Below are positions 1-64,000 of a DNA stretch of 64,000 nt, in pieces. A program made the position numbers and the translations under genes. Source of the DNA: Macrostomum lignano. Its lineage: Eukaryota. The number at the start of each line of letters is the position of its first letter. Positions within the stretch are counted from its first letter, which is position 1. Below the pieces are notes generated by a model. That model saw nothing but the letters and a program-made list of their open reading frames with translations. It was not told the origin of the DNA and made no database searches. The stretch is from the NCBI GenBank assembly GCA_002269645.1, contig NIVC01002768.1, positions 62,001 through 126,000 of the forward strand, given 5' to 3'.

Positions 1-344
1 TTTTTGCTTGAACTTCGATCGTAGCTCAAGCAATCAGGTATGCAGTTTGCAATATTCAATACACTTTATTGCATTTTAATTTCCTGCTCTTATTCCACAA
101 AAGTGCATATGCGTGCACTAGTGCGCATCTGCAATTTGAGCCTGCAAAATGCCTGGCGAGGTTTTTGGCACCTGTCCAAACCAAGACAGAGTGCAGAAGA
201 GAATTGGCATTGGTTTTGCGGGCTGACAAGCAATGTGGACCCACATGTAGTCGAGGCTTTGATTTGATGCCCCCTCAAGCGCCCCATAAAGAGCCCTCAA
301 AATGCTCAAACGCTCAGAGGGTGCCCCAAGACGTAAAAAGCGCC

Positions 345-2020
345 CCCAAAGCTTACCAAAGGCATCCCTCAACGCTCCCCCAAAAGCTCCCCCTCAAGGC
401 TCCCCCAAAAGCTCCCCCTCAAAGCTCCCCTCAAAGCTCCCCCTCAAAACTCCCCCAAAAGCTCCCTCAAAGCTTCCCCTCAAAGCTCCCCCTCAAAGCT
501 CCCCTCAAAGCTCCCCTCAAAGCTCCCCCTCAAAGCTCCCCTCAAAGCTCCCCCTCAAAGCTCCCCCAAAAGCTCCCCCTCAAAGCTCCCCTCAAAGCTC
601 CCCTCAAAGCTCCTCCTCAAAGCTCCCATCAAAGCTTCCCCTCAAAGCTCCTCCTCAAAGCTCCCCTCAAAGCTCCCCCAAAAGCTCCCCCTCAAAGCTC
701 CCCCTCAAGGCTCCCCCAAAAGCTCCCCCTCAAAGCTCCCCCTCAAGGCTCCCCCAAAAGCTCCCCCCTCAAAGCTCCCCTCGAAGCTCCCCTCAAAGCT
801 CCCCCTCAAAGCTCCCCTCAAAGCTCCCCCTCAAAACTCCCCCAAAAGCTCCCTCAAAGCTTCCCCTCAAAGCTCCCCCAAAAGCTCCCCCTCAAAGCTC
901 CCCTCAAAGCTCCCCTCAAAGCTCCTCCTCAAAGCTCCCATCAAAGCTTCCCCTCAAAGCTCCCCCTCGAAGCTCCCCTCAAAGCTCCCCCAAAAGCTCC
1001 CCCAAAAGCTTGCCCTCAAAGCTCCCCTCAAAGCTCCCCCAAAAGCTCCCCCTCAAAGCTCCCCCTCAAAGCTCGCCTCAAAGCTCCCCCTCAAGGCTCC
1101 CCCAAAAGCTCCCCCTCAAAGCTCCCCTTAAAGCTCCCCTCAAAGCTCCTCCTCAAAGCTCCCATCAAAGCTTCCCCTCAAAGCTCCCCCTCGAAGCTCC
1201 CCTCAAAGCTCCCCCTCGAAGCTTCCCTCAAAGCTCCCCCAAAAGCTCCCCCAAAAGCTCGCCCTCAAAGCTCCCCTCAAAGCTCCCCCAAAAGCTCCCC
1301 CTCAAAGCTCGCCTCAAAGCTCCCTCTCAAAGCTCCCCCTCAAGGCTCCCCCAAAAGCTCCCCCCTCAAAGCTTCCCCTCAAAGCTCCCCCTCCAAGCTC
1401 CCCCTCAAAGCTCCCCCTCAAAGCTCCCCCTCAAAGCTACCCCAAAAGCTCCCCTCAAAGCTCCCTTCAAAGCTCCCTTCAAAGCTCCCCTCAAAGCTCC
1501 TCCTCAAAGCTCCCCTCAAAGCTCCCCTCAAAGCTCCCCCTCAAAGCTCTCGTCAAAGCTCCCCCTCAAAGCTCCCCTCAAAGCTCCCCCTCAAAGCTCT
1601 CGTCAAAGCTCCCCCTCAAAGCTCCCCCTCAAAGCTCCCCTCAAAGCTCCCCCTCAAAGCTCTCGTCAAAGCTCCCCCTCAAAGCTCCCCTCAAAGCTCC
1701 CCCTCAAAGCTCTCGTCAAAGCTCCCCCTCAAAGCTCCCCCTCAAAGCTACCCCAAAAGCTCCCCCTCAAAGCTACCCCAAAAGCTCCCCCTCAAAGCTC
1801 CCTTCAAAGCTCCCTTCAAAGCTCCCCTCAAAGCTCCTCCTCAAAGCTCCCCTCAAAGCTCCCCTCAAAGCTCCCCCTCAAAGCTCTCGTCAAAGCTCCC
1901 CCTCAAAGCTCCCCCTCAAAGCTACCCCAAAAGCTCCCCCTCAACGCTCCCCCAAAAGCTCGCCCTCAAGGCTACCCCAAAAGCTCCCCCAAAAGCTTCT
2001 CCAAGTGCTCCCAAAGCTTG
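345..2020. repeat. Minisatellite, 12-13 bp unit AAAGCTCCCC(C)TC
   Basis: More than 100 degenerate copies seen directly. The 671 and 577 aa P/K/S-rich ORFs simply translate the array. Confidence 0.95.
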
Positions 2021-2588
2021 CTCAAACGCGCCTAAAATCTCGCAAGACGTTCAAAAAGCGCCCGGCCCAAAGCGCCATTCTTAGCGCCAGTTTGGCACAA
2101 CTTCCCCCCCCCCCCTGAAACCCTATTTCGAGCGAAACATGTGCAAATTTTCAGGACACGTGAAACAGTGAGCTGCCAGCAACAACCCTGTGTTCAGCGA
2201 TGCGTGTGCACTTCCTCTGTATAGCAATGCATACCCCCTCGTATCTGTTGGCTCTATCGCAACGTGCGATCCGGCGGCCTTGCATTCAGCTACAATTAAA
2301 GGTGCGAGCTAAAGTTCTTAATCTGCCAATCAGGTCGAGTGCTGCATGCCAAACAAGCCGGATTGAGGCTTTGCGGGCCAAGGTGGATCAGCCGGTGTCG
2401 CATGCAGTGCAGCGCAAACGAAACGTGGGGGGGCTGACAATAAACAAACGCTCACTAACTCTATAAGCTACAAGCAGATCTTCCAGCTTGAAATTCTCTC
2501 TCTCTCTCTCTCTCTCCCAGTCTGCGGCAGCTTGGGCCCAGTGCCAACAATCTTAGTTTAGCCGTGCTGGCAAACTGCCAGACAGATC

Positions 2589-2844
<256 letters not shown>

Positions 2845-3497
2845 GCTGGCAGTTTCTGCATGCCGTAAATTTATATTATAATTAGTTATTATTATTATTA
2901 TTCCAATGCGACCCTCCAGTTTCACAGGCGAAAATTCTGACAACCTTTTGTGAGTTTTTTCTCTGTTTAATTTATGGCATACTCGTATGCGCAGACCAAT
3001 GCAGTCCCACAGGTCAGCTCAACCGTTAAAAGCCGGTTTGATAGCCCCGGGCTAATGGCTGAATGCCTGGGTCGATCCATACGCGTATACAGGATTTTAA
3101 TCCTGGCCAATTGATTTCATTGTTTTCAATCGTGTGCATTGCTTCCCAAGCTCTATTGGTATAAGCAGTTAGCGATTGCAGCAATAAAAATTAATGGCTA
3201 TGAATATTTTCACACCACGCACACAAGCATGGAACAATAAGCCTCTCTCTATACGACTATAGTAAGACTCCATATCTTGCACTGAGTTCGCGGAATTTGG
3301 CCGGAAATTCACCCTACTTTGTAGTTTCACACGGGTCTATTCACTTCTTATGCGTGGAGTTTTAGTGCTTGCTTGCATTGCTTCACTCCATTCATTGAGG
3401 CCCGACCGAAGAATATTCATTCATCAATATAGTTTGTTTTCTGCTCAGTGCCCAATCAGCATCTTAATCCCTCGTTTACCTGTCCCTTAATCATCAA

Positions 3498-4277
3498 CCA
3501 TTCACTCACCCCTGATGTCCCCTATTCACTCGCCCCTGCCCCTATTCACTCACCCCTGGTGTCCCCTATTCACTCACCCCTGGTGTCCCCTATTCACTCA
3601 CCCCTGGTGTCTTCTATTCACTCACCCCTGCCCTCCTATTCACTCACCCCTGGTGACCCCTATTCACTCACCCCTGCCCTCCTATTCACTCACCCCTGGT
3701 GACCCCTATTCACTCAACCCTGGTGTCCCCTATTCACTCACTCCTGATGTCCCCTATTCACTCACCCCTGCCCCCTATTCACTCACCCCTGGTGTCCCCT
3801 ATTCACTCACCCCTGGTGTCCGCTATTCACTCACCCCTGGTATCCCCTATTCACTCACCCCTGCCCTCCTATTCACTCATCCCTGCCCTCCTATTCACTC
3901 ATCCCTGCCCTCCTATTCACTCATCATTGCCCTCCTATTCACTCATCCCTGCCCTCCTATTCACTCATCCCTGCCCTCCTATTCACTCATCCCTGCCCTC
4001 CTATTCACTCATCCCTGCCCTCCTATTCACTCACCCCTGCCCTCCTATTCACTCATCCCTGCCCTCCTATTCACTCATCCCTGCCCTCCTATTCACTCAT
4101 CATTGCCCTCCTATTCACTCATCCCTGCCCTCCTATTCACTCATCCCTGCCCTCCTATTCACTCATCCCTGCCCTCCTATTCACTCATCCCTGCCCTCCT
4201 ATTCACTCATCCCTGCCCTCCTATTCACTCATCCCTGCCCTCCTATTCACTCATCCCTGCCCTCCTATTCACTCACC
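3498..4277. repeat. Minisatellite, about 21-23 bp unit with core CCTATTCACTCACCCCTG
   Basis: Direct reading; ends about 100 bp before the Gypsy insertion. Confidence 0.95.
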
Positions 4278-4375
4278 ATTGTCGCTGTCTTAAAAAACTT
4301 TTCAACAGACTTCCATTGGTTATAATTTATTTAAAACAAAACACGAGAGAAATCTCCCTTTTTATTTTTCAGTCT

Positions 4376-4554
4376 TGTTGTACTTTTCGTAGTAACGAAG
4401 ACGAATGCAAGATGCCGAATTAGGAAGATAGATGCATGCAATTAGTAGATGCATGCAGCGCGTATATTTTAGCCGCGAAGTAGCTGGCTGCTATACTTAA
4501 AATATGAATAAGGCTTCACCCATAAACCATAGAACTTAAAGTTCATACACAACA
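4376..4554 (-). repeat. 3' LTR (179 bp)
   Basis: Near-identical to 8481-8647 apart from a 12-bp length difference around a duplicated GATGCATGCA. Confidence 0.95.
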
Positions 4555-4626
4555 CCCCCACATTTTAGCAATTAACCTGGAGAGAAATAAATGACTGTTT
4601 TCTATTTTGTCTAACGATCAAATAAA

Positions 4627-7600
4627 TCAGGAATAGGTCAGCCGATCAGGGGCTTTTCGGAGCCTCTGACTTCGACGAGAAACTTGGTACTCGGGACTTT
4701 GATCGCTGGTTGTCTCCACTTCAGCAGGAGTCGTAGTTTCCATTTCCTTATCATTGCTGCTGCCAACATTGGCAGGTCCAGGCGAGGTAATCTCTTGTGA
4801 GTTCTCTGTAGTCCTTGGCGTTGCATCAGATGCATGGACAACCCGTCCTTTGCTGTCCAAGTAGGTATTTGATCCATGAAGTCCTTGGATTTCTTCTGGG
4901 ACCTTGTCTGACTTTCCTTCTACGTTGATGTAGACAGGAATTGGGGTAGTTAGCGGTTTGTCCCATTCTGTAAAGGTTGCAGTGAGGCGCGTTCTTGGGC
5001 GTTGCATAAACAGTTGTGCAGCAGGAATCGCTCCTTCGGAATTCGGTGTAGTGTTCTTCGAAAGGCAGAATGATATCAACACCTTCTCACATTCGGAACC
5101 TATGTCATTACTGTTCTGCTTCAGAGTCACTTTCAACTCTTGGATAGCTCTTTCCACAATCCCATTTGACTGGTGATGAACAGGTGGTGTTAAGACATGG
5201 TTAATTAGATTCTTCTTGAGAAATTCTGCGAACTCTTTTGATCGAAAATTGGTTCCATTGTCAGTCACAATTCACGTTGGAAGTCCCATGTACTTAAATG
5301 TTCGTCTGCATGCTGGAATAAGAGAGTTGGCTGTGATATTTGACAGCTGATGTACATCAATCCACCGAGAGAAGGAGTCGATGAGAACCAAGAAGTGTTT
5401 CTCCTTGAAATATGCTATGTCCAGATGAACACGTTCGAAGAAGAACTTTGCATCTTCCCATGAATGCAGATTTGCATTTGTTCGCTTTCTCGAATTTAGT
5501 TGGCAGGAAGGACACCTTTGAACGAAGCTATTGATCTGGGCGTCAATGTAAGGCCACCAGAAGTACTCTCGAGCTAGTCTGATCATGCGCACAATGCCCG
5601 GATGATTCTCGTGAAGAATTTGAAGAATTTCTCTGCGCATGGACTTTGGAGGCACGATTCGGATCCCTTTGAACAGAATCCCGTTTTGAATGGAGTATTC
5701 CGCCTTGGATTTGGTGTACGGAAGCAGCTGTTTAGAAATGTAGCTTGGCCAACCTTGAGTAACAAACTTCTTGATAATATCAATTTCAGGGTCTCTGGTG
5801 TTGGCGACACGCCGAAGTATTGTCCCAGAAGAAGAAAATTCTACGAGAGAGTTTACCTCTAGCAGATTGACATCAAAATTTGAAAACGAAGTAGAAGCGT
5901 TTGTTGAAGGAATTCTGGACAGAGTATCTGCTGCGAGCATGGTGTCTCCTTTTGAGTAAGTGACAGTGTAGTCATAGGATCCGAGCAGCAATGCCCATCT
6001 CTGGAGTCTCGCAGAAACTCGGTCAGGAACTTTCGTTGTAGAGAAGATGTACTGCAAAGGTCTGTGATCAGAGATGATTGTAAAATGACGGCCTGCCAGA
6101 AATTGATGAAAATATTTTACACCCTCGATAATTGCAAGAGCCTCCCGCTCAATGTTGGCGTAGTTGGCCTCAGCCTTGGTCAAAACTCTGCTTCCCAGCC
6201 ATACAACTTCTTTTTGGTTCGTGTCGTGGGACAGCACAAATCCGACTCCACTCTGAGAAGCGTCACAGGTTAGAAACAACGGCCTTTTTATATCATAAGA
6301 AACTATTCGACCTTCCGTTACAGCAGCTTTCAGTTGGGAGAACGCACTTGAGTGAACGACAGTCCATTTCCACTGAACCCCTTTCTTTAGGAGGTAATAG
6401 AGCGGCTTGGCGATCATAGAGAAGTTCCGACAAAAAATCCCGTAGTGTCTTAAGGTGCATATAGCACTTCTCAATTGATCCCGGTCTTTTGGCTCTGACA
6501 AGTTGGATAGAGCTTCCACTCTTGCAGGATCAGGCAAAAGTTTCCCATCTCGGAGGAGAAATCCCAGAAATGTGACTTCTTTCTTGCACTCCTGAGTCTT
6601 ACGCTCATTGATCTTGAATCCATGCTTTTTCAGTTTTTCCTTGACTTGCACCAGGATCTGTCGATGCTGCTCCACTGTTTCAGTGCCTAGAATGATGTCG
6701 TCCTGATAAGAAGCAGTGCCTGGTATTCCTTTGAGCAAGATATCCATAACTTCCTGAAATATCAGTGGTGCTGCCGATATCCCAAATTGTAACTTGCGGA
6801 AGGCAAAATGTCCTACGTGGGTGGAAATACACGTAAGATCTTGACTTTCTGGCGTTAGGGGAATCTGCAAGAATGCGTCTTCGAGGTCGAGCACTGAATA
6901 CACTTTCGAATTTGGGATCTTTTGAAGGATTTCTTTCAAAGTTGGCAGTCGATATCGATCTCGGTCTATCAGTCTGTTGAGAGTGACTGAATAGTCTCCA
7001 CACAGTCTAATGGGTCTCTTTGATCCTTCTGGTTTCAACACAGGAACAATAGGGCACGATACCTTAGGCGAGTGAACTGGGTAGATGATACCTGCACTTT
7101 CCAGTCTTTTCAGCTCCAGTTCAACCAAAGTTTTAATTGAGAACGGAAGGGATCTGGCAGGAAAGCACATTCCATCGGTAGAGGCCCCGTCCTTCAGGCG
7201 AAAGCTGGCCTGGAATCTTAAATTTTTATCACACTGCACTGGACGGCACAGAAATTCGTCTACCGTCAATAGGTTGAAGGCACGAATAAAATTTATTCCC
7301 AAAATGGCTTGACTAGATGGGTCCCCGACATATATGTCTCCGCATGCCGTTTTGCCGTTTCTCAGCTCAATCGTGACGTCCTTAGCCATGCCTCGTACGG
7401 AAACTGAAGCTCCCCCGAAAACTTTGAGTGATCGAATGTCCGCGTCAACCATGTGCAATCCGGCTTGCTCTACGATGGTTACTGGCAAAATTGTTACCTG
7501 ACTGCCAGAGTCGACGCACATATGGACTGTGGAATCACCGATCGTGCAGACTATTTTCCAGAGTTCGTCGCATGGAGTAGCCTTGATCACCGAGTACACA

Positions 7601-8418
7601 GCTGAATCAGGTGGATCAGCGTCGGTTGCTTCAACTTCCGCGTACGTGACTTTCTTGCTGCCACCGATGTTGGACCTGCATGCTCTGGCAATGTGCCCGG
7701 TTTTTCCGCACTTGTGACATGTCGCATTACGGAACTTGCAGGTATTTCTAAGATGACCCGGGTTACCACAGGAATGGCAGCTAGACTTAGAATGATTCGG
7801 CGTTGTTGGCATTGGCCTGGATACCGTTGGATACTTTTGGTTGCTGCCGGTCTTCTTGTGAGTGGTTTTCTGCACTGCTGCGACGGTTTTGCTCGAATCA
7901 GTAGCTTGAGATACGGACTCCGATAAGAGACTATCCTTAACCGCAGTCTCTAGATCCAGTTTTTCCTTCACTAGTAATTTTTGCTTCAGAGAATTATCAG
8001 CCAGTCCGAAAATATACTGAGAAAGAATTAACTCTTCTCGCAGGTTGCCGAATTCGCATTTGTTGGCCTGTGTCTTCAGTCTCTCCAAAAACTTTGTCAC
8101 CGACTCACCCTGTATTTGGATCATGGTATGTAGCAGATGTCTGTCGTAGTGAAGAAGGCGCTTGGGTTTCAAGTGGCTCAGTACCGCTTCTTTGATGAAA
8201 TCGAACGTACACTTTGTATCGTTTAAAATGTCTTCTGGCTGCACAAGTGTCTCAATCAGTGAAAATGCGGCATCTCCACATGTAGCAAGTAGAACGGCTT
8301 TGCTCTGGTCATTCTTTTCCGTTGCGCAAATGTAAAAACCGAGGCGCTTGAAATACTGTTCGACATCGGGGTAGCACAGCGGCATCTCCCCCAGTCGGAA
8401 GTCGAGTCCGGAAGACAT
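4627..8418 (-). pseudogene. Gag-Pol polyprotein with one in-frame TGA (5272-5274) in the integrase core
   Basis: Two CCHC knuckles (CHSCGNPGHLRNTC, CHKCGKTGHIARAC), protease VDSGS, RT YQDD, RNase H CDAS, integrase HHCC and VHLD...TDNG...E. ORFs 5272-8418 and 4627-5268 are in frame: GLPT*IVTDNG. Confidence 0.93.
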
Positions 8419-8480
8419 CGGGATGAAGATTTGGTGACTGCAGTATCGTCCCGCGGCGAATTAAATTTTCCTCGTCGCCA

Positions 8481-8647
8481 TGTTGTACTTTTCGTAGTAA
8501 CGAAGACGAATGCAAGATGCCGAATTAGGAAGAGATCGTAGATGCATGCAGCGCGTATATTTTAGCCGCGAAGTAGCTGGCTGCTATACTTAAAATATGA
8601 ATAAGGCTTCACCCATAAACCATAGAACTTAAAGTTCATACACAACA
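8481..8647 (-). repeat. 5' LTR (167 bp)
   Basis: TG...CA termini; PBS immediately internal. Confidence 0.95.
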
Positions 8648-9013
8648 AGTCTGCACCACAAACATACAACAGCGAGGCTTATAATACATGTGTAGGTGCA
8701 GCTTTGCAGGGCGCCAAGGCCTTTGACGCGCGCCCCATTGATAGAGTGCTACTACAGCTAATACAGGCTCCCCTCTCACGTGCCTCGGGTGCGCCATGGC
8801 TTGGCATTAGAGAGCACTTTACAGAATTTCGACACCTCGCAGAAATCGACAGTTTCTGCTGCTTTTAAAAGAAAGTGCGACTCGCGCTCAAAGAAATGGA
8901 GCGTTTTTTAGGGCGTGCCATCACCGAGCCTCGAGACATTCGAGACACTAATGGAGCCTCAGATTCTGACGCAACACCGAGACCTGAGCTGGTTAATTTC
9001 CACAGCCAAGATC

Positions 9014-9720
9014 TCCAGAGCTCAGTCCGCTACAAGCAGATTTCCCTGCCTCTCAAGAGCTCAGTCCGCTACAAGCAGATTTCCCTGCCTCTCCACAGCT
9101 CAGTCCGCTACAAGCAGATTTCCCTGCCTCTCCACAGCTCAGTCCGCTACAAGCAGATTTCCCTGCCTCTCCACAGCTCAGTCCGCTACAAGCAGATTTC
9201 CCTGCCTCTCAAGAGCTCAGTCCGCTACAAGCAGATTTCCCTGCCTCTCAAGAGCTCAGTCCGCTACAAGCAGATTTCCCTGCCTCTCCACAGCTCAGTC
9301 CGCTACAAGCAGATTTCCCTGCCTCTCCACAGCTCAGTCCGCTACAAGCAGATTTCCCTGCCTCTCCAGAGCTCAGTCCGCTACAAGCAGATTTCCCTGC
9401 CTCTCCACAGCTCAGTCCGCTACAAGCAGATTTCCCTGCCTCTCCACAGCTCAGTCCGCTACAAGCAGATTTCCCTGCCTCTCCAGAGCTCAGTCCGCTA
9501 CAAGCAGATTTCCCTGCCTCTCCACAGCTCAGTCCGCTACAAGCAGATTTCCCTGCCTCTCCAGAGCTCAGTCCGCTACAAGCAGATTTCCCTGCCTCTC
9601 CACAGCTCAGTCCGCTACAAGCAGATTTCCCTGCCTCTCCAGAGCTCAGTCCGCTACAAGCAGATTTCCCTGCCTCTCCAGAGCTCAGTCCGCTACAAGC
9701 AGATTTCCCTGCCTCTCCAG
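9014..9720. repeat. 39-bp minisatellite, about 18 copies
   Basis: Unit CTCCAGAGCTCAGTCCGCTACAAGCAGATTTCCCTGCCT. Confidence 0.96.
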
Positions 9721-10468
9721 CACACACACCGGCACAAATTCTAATCGATAAAAGTTATTGAGCTTAGGAAAAAATAGCTGACAGCTAGCAAGGTGTATGG
9801 CGGAAATCAATCCCTTTTATACTTTGCGCCTCTTGGCAACCGCAGAGGGGCAGAGACTGCTGTAGTGAGTAGGAAAGGCTCACAACCTTCCTTTCTCTAC
9901 TAGCTATTTCCAGTCCAACGGTTTCTGCAACAACCGCCACCTCCCCCTCCTCAAGAGTTGAGTGACTCAAGACCGCTCGCTTCCTCCTGCAGTGCTAAAA
10001 CCGCCTCCCAGCCGCTACCCAAATGGAGTTCCGCTTTTTTTTCTCTGGGTTTTAAATGTAGTGCGATTTGACAACACAAGAACCGCCGGCCCGAGCAGAG
10101 CCAATTTGATTTATTAATCGCATTAAATAACGCGAGTGAAACGCATTGACAAGACAAGCGATGGGTGCAGTAGAGCCTCAAGAGTACACTATATGTACAG
10201 TCATTATCGCCAAAGAGGATTGAAAATCTGTCCCTTAACAGTTCGAGAGGCCTCGGAGCAGATGGGACAGATCGGGGCAACAAAATATGAAATCGCTCAA
10301 GAAATTTTTGTCAATAAAAACAGGCTAACACCGCGAGTTGCTTTTTTACAAAATCAAATAGGAATCAGGGATGGGGGCAGAGCAGTCTTAAATACATCAG
10401 TGTGGAACTGAAGGGGTGCGCATTTATAACTTTATGACTTGGAGATTGCTGCTGAACTATGCGGAGGG

Positions 10469-11439
10469 CAGTCAGTCAGTCAGTCAGTCAGTCAGTCAGT
10501 CAGTCAGTCAGTCAGTCAGTCAGTCAGTCAGTCAGTCAGTCAGTCAGTCAGTCAGTCAGTCAGTCAGTCAGTCAGTCAGTCAGTCAGTCAGTCAGTCAGT
10601 CACTCAGTCAGTCACTCAGTCAGTCAGTCAGTCAGTCAGTCAGTCAGTCAGTCAGTCAGTCAGTCAGTCAGTCAGTCAGTCACTCAGTCAGTCAGTCACT
10701 CAGTCAGTCACTCAGTCAGTCAGTCAGTCAGTCAGTCAGTCAGTCAGTCAGTCAGTCAGTCAGTCAGTCAGTCAGTCAGTCAGTCAGTCAGTCAGTCAGT
10801 CAGTCAGTCAGTCAGTCAGTCAGTCAGTCAGTCAGTCAGTCAGTCAGTCAGTCAGTCAGTCAGTCAGTCAGTCAGTCAGTCAGTCAGTCAGTCAGTCAGT
10901 CAGTCAGTCAGTCAGTCAGTCAGTCAGTCAGTCAGTCAGTCAGTCAGTCAGTCAGTCAGTCAGTCAGTCAGTCAGTCAGTCAGTCAGTCAGTCAGTCAGT
11001 CAGTCAGTCAGTCAGTCAGTCAGTCAGTCAGTCAGTCAGTCAGTCAGTCAGTCAGTCAGTCAGTCAGTCAGTCAGTCAGTCACTCAGTCAGTCAGTCACT
11101 CAGTCAGTCACTCAGTCAGTCAGTCAGTCAGTCAGTCAGTCAGTCAGTCAGTCAGTCAGTCAGTCAGTCAGTCAGTCAGTCAGTCAGTCAGTCAGTCAGT
11201 CAGTCAGTCAGTCAGTCAGTCAGTCAGTCAGTCAGTCAGTCAGTCAGTCAGTCAGTCAGTCAGTCAGTCAGTCAGTCAGTCAGTCAGTCAGTCAGTCAGT
11301 CAGTCAGTCAGTCAGTCAGTCAGTCAGTCAGTCAGTCAGTCAGTCAGTCAGTCAGTCAGTCAGTCAGTCAGTCAGTCAGTCAGTCACTCAGTCAGTCACT
11401 CAGTCAGTCAGTCAGTCAGTCAGGCAGTCAGTCAGGCAG
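10469..11439. repeat. (CAGT)n microsatellite, about 240 units
   Basis: Direct reading; sporadic CACT variants. Confidence 0.97.
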
Positions 11440-11442
11440 TCC

Positions 11443-12170
11443 TCAAAGGTCGCTCTCAATTTCATCAACGTCAAGTTCGACACCCCTGACATCTTCGCAG
11501 CCGCTGTCGCCGTCGTCCTCCTTCTCGGCACCGTCTGCTGAGGAGTCTGAGTCCTCCTCAGGAATGAGCTCATCCTGATAATAATAGTACTGAGCATCAT
11601 GGCGCGCCTGCGGCTGCGGCGACGGGCTGCAGGCGATGTGCGGCAGGCCGACCAGGAAGCTCCGACCGGCGCTTGGCAACGGCGGCTCTGGCGGGGGCGG
11701 CGTCAGCAGCGGCTGCTGCATCGCTGGCCGGTGTCGCCGCCACCGCCGGCGGCTTGGATGCCGACGCCGTTGCTGCTGCTGCTGCGGCTGGGACTGCCGC
11801 TGAAACTGCAGAAGCTGCATCGGAGGCGACAGTCTGGCCAGCTGAGCGGCAAAATTCCACTGGGGCGGGGAGCTGCCAGGAGACGAGCCAGGGAAACTGC
11901 GGGGAGACAGGCTGTCCTGCGGACTGCCGAGCGGCTGCTGCTGCTGCTGTGGCGCTGGTGGCGGCGGCGTGGCAGCGCAGAGGCGGAGGTCGCGGAGGCC
12001 GAACTCGAGCAGCGGGGGGCCGGGAGGCCGCACTGGCACCGGTCGGTGAAGGCCGCCGCGCAGCAGCGTCAGCGAGCGGCACTGCCGCTTTGGCGCCAGC
12101 GGCGGCGGGCTGGGCGGCACGGCGTCGGCAGCGTCGGGTTGACGCGGCTGCTGAGGCTGCGGAGGCTCAG
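11443..12170 (-). CDS. Probable terminal exon of an unidentified Pro/Gln-rich protein with an acidic C-terminus
   Basis: Acceptor-like CAACAATCCAG at 12171-12172, GC-rich 242-codon open frame, stop at 11443. No domain recognised; upstream exon not found. Confidence 0.55.
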
Positions 12171-12425
12171 CTGGATTGTTGAGAGGTTGGGTGATGTTAG
12201 AATTGGCTGCGGTCGAGATGTGCAACCAAATGCACACAGTGTTACATGCATTCAGTGCCAGTAGCCGTTTAAATTGCAATTAAATTATAACAAAACTTGT
12301 ATAGTTGATTGATTTTAAAGCTTTCAAATTTGTTTATTTTGGCCAATTTCAGGATGAGGCCGAAACAAAAGATTTTTCACAAACCTGCCAGAGTCATAAA
12401 GATTCTGAACAAGAATTTGAAGAAA

Positions 12426-12822
12426 TGTAGCCTAGTGGGTTGTAGCCTAGTGGGTTGTAGCCTAGTGGGTTGTAGCCTAGTGGGTTGTAGCCTAGTGGGT
12501 TGTAGCCTAGTGGGTTGTAGCCTAGTGGGTTGTAGCCTAGTGGGTTGTAGCCTAGTGGGTTGTAGCCTAGTGGGTTGTAGCCTAGTGGGTTGTAGCCTAG
12601 TGGGTTGTAGCCTAGTGGGTTGTAGCCTAGTGGGTTGTAGCCTAGTGGGTTGTAGCCTAGTGGGTTGTAGCCTAGTGGGTTGTAGCCTAGTGGGTTGTAG
12701 CCTAGTGGGTTGTAGCCTAGTGGGTTGTAGCCTAGAGGGTTGTAGCCTAGTGGGTTGTAGCCTGGTGGGTTGTGGCCTAGTGGGTTGTGGCCTAGTGGGT
12801 TGTGGCCTAGTGGGTTGTAGCC
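12426..12822. repeat. 15-bp minisatellite TGTAGCCTAGTGGGT, about 26 copies
   Basis: Direct reading; the unit resembles a Pol III A-box and grades into the SINE head. Confidence 0.95.
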
Positions 12823-13030
12823 TCGTGGCTAGTGCGTCGGACATCGGAGAAAGGTCGGGGGCTCGATTCTCGACCTACTTGGAACAATTTGTGTCCTTGA
12901 GCAAGACACTCAACTTTGCATTGCTTCAGTTCACCCAGCTGTAAAATGGGTGCCAGCATTAGCTGGGGTAATTGAGGGTGTGTGTGGCGACCCCCCAGTC
13001 CTTGGACTGAACAGCCGTACGCTGCTTTCA
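12815..13030 (+). mobile_element. tRNA-derived SINE with CORE-like domain
   Basis: A-box-like TAGCCTCGTGG, B-box-like GGCTCGATTC, then GTGTCCTTGAGCAAGACACTCAAC...CTGTAAAATGGG, which resembles the MIR/CORE consensus (recalled, not searched). Confidence 0.65.
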
Positions 13031-13633
13031 ATCTGGCCATTAGAATCTGGCCATTAGAATCTGGCCATTAGAATCTGGCCATTAGAATCTGGCCATTAGA
13101 ATCTGGCCATTAGAATCTGGCCATTAGAATCTGGCCATTAGAATCTGGCCATTAGAATCTGGCCATTAGAATCTGGCCATTAGAATCTGGCCATTAGAAT
13201 CTGGCCATTAGAATCTGGCCATTAGAATCTGGCCATTAGAATCTGGCCATTAGAATCTGGCCATTAGAATCTGGCCATTAGAATCTGGCCATTAGAATCT
13301 GGCCATTAGAATCTGGCCATTAGAATCTGGCCATTAGAATCTGGCCATTAGAATCTGGCCATTAGAATCTGGCCATTAGAATCTGGCCATTAGAATCTGG
13401 CCATTAGAATCTGGCCATTAGAATCTGGCCATTAGAATCTGGCCATTAGAATCTGGCCATTAGAATCTGGCCATTAGAATCTGGCCATTAGAATCTGGCC
13501 ATTAGAATCTGGCCATTAGAATCTGGCCATTAGAATCTGGCCATTAGAATCTGGCCATTAGAATCTGGCCATTAGAATCTGGCCATTAGAATCTGGCCAT
13601 TAGAATCTGGCCATTAGAATCTGGCCATTAGAA
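13030..13633. repeat. 14-bp minisatellite AATCTGGCCATTAG, about 43 copies
   Basis: Near-perfect array directly at the SINE 3' end. Confidence 0.97.
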
Positions 13634-15227
13634 ACGAGTACTTTGGAAAAAAATTGACCCTTATTGTCGAAGTTTTCCTCACGAAAATGCAGATTTAGGG
13701 AAGAGCTTGAAGATTCCGCTTTTCAAGATTAGCAACATTACTATAATTATCCATTCGCTAAATATGGGGGAATTAATTTTACCTTTAGTTGGGCATCAAA
13801 TTACCGCCTCCCTTAACGCGACGCGTGAGTCTGCTTCTTTCAATTCGCAAAAGGGATGGATGCAGCCGCCCAACCCAAAGGGGGATGCGAGGACAGCCCT
13901 GCCCAGCCGCCACACTATAATTGAGCGATTTCTCTCATTCACTCGCTTCATCACTTTCTAAAGAGATCGCCTAAGGACTAAAAAATCCCCTCGGAGATTC
14001 CGGCTTAGAGACACAGGAAATTGGAAGGGGCTCGGGTTCTTCTTTGTCAAAGTAAGCAAATAAGTCAATGGAGAGAAAGGCAGAAAGTTAGTCTCCCATG
14101 GGACAAATAAAAGTTTCAGATCCCTAATCCCAACAAATAAGCCGCACTAAAAAAGCACCAAGCAATCCCCTCCACTAATTAATGACACAATTCTAATTGC
14201 AACAGCAGTTTAGCGCAGTCAGGCCGCAAGAAGAAACTCATTTTGCATGGCCAGACTTGGCCTTCATCCACTGGCCCAGCGTCGAGAGGAGTTGTTTTGG
14301 GGAGATTCTCCCCTGTTTGAGTTAATTGGACAATGCTTTTTGGGCAATGGGCAGAGCAAGTCGGCCATAAGCTTCAAGCAGCATTCACAAGACGGCTGAT
14401 TTCTCTTTGTAGTAAAAAATAAAGGCTAAGCAGCGGGGAAAAAAGTTTTTGGCCAGTAAGTTTAAAAGAAGGCGGTTGGGGGTTTAGCGGGACGCCGCGT
14501 CCCAGGCCCCCCCCCCTGTCTCTTGCTCTTCTGCGGCTGCGGCGGCGGCGAAAAAAAAGCATTTTTTTTGTCGGCACTGCCGCTTCTGTGCCGCCTGCTG
14601 ACAGAGTAAACACAGCGGCAGAAAGAGAAGAAAAAATCCCGGAGGGGGTGAATAGAAAAGAGCGAACAAGAGAGGTTGGGTGGCGCTTGCAGCTCGTCAG
14701 TCGTCAAGCGCCGTTCAAAGAGAAGCGCCGCGCCTTTCAAAAGCCGACCAATTGAAAAGTTGAAAATCGCCGCGTCCTCAAATACGCGAAATAGCGGCAG
14801 GGGATCAGGCGGGTGGGCAGCGCAGATGGAAAACTACAATAACTGAGAGGTCTGGGCTGGGAGAGCCGGCAACAGCTGCTGCCCCTGTTGCTGCTGCTGC
14901 TGCACAGTGTTCCGAGATTTCCATAGTCAGGAAAAGAGCCTTCCTGCAGTGAATCGCGGTCCGTGGGCCTGCTGTACATTGGGCCAATGGGGGGTGGGTG
15001 CTGGTGGGCCTGTGGACCTGACGTCTCCTCCGCGATGCCCCTGCGAGCGTATTGAGTTGCCGCTGTCACAAATGTGAAGAGAAGAGGTGTGCGACCAGGG
15101 ACTCCTAGGAACTAGCATCAGTGGACTGGAAGCTCGAAAAGAAGATACTTTCACAATGATGCTATTTCTGTAGCCTTTGCAAATTATTTAATAATGAAAA
15201 TGACGAAAATTTATGAAAATGACATTA

Positions 15228-15830
15228 GGGGGCCGTAGCCAAGTGGTCAAGCACGGCGCTCTGATGTGCCAGCGGCCCAGGCTCGATTCCAAGTGTAGTC
15301 GCATTAATTTGGGGCTTAAACTGGAATCTCGGCTTGGCATTGCTCGTGCGACTTACTGCCTTGAAGGCCAACCCCCAAGGCACAGTAAAGTGTACATGCC
15401 TAACGATAAATAAAGTTAGGGCCGCTGTACACTCCTGTGTGAGTGTGTGCCTGTGCGTGTGACTGCGTACGTATCCGCGCGCTTGTGTGCTTGCTCAGGG
15501 GAGTCGGCGGAATGGGCAGCAATGCCTCTCGCCGGTTGTGTGCGACAATGTCGCTTGAAGTGCGCCTGGGTGCACACAGCCCCCGGCCTCTAATAATAAA
15601 AAACCTAAATCAAAGGTGTGATGGCATCGTTGGTTTCATAAATCCACGACACCACGATAGGTGATGCTGTTAAAACTCATTAAACTTATTAACACAATCA
15701 ACTCTTAGACCAAATTGAATTCGCGCCACATTTGCTGGCAAATTCATAGAAAGTAGCTAGCAGTTTGATCGTCAAAGATTCTAAGAAACCAACCTCTCAA
15801 CTTCAAATTGAATTCAACAGTTTCCAGTCC
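15228..15830 (+). mobile_element. tRNA-derived SINE-like repeat (family A)
   Basis: A-box TAGCCAAGTGG, B-box GGCTCGATTCC. Strongly similar copy at 43439-44020, headless copy at 33670-34110, distant relative at about 17780-17950. Confidence 0.8.
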
Positions 15831-16395
15831 ATTGATGCTATTTCTAGGAGTCCCTGGGCCGTGCCACGGTCGAGCCCTTGCATTGAGGTTTCTATACTGG
15901 CAATTCAGGCAAAATTAATGCTGATAAGAGAGCTGAATTCATCAAGCCTCTTCATTTCCGCGTGTATGACCTTTGGCCCTATGATCGAAGTCATTGTCGA
16001 AGAGTTCTTTTCACTTTCTACCTACCCTCTTCCAACCAAATTGACAAGCTGAAGTCACAAGGGGCGCCAGCTCTTGGAGCACTTGACCCGCTCTGGCTCG
16101 GGCTGCATTGTATTGCCAATGACGCTTTCCCAGAACAGAAGTGATGGGCAGCCAACTGGAAAATGGCTGCTATGAGTGAAAAAGAGAGACTGCGAGGTCG
16201 ACATCAACAATAATAAGACGAGACGAAGTGGGAAGCGAGGAGAGGATCTGGAACAAAGCTTCCACACTTTATCAGCCCGCCCCCCCCCCCTGTTCATCAC
16301 AGAAACTCTTTTATGTTAGAGAATTTCAAGCCCCATCTTTAGTTTTCATATCTTTGCTCTGACAGGATATCGCAGGAATCTTCCTCCCAATTCTT

Positions 16396-17555
16396 TCACT
16401 CTAGCACCTGCCATCCTCATACTGTCACTCTAGCACCTGCCATCCTCATACTGTCACTCTAGCACCTGCCATCCTCATACTGTCACTCTAGCACCTGCCA
16501 TCCTCACACTGTCACTCTAGCACCTGCCATCCTCACACTGTCACTCTAGCACCTGCCATCCTCATACTGTCACTCTAGCACCTGCCATCCTCATACTGTC
16601 ACTCTAGCACCTGCCATCCTCATACTGTCACTCTAGCACCTGCCATCCTCATACTGTCACTCTAGCACCTGCCATCCTCATACTGTCACTCTAGCACCTG
16701 CCATCCTCATACTGTCACTCTAGCACCTGCCATCCTCATACTGTCACTCTAGCACCTGCCATCCTCATACTGTCACTCTAGCACCTGCCATCCTCATACT
16801 GTCACTCTAGCACCTGCCATCCTCATACTGTCACTCTAGCACCTGCCATCCTCACACTGTCATTTTCACACTGTCACTCACACTGTCACTCTAGCACCTG
16901 CCATCCTCACACTGTCATTTTCACACTGTCACTCACACTGTCACTCTAGCACCTGCCATCCTCACACTGTCATTTTCACACTGTCACTCACACTGTCACT
17001 CTAGCACGTGCCATCCTCACACTGTCATTTTCACACTTTCACTCACACTGTCACTCTAGCACCTGCCATCCTCATACTGTCAATTTCACACTGTCACTCA
17101 CACTGTCATTTTCACACTGTCACTCTCACACTGTCATCCTCACACTGTCACTCTCACACTGTCATCCTCACACTGTCATCCTCACACTGTCACTCTCACA
17201 CTGTCATCCTCACACTGACACTCTCACACTGTCATCCTCACACTGTCACTCTCACATTGTCATCCTCACACTGTCATTTTCACACTTTCACTCACACTGT
17301 CACTCTAGCACCTGCCATCCTCATACTGTCAATTTCACACTGTCACTCACACTGTCATTTTCACACTGTCACTCTCACACTGTCATCCTCACACTGTCAC
17401 TCTCACACTGTCATCCTCACACTGTCATCCTCACACTGTCACTCTCACACTGTCATCCTCACACTGTCATCCTCACACTGACACTCTCACACTGTCATCC
17501 TCACACTGTCACTCTCACACTGTCATTTTCACACTGACACTCTCACACTGACACC
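16396..17555. repeat. 29-bp minisatellite TCACTCTAGCACCTGCCATCCTCATACTG decaying into 14-15 bp subunits
   Basis: Direct reading. Confidence 0.93.
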
Positions 17556-18220
17556 CCAGCACTGCTATCCTCGCATTGCCACTCTCCTAATCTCTCTCTT
17601 ACTTAAACAACAATCTTAACGAGGCACTGAAACATAAAGTTCAAGGATCCACAATCAAAACATTTAATTCAGCGGCTGTCAAAATTAAAATTTTATAAAC
17701 TTCACCGAGGGTTAAAACGGAAATGATTGACAGTAAATTTGGAACTAAAGGCTGTGGGAGACATGGGGACTGAGGACTAACATCCTCTGACTGTCACGCC
17801 CAGAAGCCCCTGGTTCGATTCCGCGCATCAACTTGAGGCTCTGTGCACAAAAATTTGGCCCGGAGGCCCGGATTCAAGCCAACGATGGCCAGATTCCCAA
17901 GGCACAGAGAGCGCTCATGCCTGAGGATGTACACCTAGTGTGGGTGCTCAGGGGTCCCTCTCTGATTCTGACTGTCCTGACTGCGCCAGGATTTCCCAAA
18001 GCCCCCAAATCCGAGAACTCATAAACTGGCCTTATCTTTGGAGCAGAAGCATTCCGACTGTAAAAAGACTAAAGTTGCGATGAGAGGCCTTTATGCAGCT
18101 TTCCCTGATAAGAGAATCTGGAGTGAGGGGGGGGGGCACTCCAGCATGAAATGGAGAGAGAGAATAATAAAGAATGGCAATAATGGAAGTACGCTAGCGG
18201 GAGAAAAGAGAGCAAGGATG

Positions 18221-18255
<35 letters not shown>

Positions 18256-19156
18256 ATAAACTGCAGACCGCGGGTCCTCTTTATCCCAAATCTCATCCTA
18301 CTTAGCGGAGAAAAGGGGAAACGGGTGAATCTGGCAGTACCAACTCTTCATGCACACAGTGCAGCCTGACTGTGTCTGCGCTAGCCGTTCGCTCAAGCAC
18401 GCTGACTTGTTGGCGTTTGAGTCCAAGTGGATGGGGGGGGGAGAAAGCCGGTGGAGGAGAAGGGATCAGCGACTGTGATAACGAATTGAAACTGGGGCAG
18501 CGGGGAGCCAGATTTGTGCCAGTGCCAGCAGAACTGATGGGGCGGCGGCTTGGCTGCCTGCCAGCCCGGGGGGGGGGGTTGGCGGGGCGAGGTTTTTTCA
18601 CTAATAACACAGAAGGACCCTGGGAACAGAGCTCGGCTTAGGAGCTGTGAGTCATCAACTAGCCCGCGCTTAGTTTTAGAGGGATTTAGGAGCGGGTGCT
18701 GGGGTGCAGAAGCGGTAGGGAATTTGGATAGGTAGAAAGCAGTCTTGTCTGGAGAGAGCGGGGGGCGAGAGAGAGAGAGAGCGAGAGTGTAAGTTGCGGT
18801 TTTGGCCTGACCAGCAAGTATTCCTTTCGGCACTGCTAGGAATGCCATACTTTTTCAAGAGCCGCGGCCACGTCCGTGAAGGCACGCATTGACCAGGGCT
18901 TGAATGTGGAGTTGGAGGATTTTACTTTCCATTCAAGCAAGCAATTGCGCGTCTTTTAATTCTGTACTGTTTTCAGAATTTCGGTTAAGCAATAATTTGT
19001 TTGCCTGTGCAAACAGTGCATCTGTATGTAGGCTGTGCACTTTTGTCTTGATTGTGCAGCCGCTTGCACCTAAGGTAGCTGTGTGTAGAGCACGAATACC
19101 TCCGAAAAATTCAATTCGCGAAACCAGCAAATGGACTTTGAAAAACAAAACCACTT

Positions 19157-20063
19157 TGACAGAGTGTTACAGAGACACCTGAAAGATTTGAGAGTGACTG
19201 CGAAGACACCTGAGGGTGCTGAAAGTGACTGCAGACACCTGGAGGTGCGGAGAGTGACTGCAGAGACACCTGAAGTATAGAAGAGTGACTAAAGAGATAC
19301 TTGAAGGTGCGGAGAGTAACTAGAGACACCTGAAAGTAGGTATAGTTACTTCAGAGACACCTGAAGAAGTGGAGAGTAACTAAGGAGACACCTGAACGTG
19401 CGGAATAGTGACTACAGAGACATCTGAAGGATCAGAGAGTAACTACAGAGACACCTGAAGGATCAGAGAGTGACTACAGAGACACCTGAAGGATCAGAGA
19501 GAGATTACAGAGACACCTGAAGGATCAGAGAGTGACTACAGAGACACCTGAATGATCAGAGAGTGACTACAGAGACACCTGAAGGATCAGAGAGTGAGTG
19601 ACTACAGAGACACCTGAAGGATCAGAGAGTGACTACAGAGACACCTGAAGGATCAGAGAGTGAGTGACTACAGAGACACCTGAAGGATCAGAGAGTGATT
19701 ACAGAGACACCTGAGGTGCAGAGAGTAACTACAGAGACACCTGAAGGATCAGAGAGTGATTACAGAGACACCTGAAGGATCAGAGAGTGACTACAGACAC
19801 CTGAAGGATCAGAGAGTGACTACAGAGACACCTGAAGGATCAGAGAGTGACTACAGAGACACCTGAAGGATCAGAGAGTGACTACAGAGACACCTGAGGT
19901 GCAGAGAGTAACTACAGAGACACCTGAAGGATCAGAGAGTGATTACAGAGACACCTGAAGGATCAGAGAGTGATTACAGAGACACCTGAAGGATCAGAGA
20001 GTGACTACAGAGACACCTGAAGGATCAGAGAGTGACTACAGAGACACCTGAGGTGCAGAGATT
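19157..20063. repeat. 31-bp minisatellite GAGACACCTGAAGGATCAGAGAGTGACTACA
   Basis: Direct reading; left-hand copies more diverged. Confidence 0.94.
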
Positions 20064-23000
20064 GACTGCATGCAAAAAGCGCAAAATGATTTGACAATGC
20101 CCTTACCGGATGAGGATGCAGCTGTGAAGGCAGTTAGCGCTAGTGCACCATTCACTGCCGGGCTATACGGATGAAAGGAAGCCGATTCGCAGCTTGGATG
20201 ATTGAAGCCTCGAATGTCTGACATAATGATCCTTTCCGGACTGTCCCGGTTGTCAGGTTAGTTGGGCAAGTTATGACAATGATTTCAAATCTCGGAGTGC
20301 TTCTGCAGTTCAAACAGCTTATTTCAGAACATCTGGAATGTGCAGCAAAGTATTGTATATAGTAATTAATAATAGTCAACGTCATATGCATGGATAATGT
20401 GCATTCTAAAAGTACTCACTGACTCGATGAATGGAAACTATCGATAACCACCCTTTTTATCAACTATATTAGGCATTCAAATATCGGATAAATCTATTAT
20501 TTATCAGAAGCGCTGACTGCGCACACAAATGCAAGAGAAAACTTGGACCGACTGCTTGGCAACTGGCTGGGTCGCGAAAAGAGAGACAGGAGCCGTCCAG
20601 CGGCGTGGGTCTCCCCTGCCCATTATCAGTCGCTGATTGGAGGAGGCCCATTCAGCCAAACGACTTGCTTGCTTTTTTACTGACACTGTGAGCCCTCCTT
20701 CGACTCGATCTGCTAAGCGTTTTACTTCGAGTGTTGTGAGAATTCCTTGCAAGCTGAAGAATTGCTGAAATTATATTCTACTAACTTGCGAGGAATTAAT
20801 ACTCCGGGAGCATCCGGGAGGATTTGTGAGGATTTTGAGGGATTATTTTGAGCATGAGCACGAGTCCGCATGCCTTGATATGAGTTACCATAAGCGTGAC
20901 TGAGCTAAAATTTGCATACTTGACTGCTTTTTCTTCTGGTCTTCAAAACTGAACTCAAGACGGAAAGTTGAGTAATAAAGTCTTACCTTTCTCCAAGCAG
21001 AGAGGTGTCGTCAGCTCTTCTGACTCAATTATTGTCGTTTGGAAAACTCTTATACTTTTCGAAAGCAGCTGTGTAGCCTGCAATATATATTGTAGCTGTT
21101 TAATCGCAAAGGAACAAAGAAACCCTGCCTTCTTGTCCAGTTCCTAGCAAAATTCGTTACTAGTTAGGAGTGATGCGGAGAGCAAGGAGGGGTGCTATAA
21201 AAGCTTTGCAAAACGAACCCTTGGGGTGGTTGGGGCTGGCCTGGTATTGGATAGAGAGACAGGGCAAGAGACCAGAAGGCCAGAAGCTAACACGCACTAA
21301 ACAAAGACTTGAATTAGTGTGTCAAAGCTTTCCTTTCTTCTTTATATTCGCATCACCATCTTCTTGGCGCACAACAAATTTGGAGAATCGGGTCTGGGGG
21401 TGCATGGAACACTAGCCAATGAGAGCGCATCTGGCAGCGTTTCCGGCCCTGGATGTGGGGACTCGGAGGCAATTGATGGCGCGGTAGGATTTAGCGAGCG
21501 CTGGAGGGGGGCAGTGATATAGCGATGACGAATCCCCTGGGGGTTGGCCATGGGGTGTCACAGGATTTTGTTTTATCGGAAGTAGGAAGTGGAAATGTCT
21601 TGCTTTTTTTAAAGCATCCCACAGAATTTCGAAAATGTGATTTTGAAATCCTGCCACGAAAGAGCGTTGTCGTATTGACGACCTTGTATTGCACCTGAAT
21701 TGACTCATGGATTCGGCAACCAGAGCGATTTAATTTTCCTATTTGGAATTCTATGGATTACAGCACTTGGCAAACAGGAAAAATATGGATGATCTATCTT
21801 TCATCACCGCATGGCATGGATTTTGGACAATAGGAAACCCACTAAGGGCTTGTTTATGGGTCAATGCGCGGGCCCGGAGGTCAGAATTATTTCTTCCTGT
21901 TTTACGAGCAGTGTGAGAAATGGCACAATTGCATGTACTTTTATGCTTTACAAATATCACATCTGATTTTAGTATAAAACTACTGTAACAGATAGTTGTA
22001 GTTGTACGTCTACATGTATTTTGTATCTAGATACCGCGTTTAGGTCTTAGGTGTATTCGTTACATAGAACATGCGTGTAGTACGTATCAACGTTGAACTT
22101 TAGCTTAATGTATTTTCATGATAGCCAAATTAAAATAAGACGTAGGCAACTGATTACAAGCTACCATAAATTTATCTTGAAAGATGTAAAAGTTCAACGA
22201 ACTACCATAGGTTCATTATTTTGCTTTCATCAGACTATACTGGCGCAGAATTTCTTCAAGGAAGTGGGCAACTCATAAGCATACGTGTACAAAAAAACGT
22301 GTATGTAACCCAAAATGTGCCACAAATTCAAGATGCACAGTATAGCTTGGCGCCCACACTTTAATTATTTTTCTTTTCCAGAAGAAAATCGGACTTTGAA
22401 ATCGATACAAAATCGATTTACAGCTGCATGGCAATGGCAACCAGAAATTATCACAAAGGCAGCAGGGGCGCATCCGGGGGGGGGGGCAAGGGGCCTGCAT
22501 GGTCCCTCAGCTTGCCTCGGCCAAAAAAATTGGGCCATACTTTTTTATTGCAAACTTATGCGAGGTCTATTTTCAATATTGGGGTGTAGTGCTTGGTATA
22601 GCTTGCATCCTCTAAAATTTTCTGGATCCGAGCCTGAAAGCCATTCTGATTCATTTAACTAGTGAATTATTGTATTACATGTATATATATTGCACCGATA
22701 CAGTGAATTTGTGAACTAGTTCAACAGTGGACCACGGAAATATTACTTTTTTAAACAAAGAAACAATTCTAAAACATATAATATCTTTGAGAATTATAGT
22801 ATTTTTTTTTCATATAGAGTTTTCTTAGTTTCTTTTTTTTAAAAATTATTTCTCGAGCATATAGTGATTTTTATTTAAATTTCTATTACACTGATTGATT
22901 AAAGTTCTTCTAGACTGTAATTAATTAACGCTTGATGAACACTCGAAAGCCTAGGTTATCGCATTGCAGGTTTCTCTTCGTTTGCTGGTCTGATTGTATT

Positions 23001-24627
23001 AGTCATACTCGTAGGTTAGCTTTTAGCTTGCTATTTTTTTTACTTTGTCAAGAAACATAGCAAGCTGACACCTGAGCAGCCCAATCTAAATAATCTTTGA
23101 TAAATAGGAAGGCAAAAATCAACATTAAATTAATTTAATTGAACGACGCGTTTTGCACGATACTATTGCTATTAAAATAACCTTGTCTATATTTTATTAT
23201 CAAGTAGTTTACTAGTTAGCTTGTATATTTGAAATTGTACATGTGTAACCCTCCCCATAGTCTTCATCATGCTGGGTGGGTGCATGCCCAAACAAAAATT
23301 AAATTGTTGCAAATGCATGCAAAAAAATTTAAGTGCATACCCATACTCTCAAATCTAGGTTAATATTGCAACAATAAAATGACCTTTTTGTGTTGCAATT
23401 GCAACAGTAAATGACCTTTCTTGCATTGTATAAAGGACCCTTTTTGGCTGATAATTTAGTTGATTATTTTTCTTTCCTATTTTTATTATTTTAGAAAAAA
23501 CTATTTTATTAGACCTATTATGCATGCCAACTGTGCATGTCCCACATTCTGGATCATGTAGTATATGCCCAAAAATATGGGCCTGTATTGGCCTTGTATA
23601 CCAAAAGTTAGGTGTTCAAAGTTGGTATACTGTGTATGACTCCTAAGAAAATAGTATGCATATACACCTAGTGTTTATTTTTCAACCTACTTTGGCAAAA
23701 GAATTTTTGGCAAAAGTCAATAATGGCAAAAAATACTCTTGCAATGACCATTTCATCTAAAGCTGACCATTTTGGTGAAAAATTTATTCCAAGCTTTGCT
23801 GAAAAGCTTTTTTATTTTAAAAGAAAGTTAAAAAGTAAAACAACAAACTTTATAAAGATTAATTTTATCATGGCATGTTTTTGTTTTGTCGCAGTTTAAT
23901 TTAGTTGTTTTATTAGATGCCCTTCCATTACAGCAGAATTTCAAAGTACAATTTTAAAAGCCTGGATAATCTAAAAAACCTCATCATCATCATCACTAGC
24001 TAATCTATTGACTGCATATCAATAGATCCCATGTACATAAAATAGCTACAAGCTAAGTCATGAGTCTTTTAATTTTCTAACTGTAAATAATTTGCAGCAA
24101 TGGACCATTTATTAAAAGCTTCAATCACCAAAGTGGTATATTTGCAATATATATGTAGCCCATGTTTTTGCCAAACTGGTCACTTTCTTTCGCTGAAATG
24201 TACATCTATTGAAACTTAAAATTCAATTTCGCCAAAGCGTCTTTCGCCGAAAGTTCCTTTGCCAAAATGGGCTGCACCCATTTATTTCATAGAAAAATCA
24301 TAAGTAGAAAAGTTAATTATTAAGTAGAAAAATTAAAAAGTTATTTTTAAGCATAAATTTCAAGTATTCTATTTAAGCTTATTTAATGATGCATTGAAAC
24401 CATGTTTATATGTATCAATTCTTTTACTATAAATAGTATAGACAGAAAAGATAAATAACTAACCAAATTATCAACCAAAAAGGTTCTTTACACAATGCAA
24501 AAAGTAATTTATTATTGCAATCTGGCCTATATTTGAAAGTGTAAATATGCACTTATTTTTTAGTATGTATTTGTATCTGTATTTGTAAAGTATATATAAG
24601 AAATATTGTATATAGATAGGGAGCACC

Positions 24628-24905
24628 CCAACTGCCAGCCAGAAAATTGCCAGCCAACAATTGCCAGCCGACAACTGCCAGCCAACAATTGCCAGCCGAC
24701 AACTGCCAGTCGACAACTGCCAGCCGACAATTGCCAGCCGACAATTGCCAGCCAAGAAAACTTCCAGCCGGAAAACTGCTAGCCAACAACTGCCAGTTGA
24801 CAATTGCCAGTCAACAATTGCCAGCCGAGAAAACTGCCAGCTGGAAAACTGCCAGCTGACAACTGCCAGCCAAGAAATCTGCCAGCTGACAACTGCCAGC
24901 CGACA
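24628..24905. repeat. Degenerate 14-15 bp minisatellite CAACTGCCAGCCGA
   Basis: Direct reading within the AT-rich block. Confidence 0.85.
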
Positions 24906-26653
24906 AGTTCTAGCTAATTGAATCTACTGTAGCCTACTTATTAGCTAAGTAAAAAGCACGAAACTGTTTGGCTAGCAAAAGGCTTGTGGGGTAGCCTTAA
25001 ATGTTGCCCTTCCCTTCCCTAATTTTTTCAGATTTCCATTAGAAAAATTAAAAAATTAGAAAAATTGAATAATTACAAATGTACATCAAAAAATGTAGTG
25101 CACTCCCATTTTTAAAAATATGCTAGTGTTGCGACAATAAAAGACCTTTTTACGTTGTGACAAATAAAATACCTTTTTTAAAATTATGTAATAGACCCTT
25201 ATTACCAGATAATTTGGTTGCTTTTTATGCTTTTTTGGTGATACTATTTATAGCAAAAAATTTATACATGCAAAGATTTGTTTAAATGCTCTTTCACAAG
25301 CTTAAAAAAACTGGAAAGCTTGAAATTTGCACTTAAAATGAACTTTTTTTCATCTTTTTTCAACTTTAAAATATTTCTTATGCATGATTTTATAAAGTGC
25401 ATACCAGGTGTGCACGCATACTATTTTCTCAGGAGTGATGCACGCCAACTGTGTATGCCTAATTTTGGTGTGCGAGGCCAATGCATGCCAGAATTTTTGG
25501 GCATATATTACATGATCCGGAGTGTGATATTATTAGCCTAATACAAAATGCCTTCTGACTTAATTAGTACCAAGTTGCATATTTTAAATAAGCATTTTTG
25601 CAATTTACTTAGCTTGGCTAGGTTTTTTTCCTATGTTTAAAAAACTAATTTCAAGTTTATATTTACTTTTAGTACTAAGGTAATAGTACTAATAAGGTAT
25701 ATCTTGGAAAAAGGAAAATTTTAGCATAAACTAGCTTTATAGCTAGTATTAGTATATATTTTATCACAATCACTTTGTTATACATATAATGTTACTATAT
25801 TAGTATATACTAGTACATTAGGCCTCCCATAGGGGGCATTTAAATAAAAAATTTAAATATTGAAAGCATTAAAAACAATGTTTTTTTCAAATATTGTATA
25901 TATCAATCTGCCAAATAAATCTGAACTAGTTGGGCCCATTAGCTACTAAACCCATTTGCAACTAAACTACCCTTTATATGTTGTAAAATAATAAACAAGA
26001 TCAAATCCATACATGCGCAACCCCCCTGATTTACACTGGCCGTGCTACTTATTTTTTGACCAAAAATGTGACTTACCTGTGAAAAAAACTAAAAAAATTA
26101 ACACAGTTTTTGGTAAACGGCAGGAGTAACCTTGACTGTCTTATTAGGTCGAAATGCCTCAGCATCTAATTAGTATTACGTCCGTATTCTTTGTGGTGGC
26201 ATTTTTGCGACTTACCCTGCTCCACCACAATTTATGGTGACCAGATCGGCCAGGTCGGCCAGCAGTTGCGCATGTATGACAAATCAGTTTAAGGGGTTGA
26301 CACATCAGGCCAGTTTTATAATCTCCTACTCTCTTTTATCAATCATCTATCAGACTGGTTGTAAACAATTAAATTCAGTCAATGCCACAATTAAATTTGA
26401 ATTGAATTTTCTGCTGTAATGTACACCTTCCTGAGTGCAGGAAGTCCTTAGGCAAACTAAAAGCCTTGTTGGGTAAAAAACGATCTTTTTTGGCAAAGGC
26501 TATATTATTTAACTCTTGAAGCTATGGTGTATACCATGTGCCCCACGCTGTTGTTTAGTATTTTTATCACTAATTAAAATTTGATTGAATTCAATTGAAG
26601 ATAAAATGGTAAGTTGGTAACCATTATTCCATAACTTCAGATCTAGAACTTTC

Positions 26654-28876
26654 ATGGAATGTCAGTCTGGCGACCAATTCTCAATGGTTCAGAGACTTTT
26701 GCTGGATAAGCCAGCCATGATTCAGAGTCTGCTGCTGCGTTATCAACAAGTGATGGGAAATTTTTTTACTAGAGATTTGCGGAGCATCTTAAATGAGTGT
26801 ATAGTTTCTGAGCGATTAGATTTGCTATACCAGGTGGATGTTGACGACGAAAGTAATCGACTTCTACTGCTGCAGCCAAGGATTGGCTTGAACGCGTTTG
26901 TTAAAGACTTTCATAACCGCGTTCTTAAATACTTTGACCAGGCAATGCCTTTGTGCTGTTCTAGCATTGGGGATATTGGAGATCGCCTTAATCTAGCAAT
27001 GGAGGATAGAAAGTTGTGCTTTGAGCTTGAGTTCAAGCGATTTCTTTCCGACCAAGGCTATTCCTTTCTACTTGCCGTCAGAGAACTTCTAGACTACGAG
27101 GCTTCGCTTCTAAAATATGCTGCCTCTTCAGGCACAACTTCCACTTCAAGACAAATCACACTGTTAAAGAGGAAATTATCGTGTGACTCTGTATCCGAGA
27201 AGAGCATTGTTCTGACTAAATTCGCTAAGCAAGTTGGGCACGCTCCGAATCGAATGAAAGATATTGAAGCTGCCTTGAAAACTTTTAAAGACAGCGAATT
27301 CTTGCGTCCTGAATCGATTAGTCCTGCACTGGAGGCAATGACGGAATTAGCTTCCTGCTTCTCTAGTTCGTTTAAGAGAGATCTCATCAATGATGAAATA
27401 AAGAATTCTGAATTAAATTCCTTAGCAGTGACAATCAATGGGTTCGAAAAGCTCCAAAGAGCCAGTCATGTTCTACAAAACGAAAATGCTTTTAAAGAAA
27501 AGGCAAGACAGCTTTTTTATAGATCCTTTTTCGTGTCGACCCAATCGTGCCAAGTAATTCGCGAAAAGAAGCACGTTAAGTTCGAAGTGCAGCTCCTTCT
27601 TGGTGATTTCTTTAGTCAATACTTTCAATTCGAGAACCTAGGCATCGACGCGGTGCTTTTAAATGAAGAAGCAGTAAAAAACTTGGAGAATAGGCCTGTT
27701 AGTGACAACTGGGATCAGCTAAGCGACGCCAATAAAATAATCTTCCATGAGAAGAATAGTCTGCAGTTGACACGCGGCAACAAATTCTCGATCAAACTAT
27801 CATTGCAAGTTGCTAAGCTACCTACGCGAAAAAATCCCGTTTGGGCTCAAAAATTTGTTTTCTGCTTTCGAGCTCAAAGCAGCGATTCGTTTTCCACGTT
27901 TTGCCAGTCTCGCCCTGTGACATTCATCACGAACGACAACCAGAGAATGGAATCTTCGGCGTGCATTGCTTACGAGAACATGTTTCCTCTGCCCGTTCGT
28001 CTCGGCTTTGATGTGTATGACTCAATAACTGCCGAGCAATGCGTTGAATTGATTGACTGTTACTTTTTCGACGAGATAAAGTCGAATGGATTTGAGGGGC
28101 ACAATCGGTCATACTTTCTAAAGAAGTGTAGCGAGCTGATGCAGAAGACAGGCAAGGCTAATAGAATTACGTTCGAAGATCTTATCAAGGTGCAATTCAT
28201 TGGAGAGGTCAAGCCCAAGTCGCTATGGGATTTTGTGTACACGTGCGTCAAGTTCATTAAGGATCATGGCCATAGCATGTGGATGAAAGGTCTAATTTTT
28301 GGATTTATCACCAAGTCGGAAGCTATCAATACTATCAAGCGTTACATTAAAAGCGAGTCAAATAAAACAGATTTCGCTCTGTTAAGGTTCTCTGAGACAA
28401 CAGCAACCGTAACAGTTTGCTATTCAGCTTCAACTACAGACGGGTGCACCCCAGGCAATTCTACTTGCAGAATCGAGAATCGGTGCCCCAAGAATGAAAG
28501 CTATTTTAGCTCAACGGCGCTCGCCAAATTCTGTGACGATCCGCTGTCTACACAGACTTTAATTGTTACTCGCTCAGGCTCCCTTGAGAACTCTAGTATG
28601 TTGCGCGACATGATTCCGATCGAAGACAATGTTCCAGGTTATGTACCTCTGCGTAGACGGGGCACTTCCGGATCGCCTGAAAATCTGAGCGAACTGGCTA
28701 GCTCTATTGCTAGTGTGTCCGTCTGCAGTCCAATTGGCTCTGATCTCTCACTCATGTCTCCGTCTGTGACGAGCGAGTGCTCGCAGCAGCAGCAGCAGCA
28801 TTCTAACCCAATTACCGACTCTAACAATCCGATTCCGCATGATGTAATGGAGTTAGTTTTTGATTATCAAAAGTAG
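26654..28876 (+). CDS. STAT: Divergent STAT-family transcription factor, intronless CDS, 740 aa
   Basis: Motifs colinear with STATs: DBD start LFYRSFFVSTQSCQVIREK, WAQKF, SRPVTFITNDNQ (cf. STAT1 SLPVVVISNVSQ), linker/SH2 entry WMKGLIFGFITK, SH2 FALLRFSET, tail tyrosine NVPGYVP, LMSP. Recognised by eye, not by HMM. Confidence 0.88.
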   Translation: MECQSGDQFSMVQRLLLDKPAMIQSLLLRYQQVMGNFFTRDLRSILNECIVSERLDLLYQVDVDDESNRLLLLQPRIGLNAFVKDFHNRVLKYFDQAMPLCCSSIGDIGDRLNLAMEDRKLCFELEFKRFLSDQGYSFLLAVRELLDYEASLLKYAASSGTTSTSRQITLLKRKLSCDSVSEKSIVLTKFAKQVGHAPNRMKDIEAALKTFKDSEFLRPESISPALEAMTELASCFSSSFKRDLINDEIKNSELNSLAVTINGFEKLQRASHVLQNENAFKEKARQLFYRSFFVSTQSCQVIREKKHVKFEVQLLLGDFFSQYFQFENLGIDAVLLNEEAVKNLENRPVSDNWDQLSDANKIIFHEKNSLQLTRGNKFSIKLSLQVAKLPTRKNPVWAQKFVFCFRAQSSDSFSTFCQSRPVTFITNDNQRMESSACIAYENMFPLPVRLGFDVYDSITAEQCVELIDCYFFDEIKSNGFEGHNRSYFLKKCSELMQKTGKANRITFEDLIKVQFIGEVKPKSLWDFVYTCVKFIKDHGHSMWMKGLIFGFITKSEAINTIKRYIKSESNKTDFALLRFSETTATVTVCYSASTTDGCTPGNSTCRIENRCPKNESYFSSTALAKFCDDPLSTQTLIVTRSGSLENSSMLRDMIPIEDNVPGYVPLRRRGTSGSPENLSELASSIASVSVCSPIGSDLSLMSPSVTSECSQQQQQHSNPITDSNNPIPHDVMELVFDYQK

Positions 28877-30026
28877 AAGTAGTTTCTTCGAGGTTTAGCC
28901 CGTTATTTTTTCCGTTGCCTTTTTTGCCGAAGCTGGACCGTGCTTTTGAAGATTTGAAGGCTTGATTGCCGAAATCGCTTCCGGGGCCCTTATTTGTGTT
29001 GCTATGTTGCTACACTGAAATAATACGACTAGTAACAAACTTAATGCGCCAGTTTGTGTTAATAGCACAGATAATACACAACTAGAATGGTCATTCTTCA
29101 CTATTCACTGTGTCCATGCGTGTGACTACTTCTACTTTTAGAACGGTAGTAGAATCTGCATCTGAAAAGATAAATTTGGCAGTAAAAATCGTGTCCGCAA
29201 ATGCATTGAATTGGAGTTTATGCATGTCGGTCTGCTAAAATAGATTGCCCTAGCCGAAAGTTTCAATAAACGCAGGCCACTTCTTTTAAGGTAATTGTTA
29301 TTTAGGATTTAAATCATAGCTTAGCCGTTTTAAAATTTATTAACGTTAAGTAGTGTGATAGCTTTTAATGCCTCTGCACTAATATTGATTTCTTTATGTT
29401 ACTTTATAACGGTTGACAAAAGCAAAATGCTTGGTTAGCTACTTGAAGTAAAAGTAGTGCACGAGTCAATTAGTCAAATGACCAATCTAGTTATATATTA
29501 TCTGTGTTTTTTAGTCGTGTTATAATGCATTGGTTATTGTTTAATATGTTATTTGCTTGTACGTTTCCCGACTAAAATCAGTTTGTCTTTTGTGATCATT
29601 CATTATTGTAAATCTTGCTATTATGATTCTTAGTCTAAAACAATTTTGTGCCTGTGAAAATTTGCTCAAAGCGATTTGTTTGCTACGTTTAATGCCAAAT
29701 ACGATGCTTGTATAACTCAGTTACTAAGCAATAAAACCATTACAATATCTTAAATGTGTATTTGTTTTCTTTGATTATTTTGTGTTGCGTTCTCATCTAA
29801 CTAGTACTTACAGTAGTAATAGTACAGTATTGTTGAAGACTTCCGTTTTCTTACAGTTTTTGTATTGTGTAGAGCTTCCATTTGGTGCAGGCTATCTGGA
29901 TAACTTCCGAATTCGAAGCAGTGTTTAGACATTTTTCTTAGAAACAAGATCTTTAGGTAAAAACGCTGGAAATATGGTGTTTAAACGCACCGTTAATTCA
30001 TTAATTGCAGCTGACAAACCGGCGCA

Positions 30027-30368
30027 ATGTCTGCCGAGAACCTGAGCGAAATGGCCTGCACCTATGCGGCCCTCATTCTGGCTGACGACGATGTTGAAGT
30101 GACCGGCGACAAGATCTCCGCCATTCTGAAGGCCGCCGGCGTCACTGTCGAGCCGTTTTGGCCCAACATGTTCGCCCGGGCGCTCAGCGGCGTGAAGGTC
30201 AAGGACCTGCTGTCCAACGTTGGCTCCTCTGTTGGCTCCGCCCCCGCCGCTGGAGCCGCCGCTCCGGCCGCCGCTGCAGCCGCCGTAGAGCCGGCAGCGA
30301 GCAAAGCCAAGGAGCCGGAGCCGGAGTCCGAGTCCGACGATGACATGGGCTTCGATCTGTTCGGCTAA
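30027..30368 (+). CDS. RPLP1: 60S acidic ribosomal protein P1, 113 aa
   Basis: N-terminal [14 protein letters not shown]...VEPFWP, Ala-rich hinge, acidic tail [10 protein letters not shown]. Probable 5' UTR intron 29957-30010; AATAAA near 30465. Confidence 0.97.
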
Positions 30369-31447
30369 TAACTGTTAACTGATTCAAGTTTCTATCGATT
30401 CCCGTCTAACTGTCAAAAAATATGATAGCAAAAACGTGTCTTGAAATGTTGATCTGACGGTTTAATAAACCAAGTTTAGCCGCGCGCAAGGTTTGGTCTT
30501 TGTGGCGAACAAATTGTTGGCTGGAATGAAAATGCTACCATTGTTTTCTTTTGAGTATTTGTCAAATTTATTTATTTTCTGTGATCGATACTGAAGTATC
30601 GGTTGATGACGTCATAGATGATGCACTGACCATTGTCTAGTTCTCTGTCATGGGTATCAACAATGATCTTGGATATTTTCGTCTCTTTTGCAAGCTCACT
30701 TTCACCATTAGCCGTACGTTCTCAATCAGCTGTTTTACCATTTTCAAGCCCTCAATAAATAGCGTAGTGTAGCCTCAGGGTACATGTATGAAAGTTAATA
30801 GGGAGCTGCAAAGAAATGGCTTGAGAAAAAACTTTTAGAGTACGGCAATTTCTTCATATAAACCAAAGTCTGATGGTTAAACGATAACCCAAACCTACCT
30901 ACGCTAGCCATAAACTTTATGCTTTTTATTATTGTATTTCGATCTTTCATTTCTCAGTGCACACTGCCGGGTGAGTATGTTGTTTCCTGCAACGTGGCAA
31001 ATAAAATCAATTTTACACGCAGTGATCGAACATTTCACCTCCGTCCGTCAGTCAATTCTATTAAACTACATTGTATACAAAGCAAAAAAAAGCAGCATTC
31101 TCGCAGTTTTTACAAACTTCCTATTCGAAATCCCCCGATTGACAACCGGAAAATTTTCAATCGTGCCAAGTAAGACAGAAGACATTCTTCATTTCTATTC
31201 TGTATCGTTTATACTGTTTTTATTACTAGAAGTAGTATATCGAGGATATTTGGGCTCCGTTCTTTATATGAAACAAATTGAATTAATGTAGACAGGGTCG
31301 GATTTTCCGAGTAAAACCGCTGCTGCTATGAATGTACAATTGTACATTGCTCAAGGACTTCTAGAAAAGTCTTATGGACTAGTGGCTACAAACTAAAGAA
31401 ACGCACCCCATTGCAGTTTCCTGATCGCAGTCACTGAACACAAGATA

Positions 31448-31640
31448 TTAGCGCCGAATTAGCGCCACAGTCCACGTTTGAGTGCCACAGCCTAGGTTTT
31501 AGCGCCACAGCCTAGATTTTAGCCCCACAGTTTTGCTTTTAGCGTCACCGTTTAAATTTGTGTCACAGCCTGGATTTTTGCGCCACAGTCTAGATTTTAG
31601 CGCCACAGTCTAGATTTTAGCGCCACAGTCTAGATTTTAG
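31448..31640. repeat. 20-bp VNTR TTAGCGCCACAGTCTAGATT, short allele upstream of TRAF-like copy 1
   Basis: Same unit is expanded at 37808-38465. Confidence 0.9.
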
Positions 31641-32065
31641 GTTTTTAATCGTGCTTATAATAGTTTCTTATTCATTCCTGGGGGGGCGTCTTCGATCCCT
31701 TTGACCTTCTTATACACAAGTCAACAACAGTTGAGCATTATTTGAGATGGGTCAGTGCCCCATTCAGCTGCCCCCTTTCTCCCCTGTTCCGCGACCCCTG
31801 GAAACAAAATATTGCATCCATGCAGTTTTAGTTAATTTGCAATAACAGTGCGGTAGACTTTCGTAATCCCTGTCCTGTTTAGCCCTTGGTCTTAGTTTCC
31901 ATTCCAGTTGCTTGTTAGGGAATCCATGGTCGCCGTCTAGAACCAAACCTCGTGATGTTTCTAAAATTAGGTGCAGTTTATTATTTTTCACTACTTAAAT
32001 AATACGTGAGTCATGTGAACGGACTTCTCTCTCCTCCCTGTCAACCTGTTTGCGAAGAAAGATGT

Positions 32066-32122
32066 AGAACATTCTAGAATTTTCCATAGCCAATCCCAGT
32101 CGAACAGCAGTACCGTATAAAA
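32066..32122 (+). promoter_or_regulatory. Heat-shock element (4 perfect nGAAn units) + CCAAT + TATA, TRAF-like copy 1
   Basis: aGAAcaTTCtaGAAttTTCc at 32066-32085, CCAAT at 32090-32094, TATAAAA at 32116-32122, ATG at 32213. Confidence 0.8.
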
Positions 32123-32212
32123 TACTGATGTCCATGACGCCGGAGCCCAGCAGTTTTGCTTCATTAAATTCTCGGCATACCGCAGCCGTCGAAACCCACA
32201 GCAATTGGCGTC

Positions 32213-33014
32213 ATGCCAAACCCCATTCCAAATCGACTGCGGCCTCCGCCAAGAACAGTTGGCCTCAACGAGGCTGACCGCTCGCGCCTTCCCAGCTGTT
32301 CGGACTGCCATCTGCCAGCCTTTGGGGCCTTTAAGACGCCGCATGGCTGTCGCTTGTGCGGATTCTGCTGGGGTCGATTGGCCTGTTTGGAGAGGCTGCC
32401 CTGTCCAGGTAAATCTTAATTGGATAAATTATTTATAATCATATTTTAAGTAAACGAGTTGATTTTGGAGATATAAAAAGACGTCAATTTACAAAGAAAG
32501 TTACAATCACATAAATAGCTGGATAGATAGAGACAAAATATTTTAGTATAGTGGACTGGCCATCTAGTGCCCCCTTCGGGATAATTCAATTGTGTCAAGT
32601 GTAATGCTCTCGTTAGAGAAATGCCGGGCCAGATGTACATGTAAATAAAAATACAGACAATAAACGTTTATGGTCATTTTTCAACTTCCAGGGGCCAGGA
32701 AGCATCACGCCTGTCGAGGCGCTGTCAAATTCCACCAGGACGAGTGCAGCCCCGACCAGGAAGCGAGGCTGCAGCTGAGCGGCGTGTTTATTGAGTGCTG
32801 GAACTCATCGTCCGGCTGCCTCTACATCATGCCCTACATGAAACTGAGCACTCACGAGGCTCAAGAGTGCCAATTCAAGCTGGTGTCCTGCACCGGCTGT
32901 CATCGCAACCTGCTGCGCCGAGATCTTGGCGATCATCAGCGCAGTGACGAGTGCCGGCAAATTTTGATAGCCAATTTAGGCAACTATGGCGTGCCTAATG
33001 ATGGCGACAAGTGA
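32213..33014 (+). CDS. TRAF-like RING + TRAF zinc-finger protein without MATH domain, copy 1 (exons 32213-32408, 32692-33014; 172 aa)
   Basis: RING CSDC-x11-HGC-RLCGFC...CPG. Phase-1 intron CCAG/gtaaat...ttccag/GG keeps frame. SPDQEAR..L..V.IECWN..GC...H..ECQFKLVSC.GC...R.DL.DH...EC is TRAF-type zinc-finger spacing. Confidence 0.85.
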
Positions 33015-33501
33015 ACCGAGAGAACAGTTCCTCCTTTTCTGTCTGTCTCTCCGTGGTCTCCTTGGTGGAAAAAAAACAAAATGACGCAAAATGGCGACAT
33101 TTTTCGTTTAAAAAACCGACTTACGTATAACATGCGCTTTTTCGTTACTTAACAATTATTTAGTAGTATTTCACGATTATTTCTCCTGATAAAAAATCCT
33201 ATACAGTCACGTGTAGTGTAACTCTGTCGCATCAAATTCTTTTCTTCATTAACTCCTACTCTACATTTGTAGAACTTTATCATGCACCTATATTATTTGC
33301 GAGGAAATAAATACGAGCTAAAATTTCAAATACGATCTCTTGAAAACTCTCATTTCACTTAAGAGCATATAGCGTCCATTTACATTTTCATTAGACTTTA
33401 TTTTTAATTAAAAATCTTCGTTAAAACTGTCTCATTAAGTTGTAAGTAATGTGCTCATTGCTCTACTAATAGCTCAATAGCATAAGCGTGTTAGTATAGC
33501 C

Positions 33502-33670
33502 CAGGGGTCGGCAAACTCCGGCCCGCGATCCGCATACAGCCCGCGAAGCCTCTATCCGGTCCTCGGGTCCTTTGAAACTTCTCTCCTTTCCTCTCACCCC
33601 TCTTCTCTCCTCTTCTATCTCCTCTCCTCTCCCCTCTCCTCGCATCTCTCCTCTTCTCTCTCCTCTATTC
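33502..33670 (+). mobile_element. hAT-like (Charlie-type) terminal fragment with a CT-rich tract
   Basis: CAGGGGTCGGCAAACTCCGGCCCGCG terminus; a reverse-complement relative sits at 42545-42612. Confidence 0.55.
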
Positions 33671-34110
33671 TGTGTGAGTGTGAGGCTGTGCGTATGACTG
33701 CGTACAGTATCCGCGCGCTTGTGTGCCTGCTCAGGGGAGTCGGCGGAATTGGCAGTAATGCCTCTCGCCGGTTGTGTGACCGATATACCGATGGACAATA
33801 ACACGAAAATATGTTGACAATCACACGCATCTCAAAGTGCAGTTAATGGGCAACGAAACGCAGCTTGTCAATGTCGCTTGAAGTGCACCATGGTGTACTC
33901 AGCCCCCTGCCTCTAATAATAAAAACCTAAATCTGGGTTTAAATCACAGCCGTTGGTTTCATAACTTCATCACACCATGGCAGATGATGATGTTAAAACT
34001 CGTTAAGCTTATTAAAAATTTAAGAAAGATTCAGAGAAACAAACCATGCAAAAATGCAGTCAGCTTTGGCGCAGATCGAATTCGCGCCACACTTAGCTAA
34101 CAGATTTATA
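33670..34110 (+). mobile_element. 5'-truncated SINE family A copy
   Basis: Aligns by eye to 15435-15760 and 43650-43960. Confidence 0.75.
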
Positions 34111-34284
34111 GAAAGTTGCAGATCAAACTAGATTTTAGGCTTTTTATCACAGAATAGTTCTTTAATTAACTACCGGGGTCTTTGACCACTCCTCTCCTCT
34201 TGACCTCTCCACCTCTTCTAGATAGATACCCCAGCTGACAGCAGTTGAGTATTATTTGAGAGAGGTCAATGACCCTATCTCAAT

Positions 34285-34949
34285 TATGGGTCACGATTCC
34301 GGGATTTAGGGCTTTTTCCGGGATCCCGGGATTCACAGGGTCGGGATTCAATCCCGGAACGTTAATGCTATGTTTTTATAATGTCTGATATAATAGCAAG
34401 TATTTTATCATAAAATGGCAGTCAGTTCAAATATGGAACATACATGCATACATGTCCATTCTCCGTTGCCCACTTTGTAAGGTCTTTAATGTTGTTTGAG
34501 TTGAGTCTTGTTTAAATCATTTAACGTTGAGATTTGATTTTAAAGTTTAAACTCGTAGTCGTGAGTCCAGACTCCAGACTGACAAGTGACAACGTGAATG
34601 CCCAGGCGGTAGTAGGTTGTGACTTGTGTTGTGACTGTGAGTCCTTGTGACTCCTTGTGAGTGTGCCTCATGCCACGGGCCAATCCACGAGTCATGTGCA
34701 TTTGTTTTGCAATGTGCATCCTGCTAGTGCTACTACATAGTATGTAATACATGTAATACATTCATATTGCTTTGCATAGTAATGTTCTCACGTTAGTCAC
34801 GTGATAAAAAAAAGTAATTCACAGCGTTATTATAACAATGTTACGACAAGGATGGTACTGGAAAAATATCAATCCCGGGATCCCGGGATTCGACATTTCC
34901 TAATCCCGGGATCCCGGGATGGACAGAATCCGGGATTTTGTGACCCCTA
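34285..34949. mobile_element. hAT-type MITE, 665 bp
   Basis: TIRs TATGGGTCAC / GTGACCCCTA, subterminal CCCGGGATCCCGGG repeats, 8-bp TSD ATCTCAAT at 34277-34284 and 34950-34957. Empty site is present in the paralogous units at about 31760 and 38600. Confidence 0.88.
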
Positions 34950-35256
34950 ATCTCAATGCCAGGACTCAGCTGCCCCTTTTGCCCTCTTCACTACTTTTCC
35001 GTGGCCACTGGAAACAAATTATATCCATTTACAGTGTATAGTTAAATGCAATAGCAGTGCAGTAGACTTTCGTAATCCTCGTCCTAGTTTAGCTCTGTCT
35101 TGGTCTCCATTCCAGTTGCTGGTTTGGGAATCCATGGTCGTCGTCTGGGCCAAACCTCGTGATGTTTCTAAAATTAGTATTTTTTCAGTCCTAAAGTACT
35201 TCGTGAGTCGCGTAAACGGACCCCTCCCCACCCTGCAAGGCTGTTTACAAAGTTTT

Positions 35257-35313
35257 CGAACATTCTAGAATTTTCTATAGCCAATCCCAGTCGAACAGCA
35301 GTACCGTATAAAA
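35257..35313 (+). promoter_or_regulatory. Heat-shock element (4 perfect units) + CCAAT + TATA, TRAF-like copy 2
   Basis: cGAAcaTTCtaGAAttTTCt at 35257-35276, CCAAT at 35281, TATAAAA at 35307-35313. Confidence 0.8.
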
Positions 35314-35387
35314 TACTGATGTCTATAAATACGAGCGTGATTAGGCTATGCCGCCGAAGCCCACAGTTTGCTGTTTTAATTCTCAGC

Positions 35388-36224
35388 ATGCGAATACGAC
35401 CTCCACCAAGAACAGTTGGCCTCAACGAGGCTGACCGCTCGCGCCTTCCCAGCTGTTCGGACTGCCATCTGCCAGCCTTTGGAGCCTTTAAGACGCCGCA
35501 TGGCTGTCGCTTGTGCGGATTCTGCTGGGGTCGATTGGCCTGTTTGGAGAGGCTGCCCTGTCCAGGTAAATCTTAATTGGATAAATTATTGATAATCATA
35601 TTTTAAGTAAACGAGTTGCTTTTGGAGATATTAAATTTACAAAGAAAGTTACAATCACATAAATAGCTAGATAGATAGAGACAAAATATTTTAGTATAGT
35701 GGACTGGCCATCTAGTGCCCCCCTTCGGGGCGGCCAATAAGCAAGGAGCAAAATAAATTTATGCAAATCCATTAAAAGATTATTCAAGAGATTATTCAAT
35801 TATGTCAAATGTAATGCTCTCAGTAGAGAAAGGCCATATCAGATATAAATGTAAATAAAAATACAGACAATAAACGTTTATGGTCATTTTTCAACTTCCA
35901 GGTGCCAGGAAGCATCACGCCTGTCAAAACGCTGTCAAATTCCACCAGGACGAGTGCAGCCCCGACCAGGAAGCGAGGCTGCAGCTGAGCTGCGTGTTTG
36001 TCGAGTGCTGGAACTCATCTCGCGGCTGCCTCTACATCATGCCCTACATGAAACTGAGCACTCACGAGGCTCAAGAGTGCCAATTCAAGCTGGTGTCCTG
36101 CACCGGCTGTCATCGCAACCTGCTGCGCCGAGATCTTGGCGATCATCAGCACAGTGACGAGTGCCGGCAATTTTTGATAGCCAATTTAGGCAACTATGGC
36201 GTGCCTAATGATGGCGACAACTGA
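35388..36224 (+). CDS. TRAF-like RING + zinc-finger protein, copy 2 (exons 35388-35565, 35902-36224; about 166 aa)
   Basis: Same splice sites and phase as copy 1; start codon inferred. Confidence 0.82.
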
Positions 36225-37242
36225 TGCGAGAGAACAGCTTCTGTCTGTCCCTTCGAGGTCTCCTCTGTGGAAAAAAAACAAAATGACGCAAAATGGCGAC
36301 ATTTTTCGTTTAAAAAACCGACCTACGTATAACATGCGCTTTTTTTCACTACTGAATAGTTTAGTAGTATTTCACGATAAATATGTAACAAACAAAAACA
36401 AAAACCTGTGCTATTGCTTGTAGTGCAGGCTGTTTTGATAATTTTTTGCGAGTAAATAAATACAAGCTATAAAGTTTCATATACGATCACTGAAACTCAC
36501 ATGTCTCCTACGATTCTAGCGTTCATTCGGCTTTGTACCGGTACTGAACTTTCATTTTAAACGGTGGATCTTCGTTATCGTTAAGTTTGTCTCATTAAGT
36601 TGTAAGTAAATGTGTCCATTGATTTGGCAATAGCCAAGGACAACTGAATCAATTCGTAATATCAACGTAATATCAATCCCCAATGAAGAATCTCCCTACC
36701 CTGAAACCCCCCAGTCCCCATGCCCCGGTGTTTGGCTTTAAGCTTATATAGTTGGGTTGAAGCAACCTAAAAAAGCTCAAATTCGAAATAAGCACTATCT
36801 AAAACCCTAAGGAGACGAAATTATGATTCTATCAAAAATAAAACTATTTTATCTACCTAAAGTTCAAGAAGGCACCACCTGGATGCCGGTTCTGGCCGGG
36901 CCCCTGTTCCCCACTGGCACATCCGGGCATGCGTTGTCCTGGTGTAGAACCCACCTTACAGACACTTGCTTCGGCTGCAGATCATGGACATGGACCAGTA
37001 TCTAAAAAATGGTCTTGGATATTTTCGTCTTCCGCAAGCTCTCATCATGAGCCGTACGTTCTCAATCAGCTGTTTCAGCATTTTCAAGCCCTCATAAATA
37101 GCGTCGGGGTCATGAGAGGTTTCATGCCTCTCCGGGGTACATGTATGAAAGTTAATAGGGAGCTGCAAAGAAATGGCTTGAGAAAAAACTTTTAGAGTAA
37201 AGCAATTTCTTCATCAAAGCATCAATCCTATAGTAAAAAATC

Positions 37243-37556
37243 TGGCAGTCAAAGTCTCAGTCAAAAGTCTGGCAGCCAAAAGTCTGTCGGTCAAATGTCT
37301 GGTAGTCAAAAGTCTGGCAATCAAAAGTCTGGTAGTCAAAAGTCTGGCAGTCAAAAGTCTGGTAGTCAAAAGTCTGGCAATCAAAAGTCTGGCAGTCAAA
37401 AGTCCGGCAGTCAAAAGTCTGGCAATCAAAAGTCTGGCAATCAAAAGTCTGGTAGTCAAAAGTCTGGCAGTCAAAAGTCTGGTAGTCAAAAGTCTGGCAG
37501 TCAAAAGTCTGGTAGTCAAAAGTCTGGCAATCAAAAGTCTGGCAATCAAAAGTCTG
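37243..37556. repeat. 15-bp minisatellite CAAAAGTCTGGCAGT
   Basis: Direct reading; absent from the paralogous position in unit 1. Confidence 0.93.
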
Positions 37557-37807
37557 GTTATTATTATTAGTAGATTTTATTATTACTAGAAGTAGTATAT
37601 AGAGGATATTTGGGCTCTGTTCTTTATATGGAACAAATTGAATTAATGCAGACAGGTCGGATTTTCCTAGTAAAATAGCTGCTGCTATGAATGTACAATT
37701 GTGCATTGCTCAAGGACTTCTAGAAAAGTCTTATGGACTAGTATAGCTGCAAACTAAAGAAACGCACCCCATTGCAGTTTCCTGACCGCAGTCACTGAAC
37801 ACAAGAT

Positions 37808-38465
37808 ATTAGCGCTGAATTAGCGCCATCGGTTAAATTTTAGCGCCAAAGTCGAGATTTAGCGCTAGAGACTGCATTTTAACGCTACAGTCTACATTTT
37901 AGCGCCACAATCTAAATTTTAACGCCGCAGTCTGGATTTTAGCGCCACAGTCTAGATTTTAGCGCCACAGTCTAGATTTTAGCGCCACAGTCTAGATTTT
38001 AGCGCCACAGCCTGGATTTTAGCGCCGCAGTCTAGATTTTAGCGCCACAGCCTGGAATTTAGCGCCACAGCCTGGAATTTAGCGCCACAGCCTGGATTTT
38101 AGCGCCACAGCCTGGATTTTAGCGCCGCAGTCTAGATTTTAGCGCCACAGTCTAGAATTTAGCGCCACAGCCTGGAATTTAGCGCCACAGCCTGGATTTT
38201 AGCGCCACAGCCTGGATTTTAGCGCCACAGCCTGGATTTTAGCACCGCAGTCTAGATTTTAGCGCCACAGTCTAGAATTTAGCGCCGCAGTCTAGATTTT
38301 AGCGCCACAGTCTAGAATTTAGCGCCACAGCCTGGATTTTAGCGCCGCAGTCTAGATTTTAGCGCCACAGTCTAGATTTTAGCGCCACAGTCTAGATTTT
38401 AGCGCCACAGCCTGGATTTTAGCGCCGCAGTCTAGATTTTAACGCCACAGCCTAGAATTTAACGT
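37808..38465. repeat. 20-bp VNTR, expanded allele (about 33 copies) upstream of TRAF-like copy 3
   Basis: Direct reading. Confidence 0.94.
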
Positions 38466-39249
38466 CGCAATTTATATTTGTGGTTTTTTTAAATAAAAAA
38501 ACTTTTTTATTCATTCTCAGAGGTCTCACCCCTTGACCTTCTAAATGGATGTACCAGTCAACAGGAGTTGAGTATTATTTGAGAGGGGTCAATGCCCCAT
38601 TCTCAACGCCAGACGCCAGCTGCCCCCCCCCCCTGTTCCGCGAGCCCTGGAAACATCCAGTTTTAGTTAAATGCTAAATGCAATAACAGTGCAGTTGACT
38701 TTCTCAATTCCTGTCTTAGTTTAACCCTGTCTTAGCCCTCCATTCCAGTTGCTGGTTTGGGAATCCATGGGCGCCCGCGCCGTCTGGGCCGAACGTGGTG
38801 TTTCTAAAATTAGGCTTTTATTTACTACTTACATTTAAGTACTTCGTGCGTCACGTGAACGGACTTGTCTCAGGGGTGGGTAAGGGGGCAGTAGACAATG
38901 CTGAAGCCAACGATGTGCTTGCTCTTGTGCAAGAATAATGACCTTGAAATTGGCGTTACAAATTTCAATCAGTAATAGTAAATTTATCCCTATTATTCTT
39001 TACAATTAATTTTAAAGCAAACTAAAAAGATTTTGAGTCTACTTTTGTAAAAAAATAAGGGCGTGATTGTGTGTAACAATAGTGGATCTACTTCATATTA
39101 CTTCAGTAAATCCAGCAATACCATACGAATACAATAGTCTATAAATAGCCAAATAGGAGCGAAATCTCGCTATGCCGCCGGAGCCTAAAGTTTTGCTTTA
39201 TTAAATTCTCAGCATACCGCATCCGTGTAAACTGGCAAAAATTGACACC

Positions 39250-40403
39250 ATGCCAAATCCAATTCAAAATCGACTGCGGCCTCCGCCAAGAACAGTTGGC
39301 CTCAACGAGGCTGACCGCTCGCGCCTTCCCAGCTGTTCGGACTGCCATCTGCCAGCCTTTGGGGCCTTTAAGACGCCGCATGGCTGTCGCTTGTGCGGAT
39401 TCTGCTGGGGTCGATTGGCCTGTTTGGAGAGGCTGCCCTGTCCAGGTAAATCTTAATTCATAAATTATTCATGATCATACTTTAAGTAAATGAGTTAATT
39501 TGGAGATATTAAATAACCGCAATTTACTATGAAATTTAAAATCGCATAGATAGCTAGATAGACGGGATTATTGGGATATCCCGGCCAATGATAATGTAGT
39601 TATTATATCAATGTAAAGATATAATTGCTAGAGAAAGCAGAGAGGAAGGAATTGGAGTAGGAGAGGAAAGATGAGAGAGGAGAGGAGAGAAGAGAGGAGA
39701 GAAGAGAGGAGAAAGGAGAAGGAGTAGAGAACACAAACACCTGTTTCTTCGCTGCTTTCTTCTGCAGTACCCTCTAACAACTTCGCCTGTTCGTTCCGAT
39801 GACCGTCTCTTTGACGCTTTCATTAGGCATCGTGAAACTAAAGTGAATATAAGGATCGTGCTCTAGTAAGCTACCAGTAGGATTTTTGCAATTGGCTATG
39901 TCTGTTTTAATTTTTACTATTCTCCATTGGGTATCGGATAACACGAAACTGACGCAAGTAATCAATCGGGCTGTGGGTATCGTATGGCGTAAGACTGTCG
40001 AGAAAGTCCGTGCCAGATATACATGTAAATAAATACACAGACAATCCAATCAACGTTTATGATAATTTTTAACCTTCCAGGTGCCAGGAAGCACCACGCC
40101 TGTCAAGGCGCTGTCAAACTCTACCAGGACGAGTGCAGCCCCGACCAGGAAGCGAGGCTGCAGCTGAGCTGCGTGTTTGTCGAGTGCTGGAACTCATCTC
40201 GCGGCTGCCTCTACATCATGCCCTACATGAAACTGAGCACTCACGAGGCTCAAGAGTGCCAATTCAAGCTGGTGTCCTGTACCGGCTGTCATCGCAACCT
40301 GCTGCGCCGAGATCTTGGCGATCATCAGCGCAGTGACGAGTGCCGGCAATTTTTGATAGCCAATTTAGGCAACTATGGCGTGGCTAATGATGGCGACAAC
40401 TGA
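39250..40403 (+). CDS. TRAF-like RING + zinc-finger protein, copy 3 (exons 39250-39445, 40081-40403; 172 aa)
   Basis: Same exon structure; intron enlarged to 635 bp by an insertion. Confidence 0.85.
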
Positions 40404-40649
40404 TGCGAGAGAACAGCTTCTGTCTGTCCCTTCGAGGTCTCCTCTGTGGAAAGAACAAAATGACGCAATATGGCGACATTTTTCGTTTTAAAAATTGACT
40501 TGCGTATAACATGCGCTTTTTTCACTACTGAATAGTTTAGTAGTATTTCGCGATAAATATATAGCAAACAAAAACAAAAACCTGTGCTATTGCTTGTAGT
40601 GCAGGTTTTGTTTGACTAATTATTTATTTTTTGTTAAAACTTGTGCCGT

Positions 40650-41345
40650 AAAAAACCGGCCCGGATCAGTTCCGAAGAACCTGCCGCAGTTTTATTTTGT
40701 TGGCTGCCTGAGTTTAGCTACCTGAGACTAGTATAGGACTCAGTGGTCACACCAGCCATGCCCGGCACTTCCTGGAGTGCATCATGCACAATGTCCTCAA
40801 CCATTTTACTGGTTGATTCGACAGTGAGGACCTCACCAGGCGGTCGGGACAGGGCCTGCACAACCACTTGAGTCAGAGAGCGGGTGATCAGGGGCAGCAA
40901 CATGCTCACCACCGACACAAAGTCACTAAGCTGCAGCTGCAACGCTTGGCCGGCATCAGCTGACGCGGCAGTCGCATTGGCATCGGCGCTGGCAGCTGCT
41001 GCTGGCTGACTCGGTCTCGGCCGCAGGAGCGCTCTTGGCATCTTCGGTCACGATGACAAGCGGCCGGATCGCGGCAGGTGCCGGCACTGTGCGTCGGCCT
41101 TGGCGGATCAGCCAGCCGCTGTCGGAGTCGTCGGCGGCGGAGTCGTCGTCGGGCTCACTTGACGCAGGCAGCGCATGGGCGGCACTGGCCTCTGCAGCCG
41201 CTCTGGTCGCCTTGTCGTGCTCCGCCTAAGCGACGGTGCAGGCTCGACTGGGTGGTGCGGTGCGAGCCGCCGCAGTTGACGCAGACCGCCGCCGGGCCCT
41301 CGTGCTGGCACTTCAATTCCAGGAATGCTGGCCGCCGCATAAATA
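40650..41345 (-). pseudogene. Non-LTR retrotransposon ORF1 (gag-like, I/Jockey-type) remnant
   Basis: CVNCGGSHRTT[frameshift]SRAC fits the C-x2-C-x3-H-x6-C knuckle. It interrupts the 3' flank that is contiguous in copy 2 (36410-36500). Confidence 0.6.
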
Positions 41346-41529
41346 TAATCTACTAATACTAAAACTGACGTATTTATATAAATACGAGCTACACAAGATC
41401 ATATACGATCACTGAAACTCACATTTCACTACGAGTCTAGCGTTAATTTGCCTTTCATTTGGTATTAGACTTTCCATTTTAAACTGATCATCTTCGTTAA
41501 GTTTGTCTTATGAAGTTGTAAATAATTCC

Positions 41530-42612
41530 TTTAGATCAGGCAAACTTTTTTACTTCAAAAACCAGATACCAAAAACCAGATACCAGATTACTTCAAAAAC
41601 CTGCAGCCATAACCTTAGCTTATGGCTGCGGGCCAGATTAGAGCAGAAAGGAAAGGAAATAGAGAGGGAGAGAAGTGCAAAGAGATGAGATGAGAGAGAC
41701 GAGGAGAGGAGATGATAAGAGTAGAGTGGAGAGAAGAGAAAGGAGTGGAGATGGGAGAAAAGAGAGAAGAGGGAAGAGAAGAGAAAAGAGAGAAGAGGGA
41801 AGAGAGGAGAGAAGAGAAAAGAGAGAAGGGGGGAGAGAGGAGAGGAGAGAAAAGAGAGAAGAGGGGAGAGAAGAGAAAAGAGAGAAGAGGGGAGAGAGGA
41901 GAGAAGAGAAAAGAGAGAAGAGGGAAGAGAGGAGAGAAGAGAGAAGAGGGGAGAGAGGAGAGGAGAGAAAAAGAGAGAAGAGGGGAGAGAAGAGAAAAGA
42001 GAGAAGAGGGGAGAGAGGAGAGGAGAGAAAAGAGAGAAGAGGGAAGAGAGGAGAGAAGAGAAAAGAGAGAAGAGGTAAGAGAAGAGAGAAGAGAAAAAGA
42101 GAGAAGAGGGGAGAGAAGAGAAAAGAGAGAAGAGGGAAGAGAGGAGAGAAGAGAAAAGAGAGAAGAGGGGAGAGAGGAGAGGAGAGAAAAAGAGAGAAGA
42201 GGGGAGAGAAGAGAAAAGAGAGAAGAGGGGAGAGAGGAGAGGAGAGAAAAAGAGAGAAGAGGGGAGAGAAGAGAAAAGAGAGAAGAGGGGAGAGAGGAGA
42301 GGAGAGAAAAGAGAGAAGAGGGAAGAGAGGAGAGAAGAGAAAAGAGAGACGAGGGAAGAGAGGTGAGAAGAGAAAAGAGAGACGAGGGAAGCTGAGAAGA
42401 GAGAAGAGAAAAAGAGAGAAGAGGGGAGAGAAGAGAAAAGAGCGGAGAGGGGAGAAAGGAGAGAAGAGAAAAGAGAGAAGAGGGGAAAGAGGAGAGAAGA
42501 GGTGAGAGAGGAGAGACGAGAGCTTGAGCGGGCCGGTTGGCTGTTTTGAAGTTTCAAAAAACCCGAGGGGCGTATAGAGACGCTTTGCGGGCCAGATTTT
42601 GCCGACTCTGCC
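41530..42612 (-). mobile_element. hAT-like MITE carrying an expanded GA-rich tract (41655-42520)
   Basis: Right end is reverse-complementary to 33502-33580; degenerate left TIR GATCAGGCAAAC; TSD not found. Confidence 0.55.
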
Positions 42613-43362
42613 CAGATGGTTCGCTCAACTATATTTACGAGTACTTAGCAAAACTAACCTCTGTTTGGTAGTATGCCCCTGGTGCCATGATTATTTTTAC
42701 CTGTCATCTACTTTATTTTTCCTATGCACAGCTAGAATAACTTAGCACTCTAAAACCAATAATCTATTGTCCAAAAACTGTTTTGAGCGTACACCACATA
42801 CGCCTTGGGAGTGTGGCGCAGGTCTATGCAGGAAGTTTCTATAGCAACGCCCGCCCCCCCTCCCGACAGACAGTTCCACGGCTCTCATTGGCACGCCTTT
42901 GTTGCTTAGACCTCTCAGCTGGATTTGATTGAGACTGTATGGAATGCTCTGTACAGAGGGAGACGTGTGACAGTCTAAGTACAATGGGTTAGAACTATGA
43001 CGGTGCCTTACTGCTTTCGAGATTAAACCAGGTTGTCAGATTAACAAAAGAATAGTTGAAACTCACGCTGCTCTCTCAACTGTGACAGTGAGTGCACAAC
43101 CATGATGAAGCATTCCGGTTTGGACCGGTTTTGTCTGTCATTCAAATCGGATGAGCTGTACAGCAATAAACACTGAGAGTACAGTGTATGCCATGTCCAC
43201 ACTGTACACTCAGCCTATGTACATGCGTACTCTTTCATCAACAAGATAAAACAGCTTCGCGAGCGCATAAAAGAACAAGACCACAAAACTGACATCTTCC
43301 AGCTTAATTAAACTCGTACAGCTCTGAGCTAAAAAGTGGGAGAAAACCCTTTGAATACTGAT

Positions 43363-44271
43363 ATGGGAAAAGTGAAAGTGCACGTTGTTTACTGGTAAGC
43401 TCTGGCAAGAGTTCACTGTTTCTTTGTAACTGAATCTAGGGGGGGGGGGCGTAGCCCAGTGGTCTGGCGCGGCGCTCTGATGTGCCAGCGGCCCAGGCTC
43501 GATTCCAAGTGCAGTCACATTAATTTGGGGCTGAATTGGAATCTCGGCTTGGCTCTGCTCGTGCAGTTAACGGCCTCGAGGGCCAACCCCCAAGGCACAG
43601 TGAAGTGTACATGCCTAACGATACATAAAGTTAGGGCCGCTGTACACTCCTGTGTGAGTGTGTGCCTGTGCGTATGACTGCGTACGTATCCGCGCGCTTG
43701 TGTGCCTGCTCAGGGGAGTCGGCGGAATGGGCAGCAATGCCTCTCGCCGGTTGTGCGACAATGTCGCTTGAAGTGCGCCAAGGTTTAAATCACCATAGTG
43801 CTTTCATAAATCCACACCACGCAGATGGTGCTGTTAAAACGCGTTAAACTTATAGAAGCTTTCAGAAATATTCTTAGAAATGAACCATATTAATTTAATC
43901 AACTTTTGGCCAGATTGAATTCGCGCCACATTTGCTGGCAAATTCATAGAAAATAGCTAGCAGTTTGATCATCGAAGATTCCAAGAAACCAACTTCATCT
44001 CAACCCCAAATTGAATTCGCGCCACTGCAGCGGCGCCTGAGGCTACGGCGGCCGGTTCAGGCGGTTCCAGCAGGACCTGCTGGGCCGTCTGGGCGCCGAG
44101 GCCGCCAGCCAGCTCGAGGTGTCCGGCGAGGCCACGAAGACGCAGACGGGCAAATTCGAGGTGACAATCGATGGAGTCGAAGCGTTTTCAAAGCTGCGCC
44201 AGGGCCGCTTCCCGGAGATCAATGACGTCTGGCCGGCGGTTGAGGCCGCCCTGAAGAAGCAGCAGAAATAG
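43363..44271 (+). CDS. SELENOW: Selenoprotein W-like (Rdx family), copy 1; exons 43363-43394 and 44031-44271; Sec UGA at 44038-44040; 90 aa
   Basis: MGKVKVHVVYC/GAUGYGGRFRRFQQDL...GEATKTQTGKFEVTIDG...SKL matches the SelW pattern VRVVYCGAUGY...GFFEV..SK. Canonical TG/gtaagc...ctgcag/C phase-2 intron. SECIS in the 3' UTR. Confidence 0.93.
43439..44020 (+). mobile_element. SINE family A copy inside the SelW copy 1 intron
   Basis: A-box TAGCCCAGTGG, B-box GGCTCGATTCC; similar to 15228-15830. Confidence 0.8.
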
Positions 44272-44404
44272 GAGTAGAACAATTAAATCGCCTGGCTGCG
44301 GCTGAAGTCGCTTCTCTTCTTGAACTGCTTGGCTTAACGAACTTTTTCTATACCTAGTATATATATCTGCACTTTTGCGGGCCCCTCTTCCAAAGTCCCA
44401 TTAG

Positions 44405-44472
44405 ACGGTAACCATGACGACCAGGGCAGTAAAAGCCACTCAGGTGGCTGAGCCCACGGTCCGAAATCGGCG
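44405..44472 (+). promoter_or_regulatory. Type II SECIS element, SelW copy 1
   Basis: AUGAC (44414-44418) / CGAA (44462-44465) quartet; helix GACC-AGGGC with GCCC-GGUC; unpaired AAAA; minihelix GCCAC-UCAG-GUGGC. Confidence 0.9.
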
Positions 44473-44911
44473 GCTCTAAACGGACCGCCACCTCGAGTGG
44501 GAAGTTGGGGAGAGCCCCGAAGGGTCACCTGGAAAACAAGACAACAAAACGTTTTGCCGCTTTTTTAGACTATTTGTAATGGAAAATCTAAAAAACTACT
44601 TTGAAAAAATTAAATCATAAATTGGTCTGGATATCTGCTTTTTATGAAGCACTTGGTCACGTGCAACTATACTATTATTATATACTCGGTGTTGAACCCC
44701 ACTTTTGAGCAATGAGTACTTTAGACCGATATAGTGAAACCAATGCTTTGTTTCGGGGGCGATTATTTCTGCTACTTTTTTGTCTCTAAATGCAGTTTAT
44801 GTTCAATACAGTTTGTCGGAGATACAGACTACAATTCCCAAAGAGGAAGAGTGCATCAATTCGAGGATCAGCTCGATTTGCAGATTCTTTTCGTCATAAA
44901 ACTGACACAGC

Positions 44912-45660
44912 CGGGAGCACGGGAGCACTGGAGCACTGGACAAGCTTGTTGCTGTTGCGGCGAGTGTCGGCCTGGTGGTCAACACGCAGAAGACCGTCGT
45001 GCTCTGCGTGCCGGACGACATCGAGGCTGCGATTTTGTGCCGAGGCGCTGATGGGCAGGCTTCCGCTTTGTCAGCAGTTCGTCTACCTCGGCGGTCTGGT
45101 TCCCGGCGTCCGCGAGGATCTGCGGCGTCGCCGCGGGCTTGCCTGGGCTCCCTTTCGTTCTGTTAGGGCAGTCCTGCAGTCCGAGGCCTTACCTGACCGC
45201 CAGAGGGCGGCGTTGTTTCAGGAGGTGATCGAGACCGGTCCTGCTGTACAACGCCGAGACCTGGACGCTGACGGAGTCGCTCGAGCAACATGTTGACGCG
45301 ACGCCCGCTGGCCTGCTGCGCGCGGCCTTCAAGATCGGCTTCGAGCGAGCGACCAACGCGCCTTTGTATCGCCGCGCCGGCCTGGTCCGTCCAAGCGACC
45401 TGTTGCGGCGTCGGCGACTCCAGCTGGCAGGCCACATCATCCGCGCCGAGTCGTACTGCCCAGAGCCGGTGCAGGAGGTGCTGCTGCTAACGCTGCAGGC
45501 ACCCTACCGGCGGGGGCAGGCCCGCACTCGGCATTTCGTCGATTGCCTACTGGCTGACGCCGGCGCCCCGGACTCGGCCGGCGGCGGGGCGTTCATTCGC
45601 GACCTGGCCTTAGGGCGCGCCCTATGACGCTAACTGCGTATTCTGTTGTTGTTTTTGTTA
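44912..45660 (+). pseudogene. 5'-truncated RTE-like LINE, C-terminal reverse transcriptase, frameshifted
   Basis: GLVVNTQKT, FVYLGG, LYNAETWTL, RRRLQLAGHIIR motifs across frames. Confidence 0.85.
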
Positions 45661-45739
45661 GGAGGACGAGAAATCACGCGCTGGATGAGTGATTGGAAAA
45701 TTCCAGCACTGGACAGCTGGTTGCGCTCGCGGTGAGGAC

Positions 45740-45779
45740 CACAGATACTAAATACTAAATACAGTATTTAGTATCTGTG
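45740..45779. mobile_element. 40-bp fold-back insertion with 17-bp perfect TIRs and 8-bp TSD
   Basis: gtgaggac-CACAGATACTAAATACT-aaatac-AGTATTTAGTATCTGTG-gtgaggac. Confidence 0.8.
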
Positions 45780-45900
45780 GTGAGGACTATAACAATGCGA
45801 GCCTTCACTGCAACAAGAGACAGTTGTCGGGCTTCCTACCGCGTTTTTGACGAAGATTTGAGTTCTTGCGAGCTCTGGATAGAGTTAAGACTTGAGATAG

Positions 45901-45934
<34 letters not shown>

Positions 45935-46114
45935 CTGCACTGTTAGGCATGTACACAGCTATGAGTGTACAGTTTATTGTCCAGCTTCTGCTGCTCTTAC
46001 TCTGGTAAAAAAGCCAATGGGTTGATGAGAAAAGTTTGTCTGCTTAGCAAATTGTTATAATTGTAGAAGACAGCAACAAGTTCATCAACTCAGCAGCAAT
46101 AACGAATTATAGCA

Positions 46115-47301
46115 ATGGGAAAGGTCAGAATTCACGTAGTCTATTGGTGAGTTCTTGTGCACTATACGGTAGTACCAGAAACTGACTCACCGAATGAGTC
46201 AATCTGTTCATTCTTTCTCATGTCGAATTAGTGCCAGTTTCTTAGAAGCTGACCAATCGGGTCATTACAAATCAAATCCCTATCGGGTCGGTTTCTTAGA
46301 AACTGACCGATAGTCTCAATTTAGCTCAAGTAGCAATTGGTGCCGGTTTCTTAGAAACTGACTGATTGTCTCAATTTAGCTCAAGTAGCAATTGGTGCCG
46401 GTTTCTTAGAAACTGACTGATTGTCTCAATTTAGCTCAAGTAGCAATTGGTGCCGGTTTCTTAGAAACTGACTGATTGTCTCAATTTAGCTCAAGTAGCA
46501 ATTGGTACCGGTTTCTTAGAAACTGACTGATTGTCTCAATTTAGCTCCAGTAGCAATTGGTGCCGGTTTCTTAGAAACTGACTGATTGTCTCAATTTAGC
46601 TCAAGTAGCAATTGGTGCCGGTTTCTTAGAAACTGACTGATTGTCTCAATTTAGCTCAAGTTGCAATTGGTTCCGGTTTCTTAGAAACTGACTGATTGTC
46701 TCAATTTAGCTCAAGTAGCAATTGGTTCCGGTTTCTTAGAAACTGACTGATTGTCTCAATTTAGCTCAAGTAGCAATTGGTGCCAGTTTCTTAGAAACCT
46801 ATACTACTGTTCAGCTGATTGTTCAATCAAGCTTAAATGTAACAATATCTGTTTGTGTTTTTATTAGTCAGCCAATCGGGGTCATTCTCGAATGGTTCAA
46901 ATCCGCGCCAGTTTCTTAGAAACCAAGAAATCGGCCCATACTCGCTTTAAGTAGCAATCAGTGTTAGTTCCTTAGAAACTGCATGTAAAACGTTTATTCT
47001 TAACGTCTTACTCTTCCCAATCAACACAATCTGCACCACCTGCAGCGGCGCCTGAGGCTACGGCGGCCGGTACAGGCGGCTAAAGCAGGACCTGTTTGGC
47101 CGCTTTGGCACCGGCGCCGCCAGACATCTTGAGGTGACGGGCGAGGCAACAAAGATGCAGACAGACAAATTCGAGGTGACTGTTGAAAGAGTTGAGACAT
47201 TTTCCAAGCTGCGCGAGGGCCGCTTTCCGGAGATTGATGACATCTGGCCCACGGTGGAGGCGGCTTTGCAGAAGCAGCAACAGCAGCAGCAGCCGACTTA
47301 G
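46115..47301 (+). CDS. SELENOW: Selenoprotein W-like, copy 2; exons 46115-46146 and 47046-47301; Sec UGA at 47053-47055; 95 aa
   Basis: MGKVRIHVVYC/GAUGYGGRYRRLKQDL...; same intron position (TG/gtgagt...ctgcag/C); SECIS downstream. Confidence 0.92.
46285..46800. repeat. 55-bp minisatellite in the SelW copy 2 intron; each unit contains GTTTCTTAGAAAC
   Basis: About 9.5 units plus flanking degenerate copies. Confidence 0.95.
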
Positions 47302-47387
47302 AAATATTGACCATCGGGACTCACTTTTTAACAACTCCCCCCCCCCTAATCTCATTCGGTCTCTCGTCCGAAGTCCCGACCGCCAGA

Positions 47388-47456
47388 CGGTAACCATGAC
47401 GACCGGAGCATTTAAAAGTCGCTCCGGCGGCTGCGCTCACGCGGTCTGAAACCGAA
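47388..47456 (+). promoter_or_regulatory. Type II SECIS element, SelW copy 2
   Basis: AUGAC (47396-47400) / UGAA (47447-47450); helix GACCG-GAGC with GCUC-CGGUC; AAAA; minihelix GUCGC-UCCG-GCGGC. Confidence 0.9.
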
Positions 47457-48079
47457 CGGGGAATTCGGCAAGGAGGCTGAGATGAGAGAGGTATGATTTT
47501 TTTCTATTGTAAAATACACTTATAATTCTCTGCTGATACAGGGATAGACAAAAATTGCTCGTTTAGGAAGTCGCTTTTTCACTGAAAAAAATAAGTCAAT
47601 GCTAGCATGTCTGTATTCTCGTAGTTAGTTCGTTTTTGCAGAGAAACTTTAGGGACTGTGCCGCAAATCAAGAGAGCGACATTCGACCCGCACGCAAGCC
47701 TGTGAGGAGTCAAGCAGTCATGCTCAAAGCACAATGGATGTTATCTACACGCGGGTTTGGCCTCCAAAGTTTCTGGGCCAAGTTTTCGTACAGAAATCTC
47801 AAATTAATGGGGCCGCGCTACGGATTGAATGTAGGTACGAGCTAGTTTGACGAGAGAGTCCTGACAGGCCATTCTGCCCCATGCTAGACACAAAAAACCA
47901 ATGTGATAATTCAACAAAAAATAGGCGAACTCTTTAAAAAAATATTTTCAAACGTTTCGGCCTGAATGGACGATTAGCCATATGTATTCAATATGACGCT
48001 TAAGTACAAAGGTGCAGAGACGGATACAGTGGAGGGTAAGAGTGCAATGCTGATGCAATCGCGCAGAAAATATTGGGGG

Positions 48080-48720
48080 GGGGGCTGGGGCAGACTGGAA
48101 GGGTGAAGTCTGAGAAAATGGGGTGTGGGCTGCACTGGGCAGAGAAAATTGGGGTGTCTGGTGCAGACTGGAAGGGGGAAGTGTGAGGAAATGGGGTGTG
48201 GGCGGCACTGGGCAGAGAAAATTGGGGTGTCTGGTGCAGACTGGAAGGAGGGAGTGTGAGAAAATGGGGTTGTGGGTGACACTGGGGAGAGAAAATTGGG
48301 GGTCGGGGGGCAGACTGGAAGGGAGGGAATGTAAGGAAATGGGGTGTGAGCTGCACTGGGCAGAGAAAATTGGGGTGTCTGGTGCAGACTGGAAGGGGGA
48401 AGTGTGAGGAAATGGGGTGTGGGCGGCACTGGGCAGAGAAAATTGGGGTGTATGGGATAGACTGGAAGGGGGAAGTGTGAGGAAATGGGGTGTGGGCGGC
48501 ACTGGGCAGAGAAAATTGGGGTGTCTGGGATAGACTGGAAGGAGGGAGTGTGAGAAAATGGGGTTGTGGGTGACACTGGGGAGAGAAAATTGGGGGTCGG
48601 GGGGCAGACTGGAAGGGAGGGAGTGTAAGGAAATGGGGTGTGAGCTGCACTGGGCAGAAAAAATTGGGGTGTCTGGTGCAGACTGGAAGGGGGAAGTGTG
48701 AGAAAGTGAAGTGTGGGATA
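48080..48720. repeat. About 73-bp G-rich minisatellite
   Basis: About 8-9 units, directly 3' of the BRAP-like gene A stop. Confidence 0.92.
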
Positions 48721-48733
48721 CACTTTGCGAAGC

Positions 48734-51033
48734 CTAGTCGTCCTCGACATCGTCTGTTTCCGGCACTCGGCCGGTGATTGGTGCCGGCTGCTTGATGCCG
48801 GTGGACGAGTAGGTGGTGAGCGCGTACACCAGGCTGTACGGCTCGGCATGCGGGACCGCCAGCCGGCTGAAGTGCACCCTGTAGCAGCTGGCAGGCACCA
48901 CTACGGCCTGGCCGGCTGACAGCACCACACTCCTGTTGCCATGGTTACCGGGACAGCAGGCCGACTTGTGCGACAAAGTGACTCTCAGGACTCCATGCAG
49001 GCCCATCAGCACCACCTGCCCGTTGAACTCGCTCAGTTCGCCGATGTACTTGTCCTCAGCTGACCCCGGTTCGCCGGCCAACAAGTAGAATCCCCTGGCC
49101 AGGCCGATCTCCGAGTCCGGCACGATGAAGGGCGGGCGTGGCACCAGCTTGCGCACCGCTCTGATGGCTGACATGTGGCCGAAGATCCAGGACACCAGCT
49201 CGACATTGGCGGGCGGCACCTCCGACTGCAGCAGCTCCGACAGAGTCGACGGGCCGCCGGCAGGCACCGAGGCAACGCGGTTGGAGCCGGCGCTTACCTC
49301 GGACCAGGCTTCCAGCACCTGGGATTGGCGTGACGCCAGCTTTTTCTTATTGGCAGCCTAGATTAGCAATCCACTCTACTCCTTCATTGGTGTAGGCTAG
49401 ATTAGCAATCCATTCTTCATTAATGCAGGCTAGATTAGCAATCCATTCTATTTTTCAGTGATGTAGGCTAGATTAGCAATCCATTCTATCCCTCATTGAT
49501 GCAGGCTAGATTTGCAATCCATTCTATTCCTTTATTGATTTAGGCTAGATTTGCAATCCATTCTATTCCTTCATTGATTTAGGCTAGATTAGCAATCCAT
49601 TCTATTTTTCAGTGATGTAGGCTAGATTAGCAACCCATTCTACTCTTCCATTGATATAGGCTAGATTAGCAATCCATTCTATTCCTTCATTGATGCAGGC
49701 TAGATTTGCAATCCATTCTATTCCTTTATTGATTTAGGCTAGATTTGCAATCCATTCTATTCCTTCATTAATTTAGGCTAGATTAGCAATCCATTCTATT
49801 CCTTCATTGATGCAGGCTAGATTAGCGATCCATTCTATTCCTTTATTGATTTAGGTTAGATTAGCAATCCATTCTATTCCTTCATTGATGCAGGCTAGAT
49901 TAGCAATCCATTCTATTCCTTTATTGATTTAGGCTAGATTAGCAATCCATTCTATTCCTTTATTGATTTAGGCTAGATTAGCAATCCATTCTATTTTTCA
50001 GTGATGTAGGCTAGATTAGCAATCCATTCTATCCCTCATTGATGCAGGCTAGATTTGCAATCCATTCTATTCCTTTATTGATTTAGGCTAGATTTGCAAT
50101 CCATTCTATTCCTTCATTGAATTAGGCTAGATTAGCAATCCATTCTATTTTTCAGTGATGTAGGCTAGATTAGCAACCCATTCTACTCTTCCATTGATAT
50201 AGGCTAGATTAGCAATCCATTCTATTCCTTTATTGATTTAGGCTAGATTAGCAATCCATTCTATTCCTTTATTGATTTAGGTTAGATTAGCAATCCATTC
50301 TATTCCTTTATTGATTTAGGTTAGATTAGCAATCCATTCTATTCCTTCATTGATGCAGGCTAGATTAGCGATCCATTCTATTCCTTTATTGATGCAGGCT
50401 AGATTAGCAATCCATTCTATTCCTTTATTGATTTAGGCTAGATTAGCAATCCATTCTACCATACACCGAACCCACCGTTCTGCGCAGCTCCGCAAAGCTG
50501 ACGGGCCGGTGGCCGCTGTCGATGACATGAAACGGCACAATGTGCCGATCGATGGAGCGCCGGTAAGCGGCCCGGCCCGCTTCATTGTTCAAAGCTACTC
50601 TGGGAATTTTTTTCAGCTTCTGACAGCCGCAGCAGAGCTCTGGCTCTCTGTAGAACGGATTTGGCACCAGGCAGGCCTCCCGGTCGCGGCTGTGCAGAAA
50701 CTCGGACTTGTACGCACCCAGCTGCACCGACAGCCATCGGTAAGACTTCAGGTAGACCAAATTCAGGTAGGACAGAGCCCGGCCGGTGCGGACAGAATTC
50801 GACACGGTGGGGAAGCTGTTTTCCAAGCAGCGCAGGCTCACAGAGGCGAAGGCCCACAGAATCAGTAGGCGGCACACAAGCCAAGCGAGTCGGCCCAGAG
50901 TCCCGCTGTCTGCACCTCTGCTGCTCTGCTGTCGCTTGTGCAACTGCCGAAGCAGCTCCTGGCACTGCTCAGCGGGCACCGGGTCTGCCAGGTGCTGGCT
51001 CACGAGCTCAACTGCCCGTCGATCGCGCTGCAT
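48734..51033 (-). CDS. C6orf89/BRAP-like type II membrane protein, paralog A; exons 51033-50476 and 49357-48734; about 393 aa
   Basis: N-terminal helix, hydrophobic TM segment, CLVPNP...CCGC, LRKLVPRPPFIVPDSE, cupin-like C-terminus. Phase-0 intron ACG/gtgggt...atctag/GCT gives a join that aligns with paralog B. Family call recalled, not searched. Confidence 0.72.
49360..50460. repeat. 38-39 bp minisatellite forming almost the whole intron of paralog A
   Basis: Unit AGGCTAGATTAGCAATCCATTCTATTCCTTCATTGATGC, about 28 copies. Confidence 0.95.
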
Positions 51034-51783
51034 TGTTGCTATGCTGCTTGAGCTTTGCTTGCCTGTGGCTAGGGTGGCTCTGCCGAGCTCGTGGCTGGCA
51101 ATTAGAATACTCTCGTTGGCTGCTTTTATGATGAGGCTTTTGTCTATTGTGCTGCCTCCCCTCGGGGCGGGGGGAGCGTGGCACGTGTTACAGCTCGCGA
51201 TGGCTGTGGCTCATGGATTCTCCTAGCATGGCATGGCGAGTTATGAAAATGGTGCCTCAACGCTGTGTCTGTCACTAAAATGAATTCGTTCTCTTTCCCA
51301 GGTGTCTCTCATTTTACGCTCGTACCTGGACAGATCTTGAGCAGAATAAGCGCATGAGTAATCATCTGAATTCTTATGTTTCATAACAGTTTATTATTTT
51401 TGCAGATTTAGTGTGCGCAGCAAGATTTTGTTGTTTTTCTTCAAAATATTAGCTAGCAAACATTTAAAAGCAAAGGGAAATCCCTTGGAGTTGGTATCGG
51501 TGAGCGCAGTCTCAGCTTTAAAAATACCTGGTTTTGGGTAAGAGGAATCCCTGCTTAAATCTCCTGTTTGTAATATCGCCGAAAAGAGGGATTCCAGAGG
51601 GGAATTCCAACCTTGATGACCTCTAGTTGGCGGTAGAGGGAATCTCAACCTTGTTGATTTCTATTTTGGGGGAAAAGGAAATCCCAACCTTGATGACTTC
51701 TAGTTTGGGGGAAAGGGAAATCCCAACCTTGATGACCTCTAGTTTGGGGAAAATGGAAATCCCAGACTCAAAATAGCCTAAGC

Positions 51784-54008
51784 CTAAGTCCTGGGCTGCT
51801 TTCTCTTGGCAGGATGCGCCCCATTGTAGATGAAGCCGATCTGCACCAGCGCTGCCCGGTCGTCAAGGCCGGCAGGGCCGTCGGCAGCCGGTGGCCTCCC
51901 AACCAGCAGCTCGTAGCAGTCGGTAGGGAAAATCAGCGCCCCACCAGGCGCCAAGTCGATCGGCGCCGACTGGGGCGGTTTGTCGCCGTCGCAGCAGGCG
52001 GCCTTCGGAGCCAGTCGGGCCGTCAGGCGGCCGCTGAGCGGCAGGGCGAAGGCAAGCTGGCGCCTCTCGGCGAAGTCGCCAGCCGAGAACAGGCGGCCAG
52101 GTGGCAAGGCGCGGCCGGCCAGCAGCAGCGAGACGGCGCCCATTCGCTCTGTGCGCTGGCCGAAGTAGCGCGGCCGGGGCACCAGCCGGCGGAGGGCTCG
52201 AATGGCCGACAGGTGATGAAAAGACCACAGCAGCACCTGAACGGCGGGTTAAATAATTATGTCATTAGAATGGGGTCACTGAAGGCGAAGGATGGTCACT
52301 GAAGGCGAACGATGGTCACTGAAGGCGAAGGATGGTCACTGAAGGCGAAGGATGGTCACTGAAGGCGAAGGATGGTCACTGAAGGCGAAGGATGGTCACT
52401 GAAGGCGAAGGATGGTCACTGAAGGCGAAGGATGGTCACTGAAGGCGAAGGATGGTCACTGAAGGCGAAGGATGGTCACTGAAGGCGAAGGATGGTCACT
52501 GAAGGCGAAGGATGGTCACTGAAGGAGAAGGGAGGTCACTGAAAGAGAAGGGAAGTCACTGAAGGAGAAGGGAGGTCACTGAAAGAGAAGGGAAGTCACT
52601 GAAAGAGAAGGGAAGTCACTGAAAGAGAAGGGAAGTCACTGAAGGAGAAGGGAAGTCACTGAAAGAGAAGGGAAGTCACTGAAGGAGAAGGGAAGTCACT
52701 GAAAGAGAAGGGAGGTCACTGAAGGAGAAGGGAGGTCACTGAAAGAGAAGGGAGATCACTGAAAGAGAAGGGAGGTCACTGAAAGAGAAGGGAGATCACT
52801 GAAAGAGAAGGGAGGTCACTGAAAGAGAAGGGAGGTCACTGAAGGAGAAGGGAGATCACTGAAAGAGAAGAGAGGTCACTGAAAGAGAAGGGAGATCACT
52901 GAAGGAGAAGGGAGATCACTGAAAGAGAAGGGAGATCACTGAAGGAGAAGGGAGATCACTGAAGGAGAAGGGAGATCACTGAAAGAGAAGAGAGGTCACT
53001 GAAAGAGAAGGGAGATCACTGAAGGAGAAGGGAGATCACTGAAAGAGAAGGGAGATCACTGAAAGAGAAGGGAGATCACTGAAGGAGAAGGGAGATCACT
53101 GAAAGAGAAGGGAGATCACTGAAAGAGAAGGGAAGTCACTTAAAGAGAAGGGAGGTCACTGAAAGAGAAGGGAGATCACTGAAGGAGAGAAATGCACAGC
53201 AGAACTGGGCAGAGAATCATAAATGCAGCTGACTCACCTGTCCGGGCGGCGGCAGCTCAGCCCGTGCAGGCCCCGATTCCCGAGCCGGGAACAGGTCCTT
53301 GAAGCATCGCACAGTCGACTGGCCCAAATCAACGGAACGCCCTTCCTGGTACATCGGCAGCGTCTCGAGCTGGTTGCCGCCTCGCTCGAAATCCGGCCGA
53401 TTCTCGGCCACAAAGCTGGCCAGCGCGGCGAAATCAACCTCCGCCTCGTCCGACGGCCACCGCGGCATCGCCGGAGTGCCAGCCACCTGGAAGGGCTTCA
53501 CCACCCGGCTGTACAGCGAGTCGATGAGCTGGGCGACTGCCGTCAGGTTGGCCTGATCGACGCGCACCCGGGTGACGGCCGGCTGGCCACAGCCGCAGCA
53601 GAGCGGCTGCGGTCGCCTGTTGAATGGGTTCGCCAGCAGGCAGCCGCCCAGATTGCGCCCGGCCTCGGTGTCGTAGAGCCGCAGCGAATGCGACACCCGC
53701 CGGAACAGCTTCTGCACGTACAGGTCGGAGGCGGCCAGCCAAGCGGTGCTCTGCGTGGCGTAGCCGCCGGCCACGAGCTCGAGGCTCAGCGTGAGCAGCA
53801 GGGCCGCTGCGGCCGTCAGGCACAGGAGCAGCCGGCCGGTCCACCGCATGCAGGTCCAGCGCTTCTGGCCATCGCCAGTGTTGAACCTTCTGGCCAGGCT
53901 GCGCAACTGCGCGCTGCTCAGCCGGTCCAGGCTGGCTCGGTGGCGGTCGAGCAGCTGATCGATTTGCTGCTCCAAATGCCGCTTGTCAGTGGCTTCCGTG
54001 TTGCTCAT
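51784..54008 (-). CDS. C6orf89/BRAP-like protein, paralog B; exons 54008-53238 and 52236-51784; 407 aa
   Basis: TM segment, CLLANP...CCGC, WSFHHLSAIRALRRLVPRP homologous to paralog A. Phase-0 intron CAG/gtgagt...ttcag/GTG. Confidence 0.75.
52270..53185. repeat. 20-bp minisatellite GGTCACTGAAGGCGAAGGAT and variants, intron of paralog B
   Basis: About 45 copies in two variant zones. Confidence 0.95.
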
Positions 54009-54351
54009 TGCTGCCGCATGCAGGTGTGTCTTCTTGGCTTAGCTGACTTAATTAGCTGTTCGTATTCTCCTGCACAGCATGGGCTTTTATATGCGCACGC
54101 ATAGGCTTGTCTCTGTCTCTCTCCACTATTGTCTGTATTGTACAGGCAATACAAGACATTGCTGGCCAGCCTGGCCTCACGTGTCGAGCATCGCATGCAG
54201 GGTGTACAATGGAATAAAAAGCACGATGCAATGCGCTTTACGAGCTGTATATTTGATAAAGTCTCTATCTTTTTTTCGTACTCGTACATTCCATACACAG
54301 AACTGTGAATTATTGAATAATTGTAGGATTAGTATTCCCAGACACAAAGAT

Positions 54352-57300
54352 CATTCTGTCCCAGATTGCACACGGAGCGGAACCAGATGGAAGACAATCT
54401 CTGTCACAGTTTGCACACGGAGTGGATCCAGATGGAAGACAATCTCTGTCCCATATTGCACACGGAGCAGAACCAGATGGAAGACAATCTCTGTCCCATA
54501 TTGCACACGGAGCAGATCCAGATGGAAGACAATCTCTGTCCCGGTTTGCACACGGAGCGGATCCAGATGGAAGACAATCTCTGTCCCAGATTGCACACGG
54601 AGTGGATCCAGATGGAAGACAATCTCTGTCCCAGATTGCACACGGAGCAGAACCAGATGGAAGACAATCTCTGTCCCAGTTTGCACACGGAGCAGAACCA
54701 GATGGAAGACAATCTCTGTCCCATATTGCACACGGAGCAGAACCAGATGGAAGACAATCTCTGTCCCATATTGCACACGGAGCAGAACCAGATGGAAGAC
54801 ATTCTCTGTCCCAGTTTGCACACGGAGTGGATCCAGATGGAAGACAATCTCTGTCCCAGATTGCACACGGAGCGGAACCAGATGGAAGACATTCTCTGTC
54901 CCAGTTTGCACACGGAGCAGAACCAGATGGAAGACATTCTCTGTCCCAGTTTGCACACGGAGCAGAACCAGATGGAAGACAATCTCTGTCCCGGTTTGCA
55001 CACGGAGTGGATCCAGATGGAAGACAATCTCTGTCCCAGTTTGCACACGGAGTGGATCCAGATGGAAGACAATCTCTGTCCCATATTGCACACGGAGCAG
55101 AACCAGATGGAAGACATTCTCTGTCCCAGTTTGCACACGGAGTGGATCCAGATGGAAGACAATCTCTGTCCCAGATTGCACACGGAGCGGAACCAGATGG
55201 AAGACATTCTCTGTCCCAGTTTGCACACGGAGCAGAACCAGATGGAAGACATTCTCTGTCCCAGTTTGCACACGGAGCAGAACCAGATGGAAGACAATCT
55301 CTGTCCCATATTGCACACGGAGTGGATCCAGATGGAAGACAATCTCTGTCCCGGTTTGCACACGGAGTGGATCCAGATGGAAGACAATCTCTGTCCCAGA
55401 TTGCACACGGAGTGGATCCAGATGGAAGACAATCTCTGTCCCAGATTGCACACGGAGTGGATCCAGATGGAAGACAATCTCTGTCACAGTTTGCACACGG
55501 AGCAGAACCAGATGGAAGACAATCTCTGTCCCATATTGCACACGGAGTGGATCCAGATGGAAGACAATCTCTGTCCCGGTTTGCACACGGAGTGGATCCA
55601 GATGGAAGACAATCTCTGTCCCAGATTGCACACGGAGCAGAACCAGATGGAAGACAATCTCTGTCTCAGATTGCACACGGAGCGGAACCAGATGGAAGAC
55701 AATCTCTGTCCCAGATTGCACACGGAGCAGAACCAGATGGAAGACAATCTCTGTCTCAGATTGCACACGGAGCGGAACCAGATGGAAGACAATCTCTGTC
55801 CCAGATTGCACACGGAGCAGAACCAGATGGAAGACAATCTCTGTCCCAGATTGCACACGGAGCAGAACCAGATGGAAGACAATCTCTGTCTCAGATTGCA
55901 CACGGAGCAGAACCAGATGGAAGACAATCTCTGTCACAGTTTGCACACGGAGCAGAACCAGATGGAAGACAATCTCTGTCACAGTTTGCACACGGAGCGG
56001 AACCAGATGGAAGACAATCTCTGTCACAGTTTGCACACGGAGCAGAACCAGATGGAAGACAATCTCTGTCCCAGATTGCACACGGAGTGGATCCAGATGG
56101 AAGACAATCTCTGTCCCAGATTGCACACGGAGCAGAACCAGATGGAAGACAATCTCTGTCTCAGATTGCACACGGAGCGGAACCAGATGGAAGACAATCT
56201 CTGTCCCAGATTGCACACGGAGCAGAACCAGATGGAAGACAATCTCTGTCTCAGATTGCACACGGAGCGGAACCAGATGGAAGACAATCTCTGTCCCAGA
56301 TTGCACACGGAGCAGAACCAGATGGAAGACAATCTCTGTCACAGTTTGCACACGGAGCAGAACCAGATGGAAGACAATCTCTGTCACAGTTTGCACACGG
56401 AGCGGAACCAGATGGAAGACAATCTCTGTCACAGTTTGCACACGGAGCAGAACCAGATGGAAGACAATCTCTGTCTCAGATTGCACACGGAGCGGAACCA
56501 GATGGAAGACAATCTCTGTCCCAGATTGCACACGGAGCAGAACCAGATGGAAGACAATCTCTGTCTCAGATTGCACACGGAGCGGAACCAGATGGAAGAC
56601 AATCTCTGTCCCAGATTGCACACGGAGCAGAACCAGATGGAAGACAATCTCTGTCACAGTTTGCACACGGAGCAGAACCAGATGGAAGACAATCTCTGTC
56701 TCAGATTGCACACGGAGCGGAACCAGATGGAAGACAATCTCTGTCCCAGATTGTACACGGAGCAGAACCAGATGGAAGACAATCTCTGTCACAGTTTGCA
56801 CACGGAGCAGAACCAGATGGAAGACAATCTCTGTCCCAGATTGCACACGGGAGCAGAACCAGATGGAAGACAATCTCTGTCTCAGATTGCACACGGAGCA
56901 GAACCAGATGGAAGACAATCTCTGTCACAGTTTGCACATGGAGCAGAACCAGATGGAAGACAATCTCTGTCCCAGATTGCACACGGGAGCAGAACCAGAT
57001 GGAAGACAATCTCTGTCTCAGATTGCACACGGAGCAGAACCAGATGGAAGACAATCTCTGTCCCATATTGCACACGGAGTGGATCCAGATGGAAGACAAT
57101 CTCTGTCCCAGTTTGCACACGGAGTGGATCCAGATGGAAGACAATCTCTGTCCCATATTGCACACGGAGCGGATCCAGATGGAAGACAATCTCTGTCCCG
57201 GTTTGCACACGGAGTGGATCCAGATGGAAGACAATCTCTGTCCCAGATTGCACACGGAGTGGATCCAGATGGAAGACAATCTCTGTCCCGGTTTGCACAC

Positions 57301-57980
57301 GGAGTGGATCCAGATGGAAGACAATCTCTGTCTCAGTTTGCACACGGAGCGGATCCAGATGGAAGACATTCTCTGTCCCAGTTTGCACACGGAGCGGATC
57401 CAGATGGAAGACATTCTCTGTCCCAGTTTGCACACGGAGCGGATCCAGATGGAAGACAATCTCTGTCTCAGTTTGCACACGGAGTGGATCCAGATGGAAG
57501 ACAATCTCTGTCTCAGTTTGCACACGGAGCGGATCCAGATGGAAGACATTCTCTGTCCCAGTTTGCACACGGAGCGGATCCAGATGGAAGACATTCTCTG
57601 TCTCAGTTTGCACACGGAGCGGATCCAGATGGAAGACATTCTCTGTCCCAGTTTGCACACGGAGCGGATCCAGATGGAAGACAATCTCTGTCTCAGTTTG
57701 CACACGGAGCGGATCCAGATGGAAGACATTCTCTGTCCCAGTTTGCACACGGAGCGGATCCAGATGGAAGACATTCTCTGTCTCAGTTTGCACACGGAGC
57801 GGATCCAGATGGAAGACATTCTCTGTCTCAGTTTGCACACGGAGCGGATCCAGATGGAAGACAATCTCTGTCCCAGATTGCACACGGAGCGGATCCAGAT
57901 GGAAGACAATCTCTGTCCCGGATTGCACACGGAGCGGATCCAGATGGAAGACATTCTCTGTCCCAGTTTGCACACGGAGC
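54352..57980. repeat. 45-bp minisatellite, about 80 copies
   Basis: Unit GCACACGGAGCAGAACCAGATGGAAGACAATCTCTGTCCCAGATT; long ORFs occur in nearly all frames. Confidence 0.97.
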
Positions 57981-58302
57981 GTGGAACTATTGATAAGTTC
58001 GCACGGATCAGAAAAAATCTTAAATACTCGAACGTTTTTTATTATGAGTGCATTTATATACCACTAAATATTCAGTTATAATTAGTAAAGACTGCACAGA
58101 CGACTATCTCTTCCCAATAGCCTCATGCTATCCGTATTTGAGTTGAGTACATTATTAAGCAATGCAAAATTAGATGACTAAGCCGTAGATCTTTCTACTT
58201 AAGCAATGAGATGACTTATTTGACAACAATGTTCTCCAAAAAAGTTTTGTTGATACTCAATCAGTAGACAAGAACAGTTCACCATACCCCCAAGTCAAGG
58301 AA

Positions 58303-58659
58303 TTAATGAGCCACCACGTGCATCGCCTGCCGACCGTGGCACCTGTGCAGCTCGTACTGCCGATGCTGGTGATGGTGCAGCGGCGGCAGCAGATGCCGCA
58401 GGGCCTGCCCGACGCCGACAAGACTCCAGCCCTTCTTGGCGTTGATAGCGGCCGCCCCATCAACTTCTTCGACGGGAGCTCCGGGCGGCGGCGCATCAGC
58501 CTTGGCGCCTTCCACATCCTCAACTCCGGGATGGCTGCCTCTGGACTCCTCCGCCTGCTCCTCTTCCTCCTCCTCGTCCTCCGTTGTTTCCAGTTGGACG
58601 ATCGCAAACGTTCGCACTGTCACAACATCGGAGAAGTGCACATGTATATTCTTCATCAC
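58303..58659 (-). CDS. Possible exon of an unidentified protein (acidic tract, His-rich end)
   Basis: GC-rich island with GC3-biased codons in this frame; no domain recognised. Confidence 0.35.
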   Translation of the reverse strand: MMKNIHVHFSDVVTVRTFAIVQLETTEDEEEEEEQAEESRGSHPGVEDVEGAKADAPPPGAPVEEVDGAAAINAKKGWSLVGVGQALRHLLPPLHHHQHRQYELHRCHGRQAMHVVAH

Positions 58660-59182
58660 CTGCTTCTCCTCCTAGGTCGAATTCGCCCCGTGGTCAGCGG
58701 CAGCTTGACTTTTTCACTGAATTGAATGAGCTGTCTGGCTCCTAGTCAAGCAAGAAAATGTCTTTTTTATACAGGCGGCCAAACTAGTTTGAAGCGCTGA
58801 TGCGGAAAATGAAAGTCTGTTGAGCATGATTGATAAGGGAGGGCTAACGCCGGCTACCAAAGTCAGGTGGACCCCCGCTTCTAATCAGAGCGAAATTATG
58901 CATACGGGCACAGATTGACAAAATGCAAACATTCCAGGTTAGAAACTCAATACCGGTGCCTGCGGCCCTGTGACAATTCTAGGTCAATTTATCTGGCTGG
59001 AAGGTTGCAGCTGTTGGGTACGTGAAAGGGCAAATACATATAGCAGATAAGTGTAGTTCCTAATGACCTCAGCAAGCTGCATGTACACTTTGCGCACAAC
59101 TCAAAATTCAGTGAAATAGAAAGATTTAATTCCATGATTTCGTTACTTCAATAGAATACCCAGAGTGGTGACACAATGTATT

Positions 59183-59866
59183 CACTGCAATATCCAAGTG
59201 AGTCAGTGACTCAGTTCATTCACTGCAATATCCAAGTGAGTGACTCAGTTCATTCACTGCAATATCCAAGTGAGTGACTCAGTGCATTCACTGCAATATC
59301 CAAGTGAGTGACTCAGTGCATTCACTGCAATATCCAAGTGAGTGACTCAGTTCATTCACTGCAATATCCAAGTGAGTGACTCAGTTCATTCACTGCAATA
59401 TCCAAGTGAGTGACTCAGTTCATTCACTGCAATATCCAAGTGAGTCAGTGACTCAGTTCATTCACTGCAATATCCCAGTGAGTGACTCAGTTCATTCACT
59501 GCAATATCCAAGTGAGTGACTCAGTTCATTCACTGCAATATCCAAGTGAGTGACTCAGTGCATTCACTGCAATATCCAAGTGAGTGACTCAGTTCATTCA
59601 CTGCAATATCCAAGTGAGTGACTCAGTTCATTCACTGCAGTATCCTAGTGAGTGACTCAGTTCATTCACTGCAATATCCAAGTGAGTGACTCAGTGCATT
59701 CACTGCAATATCCAAGTGAGTGACTCAGTTCATTCACTGCAATATCCAAGTGAGTGACTCAGTTCATTCACTGCAGTATCCAAGTGAGTGACTCAGTTCA
59801 TTCACTGCAGTATCCAAGTGAGTGACTCAGTTCATTCACTGCAATATCCAAGTGAGTGACTCACTG
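59183..59866. repeat. 34-bp minisatellite containing TGACTCA, about 20 copies
   Basis: Unit CACTGCAATATCCAAGTGAGTGACTCAGTTCATT. Confidence 0.96.
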
Positions 59867-60273
59867 ATAACAACTATACAAGTACGGAACGAAAAAATGA
59901 TAAAGATCGTAGCTCCGAGTCAGCAATTAAAAATCAATACACCGGATCCGGGTAGTGAATAATAATAAAGGAAAAATTTCGAAACTGGTTTTTATTGAGC
60001 AAAAGCGCATCATTTTTCATTAATTGACGAGAAAAACTGTTTTATAGACTACTTGTTAGCGTAAGTGCGATAATACGAATTTTAATTAAAAATCAATTGT
60101 CCAATTTAAAAAATTATTGAGAGGCGCTTGATTTTCGTTTTGAAAATTTCCTAATTGAAAACTAATTTTTTTTCAGAATGTTACGTCACACAACTCTACT
60201 GTTAGTAGGCGAGTAAAGTGTTTTTTATGCCCGACGAAAACAGCATCAGCAATCTTAGACTGATATAAATATT

Positions 60274-62324
<2,051 letters not shown>

Positions 62325-62512
62325 CTGCGAGCGGAGGCGGGGGGGGGCGCGGATTTCTAACCTGTAGAATAATAAAAAATGCAGGGTTCGTGGAAAGCGA
62401 GCGGAAAATCCTGTGCCTCTACTCGTGCCTACAGAAGTCGGTCTTCTAATTGATGGTCTTATCAGCGCTCGTCCTTGTCCCGAAAAAAACGAATACGTCT
62501 TTACTCAGCTGA

Positions 62513-63085
62513 ATGGCCTGCGGTACATGTCTCCCTTTTGAAGCCATTCAAAACGTTGTCTCATCCTGCCAAGAGCTAAGGCATCCTGAGCGACTAACTT
62601 CGACAAAGTTACGAAAGTATGTTGCAACTGTGTCCCAAGTGCTGGAGCTGAATGAGAATGAATTAGGCTGGCGTTCGAGGCACCTGGGCCATAGCACCCA
62701 GGTGCATCACACTTTTTATCGTATACATGAAAGAACGATCGAGCTCGCAAAAGTGGGCAAACTAATGTTGGCGATCGAGACAGGAAAGCTGGGGCAACTG
62801 AAAGGCAAAACGCTGGAAGAAATAGAGATTAACGACATTGATGCCGACTTAGAAGAATCGGAGGACAATCGGAAGGAAATCGAGAAGACGCACAAAGCAC
62901 TAGAGAATTCTCGAGAGGAGGAAGACAACGGTCCTACACCTAGGAAAGTTGTTATTCACTGGACTTCGACGAGAACGAGACTGTCAGATCAAAAGGACCT
63001 TGTTGAGAAAGACTGTAAGCGTCGACGGCTCAAGCCGCAGCGATCAGAATCCCAATTTGAAAAAGAGAACGAAAATCCAGTGTAA
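62513..63085 (+). mobile_element. C-terminal tyrosine-recombinase fragment (Crypton-like element), antisense within an aminopeptidase intron
   Basis: TSTKLRKYVAT...RHLGH...HHTFY gives the box II R, H and Y catalytic spacing; N-terminal half missing. Confidence 0.75.
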
Positions 63086-64000
63086 CAATCCGATGAGCTT
63101 GATCATCGTGGCGCACCTCTATCACTTAAGGAGAACGAAAATCCAGTGCAACAATCCGATGAGCTTGATCATCGTGGCGCACCTCTATCACTTAAGGAGA
63201 ACGAAAATCCAGTGCAACAATCCGATGAGCTTGATCATCGTGGCGCACCTCTATCACTTAAGGAGAACGAAAATCCAGTGCAACAATCCGATGAGCTTGA
63301 TCATCGTGGCGCACCTCTATCACTTAAGGAGAACGAAAATCCAGTGCAACAGTCCGATGAGCTTGATCATCGTGGCGCACCTCTATCACTTAAGGAGAAC
63401 GAAAATCCAGTGCAACAGTCCGATGAGCTTGATCATCGTGGCGCACCTCTATCACTTAAGGAGAACGGAGGACAGACGTTCTTCAGTGCAACAGTGCAAC
63501 AGTCCGATGAGCTTGATCATCGTGGCGCACCTCTATCACTTAAGGAGAACGAAAATCCAGTGCAACAGTCCGATGAGCTTGATCATCGTGGCGCACCTCT
63601 ATCACTTAAGGAGAACGAAAATCCAGTGCAACAATCCGATGAGCTTGATCATCGTGGCGCACCTCTATCACTTAAGGAGAACGAAAATCCAGTGCAACAG
63701 TCCGATGAGCTTGATCATCGTGGCGCACCTCTATCACTTAAGGAGAACGAAAATCCAGTGCAACAGTCCGATGAGCTTGATCATCGTGGCGCACCTCTAT
63801 CACTTAAGGAGAACGAAAATCCAGTGCAACAGTCCGATGAGCTTGATCATCGTGGCGCACCTCTATCACTTAAGGAGAACGAAAATCCAGTGCAACAATC
63901 CGATGAGCTTGATCATCGTGGCGCACCTCTATCACTTAAGGAGAACGAAAATCCAGTGCAACAGTCCGATGAGCTTGATCATCGTGGCGCACCTCTATCA
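63060..64000 (+). repeat. 66-bp (22-codon) tandem repeat, in frame with the recombinase ORF, running off the window
   Basis: Encodes KENENPVQQSDELDHRGAPLSL; the first unit carries CAA>TAA at 63083-63085. Confidence 0.93.

Follow-up and report, generated by a model that had tools for sequence, protein, structure and literature searches.

An intact, intronless and very divergent STAT gene with complete domain architecture in the flatworm Macrostomum lignano

Intronless and fast-evolving STAT genes have been described before. In Anopheles gambiae, as far as the account in PMC3206008 (citing Gupta et al. 2009) describes it, AgSTAT-B is a functional, fast-evolving STAT retrogene that lacks introns. 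For flatworms, a planarian stat5 homolog has been reported to be induced in the dsRNA response (PMC8797187), and a survey of 2026 recorded STAT as 'not detected in Platyhelminthes' (PMC13203501). We analyzed a stretch of 64,000 nucleotides of M. lignano DNA (the window), in which a first-pass annotation made from the letters alone had pointed to a highly divergent and compositionally atypical STAT gene without introns that keeps its signalling residues. We found that the segment 26654..28876 of the forward strand is an intact M. lignano gene. Its product, which we named STAT-A, is a STAT transcription factor with a very divergent sequence but a complete architecture. It is a fresh addition to a known family, and it represents no new kind of system or mechanism.

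The 2.2-kb coding sequence is uninterrupted, as had been claimed. The ORF spans 2223 nt and encodes 740 amino acids with zero internal stops, and the chance that 740 codons remain open, calculated from the base composition of STAT-A itself, is ~6e-20. In the alignment, Met1 of STAT-A lies no more than 2 residues away from Met1 of the canonical STATs, and an in-frame stop is present 13 codons upstream of the ATG. The NCBI homeolog, BOX15_Mlig018849g1, is annotated as a 'hypothetical protein', and the identity to the M. lignano protein is 99%; over 10 kb, the locus matches M. lignano DNA in synteny at 97.7%.

The first-pass annotation had proposed that a failure of the STAT HMMs would count against a STAT, and a Pfam scan of the STAT-A protein (STAT_int, STAT_alpha, STAT_bind, STAT_linker, SH2) indeed returned no family at E ≤ 1. 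However, the profile–profile and fold comparisons overrule this argument. Using hhalign against 16 canonical STATs, we obtained a match with a probability of 99.95% (E 5.2e-38) that covers aa 20–669 in 587 columns, and phmmer against the PDB matched STAT5A over aa 287–589 (E 4.8e-9). The AlphaFold (AF2) model has a pLDDT of 74.4 and a pTM of 0.62, with values mostly above 85 in the core from the DNA-binding domain to SH2. When this model was compared with the PDB by Foldseek, the best 36 matches were all STAT1/2/3/5/6 (E 1.8e-18 to 1.5e-9), with target-normalised TM scores of up to 0.71. Therefore, we concluded that Pfam is silent on STAT-A because of its divergence and not because domains are missing.

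The distant relatives came only from an exhaustive HMMER search, which yielded 64 matches; all 30 that were looked up are STATs or STAT-like. Three word-indexed homology searches, performed with the full STAT-A, a profile of the M. lignano groups A–D (see below) and a tail-trimmed STAT-A, found one near-identical protein only, and low sensitivity together with candidate saturation are the likely causes of these sparse matches. Exact-sequence look-up of the STAT-A protein and of STAT-D gave zero records, and a literature search on the M. lignano STAT gene identifiers gave no papers.

From the sequence comparisons, M. lignano carries at least four divergent STAT groups: A (STAT-A), B, C and D. 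STAT-A is thus not the sole STAT of this animal, the other circumstance that had been held to speak against the first reading. STAT-B (Mlig027911g1/Mlig017145g1; 690 aa in 2073 nt) is intronless like STAT-A, while STAT-C (Mlig018137g3/014561g2/006892g1) has 5 coding GT-AG introns, and STAT-D is represented by A0A1I8HF71/A0A1I8GXG3. For the STAT-C and STAT-D proteins, Pfam gives sub-threshold SH2, STAT_int or STAT_bind matches only. We observed 44 invariant columns across the four groups, including P421, Q430, L576, R578 and S580 of STAT-A, and an identity of 26–29% between STAT-A and STAT-B. In an NJ tree of these very divergent sequences, the M. lignano groups formed one clade with a bootstrap of 100%, a grouping that long-branch attraction could have exaggerated; A+B was obtained with 98% and C+D with 81%. 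This agrees with the earlier suggestion of a lineage-specific paralog. Among the 30 named of the 64 HMMER matches, no canonical M. lignano STAT was found. The genome has two copies of A, three of B and three of C, and their flanking genes are conserved: RPLP1 next to A, and both prefoldin and RNase H2C next to B. This fits homeologs of a polyploid genome and not mobile copies.

Table 1. Positions of STAT-A, its domains and its neighbours in the window
Feature	Position	Strand	Basis or remark
STAT-A CDS, single exon, 740 codons + stop	26654..28876	+	ORF, homology, fold
N-terminal (protein-interaction) domain-like helical region, aa 1–~158	26654..27127	+	hhalign, BLASTP, model
Shortened coiled-coil domain, aa ~159–291	27128..27526	+	alignment gaps, hhalign mapping
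Ig-like DNA-binding domain, aa 292–~445	27527..27988	+	alignments, model
Residues R303, T426, N427 (27932..27934), Q430 (27941..27943)	within 27527..27988	+	alignments
Helical linker domain, aa ~446–545, conserved W525 and W543	27989..28288	+	alignment, model, hhalign
SH2 domain, aa ~546–652, with K554, R578 (28385..28387), S580, T582	28289..28609	+	alignments, model, hhalign
Tail segment PGYVP, aa 661–665, candidate phosphotyrosine Y663 (28640..28642)	28634..28648	+	motif, alignment
Disordered S/Q-rich C-terminal tail, aa 670–740	28661..28873	+	pLDDT <50, motifs
CTTCAG acceptor (predicted), 13 nt between it and the ATG (G at -14)	26635..26640	+	sequence read
Upstream ATG, then 32-nt GTAAGT...TTCAG unit	26606..26640	+	sequence read
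AATAAA, candidate polyadenylation signal, 3'UTR ~400 nt	29265..29270	+	sequence read, inference
RPLP1	30027..30365		GC 0.655, GC3 0.79; coding region also intronless
M17 aminopeptidase exon	61892..62356	-	GC 0.70, GC3 0.88
Foldback/MITE-like element, 1.1 kb upstream of STAT-A	23543..25526		

Along STAT-A, an N-domain-like region and a shortened coiled coil precede the DNA-binding domain, which is followed by the linker, SH2 and the tail tyrosine (Table 1). The hhalign match begins at residue 20, within the N-terminal helical region, and BLASTP aligned aa 124–154 with residues 92–122 of a mollusc STAT5 at 45% identity (E 1.7e-4). In the model, residues 11–160 of this region have pLDDT values mostly of 74–92, with two 10-residue blocks at 63–68. 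The alignment also showed that the canonical N-domain Trp (W37 position) is missing. The coiled coil has ~130 aa compared with ~185 aa in mollusc STAT5, which makes it ~55 aa shorter, and it is modelled at low confidence (pLDDT 38–68). With the Trp lost and the coiled coil short and poorly modelled, STAT-A may depart from the canonical STATs in how it oligomerises and binds partners.

The DNA-binding domain is modelled mainly as beta strands, with pLDDT mostly of 75–97 and dips to 57–63 over residues 361–380. The sequence TNDNQ (aa 426–430) belongs to the segment PVTFITNDNQ, which aligns to PVVVIVHG[SN]Q of the STAT5-like proteins. T426, N427 and Q430 align with the triplet S/N/Q of STAT1/3, in columns that read V-H-x-x-Q in STAT5/6, and R303 occupies the position of STAT1 K336. 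In STAT1, K336, S459, N460 and Q463 have roles in DNA contact, N460 being the only base-contacting residue (PMC5737217). Judged by the alignments, N427 is the equivalent of N460, with T426, Q430 and R303 (for K336) as its pocket partners. STAT-C and STAT-D have His at this base-contact position.

In the SH2 domain, the motif LLRFSE is found at aa 576–581. In two alignments R578 occupies the column of the invariant SH2 Arg, in a third a column with >90% Arg, and S580 is also an invariant column. The position of R578 is that of STAT1 R602 and STAT3 R609, the phosphotyrosine-binding arginine of SH2, and K554, S580 and T582 are retained with it. Y663 follows R578 by 85 residues, which is the canonical spacing. 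Each of the four M. lignano groups has GYV[PA] at this site, and the canonical STATs have GYV or GYI with an invariant Tyr. Hence, the SH2 arginine, the tail tyrosine and the N..Q pair of STAT1/3 type, which had first been picked out by eye, are all placed at STAT-equivalent positions by the alignments. The LMSP site that had been likened to the PMSP serine of STAT1/3 is located at aa 700–703 (S702, 28757..28759). It lies in the S/Q-rich tail (about 77 aa), which, with its LMSP, is found only in STAT-A and is absent from STAT-B, -C and -D. This tail, a putative transactivation region, also contains the stretch QQQQQ and ends in the acidic/hydrophobic sequence DVMELVFDY.

We then considered whether the gene is under constraint. 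Between the two STAT-A copies we counted 5 nonsynonymous and 2 synonymous changes. The copy outside the window (L001) lacks one base at codon 454, which shifts the frame, and carries L547Q at a family-invariant Leu. The 5:2 ratio and the frameshifted copy are compatible with relaxed constraint on STAT-A. STAT-A might accordingly be a non-functional or decaying relic, either a processed pseudogene that has not yet lost its open frame or a gene being lost after whole-genome duplication; the ratio is close to neutral, the blank Pfam scan would fit and the GC3 is low, near that of a gypsy element. However, the damage sits in L001 and not in the copy of the window, and the copies differ by 0.36% in the STAT-A CDS compared with ~2.3% across the 10-kb surroundings. 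Moreover, the long open frame, hardly a chance outcome, and the 44 invariant columns across A–D point to constraint, and in spite of the age of the A/B pair STAT-A retains every tested catalytic/contact residue and a confidently folded core. We consider a relic improbable.

The base composition had been regarded as a distinguishing feature. The STAT-A CDS has a GC content of 0.434 and a GC3 of 0.47, in flanks with a GC of only 0.35, so the AT-rich surroundings and the contrast with the GC-richer RPLP1 and aminopeptidase (Table 1) were described correctly. However, Pfam-verified exons elsewhere in M. lignano gave GC3 values of 0.30 (prefoldin), 0.51–0.53 (GrpE) and 0.53 (RNase H2C), and the verified genes together span 0.30–0.88. 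As the GC3 of STAT-A falls inside this span, its composition is unusual against its GC3-rich neighbours but not truly atypical among the genes of the host. Divergence does not single it out either, since the intron-bearing STAT-C is as far from the canonical STATs as STAT-A (22% versus 23.5% identity).

The first-pass annotation had also allowed for capture by an element, and a copy carried by a transposable element or a virus would be in keeping with the AT-rich flanks, with the foldback/MITE-like element upstream and with the GC3 of 0.48 of a gypsy pol ORF in the window. We observed no LTR or TIR pair bracketing STAT-A and no other STAT fragments in the window. The copy numbers and conserved neighbours fit polyploid homeologs, and STAT-A groups with the host paralogs at 100% bootstrap. 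Capture is therefore very improbable, and we discarded this part of the earlier proposal.

The acceptor-like TTCAG noted 14 nt before the ATG is part of CTTCAG, which fits the [T/C]TNCAG motif of M. lignano SL acceptors (PMC8629364). We predict that it is an SL trans-splice site, or else the acceptor of a 5'UTR intron. STAT-B has TTTCAG with the identical 13-nt gap to its ATG. The chance of an acceptor motif 10–20 nt before a given ATG is ~0.03, and the chance that a second gene shares precisely this spacing is ~0.0025. The 32-nt GTAAGT...TTCAG unit that precedes the ATG of STAT-A is possibly a 5'UTR mini-intron or a chance match. Either splicing of this unit or addition of the SL, the sequence of which ends in ATG (PMC8629364), would give ATG ATC TAG, a 2-codon uORF. 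A coding exon joined upstream at CTTCAG is ruled out by this outcome, the alignment of Met1 and the in-frame stop. Expression of STAT-A, its SL trans-splicing, its poly(A) site and its intron-free UTRs are all predicted from the DNA sequence.

STAT-A and STAT-B have no coding introns, compared with 5 in STAT-C and at least 19 in mollusc STAT5; the mean for M. lignano is 4.9 introns per gene (PMC5730564). The intron-containing relative that had been called for thus exists, but C/D is the sister lineage of A/B in the NJ tree and no demonstrable parent, and the STAT-C introns lie 1–5 residues off those of mollusc STAT5 in different phases, with no exact coincidence. From this mismatch, stepwise intron loss fits A/B equally well. 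We found no poly(A) tract and no target-site duplication around STAT-A (25500..30000). When an SL remnant was sought upstream of the ATG, the best match was ATGGTAAG; 8.8% of the window segments score as high, and this is not significant. At an A/B identity of 26–29%, however, the poly(A) and duplication marks are expected to have decayed, so their absence is compatible with an old retroposition. The proposed retrogene is thus favoured by the contrast of intronless A/B with STAT-C and not by any of these hallmarks. The observations are best read as an old retroduplication, or a complete intron loss, before A and B separated; a retrogene origin is plausible.

In the other course of events, a functional STAT-A would have lost its introns in place, gradually or by recombination, and A and B would be DNA duplicates of an intron-poor gene, with no retroposition at all. 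STAT-C with its 5 introns shows that M. lignano STATs are intron-poor when set against mollusc STAT5, and the coding region of the neighbouring RPLP1 is likewise intronless. In addition to the missing hallmarks, the 13-nt acceptor spacing common to A and B is a genomic feature, not expected on a copy of a processed mRNA. However, a total loss in A/B against five introns kept in C is more easily explained by one cDNA-mediated event, and the GC3 of ~0.47 in both A and B versus 0.81 in STAT-C suggests that A/B shifted to another genomic or expression context; age alone would have erased the hallmarks. We consider loss in place the less likely course. As A and B share the lack of introns, the GC3 and the acceptor spacing, and C differs in introns and GC3, a single intron-loss event is favoured as the simplest.

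Taken together, our preferred account, to which we give a probability of about 0.7, is that STAT-A is a STAT of functional type, dimerising through phosphotyrosine and SH2, and that the A/B ancestor lost its introns most likely by retroposition. Y663 would be phosphorylated by a tyrosine kinase, and two STAT-A molecules would then dimerise by reciprocal SH2–phosphotyrosine binding. The dimer would clamp a palindrome of the TTC-N3-GAA type, and the long S/Q-rich, acidic-ended tail, a feature of STAT-A only, would activate transcription, with S702 as a possible proline-directed kinase site. As regards history, the A/B ancestor would have lost all coding introns once and long ago, most likely as a retroposed processed mRNA. 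It would next have gained an SL acceptor, a DNA-level duplication would have split it into A and B, and the two would have diverged for long with their signalling residues under constraint.

It is also conceivable that this STAT-fold protein works outside canonical JAK–phosphotyrosine signalling, by unphosphorylated action, through a receptor- or Src-type kinase, or by regulating its M. lignano paralogs through heterodimers. The account of flatworm JAK is internally inconsistent in PMC13203501, which reports no STAT, and C. elegans has STATs without JAK (PMC13203501). The shortened coiled coil and the lost Trp would agree with such a role; heterodimers are conceivable among four co-existing paralogs with a common GYV motif, and the regulation of AgSTAT-A by AgSTAT-B offers a model for a regulator. 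However, the SH2 phosphotyrosine pocket, the properly spaced tail Tyr and the base-contacting Asn have all been kept, which is hard to explain without phosphotyrosine-dependent dimerisation and DNA binding. Such a non-canonical role is therefore unlikely.

A broader proposal can be made tentatively, as one that we would sooner doubt than accept. M. lignano, and perhaps flatworms at large, may have a hidden STAT family that has expanded to four or more ancient groups and that domain surveys have missed, although every group keeps the phosphotyrosine–SH2 and DNA-contact residues. Within it, the old, retroduplicated and intronless A/B branch would have switched from His (C/D, STAT5/6-type) to Asn (STAT1–4-type) at the base-contacting residue, and A alone would have gained a transactivation-like tail, so that a STAT1/3-like activator arose independently in a regenerating flatworm. 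The divergence of flatworm STATs would explain why the 2026 survey did not detect them. From STAT-A and its paralogs, an early-branching and experimentally tractable flatworm is seen to have several complete STATs that are invisible to standard domain models, which corrects the phylogeny of the pathway. Y663, R578 and N427 are named targets with which cytokine-like or antiviral signalling can be studied in the stem cells and the regeneration of flatworms, and transgenesis, RNAi and regeneration assays are available in M. lignano.

Among the known systems, the best sequence and fold matches to STAT-A are lophotrochozoan STAT5-like proteins (Gigantopelta aegis XP_041351652.1, Ylistrum balloti XP_060077224.1) and vertebrate STAT5/STAT6. 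STAT-A resembles them in its domain order, in the SH2 Arg, in a tail tyrosine of GYV type and in the conserved Gln of the DNA-contact loop. It differs from the STAT5/6 type in its low identity (~23%), a coiled coil shorter by ~55 aa, the lack of a Pfam STAT model at E ≤ 1, a base-contacting Asn as in STAT1–4 in place of His, and zero coding introns versus at least 19. Within M. lignano, the SH2 Arg, the GYV motif and the 44 invariant residues link it to STAT-B, -C and -D, and the lack of introns, low GC3 and 13-nt acceptor spacing to STAT-B. The stat5 homolog of Schmidtea mediterranea (PMC8797187) and STA-1/STA-2 of C. elegans are, by description and not by sequence, comparable divergent invertebrate STATs, from lineages in which the upstream JAK is missing or in doubt.

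The nearest evolutionary parallel, within what the account of it describes, is AgSTAT-B, likewise an intronless STAT paralog that stands beside an intron-containing one and keeps the STAT domains. AgSTAT-B, however, arose recently as one retrocopy, and its parent is canonical and recognised by Pfam, whereas the event in M. lignano is old (A/B identity 26–29%) and left two descendant genes, its intron-bearing relatives are highly divergent, and the function of STAT-A is predicted. STAT-A/B would thus add a second and much older case of a STAT retroduplicate that has stayed intact.

The first-pass annotation had described an uninterrupted 2.2-kb coding sequence, and the frame, which we call STAT-A, indeed runs through 740 codons without an internal stop; from its own base composition, the chance of such a frame remaining open is ∼6e-20. 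In the alignment, Met1 lies ≤2 residues from the start methionine both of canonical STATs and of the other divergent Macrostomum lignano STAT groups (B, C and D), and an in-frame stop is present 13 codons 5′ of the ATG. The acceptor-like TTCAG noted 14 nt before the ATG was also found, as CTTCAG, and fits [T/C]TNCAG, the published M. lignano spliced-leader (SL) trans-splice acceptor motif (PMC8629364). The M. lignano SL is 35 nt long with an ATG at its end. Joining the SL at 26641 would give ATG ATC TAG, a two-codon uORF that does not extend the protein. Another upstream ATG, at 26606, is followed directly by GTAAGT, with the CTTCAG acceptor 32 nt on (26606-26640, +). This unit looks like either a very small intron or a junction of SL-donor type; its similarity to the M. 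lignano SL was not significant. Removal of the 32-nt GTAAGT...TTCAG unit as a mini-intron would likewise give ATG ATC TAG. The AATAAA suggests a 3′UTR of ∼400 nt. We infer the SL trans-splicing, the possible mini-intron and the 3′ end from these signals.

Features in the window, on contig L001 (NIVC01002193.1, which carries a second STAT-A copy), and the STAT groups of M. lignano
Feature	Position	Strand	Details
STAT-A CDS	26654..28876	+	ATG at 26654, stop 28874..28876, 740 codons
CTTCAG acceptor	26635..26640	+	G at -14 from ATG
AATAAA	29265	+	Candidate polyadenylation signal
Second STAT-A copy	L001:9700-12600		Aligned to window 26400-29100
RPLP1	30005-30368; L001:13367-13714	+ (window)	
M17 leucyl (cytosol) aminopeptidase exon	61892-62356	-	Pfam E 1.2e-29; the first-pass 'aminopeptidase'
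Gypsy-type LTR-retrotransposon ORFs	4630-8460	-	Zinc knuckle, aspartic protease, RT, RNase H, integrase zinc-binding domain
Foldback/MITE-like element	23543-25526		50-71-nt inverted arms around 14-nt tandem array (24629-24906)
Small Cys-rich ORF family (TFMVIFQLPGARKHHAC...), tandemly repeated	32664-33011, 35874-36221, 40029-40400; L001:16768-17115, 19946-20293	+ (window)	
Long tandem arrays	54355-57981; 366-1997; 10469-11441; 41681-42522; 60465-61875; 63065-64000		e.g. 45 nt x 80.6, CAGT x 243
Group A			STAT-A, 740 aa; 0 coding introns; GC3 0.47
Group B			Mlig027911g1 / Mlig017145g1, 690-692 aa; 0 coding introns, 690 aa in 2073 nt; GC3 0.48
Group C			Mlig018137g3 and two others, 658 aa; 5 GT-AG introns, after aa 22, 115, 153, 302, 477; GC3 0.81
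Group D			A0A1I8HF71 / A0A1I8GXG3, 624-628 aa

A failure of STAT HMMs to hit had been named as grounds for rejecting the assignment. A Pfam scan of STAT-A indeed returned nothing, even at E ≤ 1, and none of B-D passed the Pfam STAT thresholds, but every more sensitive test returned STAT. The best PDB-sequence matches by phmmer were STAT5A/B (E 5e-9 to 2e-8, aa 287-589), followed by STAT6, STAT2 and STAT3. When 1.84 billion representatives were searched exhaustively with HMMER, 64 proteins matched, and all 30 named ones are STAT or STAT-like. The M. lignano profile was aligned with one made from 16 canonical STATs, and the match (probability 99.95%, E 5.2e-38) extends over 587 columns, from STAT-A residue 20 to 669. 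In the AlphaFold2 model, for which an alignment of 60 sequences was used (mean pLDDT 74.4, pTM 0.62), most of residues 280-650 exceed 85, and Foldseek placed STAT1/2/3/5/6 chains in all of the first 36 ranks among PDB structures (E down to 1.8e-18). The N-terminal helical region is kept, with loss of the conserved Trp, and aa 124-154 share 45% identity with the last part of the N-domain in mollusc STAT5; the coiled coil is ∼55 residues shorter than that of mollusc STAT5 and poorly modelled. Therefore, we concluded that STAT-A, with the fold, domain order and residues of a STAT, is a divergent, previously unannotated member of this well-known family, and the type of origin considered for it has been described before.

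The signalling residues were located as first described, and every first-pass observation that was checked was confirmed. The SH2 arginine of LLRFSE (aa 576-581), R578, occupies the invariant Arg column; K554, S580 and T582 are present alongside it. The tail tyrosine of PGYVP (aa 661-665), Y663, lies 85 residues C-terminal of R578; GYV[PA] is common to all M. lignano paralogs, and canonical STATs have GYV/GYI. In solved STAT-DNA complexes, base hydrogen bonds are made by one residue only (STAT1 N460, STAT3 N466, STAT6 H415), S459 and Q463 form a thymine-methyl pocket, and the contacts of K336 are water-mediated (PMC5737217). As N427, T426, Q430 and R303 of STAT-A align with N460, S459, Q463 and K336, respectively, the DNA-contacting 'N..Q of STAT1/3 type' (TNDNQ, aa 426-430) was correctly recognized; paralogs C and D, in contrast, have His at the base-contact position, like STAT5/6. 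The LMSP is present (aa 700-703) in a disordered S/Q-rich tail (pLDDT <50) that is unique to STAT-A among the M. lignano paralogs and terminates in the acidic/hydrophobic DVMELVFDY; it is plausible as a putative proline-directed Ser site, one that conservation does not support. The STAT-B protein (P0002) ends in EIPDDYIFST (7990-8070 of L002, the contig with the STAT-B locus), which aligns with mollusc STAT5-like DLEDFYLFST and may be a candidate conserved C-terminal activation motif. The STAT-A stretch aligned there (alignment A1, columns 955-975) is DLSLMSPSVT, with LMSP inside.

The STAT-A product is 99% identical to a 455-aa M. lignano protein, 'hypothetical protein BOX15_Mlig018849g1, partial'. 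Contig L001, which encodes that protein, is 97.7% identical to window 21510..31640, with RPLP1 downstream in both; the window is accordingly nuclear DNA of M. lignano. The L001 copy has a 1-bp deletion, outside a homopolymer, opposite window 28015 (codon 454), which cuts the product to the 455 aa of the NCBI protein, and it has L547Q where every M. lignano STAT otherwise keeps Leu. The copies differ by 5 nonsynonymous and 2 synonymous changes. The L001 copy is probably a decaying homeolog, if its deletion does not stem from misassembly. The copy in the window is intact. Its open frame, the residues kept despite deep A/B divergence and the copy-to-copy difference (0.36% in the CDS versus ∼2.3% across the surrounding 10 kb) argue for constraint.

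STAT-A is not the sole STAT ortholog, as the divergent STATs of M. lignano fall into at least four groups. A and B are 26-29% identical over full length; NJ trees (200 bootstraps) supported A+B at 98%, C+D at 81% and the M. lignano clade at 100%. The proposal of a fast-evolving lineage-specific paralog stands as regards the paralogy. However, since C is equally far from mollusc STAT5 (22% identity, versus 23.5% for A), the extreme divergence is a trait of the M. lignano family in its entirety and not of the intronless copy. The only flatworm STAT mentioned in the literature is planarian stat5 (PMC8797187), and we found none of these M. lignano genes in the searchable literature. It is this context that lifts the finding above routine.

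M. lignano genes have a mean of 4.9 introns (PMC5730564), so an intronless 2.2-kb CDS is a derived state; at least 19 introns interrupt a mollusc STAT5-like gene, whereas STAT-A has no coding intron. The history that needs the fewest steps is one in which the common ancestor of A and B lost its coding introns all at once, for which retroposition of a processed mRNA would be the obvious mechanism, with Anopheles AgSTAT-B as direct precedent for a retroposed STAT (PMC3206008). STAT-B has TTTCAG exactly 13 nt 5′ of its ATG, and the chance of A and B sharing this spacing is ∼0.0025, which indicates that they split by DNA-level duplication of an already intronless, acceptor-bearing gene. The suggestion of a retrogene is favored by intronless A/B against five introns in C, but poly(A), a target-site duplication and an SL remnant were looked for around STAT-A and none was found, as expected for an event so old. 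The same absence would also suit loss of the introns in place, without retroposition. This is a live rival, as the C introns lie 1-5 residues off the mollusc introns in different phases and are therefore not demonstrably ancestral.

Capture by a mobile element, also suggested earlier, found no support: STAT-A is not bracketed by paired LTRs or TIRs, other STAT fragments are absent from the window, and the copy numbers and flanking genes fit homeologs of a polyploid genome. The foldback/MITE-like element lies in an AT-rich region 1.1 kb upstream and does not enclose STAT-A. The gypsy-type ORFs, adjoined by a 214-aa integrase-core-like ORF, have GC3 0.48, close to that of STAT-A. Tandem arrays are dense (40 TRF rows with score ≥200), and on either strand the long ones yield, in several frames, spurious ORFs that reach 1300 aa. 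The TFMVIFQLPGARKHHAC ORFs (GC3 0.64-0.68) have weak TRAFD1/XAF1 and Sina zinc-finger matches and are interspersed with 20-nt TTAGCGCCACAGTCTAGATT arrays. RPLP1, ∼1.1 kb downstream of STAT-A on the same strand in both copies, likewise lacks coding introns and has TTGCAG 16 nt upstream of its ATG; the two genes could possibly be co-transcribed as a putative SL-resolved operon.

The STAT-A CDS (GC 0.434, GC3 0.47; flanks GC 0.35) is much less GC-rich than RPLP1 (0.655, 0.79) and the Pfam-verified aminopeptidase exon (0.70, 0.88), as first described. The neighbours of STAT-B on either side are genes for prefoldin, RNase H2 subunit C and GrpE (L002:3775-12958), whose Pfam-verified exons have GC3 of 0.30, 0.53 and 0.51-0.53, respectively. 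Coding GC3 in M. lignano thus spans at least 0.30-0.88 and varies widely by locus, so that the composition is 'atypical' only in a relative sense; the informative contrast is that of A/B (0.47-0.48) with C (0.81).

We propose that Y663 is phosphorylated by some tyrosine kinase (JAK status in flatworms is unclear), whereupon reciprocal SH2-pTyr binding would dimerise STAT-A. The dimer would recognise a GAS-type TTC-N(3)-GAA palindrome through N427, and the unique C-terminal tail would activate transcription. It is possible that STAT-A heterodimerises with B-D, or regulates them as is the case with AgSTAT-B and AgSTAT-A.
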